Positions 1 through 64,000 of a DNA stretch of 64,000 nt are shown here, piece after piece. Source of the stretch: Daphnia carinata (Eukaryota). The stretch is from the NCBI RefSeq assembly GCF_022539665.2, contig NC_081332.1, positions 1,364,001-1,428,000 of the forward strand. Reading direction: 5' to 3'. The translations under genes and the position numbers were made by a program. Position 1 is the stretch's first letter; each line of letters begins with the position of its first letter. The notes below the pieces were generated by a model that searched no databases, was not told where the DNA came from, and saw only the letters and a program-made list of their open reading frames with translations.

Positions 1-12
1 CAGAATTCCAAA

Positions 13-728
13 ATGCGTTCGCAGTCAGCTTGTGGGTAAGTCTGCTAATTCCTTCTTGCTTCGAAATAATTGAATTGCTTTTTAAAAAATTGCATCTAAA
101 AGAGAGAAATTAACGCTTCAGTGTAAATGTATTCCATTCAGATTTTTAGTCTTGGTTGTTCTCGGTTGCGTGCTACCAACAATCTTTGCCGCTACGTCGA
201 ATATTGCATACGGTCACCAAGAAAACGAACTGGCAGTTAACGATAGAAACGATTTGACTGACGTCGATGAAAACGCGTTGATAGCGTTTATAATTAAGGT
301 GTGTTGAAATTTCATTTGTCTTTTCAATTTATTCGTCGAATTATTTGAATTCATTAATGGTTACTACGATTAATATTCCATAATTTCGTTCATTTGAGCA
401 GAAATTTGGATGCGCCGCGGTCAGAGCTGCTGCTACAGCGTGTAAGTTGATACGCAACGCTGAAATCAATGATGAAGGTAACACTTTAGTTATGCTGGCT
501 GACAGCATCTTAATTATCTTTTTTCTCATTATTTATTGTAAAAGTTCTGCTCGAGAGATCTGGTGACGAATCTATGGACCAAATTGACATGAATGCCGTG
601 GATTTAGCTAAGGTAGGATAAACAAACATGTTCTTCATTGCAAAAACTATAGCTGATACGGCATTTCATTTCAGAAATACGGTTGTAGGATAGTAAAACT
701 CTTGGCGAAGGCTTGCAAGATAATCTAG
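13..728 (+). CDS. Secreted prepropeptide with two tandem acidic-spacer + cationic C-x9-C peptide modules (5 exons, 125 aa)
   Basis: Exons 13-35, 142-298, 402-477, 545-612, 675-728 are joined by GT-AG introns with consistent phases. Product: MRSQSACGFLVLVVLGCVLPTIFA (signal)...DVDEN-ALIAFIIKKFGCAAVRAAATACKLI-RNAEINDE...QIDMN-AVDLAKKYGCRIVKLLAKACKII*. Confidence 0.8.
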
Positions 729-1239
729 TAAATAAGTGGCTACGATTTCAGGATGGGTACTTTATTGATCGATAATCGTTTGTGTTCTGGTGGAGAGGCA
801 ATAAAAAGGGAATTTGCATATCAATGTCGATGTTATATGTTTCCAGTTCATCAAAGTGGTGTTGATGTGCGTCAACAAAGATTTTTCTAAAATCCGTTGT
901 CCAGTTTACATTATTTGCAGGATTGGTGAAACTGCCGAAGGTCCTTGAAATCATTCTAGTAAGTATTACGTCATCGAATTCTAGGAAAGCATATGCAGTA
1001 GCCACTCTTAACGCTGATCATCAGTGTCATCTGGTAATATCTAAATGTTTCTTGGAATCTCATTAATTCAAGGATTAATAAGCAGATTCACCTTAGGGAC
1101 TACCATCATTATCACGACCGGACTTCCTAGCAAACCCATTAATGGGATGGGGATACTAAGGGATGCTAAGTTTGATTTAAATACTACGTCATTTTTCAGA
1201 ATGTATCACACTCTTCTTCCAGCCAACAACAAAGAAACA

Positions 1240-1719
1240 ATGGGTCAAAAGCAGTCTTCTTCTCTAACTGACATCGAAATCGACATGATGAATAGAACTG
1301 ATTTATCCTCCCATTTCACCAGCACCATGAGGTAACTAACAATTTTGTTTTTATTATTGTGAATGTCAAGTAATTTAACAAATTTCATTTTTAGCAGTTC
1401 CTATCAGCCGGATGAATGTTTTCATTGCGGGGCCAGATTGGAAGACAATATCTTATTTGATTCGAGCAGAGGAAAATCATCTGGAGACATTTCGGCTGTC
1501 CGATGTCGTCCGTGTCGCATTTGTCAGTCGACAAATGTCATCTTGGTGAAATTCCGAGAGGTTACCACGTCATGCCGTCGTTCTTTTCGAAGTCATCCCA
1601 CTGCTGATACAGAATCACAACCTTTCAGTTTAAATGGTAATCACAATAACATGCACCATGCAACATCACATAACCGGACCCAGCCCTCACATGATGGAGG
1701 AGTTTCTACGTTTCTTTAA
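1240..1719 (+). CDS. Small protein with N-myristoylation-like start (MGQKQSS) and CxxC...CxxC zinc-ribbon-like motif
   Basis: Exon 1240-1331 (donor GTAACT) splices in phase to a NAGNAG acceptor at 1394/1397 and continues into ORF 1363-1719 (CFHC...CRPCRIC). An alternative in-frame ATG lies at 1201. Confidence 0.55.
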
Positions 1720-2075
1720 AACCCTTGACCACAAGTTCTATTATAAAAACAATTAGCAAGAAGAACTTTTAATTGCTTTTGTGCAGTTTTGATTAACATA
1801 AAATGTGATAGTCTCAACTTCTTCATTTCGCCTTGTTTTCAACGTTGGGAATGACACCTCTTGAAACGGAGGAAAATTCTAATTAGTTTTTATACTTGTA
1901 GAATAAAAATAAACTGTATGTTTGCTAATAGACATTCATTTATTCATTAAACCTCTGCCATTACAAGGACAAAAGTGAATTTCCCATATCCTGCGATCTT
2001 ACTGATTCGTTAAAAAGTTTTTACCAAAACTAGTCCGTTCATCGTGGTCGTATTTTGTTAGTGGGCTAAGAAAAT

Positions 2076-2693
2076 CTAAAGATCTTTCGTCATCATCGTT
2101 TGGATGAATTTGAACTGAGAAGCCAAATCGTCTTGTTGGGTCTCGTCTTGTTGAAGCTCGTCTTGTTGAAGTTCTTGTTGAAGCACGTCTTGTTGAAGTT
2201 CGTCTTGTTGGGGCTCGTCTTGTTGGGGCTCGTCTTGTTGAAGCTCAGATCGTGGGGCAGATTCATCCATGGAAGCAACTTCAGCCACGCTATCATCGGC
2301 AGGTGTTTCGATTTCATCAGCGACCTGCTGATTGTCTTCTTGAACATCGGCAGCTACTGGCTTGGCAGTGGTTACGGCAACCGGGGACTCAACACTAGCT
2401 CGGCTAGTAACTGCTTTGGCCGCGGCATTGGCTTTTCTTTGTTGAATCCACGAGCTGAGAAAACTGGACAGAAAATCGAAGTTGGAGTTTTCGTTGCTAT
2501 TTTGATTGATGTTAGTGTTGCCTGTCGGTTTGCATTGGCTATTCACAACGCAAACGGCCAAGACGAGAGCAGAAAGAACGACCTGTTGGGTATTTTAAAG
2601 GAAAACATCATTTTCATTTAACGATTATTTAAGCAGTGTGTATAAACTGGAAACCAAAGGCATTAGTGAAGTTTTACTTACAAAGATCTTCAT
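2076..2693 (-). CDS. Secreted Asn-motif protein with acidic QQDE(L/P) repeats
   Basis: Exon 1 2693-2682 (MKIF, donor GTAAGT); exon 2 2582-2076 (VVLSALVLAVCVVNS signal peptide, NTNINQNSNENSNFD motif). TATAAAA lies upstream on the minus strand near 2780. Confidence 0.8.
2127..2245 (-). repeat. Coding 15-bp minisatellite (QQDE[LPVT] units)
   Basis: Tandem CTCGTCTTGTTG(AAG/GGG) units on the + strand. Confidence 0.85.
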
Positions 2694-3390
2694 ATTGATT
2701 CGTTTGAATGAAAGGAGAGCTGATGCTTTGAGAACGAAGCTTGGAAACTGATGACTTCTGATGATTTTCTGTGTCTTTTTATACTTTGCTTACTTACAGG
2801 AAAAGTTACGGAGTTTACCTGGGATCCAACGTTCGTGGCTGTCCTTTAGTTGTTTTGCGATGAACTTTGTCGTGTTTATGAGTTTTAATTCATTAGTTCA
2901 ATTGGTTTTCTTCTATCAATATCTCGTGTTCAAATAGGACCTTCATACTCACGATTTAGACAAGTCAAACCTGTTCAGAATTGATGACAGGTTAATTGGG
3001 GAAGAAAACATACCCATTTTGAGCAGCTAATCAAAGTAGGGAAATAGACTAAAGACAATAATAGAGCTCCAAGGAACACAATTATATATCATCCTAACTA
3101 ATCCAAGGTTAGTCGAATGCAATTTCGTCTGCCACCAGCAGCCCTTCATGGACGTATGGGACAAGTAATTGGAACTCTGGCCAATTAATGAGGTGAGCAA
3201 ATGCAGAAACTTGATTTTGATTAAAGGTAATGTAAACGAATGAAGCTCGTTGGTTGCTAAAACTTCTATGTTCTTTGCCAAGGAACAATGGCAACAGTTG
3301 TAGTATAAAAGCGTTTGACAATGCAGTGTAATTTCAGCAGATCCATCTTCCTCATCTAGCAACCCACATCCCACAACTTTAGCGAACAAC

Positions 3391-4023
3391 ATGCATTTTA
3401 CGGTAACTATCAAATTATTTAAAAGTTAACTGCAATGTCCAAAACAAAATATGAGTAATTTTATATTAATTTTAAAGGCATCCTCAGCTATCATTGTACT
3501 AGCAGTTTGCATGGCATCGACTATTGATGCTAGTAAGCTTCCAGTTACTAAAATGATGTCTCAAAGAACGATGATGCATCGTCCATCGTCACAGACTAAC
3601 ATCAACATCAACGAGAATGATAACGAAAACTACAATTTTCTCTTCAGCTCACTTATTTCTGAACTGCTTGCCAACATGAGCCAGGACTCAGACCAAGATC
3701 CGTGTGATAGCGACGATGACGACGATTCTTGCTTTTGGAATATCATTACAGCTAATCTTCTCGCGAAATCAGCAAAGACTGCCAAGAAAACTGAAAAAAA
3801 AGTTATTGCTGATGATGGAACTGACAAGCCAATCCTCGAAAAAGTTATGGATGATTCCAAAAGCCTTCGATCACGCCATGGTTCTGGCCCCAGCAATTTT
3901 AATTTCAACTCCAACAGCAACGAAAATACCAACATTGATATCAGTTCCGCCTTCGCATCTTTGCAACAGTTCTTGAAGAACAAGAACAGGAAACTTGCCA
4001 AGGCCACCGTCAAGAAAGATTAA
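3391..4023 (+). CDS. Secreted Asn-motif protein, divergent paralog-like partner of the 2076-2693 gene
   Basis: TATAAAA at ~3304. Exon 1 3391-3402 (MHFT, donor GTAACT); exon 2 3478-4023 with a signal peptide and two copies of the N-x-N-x-N-x-N-x-NEN-x-N motif. Confidence 0.8.
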
Positions 4024-5466
4024 AACAATTATGGCAATTACGACATGGACTTTGGCAATGGACAATCGAAATCAGCGACACAATTTTCTTTTTTTCTTGA
4101 TTAGGAATATTGCAATGAATGGTTCCAGAGGAGTTTCAAATAAAAGCAACAAATTATAGAATTATGCATCCCTCTTTTTATTTTTAATGGTTTAATAAAA
4201 AGTTGAATCACAAGTATACAATGAGGAGTGAGGAGTTGAGGACAGCTAATTTTGATTCAACTGATTCAAATATGACAGGAGTTTCTAATTTTTTTTTCAG
4301 TCAAATGAACAGCAATAAATCATAGGGATGATAATAATGACCTAACTTTTAGCCAAAAATCAAAGTAATTAAAAAATTATTGCAAAGATTATTTTAATTA
4401 TTATTGTATAATTAAATCAGGCAACCATGGATGGAAGACCGCAATTTATACGTAGTTCATTGTGCGCCATTAGCCTGGCAAAATGCTATCGATAGTTGTG
4501 AGCGTAAAATATAATAGCCACCTGAGCAAACTAATTCAATCTAATTGCATTAGAACATATATTTTAAAATTGCGAGTAAACAATACGTCGATTTGCATCA
4601 CGGACGTTTTGCTTACCCACACCTAATGCCTGGCGAAGTAAACTATTTACTGCCATAGTGTGCCTGAAGCCTGAAAATTGAAGAACTTCCAAGACAGGCA
4701 GGGGATGAGTATGAAACTGTTCTAAAATCCTTTTGATGTAAAACAAGGCTAATGAGTTTTGCTTTCTAGACCCATAGCATCTGCAAGTAATGCACAAGGT
4801 CAAGAAATCAAGAAGGATAGGCGATTAATTCAATGACAACGGTTCGGAAACTGAAGACCCATCTACAGCAAAATTGCCGCGTACGTATAAGATTTGAATT
4901 GGTAAACTTGTTTCTTTATGGCCGAATATGTGTACCTTGATTATGCACGTGATTGTTCACTGGAACGAACGTAAAAAGGGTCATAAAAACGTAACAGTGA
5001 TGTGTCACGAAAACATCCGGATCGGCGTGTTAGTGGGTTCTGAAAAACAAAGTTAATAGTTCGTTGTTGGTTGCCGATGAATGTGTAAACGTGTCCAGTC
5101 ACCCATAAAATTGCTCCACCGATGTAGTTAGGAACCTTTTTCTAGCAATAAGCGTATTCAGAGCAGTGATGGGCAGTGACCTGAAATGACAGTAAAAGTT
5201 GGCCCAAATAAAATGTTAATACTAATGTATGTTTGAATACTAGTTTTTGGCTTTTATTTTCCTGTTTGTGTAGAGTCTAGACAGTAGGATTATAACACGT
5301 AATCGGATATTAAAGAGAAATAATTTTCTGCTCTAGATCTCTCGGCCATAGCTTTTGACCTACCCTTGGAAATTGGTCTGACGTAAGAGCGCTGTTTTTA
5401 CCACCTATAAAAACCATGGACTGACTCTTGAGGTCAGACTTTTTTTTTGGAAAATTCATCACGATA

Positions 5467-7387
5467 ATGTCGTTTAGTACAGTTGTCGTCCTTGGTCTCG
5501 TTTTGGCCGTCCCAACTGCTAAGTCTCTGATAAAACCCATGACTGGCGTTCATTTGAAAGTATCAGCCTATTACGTAAGTAAATTGTTATACCTACACCT
5601 TTTTTTCATAGTGGCCATTAGAGAATACTTTTTGTTTTGTTTTTTTACAGGAACCACCGATTTTTACGTTTGTAAAGGACGTGCATAATTCGAGCATTAT
5701 TCAGTATGCTGGCCTGTACAAGGACATTATGGATTGGCTGTCAACTTCCTTAAATTTCACGTGAGTTTAACTCTTTCAAAATATTTGGTTTTCTCATTTC
5801 GTTCGAATGCCATGAAAACACTTGAACATTTGCGTTTTATTCATAGCTATTCATTTGTTGAAGTGCCAGCCAACGCCGTGAAAACACACGGATCTCTCGA
5901 TTCCACTCTGATCGACTATTTGATCAGAAAAGTATGCACAACTTTGATGAATTGAAAAGCGGAGGGATGTGTAAAAAAATTTGCATTCTTCTATTAGGAA
6001 GTTGATATGATTTCTCGTTTGATGACTCCCAGGGTTGATCTTCTTGGCATTATGGATTTTACCACACCCGTTACCGTGACGCAATTTGCGTTTACGCAAC
6101 CATTTCCTAAAGTCGAGGAAGATATCTTAGCGTCGGTGAAACCTTTTCAAAAGATGGTAAGTTCTATAAGTTCCATTACTTAAAAAAATGGAATCTCCTA
6201 TGAATGACGTATAACAGGTGTGGCTCTCAATTGGCGTTTCTTTTATTGCCGTTATTTTGGCAATGACGTTTGTGGTAAAGAAAGGATCGATAGAACATTA
6301 TAAGAACAAAACAACTGCTGGTATTTCAGCGGAGTTGGCCATGTATGGATTTCTTATTCTCCTCGGCCAAGGTAAGATTTAATAAAAAAAAATGGCATTG
6401 AATGTTAACATAAATGTCTAATTGGCGTAAAACAAAATAGGTGGACGTTTGCCAAGCAGTCGGCTGTCTTTGCGTTTGATAGCGGGATCTTGGTGCTTGA
6501 TGGCCGTCGTTCTTGGCTACGGCTTCAGCGGGACATTAATCTCAAATATTACCGCTCCGAAATACGACCCAGTAATCAATACTTACGAGGACATGGCAAA
6601 CAGCAAAACAATGCGGATCACCGTAGCAAGAGGAAGTCCATTTGCACAGAATATGCTGGTATAACGCACCTTTATAAGAATCAAATCTTTAATTCTTACG
6701 TTTCAATCGTTTGATAGAATGCTACTTCGGGAGTGATGGGAAAACTTGGTAATTCGTTGAGACAAAATCCTGGAGATTTAATTCTGCTACTACCTCGTCA
6801 AATGTCAGGTCATTTGCTTACGGGTTGCTGCGCTTACCTTGAGGTTAGTTTTCCATTTCACTATTATGGTAATAATTTTCAACATTGCATTTTGAACTCA
6901 GTCTAAAACTATCGGTGATATCATCGTTCGCACGGTCATGTTGAAATCAGGTGGAAAGTGTCTTTTGACTACCGGCAAACCCGTCGATTACTCTGAACTA
7001 CTCAGTTTCGGCATAACTAAAGATTTCCGTTACCGCTCCATCATCGATAAACAGTTGTGGCTATTCCAGCATAACATAGCATTGCAAGAAGTTACCTTAT
7101 TTTTATTGGACAGGTTGCAGCTGATGCGTGAAAGCGGTCTGTTTTCGTTCTTCAGGAAGAAATACGTCGTAGAGGCTGATAAATGCAATGCCCGTCAGGT
7201 GTTGCAACCAAAAAAGAAACCGTTGGCGCTCTTTGATTTTGCAAGTGCATTTTTCGTGCTGGGCATAGGAGGCATCCTTTCTCTCTTGGTCTTCTTCAGC
7301 GAATGGATGTCGATTATTTATCTGCGTCGTGGTCGTGTCAATCACTGTCGACATCCAGCAGTAATAAATACTGAAGAATTGATGTAG
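5467..7387 (+). CDS. Divergent ionotropic receptor (iGluR-related chemosensory IR), multi-exon
   Basis: Signal peptide; S1 segment (MDFTTP...KPFQ); M1 (VWLSIG...); pore/M3 (LRLIAGSWCLMAVVLGYGFSGTLISNIT.PKY); S2 (MRESGL...C); terminal TM (LFDFASAFFVLGIG). Exons are GT-AG bounded. Confidence 0.9.
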
Positions 7388-7879
7388 AACAATCAGCTTG
7401 GCAATGGACCAGACATGAATATGGTGTTTGAGTTTCTATTCATCTTACGTCAGTCTAATGCAATATTCTAATCATATTAATTCTAATGTTATGCTAGCTT
7501 TTTCTTGAAGATAGCTAGTGGTTTTATCATTAAAATTTATACTGTTCGCTACGATATTAGTTGACGCAGTCGACAGACGGTTTCTGCAAAATCCATGTCT
7601 TAACAGAGGAATTGATATGTAAAGTGGCCATTTGTATGCCTCAGTGATTGAATCAACGTATCCTAAACTGGGACGAAAAGCAGCAGGGCAGTATGAAGAA
7701 TACTGCAAACGAATAATTTACAGTACCTACGGTTGACGTAGGAGTTCTTAATGCCTTACAGTTCTACATAAATGGATTGCTTTTTGTTATCATCTGCAAC
7801 TTGTATACTTGAGACCGTGAAAGAGACAAGATAGTCTCACATTAGTAGGAAGGTCAATCGTGAAAACAGTTCGCCAATA

Positions 7880-9787
7880 ATGTTCTTCGTCACTGGATTT
7901 TTCTTTGGTGTTTTACTCGTCGTCGGAAGTTTGGCCAAACAAATGACTGGGGTACATCTGAAAATTGCAGTTAATCACGTAAGTAAATGAAGTAAAATTC
8001 TAGTCAATAACTACTTTAAAGTGAAGAGGTGTAAATTTATTATTAGGAACCGCCAATCTTCTCCATCATCCGGAATCCAACTAACGAGAGCTCAGTCCGC
8101 TACTCTGGTTTCACCAAAGATGCCTTTCAAATTCTATCCAGTGTCCTCGGTTTCACGTAAGTCTGATATGATTGTTGTTTTTATAGTATTTCTTTTTAAG
8201 ACTTCGAATATAATTAGATTATATGTTGCCAGGTTTTCGTTTGTGGAAGTCACACCGACTATGGTCAAAAATAAAGGATCAATTGATGCTGCCATGGTTC
8301 ACCAACTATTGGGAAAGGTATTTCACAAGCTTTAATCAATTATAATACAACTAATTTTTAAAATGTATATATATATATATGTATATGTATATATATATAA
8401 TAGAGCGCTGATATTGACGGACGACTTATTTCCCCAACTGCGGAACGTTTAGAGTACATGGATTTTACCCTGGCTGTCTCTGTTTTGAATTTCGCCATCA
8501 TCCAACCAATGCCCAACATTAATAATCGATTCATGGCGCCGTTCAAACCCTTTCAGTCAACGGTACATAGTTCTAATGCACCTGTGAATGAATAACTTTA
8601 AAACTCAATTGAAATTTCGATTTTTTTTATCAGGTGTGGTACATGATTTTCGTTGCATTCGGTGCCACCGTCGTCTTTCTCAGCATGATCACGAAATGTA
8701 CCAGATCAAGCAAACCTATTCCGAGGCAAATGCAATCGAGAGTGTTCCCCGGAGCCGCTTGGTACACGTTTAGTGTCTTAGTCGCACAAGGTAATTGTCT
8801 TTTTTTTTTTTTTTTTACCTTTATTCAACTATTGGAAAGAGTTGTATTGCATAGGCGCATATTTCCCGTCCAATCGTGTGTCTCTCCGTTCCATCGCCGG
8901 TTCATGGTGTCTGGTGGCAGTCGTTTTAGTTTACGCCTACAATGGTACGCTGATTTCTCACGTATCGCTACCAAAGTATGAACCAATCGTTAATAACTGG
9001 GCAGACCTCGCAGCCAATAAGAATCTGCGCGTTACCGCTCAAAGAGGAAGCCTTTCTGCTAATATCATCTTGGTAACCTTTAAGAAAAAAGACAATGCGA
9101 AATATGCGTAATTTGGAAAAATTCTGTGATTATGCAGAGCTCAAAAACAGGTTCGTTGAAAACGTTGGGTGATTCGTTGAGACGACATCCTGAAGATCTT
9201 TTGTTGTCGTTACCTGGTGAACTGGAGAGGATTTTGCATTCGGGTTGCTGTGCCTACGTTGGAGTTACTACATTTCTAATTAGACAAATGCCATTTTTCT
9301 GTTAGTTATCAATTAAATGCATTGTTAATTAGGTCAAGAGGCTAGGAGAGCTCATAGTTTATGGGAGCATGATAGCTCATGGAGAATGTAAGCTGACTAT
9401 GGGCAAAGAACTTGATTATTCACAAGTTTGGACTTTCGGCGTCGCTAAAAATTTTCCTTACCTTTCAAGCATCAACAAAGGGTAACTATGAAAGAAAATG
9501 CAAATTCATGTTATTAACAATTATGGAATGTTAGCATACAATCGATGCGGCAAAGTGGACTTCTCACACGAATTGGGAAAACGTATTTGAAACCAATCGA
9601 TAAATGTTTGGCTAGTTCTGCTGCTCGACCCAAACAAAGTCAATTGACTCTTTACGATTTGGCTGGTGCTTTTACCATCATTTTCGGCCTGGGATGTCTT
9701 TTTTCAATTTTGGTTTACCTGCTAGAAATGGTGGTGCCGTACCTAGTTAGCAAGACTCGTAGCCCGGATGCGGAAATTACGCAGTGA
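7880..9787 (+). CDS. Divergent ionotropic receptor, tandem paralog of 5467-7387
   Basis: Same exon pattern; MTGVHLK, MDFT, KPFQ, LRSIAGSWCLVAVVLVYAYNGTLISH, MRQSGL, LTLYDLAGAF motifs. Confidence 0.9.
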
Positions 9788-12012
9788 AATATTTCTAATG
9801 AACAAAAGGGAACGTGTGTTCCAAACTTTAACAGGAAAAATGGTTAGATCTAAATATCTATCTTAAGAATACACAGACGTGCGAATTTACGCAATTATTC
9901 TACCCCATATTAATCAATTGTTGATGGAATATACAAAACTTCTATTTGGTATAGGTTTTTCTTTAAAAACATGAAGTGGTAAACAAAAATGGTACCAACA
10001 TTTTATCATTTTCAAAATTGCTCTACGTGTATTGAAATTCAGTGAATACAATTACATTTAAATTTATAAGACTATCCACATATTTTCATTTAAATGTATA
10101 GCATATGTCTGGAATATGACCGTTCTTCTCCTGCACTGGTTTGGATATAGGAAGAGCTCTTTGGAGCATTAATGAATGATGTAGATTGTCATTTGTTAGT
10201 TGTGTAGGACCGTTTTCCCTCCTTTTGTGACATAACAAGAGTGTCATAACAATACATTTGAAAGAAAGCTGTTGAATACAAGATGTGTCCTTTATGGATT
10301 TTTCTATTGATTAATCAAGAAAATGTCATGAATTTATCGATCGCTATCGATTCAAACAACAGCGTACACGTGTCTGAACCAGGCAAGATGAGCAATACGT
10401 GGGTACATTTTCAATACTTACACCTTCGTGGCTGATTTAGGGCTCTCTACAAATGAATCACGTCAATAAGCATTTGCAAAAGTATTTGATAAACTTTCTT
10501 AATTGCGTACGTACAATCCACATTGCAAGAAAACTATGGAAATCAAACAAAATGTAAGCTTGTGAGCTTGGACATGTCGTTCACATATTTTCTGTTTAAT
10601 TCCGCTACTGTTTTTAATCTCACAATTGTTTATGCACGACGTCAATAAGTCGTTTATATTAATTTTCTTTCATAATAGCTTGAAATATTCACCCTTTTTG
10701 CAGCAGACGTAAAACGTGCGATATCTGGGAGGTGGTGACGGTTTACGTAACCTGTCCTTGGAATTTTCAGGTGGAATCGTTCTCTTCCCTACGAACATAA
10801 AAGTTTTTCAGGTTATAAAAGGTGCACGTGCAAAAAGGTCAATAATCAGTGTGTATTTAGATACTTTAAAAGGGTTGATGTCTAGCCGTTCAAATCAATA
10901 GAAAAAGTGGTACCAAGCGAGACCCACGTCTCACTTTTCATCTGCTCAGCTAGTAACCTACCGCCAAAACCTATTTGTTTATATTCTTCTTTAAGCTACC
11001 ACCGAAATATTTTGCCTCCTCATGGATGCTATAGGTTAACAAAATTTAATAATTTGGTCTCAATTTCAGGGATCTGTCACCTTATATTAGCAAAATTTGT
11101 ATATTTGTCCTTTTGAATGTGTCACACATGCCTTCTATCACCTTATCACAGAGAAACTATACATGTGTTGTGAATGATTATAATTTAATTACAATTTTGA
11201 TTCTATTTCTCCTTTTGGAATGTTTATTATGTTCATCTTCTGGGTTCTATAATCTGGTAACAATTCAGACAAAGGAAACTGCTACGTCAATTCAGTTATC
11301 CAGCAATAGTTGAGCTATAGGTCAGTTCTCACATTATTAGCCTAAAAATTTGTTTGAGGTAATACTGTCCTTTTTTACAGGTTAGACATTTCACTGGAAA
11401 ACATTCAACATGCTGGCTGGGTTGGGAAATGGATGGAATCAATTGGTGAGGTAAACCTTTTTCGTTGGGACTTTTTTCACTTGTGTATTCTATTGAGAAA
11501 GGGAAATAGGCTTTTAGTTTGACAGCATGTTTAGTTGTTACTGCATGCAGGGCACATGTTCATGTTGCATTACAATTGTGGAGGTGGGATCTGTCCAAAT
11601 TTGTTTCTGTTGTTATCCAGGACCAGAAACAACATTTTATATTTTTTCTATTTCAATAGTGTATTTAGTTGGATGTCTGTCGATTCGTTAACATGAAAGC
11701 TTATTATCCTAGTTCTCTAATGGTATGCTCTAATGGTACGTTCTCCAATCTAGTAATAGTAACCTGTTTTCTTCAGGGCATATTTATTATTTAATAGTAA
11801 TATAGCTTCATGTTTACATGTTTAGGCAACCCAAGATGGAGAGGACAACATTTATTTTGCCACCATGTTACGAATAACACATATTTGACAACTAATGCTA
11901 CTTAAAATAATGAAAAGGAGTAGCCTGAACATTTGATGTGGTAATATTTTACCCTGCACATCTTGGCGGCAATGGCAACTTTTTGTCGTAAGTATAAGCA
12001 TGAAAAGTTCTG

Positions 12013-13936
12013 CTACGAGTTTTCTTGGGCATGCATCACATTTCTAAACGTATTCAACTTGATATTTATAAACGACATTATCAATGAATATAGAATTTCG
12101 CCGACAAAACACAAGAACGAAAGAATGCATCCAGAAATTAAGACGCTAAACGCTCCTGAGAAATTCTTTAAGGTGATTTTTGTTTTGTTTTCAAATATTT
12201 CGCTCTTTCGTTTTTTATCCGCTTTGTTTAGACAGAAGTTGGCGTTTTTGTTTTTCTGCTCTTCCTTTCGAGTCCAAAAATCGATCAGCCCGCCTTGATG
12301 CAGCTCCATGAATCTGCACCACGAATAATTGGTATTATGCCATGACTGCACATTTGAAAGGACTGAATATTAGTACCCCTTGGTGAAAGATTTGGTGTGG
12401 GGATTTTTCCAGGGCAGGGCCCATGCCGTGATTCCCGGAGACGGGTTGGATTTTCTAGCAATAGCCAAGTGGCATTTGTTGGTGGCTTTGAAATCTTCGT
12501 CGAGGACAGTCAAAGCACCAAACGCGGCCTTTTCGTACGTATTTACAAAAAACAGACAATTGAATTAATTCAACAGATAATTTCATCTACCTGGATGTAG
12601 GCGTATCGTTCGTATTTCACCAGGTTGACGCAATGTTCCTTTTTCGTGCAACGCGATTTCGGATTTGACTTTAGCCTGTCGCCGAGTTGCTTGTAAGGTC
12701 CATCTTTGGCCGTCTAGATAAAGAATTTAACGAACCGTAGGATAGATCTACTATGTTTTAATTTACAGAAAGAACGGTGTCTAAGGCTCTCCCCTTATCA
12801 ATGGCAAAAGGAACGTGCGGTTTATCAGCAAGATCCCGAAGGGAAACGACTAATAGTTCTGCATTCGATTTCAGAATGTGAGAAATCAAGACGCTGTTGT
12901 AGGCGCAAACGAGTACGAAAGTGCCCAAGCACCAACAGCCCAAAACAAATAAAACCGCATTTCGTGATGTTGCGGAAAATCTGCCGCCTTCGTATACAGC
13001 AAAACGCGTGTGTTATCATTTGGTTAAAATCGTAAATTAATTAGCTTACCTTGGTTCAAAAGGATCTGCAATATGATGATAATTGTTTGGCATGTGGTTA
13101 CGAGGGATGAAGGTTTTGCTTCTCGTTTCCGATCCAGCATAGATGAAGCTATCGGTCGAGTAGAAAAATGAAATACGAGCGCCGTAATCGGAATGAAGGA
13201 AATCAGTGCGATCCAGACCTATGGTAACCAAGAAGTAAAATTTTATGAACTGAAATTTCATCACTAATCAATTAGGTGTGTAATAGTTACCGGAAGTTGG
13301 AAGGGTTCGGTGATGGCTGCGATGTTGGCTGTTGATTCCGGCATTGGTATTACAACATCGATTGTCGTGTACGCATAACCTTCCGCAAAATCCATTAATC
13401 CTAAACGGCTAGTTGCCATTAGGATGGTTCCAACAATCACGTCACATCGCTGCAAAACTTCAGCGTTAATTTCGAGCTACTAAACACTGCATCATTTATT
13501 TGGTGAGTCAACGTACCCCGTTTCTCATGTAATAAGCCATTCCTGGTGAACCGTCACTTTGTTTCTCTAAGAAGGTGTCGTTCACTTGTAGAATCGAATA
13601 CCTTCGTCGTTTACGTATAATACTTGTAACGATAAAGAAATGTTGAGAAATCATTAAAGCAACTTACGTGAACTTAAAACGTTGAGATAATGCAGCGAGA
13701 GTGTTAGCTCCTACACCGTGTAACTTGAGTATGTGACCGGAGGCGTTTCTCATTACATACAAGTGAACAGCCGTGTGCTTTCGGACCCAAGAAAAATATA
13801 AAAGAATTCTAATTTTCAAATCTTTTTAGTTTACCTGTGCACCTACAAACAAGTGTTTTCCTTGAAGCGGATTGTATTCGCTTGACACGATTCCTACCAG
13901 AGCCAAGAAGAACGAAGACCAGTGAAATCCCTTCAT
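12013..13936 (-). CDS. Divergent ionotropic receptor
   Basis: MKGFHWSSFFLALVGIVSS signal; RCDVIVG...MDFAEGY; WCLGTFVLVCAYNSVLISH; MELHQGGLIDFW; ITLKNFSGAF terminal TM. Exons are spliced. Confidence 0.9.
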
Positions 13937-15892
13937 GGCTGGAGAAGAACAACGCGTTCTAAAATTGGAACTCAACTGTTGCGTCAAGTGTGGTGGAGGA
14001 ATGGATTTCAACAGATTGGAAGAGAACCATTCTTTTTATCCAAGCCAACGAACACGAGAGGGTATAATTCTATCGCCGCGACATCTAAAGATCCTGTCGA
14101 AACATCACATTAAAAATCCACAACATTTTTATTCCATATATCTATTTTGTTGTAAGCAACGATAATCCTAGGTTTTGGTAAGTTCGGTTCATACGTTGTC
14201 AAGGAAACGCTGTCATTTAGAATTAGAAAAATCACAAGTTGGAAATCATGGATGGTAAAAATTTCAGATCTAGGAAAAGAAATAATTCAACATCTGTCAC
14301 GGGATGTAGCTCCATATAAAACGAAAGATTGGGAATTTTCTTTAAGTTAACATAAAGCTTACCACGAAAAATATCATTCATCATTTCATTGCCGTCGAAA
14401 AGATGTCAATTTTAATATTGTATGATACGAATGAAACTACATTGTAACTTCCCAACTACGGAGTGTACACTTATGTACCTCGTGAACCACAAGAACAGAA
14501 TGCAGCTAAAAATATGTGACTTGTCGACAGCTTGTAAGTTCTAAGAATGAATAAAGGTAAAAACCTAGGTATTGATTAAAACTGCCATGCCCTACACAAG
14601 AAAATGTTAGGCAGCCATTTTACATGTCGATTTTTGTTCAGTAACCTGTAGAAGCTGCCATTTCCTATGTGGCTCTTAGTGGAAAACAAATATGAAATTC
14701 TTCGAAAATTTCTAACTGATTAATGATATAGGGCAAAAAAATTTATGTAAATGTGGTGACATATTTGTTTTTCTATAACGATAGTGATAAGCAATACTTC
14801 GATATATTGATGTTTTAGCATTATGTATAGTTGTTTATCTTCCCATTCCTTGCTTGCCATGTGCATTATCTTTTCCAGCCTCTTACATTTTTCTCATTTT
14901 TGCTTAGATTAAAAAAACAAAAACAAGAAAAAGTCTTCCGAAGTCTTGACAATCTACCATGATAAAGGAAAAGGTCAGTAAAGTACTCGGTTGTCCTTTA
15001 GTGTAATTGGCGATGTTGTAATCGAATCATTCTAAACTGAGCCCGCCAAAAAGTGCAGACATTCACGAATGAAACAGGCCACAAAGAAATGACATAACCA
15101 TTAATGGAGACGTTCGTCAAATAAAGGTATGTTGTTTTTTCATTGCGTGCTATATTATGCTACGTTAATTGCTGTCTGTTTTATTAGTTGATAGAAGTTC
15201 CTAACGAGAGCCTGAATCGAACTTTATTGAACTCTGGAAACTAGTGACGACCTGTGTAACTGCCATTGGAATTTTTCTGGTGAAATTCTTCCCTACCCTG
15301 CGAAAATGAGGTGTTTTGCGTCGTAAAACGTGTTCAGTCTTTTGATTACGACAAACATTTTGATCGTCCTCTGCAGATTGTTATGTAGCCTTTCTGGATT
15401 AATTTCTTCATTAATATCACTAGTTGTAAGTAGTCGTTTGACTTCAGTTCCACTCATGGAAAGCAAAAGATTGCATTGCATGCTCAGAATTTGTTTTGCC
15501 CTTACAGTGATTCCCAAAGTATGTATCATTGACAGTGTTTTCCTCTGTCATTTTTTTAATTAGCAGGTGCATCAGATTGCAAAAAATTGGAGGCAATTGA
15601 TGTTAAGAAGTAAACATGCCCACATAATATGCATTTGGGACACATGCAGTAAAATGCAAACATCTCCTAAACAAACTGGTAAATATCCATTTCTTGTTAG
15701 AATTCACGTCATAAGAAGTTTAATCAATTTTCGGAAGCTTCCAATGCCGCCGTAATTCCATGCATTTATTAAGTGCAGTTCTGTTTTTCCCATTAAGGAC
15801 AAGTCTGGAAAACTGCAGTAAACTCAAATAGTCTATTTTTCCATGGCCACAAAAAGGTTGGAAGGAATAGCTTAGTCTTCCTCTCTACTCGT

Positions 15893-17911
15893 TCAAGTCC
15901 TTAGAACCTTAGGTAAAGATTTTGGAGTGTTCAATCGAAAATTTATCAACACAAGAGATAAATGTTCGCCGGCAAAACAAAGGAAAGACACGATACTGCC
16001 AAAGATTAAGACGTAAAACGCTCCCGAGAAATTCTTCAATGAAATTTTCGTTCGGTTATCAAATAATTTGCCTCGTTGCTTTTCCTTAGCCTCTTTGAGA
16101 CAAAAATTGCCGTTTTGATTTTTTTCCTGTTCACGTCGAGTCCAAAAATCAATCAATCCGGCTTGATGCAGCTCCATGAATCTGCGCCAAACAGGGAAAA
16201 AATTACCAGAAGTAAAATTTTAAAAATTTTAGCAGTACCCCTTAACAAAGATTTTGGTATTGGGACTCTTTTTGGGCAGGACCCATGCCAAAGATCCCGG
16301 AGTTGGATCTGTTCTTCTAGCCAGGGCGAGATTGCATTTATTTGTAGCCTTAAAATCTTGATTGATCATCATCAGAGCGCCAAACATACCCTTTAAAGCA
16401 TCAAAACAAGGAAAAAAGCAGCTAAAGTAAATGTTTCGACCTGAAGGAAATTTCAGCCATAAAGCGTTGATCGTTTGATGTTTTTTTCTTTACCTGAATA
16501 TAGGTGTACTTTTCAGATTTCACCAGTTCGATGCAGTCACGATTTGTCGCACAGCGAGACTTTGGATCTGAACGTAACTTATCGCCCAGTTGTTTGTAGA
16601 TTCCATATTTTGCTGACTAAATTAATATATATTTTTTTCTTTTAGAATGACCCAGGCCTACATGTAAGCATTGATCCAATTACCGATAGGACTATATCAA
16701 TGCCCTTCCCTTCATCGACCACAAGACGAACGTTCGGTTTCAGGGCAACGTCCGTGATTGATTCGACCAGCGGTTCTGCATTTGAGCCCAAGATGTAAGC
16801 AACTAAGACACTGTTGTATGCGCTACTTAGCACGAATGTGCCCAAACACCAAGAACCCAGAACAAAACAAACAGCTAATCTTGTTATTTGCGGCACTTTG
16901 CCTCCTGAGTGAAAAGGAATTTTTACATTTTTTATTGGAATCGGATTAAATTGAATATTCTTTACCTTGGCCTAGGAGAATTCCATAAACTTCGAAAATT
17001 ATTTGTCCTGCTGTTGAACGTTTTGGACGATGCATTGCATTTTGCTTCCATCCCAAGCCAACAGAGCGGATGGTTCCAGGCATCGGAATAATTGAAAGGT
17101 AAGTGACAATCGCCGTGATAGGAATCAGTAATAGCAATGCAACCCAGACCTGTTTATTTTCGTAATAATGTACAACTGTTGTTTACAATCCATACCTTCA
17201 ATGTGCTTACCATTTTAGGAAGATATATAGTTAACAATTAACTTACTGAAATCTGGAAGGGTTTGATGATTGCTGCCGCATTGCTTGTTGATTCAGGCAT
17301 TGGCATCAGGACAACGGCTGCCGTGTAGTAATATCCTTCAGCGAAATCCATCGACATTATACGGCTAGTTGTCATTAATATGGTTCCCATCATTAAATCA
17401 CATCGCTGGAAGGTAATCAAAGCAGATTGGTAATGTCATAGCATTATTTGAGCACACAGAAAAAAGGAATGTAACGGACTCCCTTTTCCATGTAATAAGC
17501 AAATCCCGGTAACGAATCACTTTGCTTTTCTATGGAGTTGTCGTTCACCTGCAAGTACGAATACCTATATAACAAAACAATCAAAAAGGTATAAAAAATT
17601 TTAAAAAGCATCGTTCAAAGTTGATTTCAGGTGACTTACGTGAAATTAAAACGTTTTGATAGTACAGCCAGAGTTATAGCTGCCACTCCGTCTACCCTAA
17701 CTATTTGACCGGTGCTGTTTCTTATCACAGTAGCGTGAACTAACGCCACCTGGGAGTAAATAAAGGTGACGATAGTTTAAAAAATCATTAAAGAAGCAAA
17801 CCTAAAATCCCATTGTACCAGTGGCCCGACATTCAGGTGTTTTCCATTCAATGAATTGCAATCGCTTGATACAAGTTCAATTAAGAACAACGTCAAGTGG
17901 AGTGTTTTCAT
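15893..17911 (-). CDS. Divergent ionotropic receptor, tandem paralog of 12013-13936
   Basis: MKTLHLTLFLIELVSS signal; RCDLMMG...MDFAEGY; WCLGTFVLSSAYNSVLVAY; MELHQAGLIDFW; ISLKNFSGAF. Confidence 0.9.
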
Positions 17912-20043
17912 CACGAAAAGACGTGAACCTGTAACGGCTGTATCTTCACATATGCTGGTCGAAGGAGAAGACCCGTGCTTTTTAACCACATGGACACATT
18001 TTGTATCCTGCTTCAATCACCACGGAAACGTAATTTTTAAAAACACGGTAAAACTCAGATATATTTCATCTATATTTTTTCCTTTGTCTTTCAACTAACA
18101 CAATTCCAGGGTTTCGCGAGAGTGGTTCGTTCAAAGCTATTGTTGGTTGCGCAGTAGACATGGATCTATAATAGAAAGCAACCAAAGATGCTAAGACTGT
18201 CACAAACAGCTAATGATAGAAATAATTGAACGCCTCTGCCATCAAAAGATATTTCAACAAAACTTCTGTCAAACACAAAAGAACCGTGCACCGAACTCAT
18301 GTTTCTGTCTTTCGTGAAAGGAAAGAAGACTTTCATGACAGGTAGAATAAGTTGTTCAGAATCACCAATAGACAACGTCATTTCCATGGCTCGGGATCAC
18401 ATAGGCTAACAAATGATCGATAAAGATTGGAAATGAAATTGCAATGGAAGGCGCTCACATGTCCCCACAGATGACCTTCAGTAACAACAAGTGAACCGTA
18501 AACATCTCGGAGTGAACAATAACAACTGTCATCAACTATCAACAATCAAGCCGTCATTACGATGGCGATGTGATAAACGTGTGCACACGACCCATCACCA
18601 TCATTTTACCACTACCCGTTACTGACGGAGAAGTCTCAATCTACAAAAAGGTTCGTTGACGTTATTCGCACTACTGGCTGACAAAAGCGGTGATGGAGCT
18701 TGTATTCTTTCACATCTGTATATCGTATGAATTATGCAGCATTCTATTGTGGATCAAATCAATACGACAAAAACGAAGTGGGTAGCTACAAACAAGAAAA
18801 TTCAACCACTAATATAGTACCCGATACGGTTGCAGTATCTCTGCGTAAGTTAAGCTCAATGTCATTTGTTCATCGTTTCGATTGCAGCTCCAAAACAACC
18901 GCTTGGCAAACTTGTCTTGAAAATTTCGATATTGTAACGTTAAAAAAAGTAGAAATGACGAAAGATAATCTTTACACAGTTTATAGTGAAAAAAGGTAAA
19001 CATTTTCCCCATTATTAATTCTTTGTCAATATTTCATGTTCCTTATGTTCCATATTGTTTCATATTTCCCAGAACTGATTTCTCGTTTTTTATTTACAGC
19101 GTCCTTTGAAGTGACTGTCTTTAGCCGGTAGATGTACGCCAATGAAGCAGGCCACAAGTAGTCCGCACAATCACCAAGTGAAACAATCCCAAGATGTGCT
19201 TCAAGGTAAATTTTATTTGTCAAAGATTTGGCGCCCGTTTTATTGGCCTCGATCAAACCAATAATAAGGAGGGTTTTTCATTTCCCAATGACAATGTTGA
19301 TAAAACTTGCAGACCTTGCTGAAATACGTACGGAAGTGACACAAGAGGAAACGTAATGACATCATCAGTGTCGGAAGAATTTCTCCCAACGAGGACGGGG
19401 GTACAACACAACCTCTTTCACTTATAGGACGAACAGAATAGCACAGATTACGGACACGCTATACATGGAATTCATCGTGCAGAACGAAAGCTCTGCAGCA
19501 AGAGAATATGCCTCAAGCGGGAGTATAGAGTCTGCATCCGTACATGGTAATGCTAAAATTAAAGCCTGAAGGTTGAGCAATGCTCGAGTGACGTGGAAAC
19601 GTGGGAGACAGTTGTAATCAATCATGGTTGCAATCTCGTTCAAGGAAACTGACGCAATCAGGGGAAATCCCATAATGCCGAAAGGCGGTATACTTACGGT
19701 ATTTGTATAATTTCACGTTTCCCTTATGCTAGATTGATATTCGTCTACAATAAAAATAGTCCCGTCTGCTTTACCGCAGAAACCTTTACCTGGAAAGACC
19801 CAAACATTCCGGATTTTCCGGTGATTGTGGAGAAGGAGGTAATCAAAGGATACTCGGTAATACCTAAGGTAATAAAAAAAAAGGAAAGAAAATCGTTCTC
19901 CCACAATACCGCTGACAGGCTCCTCTGCAATCCCATTCTGCAATGGATATAAAGCTTTGAATAATAGCATTGATTCGATGTCAGTCTCCTGTGTCTCAGC
20001 ACAACGAACCCAACTACAACTAGTCAAAAAAGCTAACTCCATT

Positions 20044-20583
20044 ATGCATTCACTGAAAACACTGGTAAGGCTTCACACTATGTTTAAAAATAATACTCCA
20101 GTTTTTGATAGATTAAATTTTTTTTTTCAGATAATAGCTCTATTGGTGTTTGTTTGCGCCATTGTTGCCCGACCTATGATTCAATTAGATTCTGAATCTA
20201 ATGACGACGTATATCACAGTTTGAATGTTCAACAATTACCTGTCGGCTATCATAGTTCAACATCCAACAGTCCTATCCTGCAATCAGAAAACAATTCAAT
20301 ATTGCCATTACCTCTGCGGAAGGATCGCTTTAAAAGTATGTCGGACTCATTTACTCAGCAAGATTAAGTTAGGAAAATTTTAGGAAACATGTTTAATAAT
20401 GACTTTTACTTGAACATAGGAAATACGGTGGTACAAAATCATAACGGAATACGTTATAACGGCATAACTATTAAACTTCCAGAAGGCGATGGCCTCGCTA
20501 ATTCACTGGTGTCATCCAGCACGGAAAAACCACGAACGAAGCCAGGCAACCGACTGACTCGTATTCATATCCGGATAGGGTGA
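20044..20583 (+). CDS. Small secreted prepropeptide with RFKR furin site and C-terminal Gly
   Basis: Exons 20044-20064, 20131-20335, 20420-20583 have compatible phases. Product: MHSLKTLIIALLVFVCAIVA...RKDRFKR-NTVVQNHNG...RLTRIHIRIG*. Confidence 0.7.
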
Positions 20584-20834
20584 TGTTTGGTATAGAGATT
20601 ATTTGTGTATTTACAATCGTAGGTGTAAATAAAATTTCGCGGTATGTTTTTTAGTGGGTTTTAATCTCAAAATGTTTACCATTTCGGTACGCAGATTCTC
20701 CGTACTAAACAAATATTTTAGCAAGTAAAGCCTTTACTAACAAAGAACGGAACGTTGTTTGGCTTCCTGGCACAGTCGTTACCATGTAAAAGATTTCATG
20801 TTTTAAAATCAAAATGCAAAATTAAATAAAATAA

Positions 20835-20907
20835 ACCTCTGTGGCCTAATGGATAAGGCACCGGCCTCCTAAGCCGGGGATTGCGGGTTCGAGTCCCGCC
20901 AGAGGTA
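20835..20907 (+). tRNA. tRNA-Arg (anticodon CCT)
   Basis: 73-nt cloverleaf: acceptor ACCTCTG/CAGAGGT, D arm TGGCCTAATGGATAAGGC, anticodon stem CCGGC-CTCCTAA-GCCGG, T loop GGTTCGAGTCC. A T-run follows downstream. Confidence 0.96.
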
Positions 20908-21272
20908 CAGGTAATGAACGATAAGTGGGAATGTCGTATACATTGCCTTTTTCAAAGAAGAGATATGCAAGAGATGATTTAGAAAATTCTAACACTGTCA
21001 TGAAATACGGTTTGACTCCTATTCAAGCCAGTGAAACAATCTGATTTCACTGCTTCGGTACACGAAATCCAGTTAGTGCAATGCAACTTTAACATGCATC
21101 TGTTTATTCGTGAAAATAGGTGGGTTTATAGCAGAGTAAATTCGGGCCTGCAGTAAAACGAACTATTACATTATATGGCATTGCAACGAGCAAACATGTC
21201 TGGTTGAAAGTTTGATTTCCATCTTACAGGGTTGTCAATGCAATTTATGATTCATGATTCACAAACATGCAC

Positions 21273-21746
21273 TAGGGCTCGGCCCCGATTGTCTTTGATC
21301 GGGGCAAACCGCGGTTTTTCATTTAAAAATCGTCAAACCGTGGGTTCGGTTTGGTCTTTGACTGCGGTTCGGTTTGCAGTTGGGCAAAACTGGTTTGAAC
21401 CACCATTAAAATTTTTTTTTAAATTTTACTAAAATTCCAAATCAAATAATTATCACTAATTGTTGTGAGCGTAATGACGATCAGTAACTTGTTGTAAATC
21501 AAATTTCCGATCAGACTTGTAGGCATCGCGATAGAAATTGGTCGATGCTTCCGCCATCTAGCGACAAAATCTGTTACTGATGTTATTGTCCTATGCAAAC
21601 CATAAAACCGCGGTACAAACCGTCAAACCGCGGTTCAATCGGTTTGAAAAAACGGCAAATCGAACCGCACCGGTTTGTCTCTTTAAAAAAAAAAAACCGC
21701 GCGGGTCGGCCAAAATCGTGCCCCATCGTCGCGGGGCCGAGCCCTA
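21273..21746. mobile_element. Non-autonomous hAT-superfamily MITE (474 bp)
   Basis: Perfect 15-bp TIRs TAGGGCTCGGCCCCG / CGGGGCCGAGCCCTA; identical 8-bp TSD ACATGCAC at 21265-21272 and 21747-21754; many subterminal AAACCG/CGGTTT motifs. Confidence 0.92.
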
Positions 21747-22912
21747 ACATGCACCTGCATGCACAAACAATGAAATACTTTTTTTCATTTACGTCACTAT
21801 TCTTCCGTTTGGCAACGAAGCGAGCGATCCGGCCTGGCCCTCTGCTGGTAATTTCGCACCTGTTTCTTGTGTTCCTCCCTGTTCAGAATTTTAAAGCATG
21901 GTGCCGGCAGCCAAGGCTTCCGGGCGAAAGCTATAGCTGGAGATGGTTGCTGTCGTGATACTGCGGATTGTCGTTCCTACGGATCCGTAAGTTTTATTTC
22001 TATTCATATTAGTTTATCGAGCTTGCCACAGCTGCTTGAAAATAATATTAAGTTCATGCGATGGAGTGATTCATTTTCTTAATTTACAGTAGTGACCAAT
22101 TGTTTCTGATACGTAAACTTTCATGGTGGAGTCAGTCATATATTAGCCATGCATGATTTTGACATCAATTGATTGATGGCTGTAAATTTATTGAATGCTT
22201 GATTGTTACTAAGGATGTCTTGATTTTATTATCAGCTAGGATATGGGAAAGCTCTATCCTGAGTATCTTTTAACAAGTGTGGGCCGAAGTACCTTGACCT
22301 GTGTTTAGAATGGCTGTGTTATGGTGTGAAATCTGGTAACTTGTGACAAATCAATTACTGTATGTGCAATTGTTTAGGAAAGGCAATGGCTGCTGCATGT
22401 CCCGTTAAAGGTGTGTTAAGATGTCTGACTCAGTTTACGTTTCTTGGTTACATGAATGGTCTGTGTCTAAGCTGATTTTTATGATTTAAATCATTTTCAC
22501 GACCATGGGTTTTGGTTCTTAACACATTTTTTCTTTACAGCTGTAACTGGCAATTCCGTGTACATGTGGGTCCTTTTGATTCTTCATTCATTGTGCGCTT
22601 TGATTGGTGGGAGCCTTTTTTAAAAATGATAGTATGATTCTAATGACTGTGGTTTGTTTCTTAGGTACTTTACTTTAATAGCTGCTCCCCACCACTCAAC
22701 CTGTTTTCCATATTACAGGTGTTACATGTGACCGTGCAAGATAAGTTGAATTTGCTTTGGCTATTGGATTGTAAGGGGGACTTGAGCTAGTCATGGCGAA
22801 CACTTATGCTGCGTACGGATATGGCTGCTCTGCAGTTTCTTTGAAATAGGTGGTCTCATTTTAGCGACGCCATGTGATTTTAGGTTAGTATTCTTTTGTT
22901 GATGTGTTCTTG

Positions 22913-23296
22913 CCCCTGTGATGAGTTTCCGCTCTGCTTTAATTGGCTTCCGGCAATCCCGTATCTGGGGGTTACAAACGGGGCACTTGTTGCTTGTTTT
23001 AGATACTCTCGGGAAGGTCTGAGATATGGCTTTGCTCTTGATGTAGAGCTGTACGCTCTAGCCGGGCGGCCTTTTCATGAAGGTGTAGGGGAATAGAAAG
23101 ATTTCGACTGGAGCGTTATTAGGCCCATGATGTTCGTTCCAACGGACTAGGCGTTGACTTCCACGTACGATTGGAACTGCTTCTATGGCTTGCTTTTTGA
23201 GTCTAATGTGCGGGTTGCGGGATGCTTTGGTTAACTGCAAAACTCAATTCAGACTAGTCTGTCGAAAGCCAAATTTACTGCTCTGCGTCTGAGGGG
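22913..23296 (+). other. Box C/D terminal kink-turn motif enclosing the RNase P RNA
   Basis: CCCC-T-GTGATGA (box C 22918-22924) ... T-CTGA (box D 23289-23292)-GGGG; 4-bp G-C closing stem and 3-nt bulge. Confidence 0.7.
22943..23272 (+). ncRNA. RPPH1: Nuclear RNase P RNA (RPR), intron-embedded
   Basis: All five conserved regions occur in order: CR-I GGGAAGGTCTGAG (23011-23023), CR-II AGAAA (23095), CR-III TGGAA (23172), CR-IV AGTCTAAT (23200), CR-V AACTCAATTCAGACT (23241-23255). Helices: P1 TTGGCTTCCGGCA/TGTCGAAAGCCAA, P3 GTATCTG/TAGATAC, P4 GTCTGA/TCAGAC. Confidence 0.93.
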
Positions 23297-26200
23297 ATTC
23301 GCATGTTTTAATGTTGGTTTGTGTTTAAGCTTAAGGGTATAGCTTAAACATTTCCTTTTCATTAGGATTTACACGTTTTGTGTGGCGAACAAGAGGAAAC
23401 CAACAAAAAAAAAACATCTCTCTTCTTGTGATCTGTTATTTCTTACCCCCCTCTAACACACAAGAGCAGCTCCACTAAAATAATAAAACAAAAATGTATA
23501 AGAAGAATGTCGAATTCTTTTGATTTTTACTGACACATTTTTTTCATTAGGATTTACACGGCTGGTTGTGGGTTCAATGGATGTTGGAGATTATCAATGA
23601 AATTGGTCTGTATTCATTGAGCATTGATGTTGTGAAGTCTGAGTGGCTGTGCATAATGTTACCATCTTGTTCTAGGTTACGTAGGATAGACAGATTGGGT
23701 GCCATTGCTTTGTGTAAATTGTGCCTCTACATCAATCAAGTAAGTTCATGATTATTTCTAGTTTTGGTTATACGACAATTTTCTAATGCTAGTTCTTTTT
23801 ATACAAAGCATGTTTCGCGTTTTCTCCTGTACGGCGTTTATGGCTACGACTAATTGGTGGAGTTAATATAATCCATGGTTTCGTCAAAATGCAAGCTGAC
23901 ATTTTAAACTTCTGATTGTTGCATTCTGGTTAGTCCCGTGGAATTAATGTTGCTTGTTAAGCGCAGATTTTTATTCCAAGAATTCGCTACTGGAGTTTTC
24001 TTCCTCGTGTGTGAACGGCGTTTGGCTCGGCCGTCGACGGTGCGTTGCTGCTCGTCTGTTGCTGCATTCTGTTGGGGGCTGCCTTTAGTCAGGTAGGCCA
24101 TCTGGAAGTGATGTGTGCAAGTTTTAAATGGATGGCAAAACTTACAAACCGTGGAGAAAGGGGATTGAAAGGGTAAGTGAAATATCCCTTTTATCTTTTC
24201 CTTCCTAACCATCTTTACATTGGTCCCATGGTGCTCTTTGATTTTACAGGTAGTGAGCCTTTTTTTCCTGAACGGTGGTTTGTTTCACAAGTTAACCGGC
24301 AGGAAAGGGTGGAAGTCTGATCCTTATTGATGAAGAAGAAGAGTTTAACAGACTGCTATCAGGAAATAAGTTTGTAGATAATATATTATCTGATTGATTA
24401 AAAAGGAAGAACTTTGATTTCAATTCCAACTCAACGGATATTACGAAACACTTCACTACAAAATGTTATTTATTTCTAAAATTTATGAAGAACTGTGCAA
24501 TTAACAAATCCAAGGCGTTTGACTGTTATATGGTTATTTTCCAATCGTCATCCCTTGGCTGGCCTTTGTTTAGTAACTTTAGTTCTTATTGCTTATCCAT
24601 TATTGTCTTCCACGAATTCAATAGCAGGTTCGTTAATTTTAGTGAAAATAGGTTTCAACATTTCAGTATTCTACTTAAATGGATATAGATTGCATCACTT
24701 ATTAAACAAGTAAATGACGTTAAAAATGCTTTTCGATGTCAGACTAAAACTATGTTAAACGAAGTAAATTAGGTTTTGGGGAGTTGAAATCAGACTATAA
24801 ATACAAAAATTTATTTGTTGTCATCAAACGGTAAAACAATAGAAAATTTATGTAAAAGAACAAATCGTTACACAGTGCAACGATTCATTGGCAAAGATCT
24901 ATTGTCGATGTTCCAATTAATGACGTCATTAGTTTTACAGGAAAATTTGTAACAATGTTGAAATAATGAACTGAAATTATCTTTGTATTCAACCATTTGA
25001 AAGATGAAACTATTGATCTGGATACTGTAATTTTTTGTATGTAGCATTATGTATGTTGAAATATTTTATCTAGAAGCAACTGATTCAGAAAAATCCATTA
25101 ACTCTAATCGTACATACCTTTCATTAACAAATTGTCATTAATAATTAAATTTTTGATACGTATTGTTCTTTAGTTAAGTAAAACATGTTTTTCAACGCTA
25201 TTTAATCTAAATAATTAATTTACCTAGAAACTTGGTGGTACGACATAATTTAATGTCATAGTCGAAGGTACGTCTGGCTAGTTTTTTCTGTGAGAGCGAG
25301 ACAAGTGTGTAGAGTGGAAAAATATGTTTTAATAATAGTACATGTGAACAATTTGTAACAAAAAGATTGAGTGTTTTGAGATCTTGAAAATTTAGAAAAA
25401 TTAATTTATCTTAAGCAAACGATAAGACGGCTATTGACATATTCACAAAGTCTGGCTTTACAAAGTCTAACTACGGCCGCCAGATGTCCTAAATCATTGT
25501 TATGAAAAGTTGTCAGAAGTGTGCTTGTGCTGTAGGTTTCCATTTAATAACAATGTAAACTTACGAGTGCCATCGTGTGAAGCCGATAAATTCTGATGGA
25601 TATAAAATAAAGGTGAGGATTTTGAAATATGCTCTTGGATTATTGTGTGTGTGGTATTGTTTTAAAGTGGTATATGAGTCGTATCTGAAAACTGAACTTT
25701 AAAAAGGCTAAATTGTAATAGTTAATGTTTGAAACTGCCCAGATCTTGGATACCGTGTAAAGAAAAACATAGTTCATTTTTTAATTTTTCGAAATTTTAA
25801 CTTCCGGTTTAAGATCCGGTTTGAAAATGCTTAATAACTCACTATCTGTTGGTCTGAACAAAAAATGACCGACATTTTCGTAATCCTCGTGAAATTTGGG
25901 GTCGAATCCATGTGTCAGTAGAAAATACCCGAAAATCGTCAAAAATCGCAAATTTCCCTGAACTATAGTTCAGGAAAAATCGCGATTTTGGCCAAATTGG
26001 ACTTTTCGCCAAAAACAGATCAAAATAGGTCAGACACACCTAAAATTTCATGAGGATCACGAAAATCGTATTCGTTTTGTTGTGGGCCCAGTATTTCTGG
26101 AGATATAGGCTACTTTCGGTCACTTCCGATAATTTTTTTTTTCAACTTTGCAAAAACTAAAAAATGAACATTAATATTCCAAACATTTTAAGCATGTTAA

Positions 26201-27511
26201 TCATTAGTGTAATGGTGTGGCGGCTTTTTTCGTGTTTTTTTACTAGTTTACTACTGGTTGATCGTGCAAGCTGCTTATCTAGATATGGTAAGCGCTATGT
26301 CCTATGTAAATTTTTTTTCCGATATCAACTTTGTCCGGCTTTTCATTGCTCGTAACAAACGAATATACTCGCTGGAAAGTTGCGTTCTGCGATTTTATGG
26401 GTATTATACATCTGTGATTCGTTTCGTTGTGTAATTAGTAGTTCAGAAGTTCTTCGTTACTTCCGATACACTTCGGAAATTTGCATATAAACAGTAAGGA
26501 ACCTTGAATCTAATCAATCACTGGGGGTATATTTAAAAATTGAGAATGCTTATCTCGGTTGCTTCGCATTAAAACCCGAAAGATTGAACACTACCGTCGT
26601 CTGTCATGTCCGCCATTAGCCATGTCACCATGCAAACATTTTTGCCCTGTTTTTTTTTTTAGTTTTCCCCCTGTTTTGTGCGTCTACATCAACGAGTAAG
26701 TAACGTACGATCATTACTTTTTATTCAGGCATTATTATTTTGCTTTATTGTTAGAATTAGGAAGATGGAAGCGTTTTATGTAAACCAGCAGTGATAAGTT
26801 GAACACAGATAGTAAGGAAGTCGATGCTCAGCTGTTGCCTTGGAAAATCAGCCGTATGATGTTTGTAGCGTAAAATATCTTTAAGCTCTTCTTCAGAGCA
26901 TAACAGAAAAATTGTTGGCAAATTGTTGAGTATTACTTGGCAGTGAGTCTCTTACATAGAATTCTGAGTAGAGGTTAAAGGATTGGCTTAACTTTTTCAA
27001 TAACGAGCACACTAGCTGAGCTATCAGCATTTAACTTATCAGCCTTTTTCATCTGTATCGTAATAATATAAACTAAATGGTTTATTAACCTTTTTCCAGT
27101 TTGTATTCAATATCGTGACTTCTGTTGTACTAAATATTTGTTTGTTTGAACTTCTTGAATCTACGTTCAACTAGCAAAGCTTTATGACAACTGTTTGTGA
27201 CAAACTCTTTTTGAAGAAGATTGAACATATGGAATGTTTGATAACCATTTAGCAAAGGATTTCTTTTGAATGCAAAACTATTTTACAGAAGTAACATTCC
27301 CTGTCTTCAGTCTGTTCATATTATGGTCCCAGTAATCCTGGGAAACTAAACGAGCTAGTTTTCGTTATTTAACTTGTATCATTTTTAAAGTCCCGGTAAA
27401 CCATAAACATACTTAGATCTCTTTTGTTAAATTCCTATGTTGTTCTTTTATCTAATTCCTTTACATCTGGTACATTTACATAGGGCCAATAAAAAGAAAA
27501 TCCTGATAGTC

Positions 27512-28000
27512 GCCTCATCGCCATCTCCATCGCCGCCTCCATCGCCTTCTCCTTCCCCGCCTCCATCGCCGTCTCCTTCGCCGCCTCCATCGCCGTCTCC
27601 TTCGCTGCCTCCATCGCCGTCTCCTTCGCTGCCTCCATCGCCGTCTCCTTCGCCGCCTCCATCACCGTCTCCTTCGCCGCCTCCATCGCCGTCTCCTTCG
27701 CCGTCTCCTTCGCCGTCTCCTTCGCCGTCTCCATTGCCGTCTCCATTGCCGTCTCCATTGCCGTCTCCATCGCCGTCTCCATCGCCATCTCCATCTCCAT
27801 CTCCATCTCCATCTCCATCTCCATCTCCATCTCCATCTCCATCTCCATCTCCATCTCCATCTCCATCTCCATCTCCATCTCCATCTCCATCTCCATCTCC
27901 ATCTCCATCTCCATCTCCATCTCCATCTCCATCTCCATCGCCGTCATCTCATCGCCGTCATCTCATCGCCGTCATCTCATCGCCGTCATCTCATCGCCAT
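27512..28000. repeat. Compound hexamer-based micro/minisatellite, (CCATCT)n core
   Basis: 24-bp units, then 12-bp units, then pure CCATCT (~27785-27936), then 15-bp CATCGCCGTCATCT-type units. Confidence 0.95.
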
Positions 28001-28411
28001 CTACGGGATTCGCCTTGGTATATTGTTTTGTTTTGTTTTGCATTCTAGTGTATAAGTTAACCTGTTGGCTGCCACGCCGTTTGCTCCTATTTTTTTTGGT
28101 AGTTGTAGGGACTTGGGCGCTGTTCTCCTCATGGCCATGGGGGGAACAGTCGCCATTGCGCCTAATGGCTTTATGCCATTTTTTACGGATTGCCATATTT
28201 TTATGGCAATCCGTTTTACATGAAAAAAAAAAAAAAAATGGCGGAAAAAAAAAAAAAATCGCACTTTTTTCTATTTTTTCTACCCGTAGCCATCTATCAG
28301 TCGGTTTCGTTATTACAGGCATGTAAGCAATTTGAGTTAATTGTATCCCATTAGCAGTTAATTGAGTAGCGTGGCTGGAGAACAACGCGTGGCTGGAGGA
28401 ACAATTGAAAA

Positions 28412-29125
28412 ATGGATAAGATAATAAAACAAAAAAATGGTAATTATAAACATTATTATATTGGTTTTCAATTATTAATTATTGTTTATTAGATCAAATT
28501 ATGAAGCTGCAGGCCCAGTTATTGGAACAACACAAAATATTAGATAACAAAGCTAAGGATCGTAGGCCTAACACGTAATGATTCTATTTATTTGCTTTTA
28601 TTCATTCGTGTTTTGTAGCTCAATTGAGTCTTCAAGCTCAGCTAGGGGAAAAGAACAAATTGGAACGGAACAGTTTCCAAACAGTGAAGGAGGTTTTTCA
28701 AAACTCATCTCTAACTGAACGTGAGGATGAGTTGGCATTAGGCGAACACAGCCAGGTACCTAAAGTTTTCAAATAAGAATTCAAAATAAGTATAGAATTT
28801 TAAAAAAACAATTATTTATTGCTTAGTTATTCAGTCCACCACATGACAGTGTGTTAAATTTAAATTCTGTTAGTGCTGCACTAAAAGAATCGTTAGTAAT
28901 AAGCTCATGCAGTGAAGGAACTGAACAATTGTGGGAACGTATTTGGGCCGAAAATGGGTGTGGTACAGAAACCCAGAAATGGCACAAGTTCAACATGAAA
29001 CATGGATTAGGTACTTTTCGGTTTTTTGTCTATCGAAAAAGTATTTTTAATGCTATTATTTTGCATTCACAGATTTTAACGGGGGATCAACTCAAGTCTG
29101 GAAGTGTTACAGGATGGAAGAGTGA
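28412..29125 (+). CDS. Putative small spliced coiled-coil protein gene in the left palindrome arm
   Basis: Five GT-AG exons join in frame: MDKIIKQKNDQIMKLQAQLLEQHKILDNKAKDPQLSLQAQLGEKNKLERNSF...VWKCYRMEE*. No family recognised. Confidence 0.45.
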
Positions 29126-30460
29126 GCCTACAGACGAAAAAACACTGAGAGTGCATTACCGTAAGGTGTGAGGTGAATTAATAGAGTAATGCAAATTGCC
29201 TAATGAGAAGTACCATCTTGTGTTAATGAATCCAGTACAACAGCAATCCTTTATAGTTCTGTCACAGCTAGAAGCCTCAAATAATTCTGCTTCTCTGTCT
29301 AAAGAACAACTTGTCCTTTACGTTCAGAGTGTTGGGGAAACTGGGTACTTAAATGGCCCTAAAGATGTTTTAATTTTGCTGCTATTGCAGAGATGAACAT
29401 CGTACATGGACTCTTTAGGTATGAAAGGATTTTTCTTCAAATAATTTTGAATTTATGACGAAGAATTTCTCCTCCTTTTCGCCAACCAGGTCTTATCTAC
29501 CAAAAAAAATTTTATCCAATAGGAAAGGATTTTCATGTACTGGGAACACAACTATCAACAATGCAACATTCTACAGGTGCTAGTTTATCATTCAAGAGCC
29601 TTATACAATGAAGTTAATCTGCAATTTGTATGTCCTTTCCCAAGCTTCCACCAGAAGTTGAATCTATGAGTCATGTAAGTTCCATGATCAACAATTGATG
29701 TGTTTAACGGTGTTGTTTTTCTTTTCTCAATATAGGTTAATAGTAAAATTGGATCTGAAAGATTCTTGGTTGGGGCAAGACACTGAATAAATTGTATTGA
29801 TTGGATGGATGACATGACATTGCTATACTTAATTCGGATTCCCGAGACGGTATTTGATATTAAAAAAATTGAAGTGCATATCTGGGCTCCCTTCTTTTCT
29901 GAAGCCCCGTTTCCCCTTGACTCATAATAAGCCCGTAGGGGGTCATGCCCCTACTGTACGGTATATATAAAAACAACATATACCGAGGTTTGGAGGGCTC
30001 TGGCCGGAAAGGGGACGTGGGGTGCCACTTCGTCCGATGATGTGTTCACGGAGGGTGACGTGGCTGCCCACAAATCCGAACTAAAGGTTAATCGCTCCTG
30101 TAAAAATGTTCCAAATCTTCAGCTCTTCTTCCGGCTTCTCTTAGCCAATCACCGGGTAATCTCCCCGGTGGGTCAACAAGGCAGTGTCTCCCCCTGCCTG
30201 GGTTGACGGCAACTTTTGAAAGGGCTATTGTGCCTTTTTAAAGTTGCAAAAATAATTGTAATGTGCAGAGAATTGTCAATAAAATTTTTTTTATAAAATA
30301 TTTTTTGCAAAATTCGTTTCTTTCATTGTCTGTGTTAGCTTTGTTCACACACTGCATTTATCAAATATTTTATTTGGCTTTGCTTTATTTGGTTTTTGTC
30401 ACATTAGATGGTAAGGTGACGGGTTTTGGTTTATCGTTTATCTGTAAGCATTCTATTATT

Positions 30461-30874
30461 ATCCAGGGATCGAACCCTGGATGTTTGGCATACCTCGCCG
30501 ATGCTCTACCAGTGAGCCACGAATCATATGATTTTAAGTTGGCTTCTTATTCTAGTCCCTTGTGGACTTGCATTTACACTTAGAATAAAACTGAAATGCA
30601 ATTCTGCAATATACTCTTCTACATTATTCTACTTCATTTTTACACATCTACTGAGGTTTGAACCCAGGGTAACAGGTATCGCAGATAAAAGCTCTACCAC
30701 AGAGCTAAGAACCTTATGGAAGCAATAGAAAGATAAACATATAGTTGTGAAAGACTGCATAAACATCCTAGACGATAACATATGATATGCGATAATAAAC
30801 TATTTAGATATATCTCGTGGCTCAATGTTAGAGCATCGGCGTTGCACGCTGAATGTCTGGGGATCGGTTCCCAT
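30461..30874. repeat. Three tRNA-derived (SINE-head-like) segments in the palindrome spacer
   Basis: 30461-30522 (-) reads TGGCTCACTGGTAGAGC...GGTTCGATCCC (A and B boxes); 30648-30710 (-) is degenerate; 30815-30874 (+) reads TGGCTCAATGTTAGAGC. None has an acceptor stem. Confidence 0.7.
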
Positions 30875-32524
30875 ACGAGTAAAACAAAATACAAAATTAC
30901 TTCATAAAATATCCAGATTATTCCTTAAATCTAAGTTGAAGAATTCAAGGAGTGTAATAAATAATACTTACAGATAAACGATAAACCAATGCAAGCAAGC
31001 TGAATATAAAAAGTGTAAAGTGTGAACACAGCGAATACAGACAATGAAAGAAACGAATTTTGCAAAAAATATTTTATAAAAAAAATTTTATTGACAATTC
31101 TCTGCGCATTACAATTATTTTTGCAACTTTAAAAAGGCACAATAGCCCTTTCAAAAGTTGCCGTCAACCCAGGCAGGGGGAGACACTGCCTTGTTGACCC
31201 ACCGGGGAGATTACCCGGTGATTGGCTAAGAGAAGCCGGAAGAAGAGCCGAAGATATGGAACATTTTTACAGGAGCGATTAACCTTTAGTTCGGATTTGT
31301 GGGCAGCCACGTCACCCTCCGTGAACACATCATCGGACGAAGCGGCACCCCACGTCCCCTTTCCGGCCAGAGCCCTCCAAACCTCGGTATATGTTATTTT
31401 TATATATACCGTACAGTAGGGGCATGACCCCCTACGGGCTTATTACGAGTCAAGGGGAAACGGGGCTTCAGAAAAGAAGGGAGCCCAGATATGCACTTCA
31501 ATTTTTTTAATATCAAATACCGTCTCGGGAATCCGAATTAAGTATAGCAATGTCATGTCATCCATCCAATCAATACAATTTATTCAGTGTCATGCCCCAA
31601 CCAAGATTTTTTTCAGATCCAATGTTACTATTAACCTACACTGAGAAAAGAAAAACAACACCATTAAGCATCTCAATTGTTGCTCATGTGACTTACATGA
31701 CTCATAGATTCAACTTCTGGCAGAAGCTCGGGAAAGGCCATACAAATTGTAGATGAAAATCATTGTATAAGGCTCTTGAAGGATAAAATAACACCCCTAG
31801 AATGTTGCATTGTTGATAGTTGTGTTCCCAGTAAGCTGAAAATCCTTTCCTATTGGATAAATTTTTTTTTTGTAGATTAGACATGGTTTGCAAAAAGGAG
31901 GAGAAAAGCTTCATCATAAATTCAAAAATTTTTCCAGAAAATTCCTTTCATACCTAAAGAGTCCATATATGATGTTCATCGCTGCAATGCCAGTGAAGTG
32001 AAACATCTTTAGGGCCATTTAAGTACCCAGCTTCACCAACACTCTGAGTGTAAAGGACAAGTTGCTCTTTAGCAAGAGAAGCAGAATTATTTGAGGCTTC
32101 TAGCTATAACAGAACTATAAAGGATTGCTGTTACACAGGATTCATTCACACAAGATGGTACTTCTCATTAGACAATTTGCATACTCTATTACTTTACCTC
32201 ATACCTTAATGGTAATGCACTTTCAGTGTTTTTCAACTGTAAGCTCACTCTTCCATCCTGTAACACTTCTAGACTTGACTTGATCCCCCACTAGAATTCT
32301 GTGAATGCAAAATAATAGCATTAAAAATACTTTTTCGATAGACAAAAAACCGAAAAGTACCTAATCCATGTTTCATGTTGAACTTGTGCCATTTCTGGGT
32401 TTCCGTACCACACCCATTTTCAGCCTAAATACGGTCACACAATTGTTCAATTCCTTCGCTGCATGGACTTATTACTAACAATTCTTTTAGTGCAGCACTA
32501 ACAGAATTTAACTTTAACACACTG

Positions 32525-32963
32525 TCAGGTGGTAGACTGAATAACTAAGCAATAAATAATTGTTTGTTAAAATTCTATACTTATTTTGAATTCTTATTTG
32601 AAAAGTTTAGGTACCTGACTGTTCGCCTAATGCCAATTCATCCTCATGTTCAGTTAGGGATGAGTTTGGAAAAACCTCCTTCACTGTTTGGAAACTGTTC
32701 CATTCCAATTTGTTCTTTTCCCCTAGCTGAGCTTGTAGACTCAAAATTTGAGCTACAAAACACAAATGAATAAAAGCAAATAAATAGAATCATTATGTAT
32801 AAGCCCTTACCATCCTTAGCTTTGCTGTTATCTAATATTTTGTGTTGTTCCAATAATTGGGCCTGCAGCTTCATAATTTGATCTAATAAACAATAATTAA
32901 TAATTGAAAACCAATATAATAATGTTTATACTTACCATCCTTTTGTTGTATTATCTTATCCAT
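32525..32963 (-). pseudogene. Second copy of the coiled-coil gene (right arm), shorter reading frame
   Basis: Same splice sites, two in-frame 3-nt insertions, and a 2-nt difference at the end of exon 3 giving ...VIQSTT*. Which copy carries the ancestral frame is unresolved. Confidence 0.4.
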
Positions 32964-33257
32964 TTTTCAATTGTTCCTCCAGCCACGCGTTATTCTCTCC
33001 ATCCACGCTACTGAACTAACTGCGAATGGCATCCAATGGACTGAAATTGCCTACGCCAGTAATAACGAGTCTGAGCGGTAGATGGCTACGTGTCGGAAAA
33101 AAAGAAAAAAGTGTGATTTTTTTTTTTTGGCGAAATTTTTTTTTTTTTTTTTGTGTAAAACGGATTGCCATATAAAAACGTATTGCCATAATAGAATAGC
33201 TCGCTCCCGACATTAAAGTCTGGTGAACCTTCAGCGCCATCTAGTGGAAATAAAGTA

Positions 33258-33814
33258 CAGCCAAGTTGTAAAAGCTTGAGAAAATAAGCCCGACTTTTCT
33301 TATTTTTTTTTTTTTACTTTTTCAAACACCTAGTTATTACCCCAATAATACGTGGTGTGGGTTAAGTAATTAACTACGATTATGGAAATCAAATTATTTT
33401 GACTTGGGAATGGAAATAAATTTTGGCCAGGTTGTAAAATTAAGCCCGACAAACAAAATAAGCCCGACTTTTCCTATTCTTTCTTTATTTTTTCAAAAAC
33501 CTACATATTACTCCAATAATAAATGCTGTGGATGTAGTGTTTAACTATGATGACGTAAATCAAGTTTTTTTTTACTTGGGAACTCTAGTTTATGATTTGT
33601 TTAAATTCAGTGTGGTTGCCATAAGACCAGTTTGATTTCGTTTTATTCAAAAACCACTTAGTTGGCGGGAAAGCTAATATTTTACCTATAATCATTAGTT
33701 TATTTTCGATAGGGTAGATAAAGTTTCATCAAATCCCAAGTCAAAATATTAACCCTAGCTGAGAAAAGTTGAGGCTCGAGTTTATTTTGTAGGGCTTATT
33801 TTTAAACCTGACTG
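33258..33814. mobile_element. Probable Tc1/mariner-type MITE with internal ~170-bp tandem duplication
   Basis: TA|CAGCCAAGTTGTAAAA ... TTTAAACCTGACTG|TA imperfect TIRs with TA flanks; repeated AAAATAAGCCCGAC. A related partial copy lies at ~34548-34685. Confidence 0.5.
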
Positions 33815-35836
33815 TACATCATAAGGTGATGTATGATAAGGTTAGAATAACAGCATGAGGTATACCTTTCATGTTATATCTACACTTACCAGGTATAACT
33901 TCTCATTAGTGTGATACATTATGCTAGTAGTCTTTGTTAACGCAGTTGTGTTATTAGTTTTGAATTCTGGAACCAAATGAAAAAACTGATTTAGAAATGA
34001 AAGACAAAACTTGCTGTTTCCTAGTATGCTTGCTTGCTTGGACTTACCAGTATTGGAAAATTCTTTTTCAAGCGCAGCAGCAAAGTAAATCAACTACAAG
34101 TTACAGGACAATTTCGGAAAATTAAAAAATGAACTATAATCTCCTTTACAAGGTACACAAGACCTGCATAGTTTCAATCGTAAACTATAGTAAATCAACA
34201 TAATATGGCCTTTCAAAGTTCTTAAAGTTTAGTTTTCAGGTACGACCTGTATACCACTTCAAAGCACTACCACATCCAAAATAATCGAAGCAAATGTTTC
34301 AAAACCATGCCTTTAATTTGATCGTACCTTGTTCTATGCCCAACAGTTTACATTTTGTGTTGGTAACGAAGCAGTGTAAAATTTGCACATGAATAATGAG
34401 GATGGAGGTAAAAATAACAATAAAGAAAGAACGATACTGTTCCGACGAAGGAAACTCAAATACACGCTTTCAACACAACAACAAAGTAAACAATGAGAAT
34501 CACATGGCAAAAAAGCAAAAAATAGTTTTGATTTCGGCCGCTAGAGGCTGGTGAACCTGCAGCGCCGTCCGCTCGAAAATAAGTTCAGCCAGCATTTAAA
34601 ATAAGCCCGTCTGTTACCATTTTTAAATTTTTTTTTTTTTTCAAAAACTTCGATCTTCCCCCAATAATACGTGGTGTAGATTTGTAACACGACCGTCTGT
34701 CGGAGAAGACTAGAAAATTAAGTTCCATAATTGTTCTTTGGCTTAAACTGAATCAGGATCGAAATGTTTCGCCCTACAGAAATGACATTTGACTTGCGAA
34801 ACAACGTTGTATACGTACTCTATTACGACTGCATTCAGATCGTCTTACATTAAGCAAAGGTTCATATATAAGGCTTGCCTTAAGGAAAACAATGGAAGCT
34901 TCAGCATTTACCATAGATTCCAATCATCTGGGAAGAAGGTTGTAATATCAGCAATAGCAGCAGCATCGGCGATAACCATTCAGCATTTTCAGCCATTCAG
35001 CACACCCCAAGAAATCCGCGCTGCACAATGAGATAGGCGGGGCCTTATTGTACAGAAATAAATTGCATAAATTATATCAACCACCTGTGTTGATCTTGGT
35101 TGTTGGTGTTCTTGTTTTTCGACATGCGTATCAGCCAAATGCTTGCACGTGCCAGACAAGGTGGCAATATTGTGTGTTGCACAAGAGATGATTGCACAAG
35201 CGACTAACAGGTTGTAAGTTTGTAGGTCAATGCTGAAAATTTTTGTCTGTTGCTGCTGGTGAAGACCCAAATTTTAAGATAACGAGTGCAAACCCTGTCC
35301 TCAATATTAATTTTGCGTTGGCTTTACATAGCAAAGATTTATTCAATACGTTAGGCACATTGCTATGTTCTATATCGTTGCCTTTGTCATATGTCCTAAA
35401 GTAAACATTTATCGTCGTGTCTGTCGCTCTCGATTGTTTTTTACTCCCATCTCGCCAAATTGGAGGAAAGTGCGCCGAACGGCTCGTGATAATTACACAA
35501 ATCACGAATTTCACTTATAAATTTATTTAATGGGACTAGCTTTGGACTTGTTGTAACCAACCTCCCTCCACATTTGCGTCCCGAAGCTTCCTTTCACTCG
35601 TGTCCTTCGTAGCACGCAAATAATTTCAAATGTAGAGCTAACTAGCCTGTGTTGGCAAAAAAATTTCTTTCACACTGCTTGTATCCGGTTTCTCTCAATT
35701 TTTCCCGCTTAAGTCGAAAAAAGGGAGGTATAAAAGCCGGTGACTTCGAAGCGATTGGCACAGCACCTTCCACTGCTTCGTTCGAGCAAGTTGAATTCGA
35801 AATATCTGCAAAACACGCTGTTCAAGTTCATCAACA

Positions 35837-36264
35837 ATGGCTGCTAATTTGAAGGTATGTTTCTTTTTTCTTAAATGGCACTTACGATTTCGTTTCAATT
35901 TCATCGCTAAAGAAATGTTTTTACTTTACCGATTTGTTCTTCCAGATCGCAATCCTTATCGTAGCGCTGATGCTCGTTGCTGTGGCAGTGGCGAAGAAAG
36001 CCAAGAAGGTAGCCTATGTTTACTACACCGGAGGTTACGGTGGCGGTTACGGAGGTGGTTCCAGAGGTGGCTATGGAGGCGGCTACGGAGGGTATAGCAG
36101 TGGTTATGGCGGCCACGGAGGTTACGGAGGTACAATGGTTGCCATAGTTCCTGGCTGTAACAGCGTGTTAAAAGACTAGTGAAACTAATAATTATTTTTT
36201 TTTTTACGTCTGTAAAATAATTCCAGGTTATAGCTCGGGATATTCCGGTGGATATGGCTATTAA
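35837..36264 (+). CDS. Small secreted Gly/Tyr-rich protein (GGYG repeats; cuticle/structural or glycine-rich defence peptide)
   Basis: TATAAAA at ~35729; exons 35837-35854, 35946-36129, 36227-36264; signal peptide, KKAKK, then GGYGGGYG repeats ending GYGY*. Confidence 0.85.
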
Positions 36265-37495
36265 TATGGCATCCCACAGCGATAACTTTTCGGCGAGCTA
36301 AACAATCCTTAATTTATGAAGTCTTAGCGTTTTTTCATTCTCCTGTTTAGAAATACACGTACGTAGCAAAAAAAGAGTATTACAGTGTTTTTAATGGACT
36401 TACTTTTGGTACGTACTTCGTACCATCTTTTGGTCGTTTGTCCTGTTTTTCTACCGTGCGCGTTACACGAGTAAGCAAAAGATTATTAGTGGTCTAGTTG
36501 TTCAGTTGGAAGGACGCATGTGACTGGTAGAACGGGTTCCTATGGGAGATTAGTCGCGTTACGATTAGTCATCAAACATATGCGATACTTAAAGGATTAG
36601 AAGAAAAAAAGAACGTCGATAGCAGCGTACACGGTCAACAAGAAGGATTTCGTCTTTAAGATGATGGTCTCTAATAAAGGCTTCTAAAGTCGGGCAATAT
36701 AATATCTAGAACGTAAATAAGATTAATACATTGCAAAACATTGCCAGAATCGTAAGAAAGCTAAAGGTTTACCGTCCACGGGAAATGTCCCAACTTTTTC
36801 TTTTGTTGCTCATTCCAAAAATAGTCAAAGACTTTTACCTTCTGTTCCGAGTCCAATTGATATTCCTCTGCCAGAATGGGATTGCACAATCGAAATAGAA
36901 AATTACGTCGAGCTCTACGTAAAGGAGGGTCCACTGTGACGTCCTTTTTCACGAGTTTCCAACATCCATTTTCAAAATACCAAAGTCTTCTGCAGCTTCC
37001 GTTCGTAAACCGGGATCCTCGTCAATATCCTTACAACAAATTCCATAACCTAGACCCCCTAAATTCTGAAAGATTACTATGTCAAAACAAAGCAACGTCG
37101 TTAATTTAACATTATATCCCATCTCAATCTTGAGTCAATGTCTGCGTCTTTATTCACCGTTTAAGTTGTTTTTGTTCAATGCAATTTCTGGTTGTGATGC
37201 AACATAAAGAAAATAAACATTTCGCTATTCACAATCTGTGAAGAAAAAAAAATTATGGGGGAAGGGGGCGAAAGCTATACACTGAATCGAACGTTACTTG
37301 AGACTTCCATTTAAACTAGATGTTAACTTTTGTTGGCTTACAATTTCAGATAAAGGAGTTAATGAAAATGTTGCTTACTTCATTGCTCATTTTTACTCCC
37401 ACTTTTCAACGCTAGAGGGTTGCGGATGTGTATCAAAATTTCATTAGTTTTGCAGGTTTTTAAATTTGGCAAATGTAATGGCGGAAGGCGTTACG

Positions 37496-40400
37496 CTAAC
37501 TCGACAGGGCGACAGCTAGGTGGACGGAAACTAAAGCGACGATAATGATGCGGGAAATGAACGACGAGGCGTTGATAGATCCGGCACTGCCATTTTTACT
37601 CCGGTGACAGGGTTCCGTAATGTGACGCGTTTTGGACATTAGCCAGTAAAAAGCTCGCTGCGAAAACAAAACAAATAAAAAAAAATACATAAAAAGATAA
37701 TGAGAAGACTCATCAGTTAGTTGCGACCTATTTTTGATAGTTTAAAAACAAAAACAAATGATAAACACAAAAATAGATAGGGTATGCTCACCATCCGATT
37801 TTGGCGTTTCAACTCTTCGCCTACTTTGATCCTCACCATGGCGTGATAGTGATTCAACCAATGCAGCTATAAATGACATTAGATTAATGGCTGTTTCGCT
37901 GTTCCATCGTAAAGAAATACCTGTTTAAATGTCATTAGCTCGGGCACAATTAAGTACGGATCGAAAGGCACCAACGATACCACCTCAAAGCCCAAGAAAC
38001 GTCCGTCTCGTTGGTGCTAAAAATAAAAGGCCAGCGTTCTCAGACGCTCAGTATTCGATGTCATGTGATGCACAATAATTAGAAATACCTCAAACGTTTT
38101 ATTGATCACCCGCAGAATAGATTCCAAACGGATGCCAAATTCATTTTCTTGGTAAAATCCAGGCTCTGTGCAAAAATTCGCATTTTTCAAGCAAAGAGCC
38201 AACACGTGTTATTACGTTTGTATACTACGTACCATCAGAGAAGAAGTAGTTTTCCTCGAAATGATGGCCAACTTTGCCGTAAATACGAATTTGAATTGGA
38301 CCTTGAAACGAGCCAGATAAGTGAGATGATAAAGCACATTTCGAAAGTCGTTATAAGGGAAATGTTACTTTCGTGTACGTTGAGAAATGAACCAATGCCA
38401 TGCCCAGTCCCATGTAGGTAGTCCAGTCCGGAGCTGTACAAGTGTTGACGAGCTATCACATCAATCCTGGTGTCATCAATCGAGTCGGGGAAAACCAGTG
38501 TGGCCAGGTCGATAGCTCCCATTAAAACCCGAGTGTAAATCTCTTTCTGACGCTGCGTCGCCCGACCAAAATGGAATGTACGCGTCACATCCGTCGTCCC
38601 GTCTAGACCCGTCCAAAGTCACAATCATCAATCATTTTGAAAAAGAGAAAGGCCAAAAAAAAAAAAAAAAAAAACGGAACGACGTACCGAGATATTGGCC
38701 ACCAGAGTCGATGATCAAAAACGAAGAATTGTCAATGATTCGATTGGTTTCCATTGACGGCCTGTAATGGATAACTGCGCCATTGGGTCCGAAGGCAGCG
38801 ATCGTACTGAAACTTGGTCCTCGGTTCAGATCCTGCTGTTGGCGATACTCGTCCAAGGTGTGAACGACTTTCAACTCGTCCCATTGCACTTTGCCTTCGT
38901 GTACCTTAAAAAGGGCAACAAAACGCGATGCGATCCATCAACTTCATCAACAAAACGAGGCTGATATCGATTGAAAAACAAAAAATGAGAAATTCGAACC
39001 TGTTCTTGGAGAAGAGAGAGAAAATCACAGAGGGCCACTGCATCTTTCATATGGGCGTTTTTCATTCCCTCCACTTCGATGGCATTTTTTGTCGCCTTCA
39101 ATAAAATCAATGGCGAAGGAGATGTCCGTCTCTTGTCTGCCGGAATCTGTATCAGCAAGCGAGCCAAAAATAGTCAAAAAAAAAAAAACAGCCACACCAA
39201 AACAAAATAGGGGAACGTACCGTTTCGTAAATGGCAAAACTGACTCCTCCACTATAGGCGTATTTCGATGGAAGTAGAATGGCGTTGGCTTTGGCTGTTA
39301 AACGGGGCAGGTCGCTGAACACATTTTCATATCGCCTTATTCTTTATCGCGTCCACAGACATCCAATCGAAAAACAAAGTAACAATCGTACAAAAATAAG
39401 AAAGATTAATGGAATAGAAGTAGGGAGAGCGAGTCGTTCCCGTAAATGGGGCAGGTGATTAGATACAGGCGCACCACCTCCCCACATCATAATTTTTCAC
39501 TGTCTGTCATTGAAACAAACCGACAGTGTTTCCACTTCCTCGTCCCTTCTATATAAAACTAACGCCGTCACGACCATCACAACAAGACAAATCCTTCACC
39601 ATAAGGGCGTGGCAATCGGCCTACCGCGGAATTTCTTCTTTTGTTTTTGCATAAATCAATAAGCATATCCTTTTCGTACGGTCAGGTAAAAATAAACACA
39701 CGAACAAAAGACGCACATTTAAATTTTTCGAAAAATCCCCAAAAATAAATAAATCAACAAAAAAGTGAAGCCAAATGGATATTGTTTGTCGTTGGTGGGT
39801 GCCGCCTGTTAGCCTCGTAAAAATAAAAAGGAATCCCGATGTTGTTCTTTTTGATGATACGGGGATACTTTCACAGTCATTAGTGGTTCCATCTTGACGT
39901 ACGTGATGAATGATGGTACCTTATATGTCATTCCTTCCCCATCGAAACATCTTCTGACCTCCTCTTTCTTTCACGAGGCCGTAAATAGCCGGCGTGTGTC
40001 GGGCGCCCATATCAGGCAGGCACACACATCTCTCCAAGACACACCCTTATTATTATTCCATCTACATTTGTGGGCGCTGAATGACGAAGGGCAAGCGACG
40101 CGAGATCAAATAAAAAAAAAAAAAGACTTTTTTTTCGCACTTACTCAACGCAAAGGTCATCGGGCTGATCCCGGAGGCAGCGATCACTCTCCAGATGCTC
40201 CCTGATGGGCGCCACTTTTAATTTCAACGGCTCGACGAAGAGGACGACCTGCTGGAGCGAGAGGTAAACGTAGCTCTTGACCAGCGGGCTGTAAGGCACG
40301 TCGGCGCCGCGTAGATTCAAGAGCCAAGCGATCTCGTCGAGGGCCGTCACGACAATCGCGTCCAAGCCGAGTTCCTTTAACTCGTTGCGCACCGCGCCCA

Positions 40401-43189
40401 CCTTCTCCTGCCACGACTGCCCTGTCAAAGTTAGAGAAAAATAAATAATAACAATAGCTTTGTCTCACTTGATGACGGATGAATGCATCTGCAACAATAC
40501 CCGCGTAGGCAATGTCGTGTATAAAAGCCGGACGAGGGTTGGGTTTAGGTCTTCCATTGTCCTCATTCCAAATGGAATCGACTAGATTGGCTTGAATCGC
40601 GTCCAATTTGATTCCACTTTCGGCTATTAAAAAAAAAAAAAAAATTAAACGTTATTTCATCATTTTTAATGTATGAAAAAGCATCAATAATTAAATACCG
40701 AGTTCGGAACGCCATTCGAGCCACTGATCGGCACTGACCAATTTCGGATCAGCTCCGATGCGGTCGCCAGAAGACAGGACGGACTTGAGCCATTCACTGA
40801 TGCTGGGCACTTGATCTTGGCCGGATTTCATGACGATCCATTGGCAGTCGAGTTGTTGATCTGCCTGCAGGTGATAGCGTCCGTCTACCCAAAGAGCGGC
40901 CAAGTGTTGCGTCACGACCGCCGTTCCAGCGCTTCCCGTGAAACCCGTCACGTACTGGCGTCTCCTGTCGCTCGGGGAAACCATTTCAGTCTGCGAATAG
41001 ACAACAAACGCGAGTACGTCAATCAGATGGCACGCATCATAAAGATTTCGAGTCAATGTCAAGATCACGTCAAATTTTGACGTAATGAAACGCGCCCTTT
41101 TGCATTTTGTTTTTTTCTTGGGAAATTCTTTGGCACCGACATGTTCCCACATTTCATTCTGTACTCCGACCACGAACAATGTTAAGATGTGTCCAAGAAA
41201 TGAACCCCCCCCCCCTTTCTATTGCGCATCACATTGCAGAGTGATAAGGAAATAAAGGATTTCTTAAGATGACATGGATAAAAAGCTAAAGCTGCTGCTT
41301 TAAAACTCTCCCTTTGGGGGGTGTTAAAAAGGAACTTTCGTTAACAAATGACACGGCAGACATTATCATTCTAACAACAGCGTGATTACCCTCAGGCCAA
41401 TTTTCTTTCAAAAAGAGTACTTGGGTGTGTCACTACGCATGTGACTGATATTGCTTTCCATAGCCTGCAGTTTGATTTTCGAGACACTCGGTTGACAAAG
41501 CCGTTAACAAACGCCATTAAGTGAAGGGGGGAAAGCCATAAAAATGCGTTGGTTCTTCGAACATAAAGATGGCCTTAATGGATCGGTATGTGTAAATCTG
41601 GTTGGCCGTTTGGCTGTTACCTGGTGTTCGTCGTCACTTGTGATGATGTACGCCTTGAGCGGTGCTCCTCTGACTAATTTGACGGCAGACATGGCGACGC
41701 GCAGCTGTTGCAGCCTCAGCGTCGTATTGACGCGGTTGATCGGCTGCTCTTGTCGATGAACGCCGTCCAGGCAGCCCAGACGATCGGGCGCGGTGCGGCT
41801 GCTAACAACCTCGGCCATCCAAACGCCACTCGTCACTATGCCCATTAAACAACAAAAGGTAAATAATAAAAACTCAAACGAGATCATATCAAATTCTATG
41901 GGAGGCTAACCGTTTGCCCATTCGTTTTGAGCATCTTAAAATAGGCAAAGGAGTGCTGTACTACCATACTAGAGATGCGGGGAGAATGGGGGGCGTCGCT
42001 CGTCAGTGACACGCTGACGAGTGCGTTACATCAACATTAGCGATGGCGGCAGACGCAAGGGGCAAAAACAAAAAGGATTTTTTGTTTTTTTTTCTTTCAA
42101 AAATATTTCTTGTTCCGCCTTTTCAATGCGTGTTGTCCCCACCCCGCTTGTGTGGTCGTTGTCGGCATCCGGCGACGCTGGATACTTACGTTCTACCGCC
42201 ATCGTGTAACAAGGTGTACAAATGCGGTCGGATAAGCCAAAAAATGTAATACATTTTCTTTTTGTTTCTTTCTTTCTTGTTAAAAAAAAGAAAAAAAAAA
42301 GAAACGTAAAAAAAAAAAAAAAAAAAAAAAAATGTCTTGGTACCTTTAAAACAAATCACGAGGAATTCTTAAAAGACAGCAGGGGGGGGGGGAGTGGTTT
42401 GGCAAGCTGAATGACTCATCACGTATATAAAGGTGCACTCCTTTTTTTTTTTATGTGTACGTTGGCTAACGAGTTTTCTTATAGACACCATATGGGAATG
42501 CGCGTTATTACACTATTCCAAGGCCGTTTCGCCAAGGCAAAAATGTTGTGGCTTTTAATGGAACGAATGGAAGTTCTTGTGATGGATGCAAAGAAAATGG
42601 CAAGGGCATGTACGGCATACGCCACCGACTGTTTAAAAACACAAAACACTGTTTCCATCTGGTAACTTGGTTAACAAAAATTGTTTTTGCCCGGCAGTTG
42701 AATGAAAACATAAAGTAAATTCAATGCGATTTCAATTGGCAATGTCTTGCGTTGCGCGATCTGATTATTTTTAAAACTCCTTGCATTTTTTTTTAACACG
42801 CTTTTCTTGGGGAAATAAATTGGAGGGCTACTGTTCCGGATGGATTTCTACGAAAAGGATTCCGGCGATTTTGTCGACTCGACATTTTCCTTCGAGCAAA
42901 AGAAATAAAAAGCGACGCGGGTGCCAAAAATAGAAATAGAATTAAAATTTGGTTTCTTCCAAACGGCGGTAGATGAACGATCGGAAATTGCGCGCCATTG
43001 TTTTGATTAGTTACAACAAAAACAAAAACATCCGCCCGTTTCCGTTTACACATTTTTTTTTTTCGATCGTGACGGCAAAAAAAAAAAAAAAAACAGGCGG
43101 GTGACTACGGGAAAACACGGAAGAAAAACCCGTTCCAGGTTGAACTACTTACCGTACAAGACGATGAGCAATGATTGCAGACAAATCAT
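37496..43189 (-). CDS. Xaa-Pro aminopeptidase (aminopeptidase P, M24B), secreted and probably GPI-anchored; copy A
   Basis: [64 protein letters not shown] motifs; N-terminal signal; hydrophobic C-terminal tail (IIIVALVSVHLAVALSS*). Confidence 0.93.
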
Positions 43190-44659
43190 TTTCCTTGTAA
43201 TTTCACTGATGCGTTAAAACAGGAACGAAGACATCAAAATGAAGCACTTGTCAGACACTTCACCTGTTTCTTCACACTCGATAGTTTTTAGCGTGATTTC
43301 GATAGCGACACGTTTCTTTTTCCCTCTTGGAACACGCAAGCGATAGATGATGTGCGCGAGCGAGTGCTGCTGGCGCCTCACTGCGCCTTCGGGACCAACA
43401 GCAGCCGCTCGTCATGTTTGGAACTCTGCGTGTGTGTGTATGCATTCAAAAAAGCCCACCTCCTCTTCTTCCCTGTGACTAGTCAGCCATGCAAGCTTTT
43501 GCTTGGACTCCCCCCTTTGCGTGTTTGCTGCTCTGCTCTCCTTCACCCGATTCTTTTTCGCCCCTTTTTTCTCTTATAGCAAACTGAGAGAGCGTCCACC
43601 GTCTAATTTCGGTCATCGGCTCCCAACCGCTCCATACCTTTATAAATACATCTATATTTAGATGCCTTTTCTTTCGACTGTTTCAATTTAACAAACTTAT
43701 TCTTTTTTTGCTGTGTCCGCTTGTCTCGCGAACTTCCTTTCGCGAACAAACAACAAAAGGCGCTTTCTTCTTATTGGTTGGGACCTTTAAAAACAAACAA
43801 ATAAAAATGTCAATCTTTTTTTTTAGATCTTTCACTCAAACGATAGCAAATGATTTATTACGTGATAGATGAACAGAAAAGAGATGCAGATTGTTTCAAT
43901 TCTTACCATAGCTGTAGATGCCATGTTTGACGTCGTGCGTTCTCGTTGTATCTCCAGTTTACGGGAGATGCAACATATTTTCTGCGCAATTTTTTTTCTA
44001 ATCTCCGGTAGTTGTGCTCTTGTGTTCGTTTCGTGCGTACTGACATTAGGGGAGGGCGTTGTCTTTTATTTTTTACTGTTTCTTTTCTTCTTTTTTTTTT
44101 TTTTTTTTTTTGTACATTTCGACGTGCCAATCTACATATCCTGCACCTCCGCCCCACAACTACTACCATTTTCTTCCTCTTCTTCTGCAGATACAATGTT
44201 CAACGCCTCTTTTGCCCCCCTTTTTTTTTTCTTTTCGAGAATTTATCGACCTTTGGCTCCAGGCTGCACTCGACTTCAACAGCAATAACTCTTTGTAAGG
44301 TGTATCTCGCACTATCGAGACTAGTTTTGCAGCTTCACCCATTTTTTTTTTTTTTTTTGGCGAGAGATAATCCAAGTATCTTGACATTTTTCTAGACCAT
44401 CTACGTGAAAAGATAAAATGTCGTGTAAAAGGCCCTTACATTCCTTTCTTCTGCGATTGTTTCGGCCAGCCATGGAACTGCTTCATCAGCTGGGAGTTGA
44501 GCTTTGCTAGACATGAACAATTATGATGTAACGTGGAATAATAAGAATTATAGTACGACATTTAGTTCTATAAATAAAAACATGATAAAGTGTAATGGCC
44601 TTAGAAATGAATTGTTGCCTCTTAAAAAAGACGAGATGGGCGGGGATTCTAGGTGTCGG

Positions 44660-47600
44660 TTACGGTGAAGAGGTTACCGGCCGAGTTTTGGAGACGAGCC
44701 AGGGCCAGCATCCGCCTGTACTGCTGGTCGACGCTGTGTTTCGCCGTTGTTGTAACTCAGCGCCGACGTTCAGCCGGACCAGTTGGTGGTAATCGTTCAA
44801 CCACTTCATCTGTTATTAATATAACGCACAAGACACGCGACGGTTAAAGGCACAAAAACAAAACAGAAGACAGATTTGTAGGGTGCCCATTTATACACGG
44901 TAGTTTGATGGCGTAGATTTCCAGCAACTACTTTGTTTGCTTTGGCTCCAAAAGCTGGAACACGAAAGTGTCGGAAGAAAGAAAAAGGAGAACGAGCGAA
45001 ATGTACACAGGCAATGATGGGGTGCTTTGCTCACTTGTTTGGAGGTCATCACGTCGGCTAGAATCAAATTGGGCTCGAACGGGACGAGAGTCACGGGCTC
45101 AAAGCCAAGAAACCTATTCCCGCCATAGTGAGACTCCTCCTGTGGATGCTGCTCCTATTTTTCCGTGGAATGTTGTTGCCATTGTTTGTCATCCATCAGT
45201 GAAACCAGCCCCCCCCCCCCCCCCCGAAAGAACGTCCAAGAAAAGAAGAATAGTTGGGTAAACAACACACGTTTCAATGGACGTGGCTAAATGTACCGTC
45301 ATGTTTACGTCGACGACACGAAGGATCGTTTCCAATCGGATGCCGTACTCATTGGCCAAGTAATAACCTGGTTCTTTAAGAATGTTGAAGATAAACATAA
45401 ACGGCTAGTAGGTGAAAATCGTAAATGATAAAAACGAGATAAGATCTCACCGTCAGAAAAGAAATAGTTGGCGTGGAAATGATGAGCTTCTTTGTTGTTG
45501 GTGTTCACTTGAATGGGACCTGCGTAATAACCGTGTCAAAAACAAACCAATCAACATTTCAATTTGATTTAGTTGTTTACATACTTTCGTGAACGTTGAG
45601 AAATGAGCCAATGCCATGGCCGGTTCCGTGAAGGTAGTCCAGTCCGACCTGGTAAAGGTGTTGACGAGCGATGATATCTATGCGGCTATCGGCAATCGAG
45701 TCGGGGAAAACTAGTGTGGCCAGGTCGATAGCTCCCATTAAAACCCGAGTGTAAATCTCTTTCTGACGCTGAGTCGCACGACCAAAATGGAACGTACGGG
45801 TCACATCCGTCGTCCCATCTAAAGATCACATTCATCAATCATTTTGAAAAGAGTGAACCCGAAAATGGAACGACTTACCGAGATATTGGCCACCAGAGTC
45901 GATGATCAAAAAAGAAGAATTGTCAATGATTCGATTGGTTTCCATCGACGGCCTGTAATGGATAACTGCGCCATTGGGTCCGAACGCAGCAATCGTGCTG
46001 AAGCTTGGTCCTCGGTACAGGTCCTGCTGTTGGCGGTACTCGTCCAAGGTGTGAACGACTTTCAATTCGTCCCATTGCACCTTGCCTTCACGAATCTTTA
46101 AAAGGCAATCATTAAAAAAGTTCGATCAGTCACTCTCTTCATCGAAACGAAACTTCAATTAATTCAAATTGAAAAAAGGTAAAAAAGAAATAAATTTTAA
46201 CCTGTTGTTCAAGAAGAGAGAGAAAATCGCAGAGGGCCACTGCATCTTTCATATGGGCGTTTTTCATTCCCTCCACTTCGATGGCGTTTTTCTTCGCTTT
46301 CAATAAAATCAATGGCGAAGGCGATGTTCGTCTCTTGTCTGCAGGAATCTGTATCAGCAAGCAAGCCTTAAATAGTAAACAGCCACACCAGGAATTTCTA
46401 ATTAATTAAAAAAAAAGCAGTAGAACGTACCGTTTGGTAAATAGCGAAACTGACTCCTCCACTGTAGGCGTAGTTCGAGGGCAGCAGGACAGAGTCGACA
46501 TTCTCCGTTAAAACGGGCAAGTCGTTGAGGACGTTGTCGTAGTGTCTCACTCTGTCAACAAGATGGGTCTACGTTAGGTGGGCATTCCAAACAAGCAAAG
46601 CATTGAGCATGGCCAACGCTTTTTTATTTTTATCGACCACGCACTCGACACAAATAGTTCCCTCTTGACATTCGTTCAAGTGTTGCCAGATCAGCTCCGT
46701 CATTTTCGTCGGTTGGATAAAGAGCACAATGCGATCCAGCGATAAATATACGTAACCTTCTACCAAGGGGCTGTAGGGCACGTCGCCACCCCTCAAGTTC
46801 AACAGCCAAGCGATCTCGTCCAGGGCCGTCAATACAACGGCATCCAGCTTTTGTGCCACTAGCTCATTCCGCACTGCGTCCACTTTGTCTTGCCACGATT
46901 GACCTGGGAAACAAGAGAAACTTGTAAAAAAAAGAAAGTTACAATGTTTTTATTAGGGCTCCGCAATGCCCCATTTAATGAAGACGGCCAAAAAATCAGG
47001 GGTCATTAAAAATCAAACGGACTCAAAGACCCTAAAAAAAAAAAACCTACCATTTAACATGGGCGCATTAAGTGGTGCCTTAGCCAAAACAGCTAGCATT
47101 CCGTGTTTTTATAAGAGCTTATAAATTATACGGTCGAGTGTTGTGCATAATAAATAGTCTAGTATACAGTACCGGAGTAGGCTATGTCGTGAACGTAAGC
47201 CGTAGTGCTTGGTTTATTGCTGCTGCTGCTGCTGCACGCCGAGTTGTTAGGACTCACGACTTTGGCATGTTTCCAAACTGCGTCCACGAGATTGGTTGGC
47301 AAAGCATCCAGCCAAATGTCGCTTCCGGCTGTATAAGGGGATCCCGGACAAAATAGCACAGCAGAGGGAAAAACAAAAAGTTTGTTAAGTTTTAATAGTC
47401 AGCATTTTTTTCTACCCGTGAACGACAGTGGATTGTAAAACGTCATCGACAGGCAAACAACACCTGTATGTTTAAAGTGCTAGGCAAAGTTTTTTTGTTA
47501 TTTTCTTACCGAGTTCGTTTCGCCATTGCAGCCAATGATTGGCGTTGACCAATTTCGGATCGGCGCCCACTCTATCACCCGGTGACAGGACAGACTTCAG

Positions 47601-48355
47601 CCAATGGCTAATCTCAGGCACCTGCGACGACGAGGAAACAATCCGAAATTACCAAAAGATATTGTTATTTAATTTCTTTTTTTTTTTTTTTCTCCAGAGA
47701 TGTAAAAGATTAATCTCTACCTGATCCTGTCCTGATTTCATCAGTATCCACTGGCAATCCAGTTGTTGATCAGCCTGAAGATAGTAACGTCCATCTGTCC
47801 ATAAAACAGCTTGTTTGTCTGTTACGACAGCTGTCCCAGAACTGCCAGTAAAACCGGAGACAAACTGCCGTCTGTCGTTTTCTGGTGAAATCATCTCAGT
47901 TTGCTAATGGAAATGCAACCATAGAAACGTGTCTAATCAATCGCCAAGATCAGTAGCCACTTCGTTGTCCATTCGCGTGTGAGCTGAATACCTGATGCTG
48001 ATCTTCACCAGTGATGATGTAAGCATTTACATTTGACAAAGCCATAGCCTTTCTCAACATTTCCACACGTAAAGACGTGTTCACACGATTGGCTGGTTCA
48101 GGGTGGTCATGATCCGGTGGGCAAGCCAGTCGATCCATCATATTTCGGTAGACAATGGCCTTGATTGTTGGCAATGTTGAAGCAGACAAAGTGCTTTTCG
48201 CCATTAACCAAGCAATAATAACTTTTGTTTCACGACAATGTTAAGCAAAAATTTCAATTAGTTACATATGCAATTGATTGGGTTTCCAAAAATAGATTTT
48301 CTTACTAACCGGTTATGGCGAAACGTGGTTTGCTTGTGGCAGCACGTGCTTCCAT
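44660..48355 (-). CDS. Xaa-Pro aminopeptidase (aminopeptidase P, M24B); tandem copy B
   Basis: Same motif set ([39 protein letters not shown]); last exon ends [13 protein letters not shown]. Confidence 0.9.
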
Positions 48356-49091
48356 ATCTTTTCCGTTGAAGGACAGCAATTCAACTGAACAGGCGTTGTA
48401 GAGAATGATTCCATAATTGTAAAAACCTCAGAGCTGGACAACAGATTGACGTTGCTTGGTCAAAATCATCAATTCTCAGGAGGCATTAACGATTAACAGT
48501 GTAGGAATCGGGGAAATTGATGAAGCCAAGATGAGGATACAGGTAGGCTTTGGCAAAAATCAGCTAGTTTTTCCCACTGTCTCTTTGCTAGGATTATTAC
48601 CAGCAGAAAAAACAACCACAAAAGAGATCATCGTGGAAGGTAAATGACCTCCAATATCAATCTATCCAATATCTGTGTATGCAAGTCTCCAACGTGTTTC
48701 GAGCTTGGCCTTGAGCGTCATTACCTCCACCCATGTTCTCGTCTTGTACTCGTGCTACCGTAGTTTCTTTTGATTCCGACAATCCTCGATTCTCTGATCC
48801 CAGTTTCTTTTACATTCAACAATGCCTGAAGACAGGCAATCCATTTCTTCAAAAAAAAAAGCTGAAATAAATGGGCATTTTGTTATTTTACACACCGAAC
48901 ACAGCTAGGGCAAAAGAAACTCTGACCTAGTCGTTCGACTCGACAAAGGACAAGAATCGAATGACAAAGAATCGATTATTGATATTCGTCTGCTAGGTTT
49001 TAAAATTTTTGTCAATGGTTGTCTTAAGTGCATTAGTTTTGGACAACCAAATTGGAATCAGTCTAGTTTGACTATTTTTGCTTTGCTAGTT

Positions 49092-49693
49092 ATGGATTTA
49101 AAGAAGAAGCCTTTTAAACTGGTTAGCCAGGATCGAGTGACCAAAAAAGGAGTTGTGGCGGGGAGCCTGGAAGAGGTGAGACACAAAGGTACTTAAACAG
49201 TTTTTAAATTTCTAGTTATGCATTCCGAGTTTAACAAGGCTTTTCCGTGATAGCTAGAGCACTTTTCAACTTGGGGGCAGAAGATTTTCAGATAGTGCTG
49301 GAAGAAGATGGAACTGAAGTTGTTGACGATGATTACCTACTGTACCTTGACAACAACACGAAACTGATGGTTCTTCGAGCAAATAGCCAGTGGGCACCAT
49401 CTTTCCCCGCAGTTGATGAGACTGACTGCCCAGGAACGGAGAGGTCTTACAATCCCATTAAAATCCTGCAGAAGCTTGTCCGCAGTCCTGGATCTATTGC
49501 TCTCCTCAGCGAAGAAGAATTGGATGTCGTCTCATCTTTCACAGAGCACCACAACATTGGTATACCCCAGAGCGAGGTTGAATATCTCATTGAAGCATGC
49601 CAGAGGGAATTGGAACAGAAGAAACGAATCAAAGACGCCCTGGACTTGGTTGATTTGTATCAAAGAGCCAAACAGTCAGACATACATCCCTAA
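49092..49693 (+). CDS. CIDE-N domain protein (DFF45/ICAD, Drep-like)
   Basis: Exon 49092-49188 (KPFKLVSQDRVTKKGVVAGSLEEV) plus exon 49254-49693 (IVLEEDGTEVVDDDYLLYLDNNTKLMVL...W), the CIDE-N signature. Confidence 0.9.
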
Positions 49694-49713
49694 AAGGAAA
49701 AGGAGATGCAAAT

Positions 49714-50174
49714 CTATCGTTTTCTCTCATGTTTCCATTTATATATTGGCGGTGTGCTCTTTGTTCCAGGCGCGATCCGTACGGGTGGTTTACAACTTTT
49801 GGCCTGAAAAATAAATATCAGTTACGTGTCTGTACTTGGCAAATCAATAAAAAAATAAGTTAATTGCATACTCTAAGCATTTTTTTCATTTCCATTTTTT
49901 GTTGCGCGACCATCAGTTGCTTTTCGCGGGCGATTCTTTTTTCCAGTTGTCTGTAAGACTTCATTTGCTCCTCTGCCACATTCTTCAAAATAAGGTTAGC
50001 ACGAAATCAAGATGTGACAGAATGTCGATAAGTTTTACCTTGGTAGTTTCGTCGTTTAATATTTTACTGAGATCCATTTTTTTTAGATCTTCCAATCTAG
50101 GTCTATTGGACTTTCTTGATAGAAGAGCCGGATGAGTTTGAAGTCTGTCAGCTACATTCAGATTTTTGGCTGCC

Positions 50175-50233
<59 letters not shown>

Positions 50234-50838
50234 GATAGGTTTTACAATTGCTAGTGAGACTTAAAAACATTTGAGTTTACCTTCTTGTTTGGTGTCAACA
50301 AAAAACACGTGATTATTTGGCTTTTCTGCATCTATGAGGTGAAGCTGGGCCTGTAGTTTGTCTATCTTTCTGGACTCTACCAGACGTTTGTGGGCAATAT
50401 ACTTCAAATCTTGAGTCTGCATCAATTTCAGCTGCTCAGGAGTGCATTCTTCTTCTTTTGGTGTTTCAATGTGTTCACCCTCCTCCATGCGGGATCGAAT
50501 CATGTGGAAGTAGAACTCATCAGGATTCTTGTTGAGTGCACGCTTTTGAAGTCCTTTCAATGCCCCCTTCTTTTCATTGAAATCCCTGAAGAAAACAAAA
50601 TGTAGATTGAAATAGATGTCAAATAAAGGTGCACTTCGCTCCTTCATAATTACCTAGCTCTTTCGCGATAGTCTTTTTTTTTCTCCAGGAAGCCCAAATG
50701 GGCTCTGGCTTCCGGCTGCCAAATGCAAAGATATATCAGCTATCTGTCTACAAAACTTAATGTAAATAAGTAGTATTGTACCTGGTGTCTCTCTCGATGA
50801 GCTTTGTTTGATTTGAACGCATTTCTAAGTGAAGCCAT
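49714..50838 (-). CDS. UTP11: U3 snoRNA-associated protein 11
   Basis: MASLRNAFKSNKAHRERHQP...LGFLEKKKDY...KNPDEFYFHM...QLKLMQTQDLKY...PPIYKWKHERKR*; multi-exon. Confidence 0.95.
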
Positions 50839-51849
50839 TTTCGTTTCGTCAACTGTCGTGTTCGCAGTAAACACGTGAATAAGCAGAATGAATTTTCGTG
50901 TTCGACACCACGGCCACCTATGAAATAAAATGAGCGGTTTAATAGTATTCAAAATGCACCACAAGATGGCGAAAACTTCTAATGAATCCATCAAAATTTA
51001 GAACTGTTAACGGCGATAAGGGTAAAATGTCATGCGTAAGGGTTACAATGACGGAGGGGATTTTGTTTTCACGGTTAGTTAAACTCAATCTCTCTTGCAT
51101 TGAGGCTTGATTTGCCTTCATCCTGTTCTGTCACCACATACTACATGAAACAAACCACGCGAGAAGGCAATAATCTCGTCGATCGCGCTGCATCTAAACT
51201 GGCATAGAACTAGACTTTTTAAAAAATGCGAGTTAAATCAAACGAAATCTTTTCAGGTGTTGCTATTTGCTGCTTTTCACACGCGCTGATTCCAAATGCT
51301 GGGTCGTGTGTGTGCTGCAATGCCTATGATTTGCATAATACATCAAACGTAGTTGGCTTATTGTGATGTGAAAAGGAAGAATATGTATGAAATATAAGGC
51401 GAAAAAAAAAAAAAGGACTGATATCATAAGAATATCACCGGCTTCGGATCATGCAAAACAGGCACCCTCTCTCTCTCTCTCTGTGTCTCTCTCTCTCTCT
51501 CTCTAGCATTAGCTTTAATATGAAAATTTTTTCTCTATCATTTCCCCGTTGTTTGCGATAGATGCGACGATGGATTTTAAGCCGATTGGCGACTCCGTCC
51601 ATCCCGTCGCTTTAAAAAACAAAAATACAAACTCGCTATTCTTTTACATCGATTTAAAAAAAAAAAATCATATTCCAGTTGTACGTGAATTTATGAAAAG
51701 GAAATTGTGACTTTTTTTTTGTTTTTTATTGGAAAAAAAAAAAATTTAATTCACCCCTTTATTGCGATGCACACATGTAACAGTACTTAACTTGGGATAC
51801 GGTGGGGAGAACTGAAATGTTCCATCGGGACTTTCAAAAAATATATATA

Positions 51850-51887
<38 letters not shown>

Positions 51888-51969
51888 TAGTGAACCACCG
51901 CTAAACAGACGTCGAAGAGACAAGTCGAAACGAGTGCCATCCAGGAGAGAAAGAAAGAAAAGGGTAGTA

Positions 51970-52005
<36 letters not shown>

Positions 52006-52088
52006 TATATCTTTTGGCTCGTACATCAGGATCGGTGGGGAGGCCAGGAGCTTTTGATGCGTCTCTTGGGCATTTTCTTCACGCCGAA

Positions 52089-52128
<40 letters not shown>

Positions 52129-55100
52129 ATACGAACCACACCCCTCTCCCCCGTTCTTTTGCTGGCATATCCTTTGGGCTTGCTGTTGGGGGCTTCGTTC
52201 ATAGATCTCTGTATTTTCGTTCAGCTCATAGAGAAGAGAGGAAGAAGAAGAGCTTCTCTCTTTGGCTGTCTGCCTTCTCCCTTTGACATGCAAATGATAT
52301 GGAAAAAAGGAAGAAAAAAAAAAAAAATACATGGATCTATATAGTGGAGGGAGGCAGTTGAAGCGATATTTTATATGAGGCACAAGGAGGAGCAGCTACA
52401 CACAGAGGGGCACGAGCCAAATCTTGCTCTATTTTCCGAGTAATTGATGTAAGGTGGAAACTACTATATTTATGTTCTGTCAAATGACGTAATGAGCCGT
52501 CATTCAAACCTTCACTCTCATTTTTTTTTTCTTCTTCTTTTAAATTCTATACCCCACCCCCCTTTTTTTTCCAATTGTTTCAAAACTCATTTTAGCACGT
52601 TGAAGTATTATTATCTTTGATGCACATAGCCATCGACTTTATTAGTGTTAAAAGATAGAAGGAAGAAAAAAAAAAAAAAAAGCGGGGTCGGGAGGGGTGT
52701 AACGTGCGTGACGAAATCCGGTTGGCTGTACGGCCGCAACGGTCGACGACAAGCGCCGATGGGTTTTAGATCCGCCTGTCAACGCCACCCACCCACACAC
52801 ATTTCCTTTTTTTTTTTTCTTTTTCTTAGAGGAAAAAAAAAAAGAGGAAAATTATCTATTTTCTTTTTTTTTTTGGTATATCACATAAAAAGATGCTGCA
52901 ACCCCCGCCGTCCTTGTGGCTTTTTGATGGCAAGAGGCCTCGCCCTCTGCGTCATGTTTTTGGCTCGTGGCATCGACCTTCCTCCCCCCTCTTATTCCCT
53001 ATATCTAAAGCAATAGATTATCGATGCTTCTGCTCCTGCCCGGGCCATCTACAACGAGTAGTAGCCGCAAAGATGACCAGTCAAAAAAAAAAAAAAAAAC
53101 GTAGAGAAATAAGGGGAGAGAAGGTCATCGATATCACGTAATGTACTACGGCTCGACACACAAAAGAAGATGACAAATCATCATTTCTTTTTTTTTTTTT
53201 TCTTTCTTTTATATAGATGTATAATAGATAATATAGAAGGCTGTGTGTGTGTGTGTGTGTGTGTGTGTGCATGGAACAAGAGGTCTGTCTCTGATGTTGG
53301 GACGCGTGCGGCCATAAGAAAATAAATTGGGCGGAGCTTCTTCTCTCCATCATCTTCACGTATAGGCCGAGCTTTTCTTTTTTCTTGGCAGCACGACGCT
53401 ATGCGATTCAAACGATTATCCTCTTGTGTTTTTTTTTGTTTTTTTTTTTTAATGTATGTACGTGTTTGTTTTTATCCGGCTATTGAATCGCTTAGTTTTC
53501 GGGCATGATTAAGAGTTTTGCCCCCGCATCGTTTAACACACACACACCGCTGCGTCGGCACATTTTTTTTTTTTTTATCAATGGCGAGCAAAAAAAAAAA
53601 AAAAAAAAAAAAAATAGCTCTGCATGTTTTTAGATGAATACTGAAATTGGTTTCAGCCCTCCCTCAATCGAAAAAAAAAAAAAAAAATAGAGGGTCTATC
53701 CATCAGGATAGGACACAGGTACACAATCTCTTGTTTCATGCCACCGTGTGTTGCAGCAGCAGCTACTGAATCTCTTTAAGAGATCATACCGCGCTGTGCT
53801 ACGATTTCTTTAAAAGAAAAATATGCTATTAGCATATGATGATCGGTAAACGTTTGGAATGAATGAGTCAATGTTGTGGGGGTAGAAAAAAACAAAAACA
53901 GAAAAAAGCCAGAAGCTGTTGATGAAAGAAATTCTTCTATTATTCACCCCCCCCCCCCCCCCATCTTACGCTACAAATAAAGAAGAGCCCCCCCCCCCCT
54001 CACTAAAACGCGTTGAATATTAGTCCGCATATGTACAATCCTGAAAAAAACAAAACAAGGAAGAATAATAAATGTCTGTATAGATAAGAATGCGCCCTGT
54101 GCGTTTCTTGCAGTGGGGAGAGATGAAGGATCGTGTTGTTATGCATTTTGCCTACACATACATGAATAAAAAGAATCTCATTGAACGCTTTGATTTTCTT
54201 CTCTCGGCAATAAATGCGAGGGAAAAACAATCGAGATTCGACGTTAAGAATCGACTTCATCGCACACTTTTCTCCGCTCCCATTTTTTTTTGGGGGGGGG
54301 GGGGGGGAAATCTAGCGCATCAGTAAAATATAACAAAACAAAATCAAAATGTGACAACAACAAGAACGAAAAAAAACAAAAACAAAAAGGACACGCGGCC
54401 AAAAAAAAAAAGAAAAGAAGAAGGGAAGTGGCAGCGGAGCGCACGCGCCAATTAAATATATGCGCATATTTTGGTCGATGCGGGAATTAGACACGCTCTT
54501 GCTGATGTAGGCAACAACAGCAACGACATAGATATTTACGCACCCTCTTTTTTCTCTACGTGAATATGACTATCAAAATAATACGAATCTTCCTTAAAAA
54601 AAAATTTTTTTAAACAATCAATTTCGGATAGGTGCGTTGGAATTTTTTTTCACGACCCTCTTCGTTTGGACGCGCTGACGAGCAAGAGTTTGGCAACATT
54701 GGGCGCAAATGTCCTTTTAGAAATATTTCTAAAAAAAAAAAAAAAAAACGCCAGTCAAGGGGAGATGTGAAAAAGGGTTATTTTACAATTGGATTTAGCG
54801 TGTCAATTTAAATGTCTTCCCCCTCTCCCCCCCCTCCTCGCCGAATAAAAAAAAGAGAAAAAAGAAATGTATCATATTTGAAAGCATTCACCACACAACA
54901 CGGCATGTGGTCACATTTATCGCATTCAACCAAAAAATAGTGAGGGGGAGAGTAGTGCACACATCAATTCGATTAGAATTAAAAAAATAAAAAATAAAAA
55001 ATAGCGGCGTCTATTTAGGAGCTTTAATTGGATTAAATCGCTTTGCTAGTCCGAATCATTTTAAATAGATGCCACTCTTTTTTTTTTTTCAAGTTCTATT

Positions 55101-55437
55101 TGGGAAGAAAGGTTGAAAAGAGTTTTTGGGGGAGGTAAAAGAAGAGACTTGACGATATATTGTCTGAATATGGGCCGCCTTGAAGAGCTCAAATACAATC
55201 AGAAGAAGAAGAAGAAGAAGCACATTTTATCGATGTGTGTGCAGTGTGTAGGCGTCGTAAGGAAGGGGAACGAGATGCGCCAGCAAGAAAAAAAAAGGGG
55301 GTCGCCCGTTTCGAATATAAAATAAGAAGAAAAGCGCATTTGCAATTCAAATGAGCCAAACGAGGAGTCATCCCCTATATTCTCCCAAGTTCTTCACCAA
55401 CATTTCCACACACACAGCAGCAGCAGCGAGCGAGCAA

Positions 55438-55480
55438 TGTATATAAAAGCGAAAGAAGAGGCTACATCACAGTAGAGCGA
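55438..55480 (+). promoter_or_regulatory. Possible Pol II core promoter (TATA + Inr-like)
   Basis: GTATATAAAAG followed ~30 nt later by CACAGT. No downstream CDS was identified in the window. Confidence 0.3.
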
Positions 55481-55807
55481 CGACGTCAACAAGACGAGCT
55501 GACATTGCCATTTTCTCTCAATCTCCTTTAACGTTCAACAACTCGACTTTCAAAAAAAAAAAAAATAAATAAATAAAGTTTTTTAAGGGAAAATTGCACG
55601 GTTCGATAAATCAAGTCTTATATTCGATCCGTCGCCTCCAATCTTCTATCGTCTGTTCTACGTAATCAACTTCAAAAAAAATAAAATAAAAAGAGTTTAA
55701 ATAAAAAAAAAAAAAAATGGACGAATCAGCGTTTGAAATGCGTAGATCATGCGCTGTGTACGGGATCGATACGTTCACAAAAGATACTGAAAAATATATT
55801 CATTTTC

Positions 55808-55842
<35 letters not shown>

Positions 55843-58800
55843 GCGACCGCAGAACAAAAGGGCACTCGAACGAAAATAATAAAAGAAACAAATGATAGAT
55901 CGACGACATTTGATGACGACTACAGCAGCAGCCAAAACAAAACAAAACAAAAAAAAAAGAGTTGATGTATCTAACACGAGTCTTACAAGAGCACCGCAAA
56001 AGATAAGAAAAATAAAGAACAATCATCACTCCAGACAGACACAAAAAAAAGGAGGGGTCTGAACATGCATAAATTATGGTCAGAATAAAAAGACAAACAA
56101 CAACAACAAAAAATCTAATCGACATATCTTATACATTAATCGCAAACAAAAATTTTCAAAAGAATTGCTTTTTTTTTTTCGTGAAAAATTGCTGATTTAA
56201 CGCTATTACGCAATCGGGACCGTTTCCCAATTTCAAACACGTTCATGTCTACATTTATCGAATATTGTATCATATACACGTACACACAAAATCTATACAG
56301 CCCCGTGTGTGTGTGTGTTTGAATGTGTGTGTGTATATAAAGCTTTATAGATGGCCATCTGTCGCCTTCCTGTTTAGAAAGGGGGGGTCCGCTTGTTATA
56401 CACCGACGCCTCTAACTGCCATTGTCAGTTTTTATTTGATAGGGCCTATTTAACTAAATAGTTTTGGCTTCTATAGCAGGGACCCCCCCCCTATGATTTT
56501 TTTTTTTTTTTTTTTGTCACCACCGCAACTGTTAGATCGCGCAAAAATTGTTTCGTGAAACGCCATTGACTTTTTTGTTTTGTTTTCTAGTCGAAATAGG
56601 TGGGGGAGAGAGAGAGAGAGAGACAACAACAACAACAAGCGTCGAAATGGTTTTTCCACGCTCGACGCCATGAAAAGAAAAGAGATTTATCATCATAGAA
56701 AAAAGAACAAAAAATGCGATCGCTTACAGTTTGGCCCTTCTTTATCAATCGCTTTCTCTTTCATCATATGCCCAACTCGTCATAGACGTGCATGGGGGGG
56801 GGGGGGGGGGGAGACAGACGTTAAACGACAGCTATTCTCAAAAACGATACAATGGCACAAAATTTCGACTCCCACGTGTGTGGCTCCCTTCGATTTCAAA
56901 ACTTGCGTTTTTACCATTTTGAAAAAAATTGTATTTCGATCTGATGTGGATCGTATGACCGTGCGAATTTCGAACGTGTTGCAATAACAACAACCGAGTT
57001 GTTTGTCCAATGCGGAGATTAGAGTCACGTGTGATTGCTCTTAAATGCTCCAAATTGTAGAGGCACACAACGGTGTCGAAAAGATTGACAGTTGTGTGAG
57101 CATTTGAACGTCCCTCTTTTTTGTGCAAAACTCCAAACAATAATCTGTTGATATAAAAGCTATTCAAACGTCTATTTTCTATTTGGAAAAACAGCAATCA
57201 AATATTGTTGTCATTTCCAATCGTTTCACGCTCCGATGCATCTGATTACACCATCCCCTCTTCTTCTAAATGTATCCACATCAAACAACGACCTCATTAA
57301 ACCCTATTTATTTCAATATTTAAACAAAATGCACTTGGCCTACGGACAGGAAGTAGGAGGAGCCAGCAACGTTTTCTCATTGGCTACTTGAACTATTTCT
57401 CATATATATATATATATATATATACACCCGAGTGCATAAATGCGTGTGTACATCCGCACGGACGCCATCTTGGCTGTATTATACGAGATCACGTCTGGCT
57501 GAGCCCAGCAAAAAAGAAACATTCGTATTTCTTTCTTCTTCTTTTTTTTTTTTTTTTGCGTTGCGATGTATAAAAAAACGTAGATGCTACTGCGCATGAT
57601 CTTCAATTTTTATCTTTTGCTACGTAAAGAAAACATAAAATGTGCGGGTTGAAAATGATCTCCGCCCTTTTCTTTTTTTTTTTCTTCTGACGCATTTTGC
57701 TGTGGGTGGGGATTACATCAAAGAGAAGAAGCTTTAGAATATTTCTTCGTGCTGGATGGATGTTTAGCGTGCAGTGGGCGTGACCTCTTTTCAACGCTAC
57801 CATCTTGATTTTTTCCGTTCCTATTTAAAGATTGCACAAATCACGCGGGATAAAAGGTTTGCACTCGACGATACACTTTTGAAATGTTGTACCTCCCCCC
57901 CCCCCCCAAAAAAAAAAATATATATATAAAAAATAGAGGTGAACGCGGTGCTGGACGATTAAAGACTGGCGACGTCGGACGAGTCGCACTCTTCCTTTTA
58001 TACATATGGCCCATCTACATAGAGACCCACACACACATTGACTCTCTTTTTTTGTGTGTATAGAAAAGACGAATCATTAGCATACCACTGATATATACGA
58101 AGCATCGCAAATCGAGGGCGAAAGCCAAACTATTGGCCGCTAAAAAAAAAAAAAAAAGAAGGGCTGCTCATTCAAACTGTTTATGCGACACATTAAAAAA
58201 AAAAAAAAAGGGGGGATCATGCAAGATTCATGAATTCACGCGCCCTCATTACGTAGGCTAATGGCATTCACGCTGCCACGCTACGTAGCGCACTGTATAG
58301 GGCATCGATATATCGATCAGTAGGCGAGTTGAATTGATATTCCAAAAGCGTTCTTTTATATAGGATGTGTTATGGAACAGGAGGGGGGGGGGGCAACGAC
58401 GAAAAGGTGAAACGATGACATCACACGTTCGCCATTGGCCTTGCTGATGAGATTCAAATTGGCGCTCGTATTACGTCTACATCTCTTATACATCAAATGA
58501 AATATGTATAGCATGATGGCCGATATTCAAGTTCAAGGACGACCCATGATTTATATCATCAAAACCGCCAGTTTGTATCATTCAAAACAGCATTGGCAAT
58601 TCAAATGAACGTGACGTCACAGGTGGCTATTGAACTATTTTCACTTGAAAACATTTAAAACTTATCATCAGCTATGAAAACTCTGGCTTTTTCTCTCCCA
58701 GGATCAACGATTTCAAAAAAGAGCGCACCAGAGCCGTTGAGTCAACAGACGATCGGCATGGTGCACTAAACAAACAACAAGCGGCAGGCGGTGGATGCTG

Positions 58801-61800
58801 CCAGAGAATAATATAATCCAAAGCTGCATACACATTTTTTTTTTCTCTAGAAAATGAAGAAAAAACAACATAGAAGAGAGTAGGCACTATCATGCATGAC
58901 CACGCAACCCCCCCCCCCCCTTCAAAAAAAAAAAAGAAGCTGTATATATATATATACACGTCAGTTTTGTGTGAGAGGATCAACACGAAAGAAAATAAAA
59001 TAAATTTATAGCGCGATGAAAAAACACGAGCGCGCATATCTGGCCTAATATAAGTGGCCTCTCTTGAAGGAGATCACACAAAAAAAAAAAAAGAATAATA
59101 TGCTAATGAGGATTGATCAATGCGCGGCAACGCTTTGATGCGATTGCTATAAACACCCTTTTGCGGGATCAAGTCTATATATTTATAGGATCTTCAAACG
59201 CAAAAGAGACTATCGTGCAAACGGTGTACGGGGAATAACAACGATAGAAACATCGGTCATGTGAGACTTGGCCGCTCAGATTAGAAAATGGCACTTCCCT
59301 GAAGGCTATACAAAAAGATTGTTCATTACGCTGCGGACATTTGACGCCTTCTATATCTACGTGTCTTTTCAAAGAAAACTATATTTTTTTTTTTTTTTAA
59401 GGGGGGGGGAAGAACTACGTGCCTTGAACGGCCGAGAAAGGAAACGTCAATCATCGACTATGTCGGTTTGAAAAGAAAAATCAGAACAAAAAAGAAAAAA
59501 GAAAAGCTCGTTCTAATGAAATAACAAGAGACCGGAAGGAAATGCAACGTGACTTTCAATACGAATACCTGCATTACATTTTTTTTTTCTTTTGTTCTTA
59601 TTTTCTAAGAAGGGGCAAGAGAGAGCGCGCCAGTTTATTAAGTGTTAAGACATGGGGCCAAAAGAGATCAAAGTCCATCATCATTGAGCGCATAATCACC
59701 AAATAAGGTTCTTTTATTACTCGACACACAGTAGGGGGGGGGGGGTGGGGGTGATATTGAGCATCCAATAATTGAATACGGTCAGCATCTTATTGTTAGA
59801 TTCTCATCACTATCGACTCTTGTAGGGGGTGCGTGGTCAATGTCTTTATTTCGATCAAGAACGAAAAAAAAAAAAAAAATGTGACGGCCATATTAGTTGA
59901 TGAAGCCTCGCGTTTTCGATACGAAAAATTGTAACCGACCTTTTCGGAGCCCCCTTCGGCCATTTCCCAAAACTAAAATAAAAAAATGGGGGAATAAATA
60001 CGCACAATAGAAATCCCCCCCCCATCTATACACAAGTGTGAATAGAAGCTGGTCCGATCTTATATCGAGATACTTTATTATATACATTTTTGGATTTCTT
60101 TTTTGTTAGCATCAGTCCAGATGTGTGGCTGAGGGTTCTTTATAAATAGAGGAAAAGGGAGGGACTTTTTGGCGGAGCAGAGACACACACACACACACAA
60201 AAGATGGATAGATACAGTAGATATACACACAGACACACACACACATCCGATATCAAAGAGGGAGAGAGACGATAGATACTTTGAAAAATATATATATGAA
60301 AAAGAAAGAAAGAAATGGTTAGCCCAAGCGTGTAATCCGTTTTGCCACTGGGTGACAGGCGCGAACACATCAGCAACCTCACGCATGACAGGCTCCGGCC
60401 AGTTGTGCCCGTCCGTCGGGGGCAAACTATAGACCACCATATTTCCGAACTACCCCCCCTCCTCCCGAAAAAAGAAGAAATGATGTGTGTGATGGTTGGT
60501 GGCGTGTCGGACAAGCGCTCATTTGAATATTAAAGTTTACGTCTTTAAGGAAGAATTCTCTTTAAATGCAATTTCGATTCAAAGAGATGGTGAATCCCTT
60601 CATTTCATCAATCAGAGTCCAACGCACAGAAAACAGATCAATAAAAACAGCTTTTTTTTTTTATCGCACTCTCCACCCCCTACCATTTCGATATTTATCT
60701 CGCATTTCGAAGTGTAACGGACAAAGAGCAATCGCAGATGAACCTTGTTGGCGCCTTTCACCCCGGGGGTTCTCTGTTGGGTCATCAAACGCCACGTTAA
60801 GAGAAAAGCGGTGCCTTGATGCGACACTTTCTTTTCATCTTCTAGGACAGAGGTGTCTATTGCATTCCACCATCACACAAGATCAAAAAGTTTTATTTAA
60901 ACACCTCCTTCAGAAATAGCATCTAGTAATCAAGTCACGTTTTCACACAAGAAAAATGGTGAGGTACAATGAAGAGCCAATTGACGTCCCATACATCGAC
61001 GTGATGTACTATTTATAATATGTATAAATAAAAAAATAAAAAAAGACTTTTTTCTCTATGTTTTGAGGGGGGAGGCTGGATAATACAACGCTTGAAAAAA
61101 AAAAAGGAGGTGTGGGAGTTGAAAAAAAAAGAGGGGGGGGGGCGAACCTTGCGAAGCGGACGACGCTACGAGTTGACTTGTAATTTGACGATAACCGAAT
61201 TTCCGCATCAGCTTTGAACGCTAATGTGTCACGAAGTCTGTGTAACCCCTCCTCTGGCTATCGCCTCTGACAAATGTTACAATGGCAGCAGCCCCATGTT
61301 GCGCGCCCTCCCCTCCTATAAGAGAAGACCCCCAAGTCTCGTGGATGGGGGGGGGGGGATCGTCGTGCCGAAGGGGAAATAAAAAGAGACTGGGTCCCAA
61401 AATTCGGTTATATCATTATATATTCCCTACAAGCAACATCACCAGTATACAAGGGTGTGTCTCACTCTTAAAAAAAAAAAAAAAAAAAAAGGCCAGAGGG
61501 TATGTGTGAGCGTCGCGACGCCATGCCATCAAGGGCATTTTTTAAAATAAAAATAAAAATTTTTATTTATTTTTTTGCAAAACCAAGACACCTTTTAAGA
61601 ATACTTAAATAAGGTGTGAATGCAAGAAAGAAAGAAAAAGAAGTTGAATGTGAAATGGAGAATGTTGTAGGGCCGAATTGGAGCGTGAGTGTAGAAGAGA
61701 AATGCGATTAGACGATGGGGGAGAGGGGAAGTGACACGCAAAGGACATGACGACGTCTGAAGTGACGTCTTAACAAGAACGACGTGCCTTTCATCCTTTT

Positions 61801-64000
61801 TCAGATGCGCACAAGTCGAGAATATATGCCACCATATGAAATAGACTTTAAATCGTGCGTACGTACTTGATCGGGATAGCGCCAAACAAAAAATAAGAGA
61901 CTTTTGGCATTGTATGCAAATTGCGACAAGTAGCAGAAAATAATTGTTTCAAGGAAGAGATAGAAATCAATTCGTGTCGTACGTTTTTGCCGAAGCCAAA
62001 AAAAAAGAAACAACCGTGGCATATTTTGATGCGTTCGTGGAAAATCAAAAGTGGATCACTCGATTGACCTGTTCTTGTGGTACATTCAAGCCATTACGTA
62101 AATGGGATAGCCAATCACCTTTCCTCACATAGTTTCGCATTTTTATTGGAACAATATTCTTTCACCACCTTTTAAGTGAAAAATCAATTAGGTCGATTGC
62201 GAGCAGGTGTTTTCGTCAACCGGTTAGAAACAATCAGAAGACACAAAGGTAAAAATGCACGAGCTGCTAAACGATTTCATCATCGTGAAACGCTGATGGA
62301 TTCCCCTTTTTTTTTTTTTCATTTAACGGGATAAAAACAGGATCGCACATATTCAAACATCAACGTGAGTTATGCGCGCATATCGGTCGTCTCAATCACA
62401 ATGGCCCCAGTATGCAAATTCTTTCGTTTTTTCTTCCTACCCTGCAAATGATTAACGGGATGTGTAGCAGAAAAGCTTCTTCAAAAAATCATGTACGCGT
62501 GAATCGTGATTTAGACCAAAGAAAGATTTCAAAAACATACAAAAGGTAATACACTTCAAAAAAAATGAAACGCGTGCCAGCGCGGGACAAACTCACGAAA
62601 AACGAGTTTTTTTTTTCTTTCTCAAGTAGCGGGAGCACAAAAAAAAAACTACGCAAATTTGCATATCCTGTTTTGGTATAAGGAATCGGAGACGACGGAG
62701 CGTGAATTTCTTATTGCCGCGCATTAGATAATAGGAATTGATTTCTTTTCTTTCTTTTTTTTTTGATCGCATTTTCTTTTTTATTCACCATGTGACGATC
62801 TAAATAAAAAAAAAAAAAAAGGGGAAAATGGCTTCCCTACTTTTAGTTCTCCGTATATGACGCGTATATATTTATAGTTTTCCAAGTAGGAAAAACAATT
62901 TCACTCGGTCAGCACGTGAACGATTTTAGCGCAACTGGTTCTTGTTTTGTTTTTTTTTGTCACTTGGGATGAAAATAGAAAACAATTTCATTAAAACATT
63001 CGTGTTAGATCTCTTTAAAAATAGATGACGCTATCGATCACTTGGAAATGACTTTCAAACTGGTGAATCCCAATTGATTACAGTCCAATAAACAGAACGA
63101 ATAAGACGCAATGATTCGTTACTAACGAGACCCTCTTCTACATTTTTTTTACTTAAAAAACGTTGATGTTTGGCCAGATTTTTCGATGCCTATTGTCATC
63201 AAGCGGAAAGGGAGGGAGAAATACCAGCAGCTGTCGCCGAACAATTAGCCGCTTATTAATCTACATTTTCAAAAGAAAATCGTATATAAAAACCGTAGAA
63301 CATCATTCGTTGACAAAAAGCAGACGTAACAATGCGCAATAGCCAATAATCCCATCACGCACAGGCTGTTTTAAGCGGATGACGTCACACACACACAATT
63401 GCTGGGGTTTCCCTCACGCTGACATTCTCTTTACGATAAGTATAATACCCCCCAAAATGAATTACATTTAATGACCCATTTAGCATTTCAAAAAGGAATT
63501 CGGGCTCAAAAGTTCGTTCGGGAAAAGAAAAAAGAAAAGGTGTGGTCGTTAGTAGGCAGTGATCGGTGCTGCCCCCTGGCGGATTTTCTCAATGGCTACA
63601 AAAATTCGTTTCAATACATTTTCAAGCCCCCAACCCTAGAATTGAAAACAAACGACATAAGAACGAAAACACAGAGGGCTGACTGGGCACGTGCGTGAGT
63701 CTAAAACAAACAACGAGGCCCAAAGTGCTGAACGCTGTACATATAATCCTCACTTGTATAACATGAGCTATACTTTGCACCTGCTGTAGCCCCCCCCCTC
63801 CTTACTTTTGTTTTTCCACACGACCCCTAGCAATTTCTCTGAAATGATGAAAAATAGCAATGAAAATGAAGAAGATTTGTAAATTAGCTCGTGCCATTGA
63901 AAAGTTGAATTGAAGGCCTAACCGCATAGAGGAAGAAGAGGGAGGGAGGGTTTATATTTAGCGGCTTTCACGCGGGGTCGTGCGGGCCCTTCCCCCCCCA

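Follow-up and report, generated by a model that had tools for sequence, protein, structure and literature searches.

RNase P trims tRNA, and its RNA (RPR) is among the oldest ribozymes. The locus described here, on the + strand of a 64-kb window (the whole stretch of DNA that was analysed), raises the question of whether a nuclear RPR may be released from an intron in the manner of a box C/D snoRNA, its two ends being held in a kink-turn. A UTP11 exon in the window matches a D. magna cluster at 94%, D. pulex at 87% and insects at 65% or less, and judging from these values the genome is that of a Daphnia near D. magna. Being a crustacean genome, it belongs to the pancrustacean lineage in which intron-encoded RPRs occur.

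The RNase P RNA

22943..23272, + strand: complete nuclear RPR (CR-I to CR-V, P4 pseudoknot), from Rfam RF00009
23194..23198, + strand: T5 run within the RPR, a potential Pol III terminator, from the sequence

An earlier note on this DNA had proposed a complete RPR at 22943–23272 with an internal T5 run, and both are borne out. Indeed, the T5 run is present in the sequence, and an Rfam search returned a full-length match to nuclear RPR (RF00009; 22946–23269, model positions 1–301 of 301, 115.7 bits for a gathering score of 28, E = 1.6e-32), the alignment marking a single non-standard pair, which falls in the last hairpin. Aligned to this family, CR-I to CR-V and the P4 pseudoknot are intact (GGGAAGGUCUGAGA, AGAAA, UUGGAA, GAGUCUAAUG and ACUCAAUUCAGACU). 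The P1 arms (TTGGCTT, 22943–22949; AAGCCAA, 23266–23272) were recovered as an inverted repeat, and folding adds an extra S-domain hairpin near 23026–23053.

The 70 nt that precede P1 contain no TATA box, and the first T4 downstream of the RPR comes 34 nt past P1; the missing TATA box and the internal T5 agree with an intron-encoded RPR. Crustacean RPRs are described as encoded in Pol II introns and devoid of Pol III signals (Manivannan 2015, PMC4287351; Palsule 2019, PMC6797745). In D. virilis, expression of the RPR by Pol III required mutation of an internal polyT (excerpts of PMC6797745).

Relatives were sought in metagenome, viral, prokaryotic, plasmid and phage collections, which contain little animal DNA, so that their blanks carry no information on conservation. 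Scanning metagenomes for a 19-nt word from CR-I returned two loci, each of them in bacterial coding DNA and unmatched in Rfam. Viral contigs matched gapped RPR patterns at 5 and 20 loci (the five had no Rfam match), prokaryotic genomes at one. CR-I and CR-V occurred together in none of these 28 loci; one weak nhmmer match was bacterial DNA, and blastn against plasmids and phages returned no match.

The predicted intron and its host gene

21790..24420 (ends approximate), + strand: predicted Pol II multi-exon host gene, probably non-coding, from skew and splice pairs
22884..23365, + strand: predicted 482-nt intron housing the unit, from donor, polypyrimidine tract and TAG acceptor
22884..22891, + strand: 5' splice donor TAG/GTTAGTAT, with GTTAGT at 22884–22889, from U1 complementarity
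23343..23365, + strand: imperfect candidate branch point (CTTAAAC, A23347), followed by a pyrimidine tract and the acceptor CATTAG/G, from a splice-signal scan
23535..23560, + strand: duplicate of the acceptor region, 23550 being a possible alternative 3' splice site, with a CTGAC branch point at 23530, from the sequence

The GTTAGT donor at 22884 and the acceptor at 23365 (TTCATTAG) that had been proposed as the limits of the intron are both present. The donor scores 9.5 of 11 for U1 complementarity, ranking first among the 3,598 GT dinucleotides of the + strand of the window. The acceptor stands less alone than the earlier note had it: 23365 holds, but a duplicate at 23550 had been overlooked, its region being 26/28 identical to 23348–23375, 185 nt downstream, with a canonical CTGAC branch point. 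A recent-looking insertion lies between the two acceptors, the candidate branch point A23347 falls within a 10-bp hairpin (23322–23350), and a cryptic acceptor-like site occurs inside the RPR at 23002.

The predicted host gene has a TCT-like start (TTCTTCC, 21800–21806), a T-/G-rich strand skew and regular donor/acceptor pairs. Pfam matched none of the 15 reading frames lying within it or next to it, the longest ORF under the simplest splice model (96 codons) was equalled in 39 of 1,000 shuffles, and its first-exon part found no homologue. Frames of 178–187 codons, which would suggest a protein-coding host, were obtained with a free choice of weak splice sites and are probably an artefact of that choice. 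The host gene is thus probably non-coding. Four C/D family matches between 21400 and 25200 (E 1.8–7.8) fell far below the gathering score and were rejected; within the host gene Rfam recognized no further snoRNA, either at the gathering score or convincingly below it, which counts against the clamp.

A box C/D frame around the RNase P RNA

22901..22907, + strand: 5' arm of a weak, G.U-rich external stem pairing with 23301–23307, from pair probabilities
22913..22916, + strand: CCCC, 5' strand of the terminal stem, pairing with 23293–23296
22918..22924, + strand: box C GTGATGA, a perfect RUGAUGA, with a 3-nt bulge TGT/UGU at 22917–22919, from the sequence
22925..22942, + strand: 18-nt 5' linker from box C to P1, containing GCTCTGC, which is repeated in the 3' linker
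23273..23288, + strand: 16-nt 3' linker in the position of a D-box guide, from the sequence
23289..23292, + strand: box D CTGA, from the sequence
23293..23296, + strand: GGGG, 3' strand of the terminal stem, from sequence and fold

Direct reading of the sequence reproduced every element of the frame that had been described, namely the two boxes, the CCCC/GGGG stem, the bulge, the tandem G.A pairs and the lengths of the linkers. The register is G22920.A23292, A22921.G23291, U.U, G-C and A22924-U23288, in agreement with the definition of a kink-turn as a 3-nt bulge followed by tandem G.A pairs (excerpts of PMC5689011). The unit therefore carries the terminal RUGAUGA and CUGA, the kink-turn register and the terminal stem by which a box C/D snoRNA is recognized. 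Within the whole-intron ensemble the CCCC/GGGG stem pairs with a probability of 0.89, and the external stem reaches 0.53–0.76 when the two flanks are folded on their own, leaving out the RPR body. The G-C and A-U pairs of the kink-turn obtain only 0.03 from a folding model that does not score protein-folded kink-turns, a value that we nevertheless counted against the existence of a C/D clamp. The fold of the whole unit is no better than that of shuffled sequences (41/100; minimum-free-energy z-score −0.15) and is uninformative.

In other respects the unit departs from a guide snoRNA. A canonical C'/D' pair is lacking around the RPR, the 5' linker has no room for a guide with a canonical D' box, and the only internal candidates, a C-like ATGATGT in P12 (23127) and the CTGA of P4 (23019), both belong to the RPR fold. 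No known snoRNA family overlapped the unit in Rfam at E up to 10. Nor is it a sno-lncRNA, which has a complete snoRNA at each end, as a single box C and a single box D were found. The 3' linker can form 12 of 13 pairs with 23041–23053 of the RPR itself, which is suggestive only, the anchored run being equalled in 19 and the duplex energy in 66 of 1,000 shuffles; that this linker guides 2'-O-methylation of A23045 of the RPR seems to us very improbable.

The rarity of the frame was estimated under strict rules, requiring a perfect box C, a box D and a 4-bp Watson–Crick stem in flanks of 50 nt. Such frames appeared in 4 of 400,000 random flank pairs from the window and in 8 of 400,000 pairs of local composition; relaxed rules raised these counts to 103 and 432, respectively. 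A chance level of about 1e-5 for the strict frame favours a real clamp. However, the frame was noticed by inspection rather than preset and relaxed frames arise at about 1/1,000 to 1/4,000, so that a large scan would meet some RNA flanked by a frame through chance. With free spacing (30–450 nt), 2 of the 28 RTGATGA sites of the window make a perfect frame; the second, on the − strand (13264–12871), spans an apparent exon–intron–exon in a duplicated coding-like region, has no Rfam match and was attributed to chance.

The position of the frame in the predicted intron also recalls snoRNAs. The end of box D lies 73 nt from the acceptor, close to the ~70 nt first proposed, and its distance to the candidate branch point A23347 is 55 nt, where human C/D snoRNAs prefer about 50 nt (excerpts of PMC5519232 and PMC10557570). 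The spacing of splicing-dependent C/D snoRNAs is thus found at the predicted branch point, although an alternative acceptor exists, and the spacing would be lost if the duplicate acceptor at 23550 were used. Taken together, the frame, the donor and the spacing speak for an authentic box C/D clamp lying in an authentic, if predicted, intron.

A possible route of maturation

Pol II would transcribe the host gene, as the missing TATA box, the internal T5 and the precedent of crustacean RPRs suggest, and the 482-nt intron, to judge by its splice signals, would be spliced and then debranched. In human cells, Aquarius/IBP160 links C/D snoRNP assembly with splicing, at branch-point distances of the ~50 nt type, and it is established for C/D RNAs that Snu13/15.5K folds the kink-turn and that Nop56, Nop58 and fibrillarin follow. 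Here, P1 and the CCCC/GGGG stem would juxtapose boxes C and D, and Snu13/15.5K, then Nop56/Nop58/fibrillarin, would presumably load on the RPR frame. Xrn2 and the exosome would trim the RNA to 4–5 nt before box C and 2–5 nt after box D, and Pop1 and other Rpps would bind the RPR core; the clamp would lengthen the open end of P1, with catalysis probably intact. We give about even chances to the proposal that the clamp halts exonuclease trimming and so leaves a snoRNP-capped RPR of a predicted 382–385 nt. This size agrees with the hybrid of ~384 nt put forward in the earlier note, the capping of which we likewise infer.

The clamp would supply the end protection given in Drosophila by Pop1/Pop4/Rpp20/Rpp25, and we propose that an RPR so protected could tolerate a fast-splicing intron. 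The splice sites of Drosophila RPR introns are weak, and with ideal ones the RPR yield falls (excerpts of PMC6797745), whereas the donor of the present intron outscores all others in the 64 kb, in keeping with another maturation route. As to origin, an RPR copy probably landed in an intronic C/D snoRNA or replaced the body of one. It is possible, though we lean against it, that the working Daphnia holoenzyme would be a natural snoRNP–ribozyme chimera in which Snu13/Nop56/58/fibrillarin stay on the P1 end, replace the Rpps in end protection and direct the enzyme into the nucleolus, capture of snoRNA ends helping RPR genes to survive jumps between introns.

Comparison with known systems

Like the intronic RPRs of insects and crustaceans, the RPR of the window would be sense-embedded in a predicted Pol II intron, with splicing, debranching and Xrn2/exosome release likewise predicted. 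In those RPRs, however, Pop1/Pop4/Rpp20/Rpp25 fix the ends at P1, most hosts code for proteins and splice sites are weak. Here, by contrast, P1 is surrounded by a perfect C/D frame, the intron begins with a very strong donor and the host seems to be non-coding. A C/D frame is missing from the D. virilis RPR intron, which yields a P1-bounded RNA of 353 nt (PMC6797745), and inspection of its flanks by eye (102 and 246 nt) found no RTGATGA upstream and no CTGA downstream; protection by Rpps alone is thus enough in a relative.

Intronic box C/D snoRNAs as well as orphan kink-turn RNAs (ktRNAs/klRNAs) share with the unit the terminal RUGAUGA/CUGA kink-turn and stem (PMC5519232, PMC10557570; bioRxiv 10.64898/2026.08.03.742641; excerpts), and such snoRNAs also lie ~50 nt upstream of the branch point, in a probable non-coding host. 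They differ in having C'/D' boxes and antisense guides in place of a 330-nt ribozyme body.

Three further systems are the closest analogues. Trypanosome telomerase RNA, which binds NOP58 via a C/D box, is likewise the RNA of an RNP enzyme with a C/D module recruiting NOP58/NOP56/fibrillarin (PMC10061497; Gupta 2013 cited therein), but it is a template RNA and not a ribozyme, its C/D domain is not a clamp from a cis-spliced intron, and it belongs to another lineage. In sno-lncRNAs and SPA lncRNAs, end snoRNPs shield an intron-derived RNA whose interior functions otherwise (PMC7038934, PMC10557570); these bear an entire snoRNA at both ends, or at the 5' end only, whereas in the unit of the window a single box C and a single box D enclose an essential catalytic RNA. 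Lastly, the engineered snorbozyme, a U3 snoRNA–hammerhead fusion, establishes that a ribozyme in a box C/D frame works in vivo (PMC8002509), but it is a synthetic, small ribozyme in yeast, whereas the present unit would be a natural, multi-protein one.

Alternative explanations

The unit could be a relic or a spare copy, an RPR recently inserted in an intronic C/D snoRNA whose ends are kept without selection, or a capped paralogue unused as an enzyme; this we hold to be unlikely. RPR genes have moved repeatedly in pancrustaceans (excerpts of PMC4287351), and D. pulex has ten RPR-like genes of which one, RPR7, is reported as expressed (PMC4287351), so that the copy in the window need not be the working one. 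The direct repeat GCTCTGC, 7 nt long, stands on both sides of the RPR (22931 and 23280), as a target-site duplication might, and the insertion between the duplicated acceptors would be another recent event at the locus. However, GCTCTGC also occurs at 22827 and at three other + strand sites, and deleting the RPR with one repeat leaves less than 20 nt between the boxes, insufficient for a guide snoRNA, so that the linkers must have been reshaped. Moreover, the RPR is full-length with intact helices, and the boxes and stem are perfect.

Another unlikely account is that of a real but transient clamp, by which a precursor of 382–385 nt would be protected or routed, binding of the Rpps being followed by trimming down to an RPR of ~330 nt that ends at P1. 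All of the sequence evidence for the frame, donor and spacing applies to it equally, mature Drosophila RPRs end at P1 and the yeast RPR comes from an extended precursor (excerpts of PMC6797745); the 16–18-nt linkers, weakly paired in the fold, could be cleaved. Core C/D proteins, however, normally stop exonucleases permanently (excerpts of PMC10557570), so that the clamp could be removed only by a further step, an endonuclease cut or a displacement, and no signal of either was seen at the locus.

That an ordinary crustacean intronic RPR, matured as in Drosophila under Rpps by a known pathway with no need of C/D proteins (excerpts of PMC6797745), has flanks that accidentally spell the boxes is improbable: the G/T-rich strand makes TGA-containing words commoner (1,258 of 400,000 local-composition pairs have both boxes, stem ignored), the window holds one further perfect frame and very many windows were in the scan, but strict frames are as rare as stated above, this one is nearly symmetric about P1 (18 and 16 nt), and a strong acceptor follows at 60–90 nt for only 324 of 2,400 host-region positions.

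Significance

The reading that we prefer remains that of a C/D clamp around the RPR, and we found no published report of an RPR in a C/D snoRNA frame. Two routes to nuclear RPR are established, Pol III transcription and release from an intron under the protection of the RNA's own proteins (PMC4287351 and PMC6797745, excerpts). If true, a C/D-clamped RPR would be a third. It would also stand as nature's equivalent of the engineered snorbozyme, parallel to the telomerase RNAs with borrowed snoRNA modules, and would explain how an RPR jumping into an efficiently spliced intron escapes decay, a question left by the work on Drosophila.

An RNase P RNA enclosed in a box C/D frame

By every sequence feature testable in this analysis, the framed RNA is an RNase P RNA (RPR). 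An Rfam search returned a complete nuclear RPR at 22946-23269 (RF00009, 115.7 bits against a gathering score of 28, model positions 1-301 of 301), bearing out the complete RPR read from the sequence in the earlier note, with P1 reaching outward to 22943/23272. Searches for relatives of the RPR turned up nothing beyond chance matches in collections of metagenomic, viral, prokaryotic, plasmid and phage DNA. Its specificity domain contains an extra hairpin (23026-23053) that the Rfam model lacks, and the D. virilis RPR has extra sequence at the same place. A box C-like ATGATGT (23127-23133), with no partner identified, lies in an internal loop of P12, at a place that in other RPRs holds a kink-turn for Rpp38/L7Ae. 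Rfam matched only one further gene in the window, tRNA-Arg(CCT) at 20835-20908, on the host-gene strand and approximately 900 bp upstream of the host.

The frame that the earlier note described around this RNA (box C, box D and a terminal stem) proved correct base for base on direct reading:

Features of the frame around the RNase P RNA
22913-22916 and 23293-23296, + strand: terminal stem, CCCC paired with GGGG
22918-22924, + strand: box C, GTGATGA, ending 18 nt upstream of P1
23289-23292, + strand: box D, CTGA, beginning 16 nt downstream of P1

Past the stem follow a 3-nt bulge, tandem G.A pairs, U.U, G-C and A-U, a register that is standard for a kink-turn by the definition in the available part of PMC5689011. 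Chance was estimated from random pairs of 50-nt search zones, taken from the whole window or generated at host-strand composition. The strict frame (perfect box C and a box D, with a Watson-Crick stem of 4 bp in register) occurred in 4 and 8 of 400,000 such pairs, respectively, a relaxed frame (one mismatch in box C, G.U pairs) in 103 and 432 of 400,000, and both boxes with no stem required in 549 and 1,258 of 400,000. The C/D frame around the RPR is a confirmed observation, very unlikely under strict chance. With free spacing (30-450 nt), 2 of the 28 RTGATGA sites in the window carried the strict frame, namely that of the RPR and a - strand frame (13264-12871), probably a chance occurrence, that crosses what look like exons and introns. 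The host gene of the RPR holds a second, imperfect C/D-like frame (24108-24320; GTGATGT ... CTGA, 3-bp stem), which lies 15 nt downstream of a donor and encloses a predicted acceptor (24249).

In the whole-intron folding ensemble, the CCCC/GGGG stem has a probability of 0.89 and P1 of 0.39-0.56. The inner kink-turn pairs reach 0.03, a low value to be expected because the folding model ignores protein-folded kink-turns; C/D kink-turns are described as unfolded until L7Ae/15.5K binding (PMC5689011, available part). The folding energy of the unit, frame plus RPR, was not better than that of shuffles (41/100). Through its bases 23276-23288, the 3' linker at the D-box guide position can form 12 of 13 pairs with 23041-23053 in the S-domain hairpin of the RPR itself, which would point at A23045 under the D+5 rule. 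Shuffles matched the anchored run in 19 of 1,000 cases and the duplex energy in 66 of 1,000 (p about 0.02-0.07), and a guide role of the linker onto A23045 may be taken as a weak lead.

The predicted intron and its host gene

The donor at 22884 (TAG/GTTAGTAT) has the top U1-complementarity score among the 3,598 GT dinucleotides of the + strand, and the first strong acceptor predicted downstream of the RPR is at 23365. The end of box D lies 73 nt from this acceptor, where approximately 70 nt had been claimed, and 55 nt from an imperfect candidate branch point (A23347). In human introns, C/D snoRNAs preferentially lie approximately 50 nt ahead of the branch point, a position at which Aquarius links C/D assembly to splicing (PMC5519232 and PMC10557570, available parts), with which the spacing put forward earlier as snoRNA-typical agrees. 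As a strong acceptor comes next at 60-90 nt for only 324 of 2,400 host-region positions, this spacing provides modest independent support.

Two features complicate the predicted intron. The acceptor region (23348 onward) recurs at 23535-23560 (26/28 bases), beyond an insert of approximately 160 bp, and this copy supplies an alternative acceptor whose branch point is better than that of the first; in addition, an acceptor-like site falls within the RPR at 23002. The duplicated stretch as a whole covers 23348-23560. The insert between the copies, A-rich where the host strand is T-rich, resembles acceptor-exon-donor in reverse complement, as though part of another gene had entered backwards. A perfect 10-bp hairpin (23322-23350) spans the candidate branch point and could slow splicing at 23365.

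The host strand is T- and G-rich (approx. 21800-24400); short exons and introns are predicted along it in series, and at its start is a pyrimidine-rich element that we take to be a TCT-like motif. None of the 15 reading frames in or beside the host matched Pfam, in a scan that also took in four frames from elsewhere in the window. The longest ORF of the simplest splice model has 96 codons, equalled in 39 of 1,000 shuffles, and its first-exon part had no homologue among 12 candidates; longer frames are possible if weak splice sites are freely chosen. The host is probably a non-coding gene, resembling a snoRNA host, but Rfam detected no further snoRNA in it.

Elsewhere in the window

Two 2.1-kb inverted repeats, 92% identical (28198-30350 and 31020-33176), adjoin a long simple-repeat tract (27430-28050) and are possibly a foldback or transposon remnant. 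Tandem gene duplications are found at 38366-47911 (a Creatinase_N/aminopeptidase P-like pair, 38-41 kb and 45-48 kb) and at 12097-17729 (a coding-like pair, 12-14 kb and 16-18 kb). At 49235-50653, a CIDE-N/DFF45-like gene (+) adjoins UTP11 (-). Identity of a UTP11 exon is 94% with a protein cluster of Daphnia magna and 87% with D. pulex but does not exceed 65% with insects, which places the source of the window in a Daphnia close to D. magna.

Comparison with known systems

At its ends, the framed RPR would share the working mode of a C/D snoRNA. However, outside the RPR fold there is no C'/D' pair, nor do the short linkers leave room for one, and no known snoRNA family is matched, so that it is not classed as a guide snoRNA. 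Nor is it a sno-lncRNA, in which both ends are described as complete snoRNAs (PMC7038934). Judging from the available parts of the sources, trypanosome telomerase RNA, whose C/D box is bound by NOP58 (PMC10061497), and the engineered U3-hammerhead snorbozyme (PMC8002509) are among the closest in logic. In a full-text literature search whose coverage excludes most subscription journals, no title or abstract described a C/D-framed RPR. PMC4287351 and PMC6797745 draw the snoRNA parallel for intronic RPR, their available parts leaving C/D boxes on the RPR unmentioned; 'box C' occurs once in the former, in the references, and three times in the latter. In the D. virilis RPR intron (supplement of PMC6797745, compared by eye), the 102-nt 5' flank lacks RTGATGA and the 246-nt 3' flank lacks CTGA; the mature RPR of this species is 353 nt long. 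Thus, the frame is not shared generally by the RPR introns of insects and crustaceans.

Proposed maturation route and alternatives

The available parts of the literature agree with the earlier note that insect and crustacean RPRs, devoid of Pol III signals, are sited in Pol II introns (PMC4287351). D. pulex is described as having ten RPR-like genes (PMC4287351). In Drosophila, splicing and debranching free the RPR, Xrn2 and the exosome trim it, and Pop1, Pop4, Rpp20 and Rpp25 protect it; the introns concerned carry weak splice sites, and the yield falls with ideal ones (PMC6797745). Core snoRNP proteins block these same nucleases (PMC10557570), and C/D RNAs start 4-5 nt ahead of box C and stop 2 or 5 nt past box D (bioRxiv 10.64898/2026.08.03.742641). 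In the route that we propose, Snu13, Nop56/58 and fibrillarin would come together on the kink-turn as the intron is spliced, trimming would halt at 22913-14 and 23294-97, and the resulting RNA of 382-385 nt would then take on the RNase P proteins. We consider the chances of such a snoRNP-clamped RPR, assembled into RNase P, to be about even.

That the framed RPR is a relic or spare copy seems unlikely, and a transient C/D cap is slightly less probable again. Least probable is a chance origin of the frame, to which we still leave a small share, since the frame came to light by inspection within a very large scan.

The clamp interpretation is coherent in mechanism and plausible, but it is drawn from a single locus of a single genome. 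Rapid assembly of the clamp would account for the position of this RPR behind a donor stronger than any other in the 64 kb, though in Drosophila the RPR seems to depend on slow splicing.
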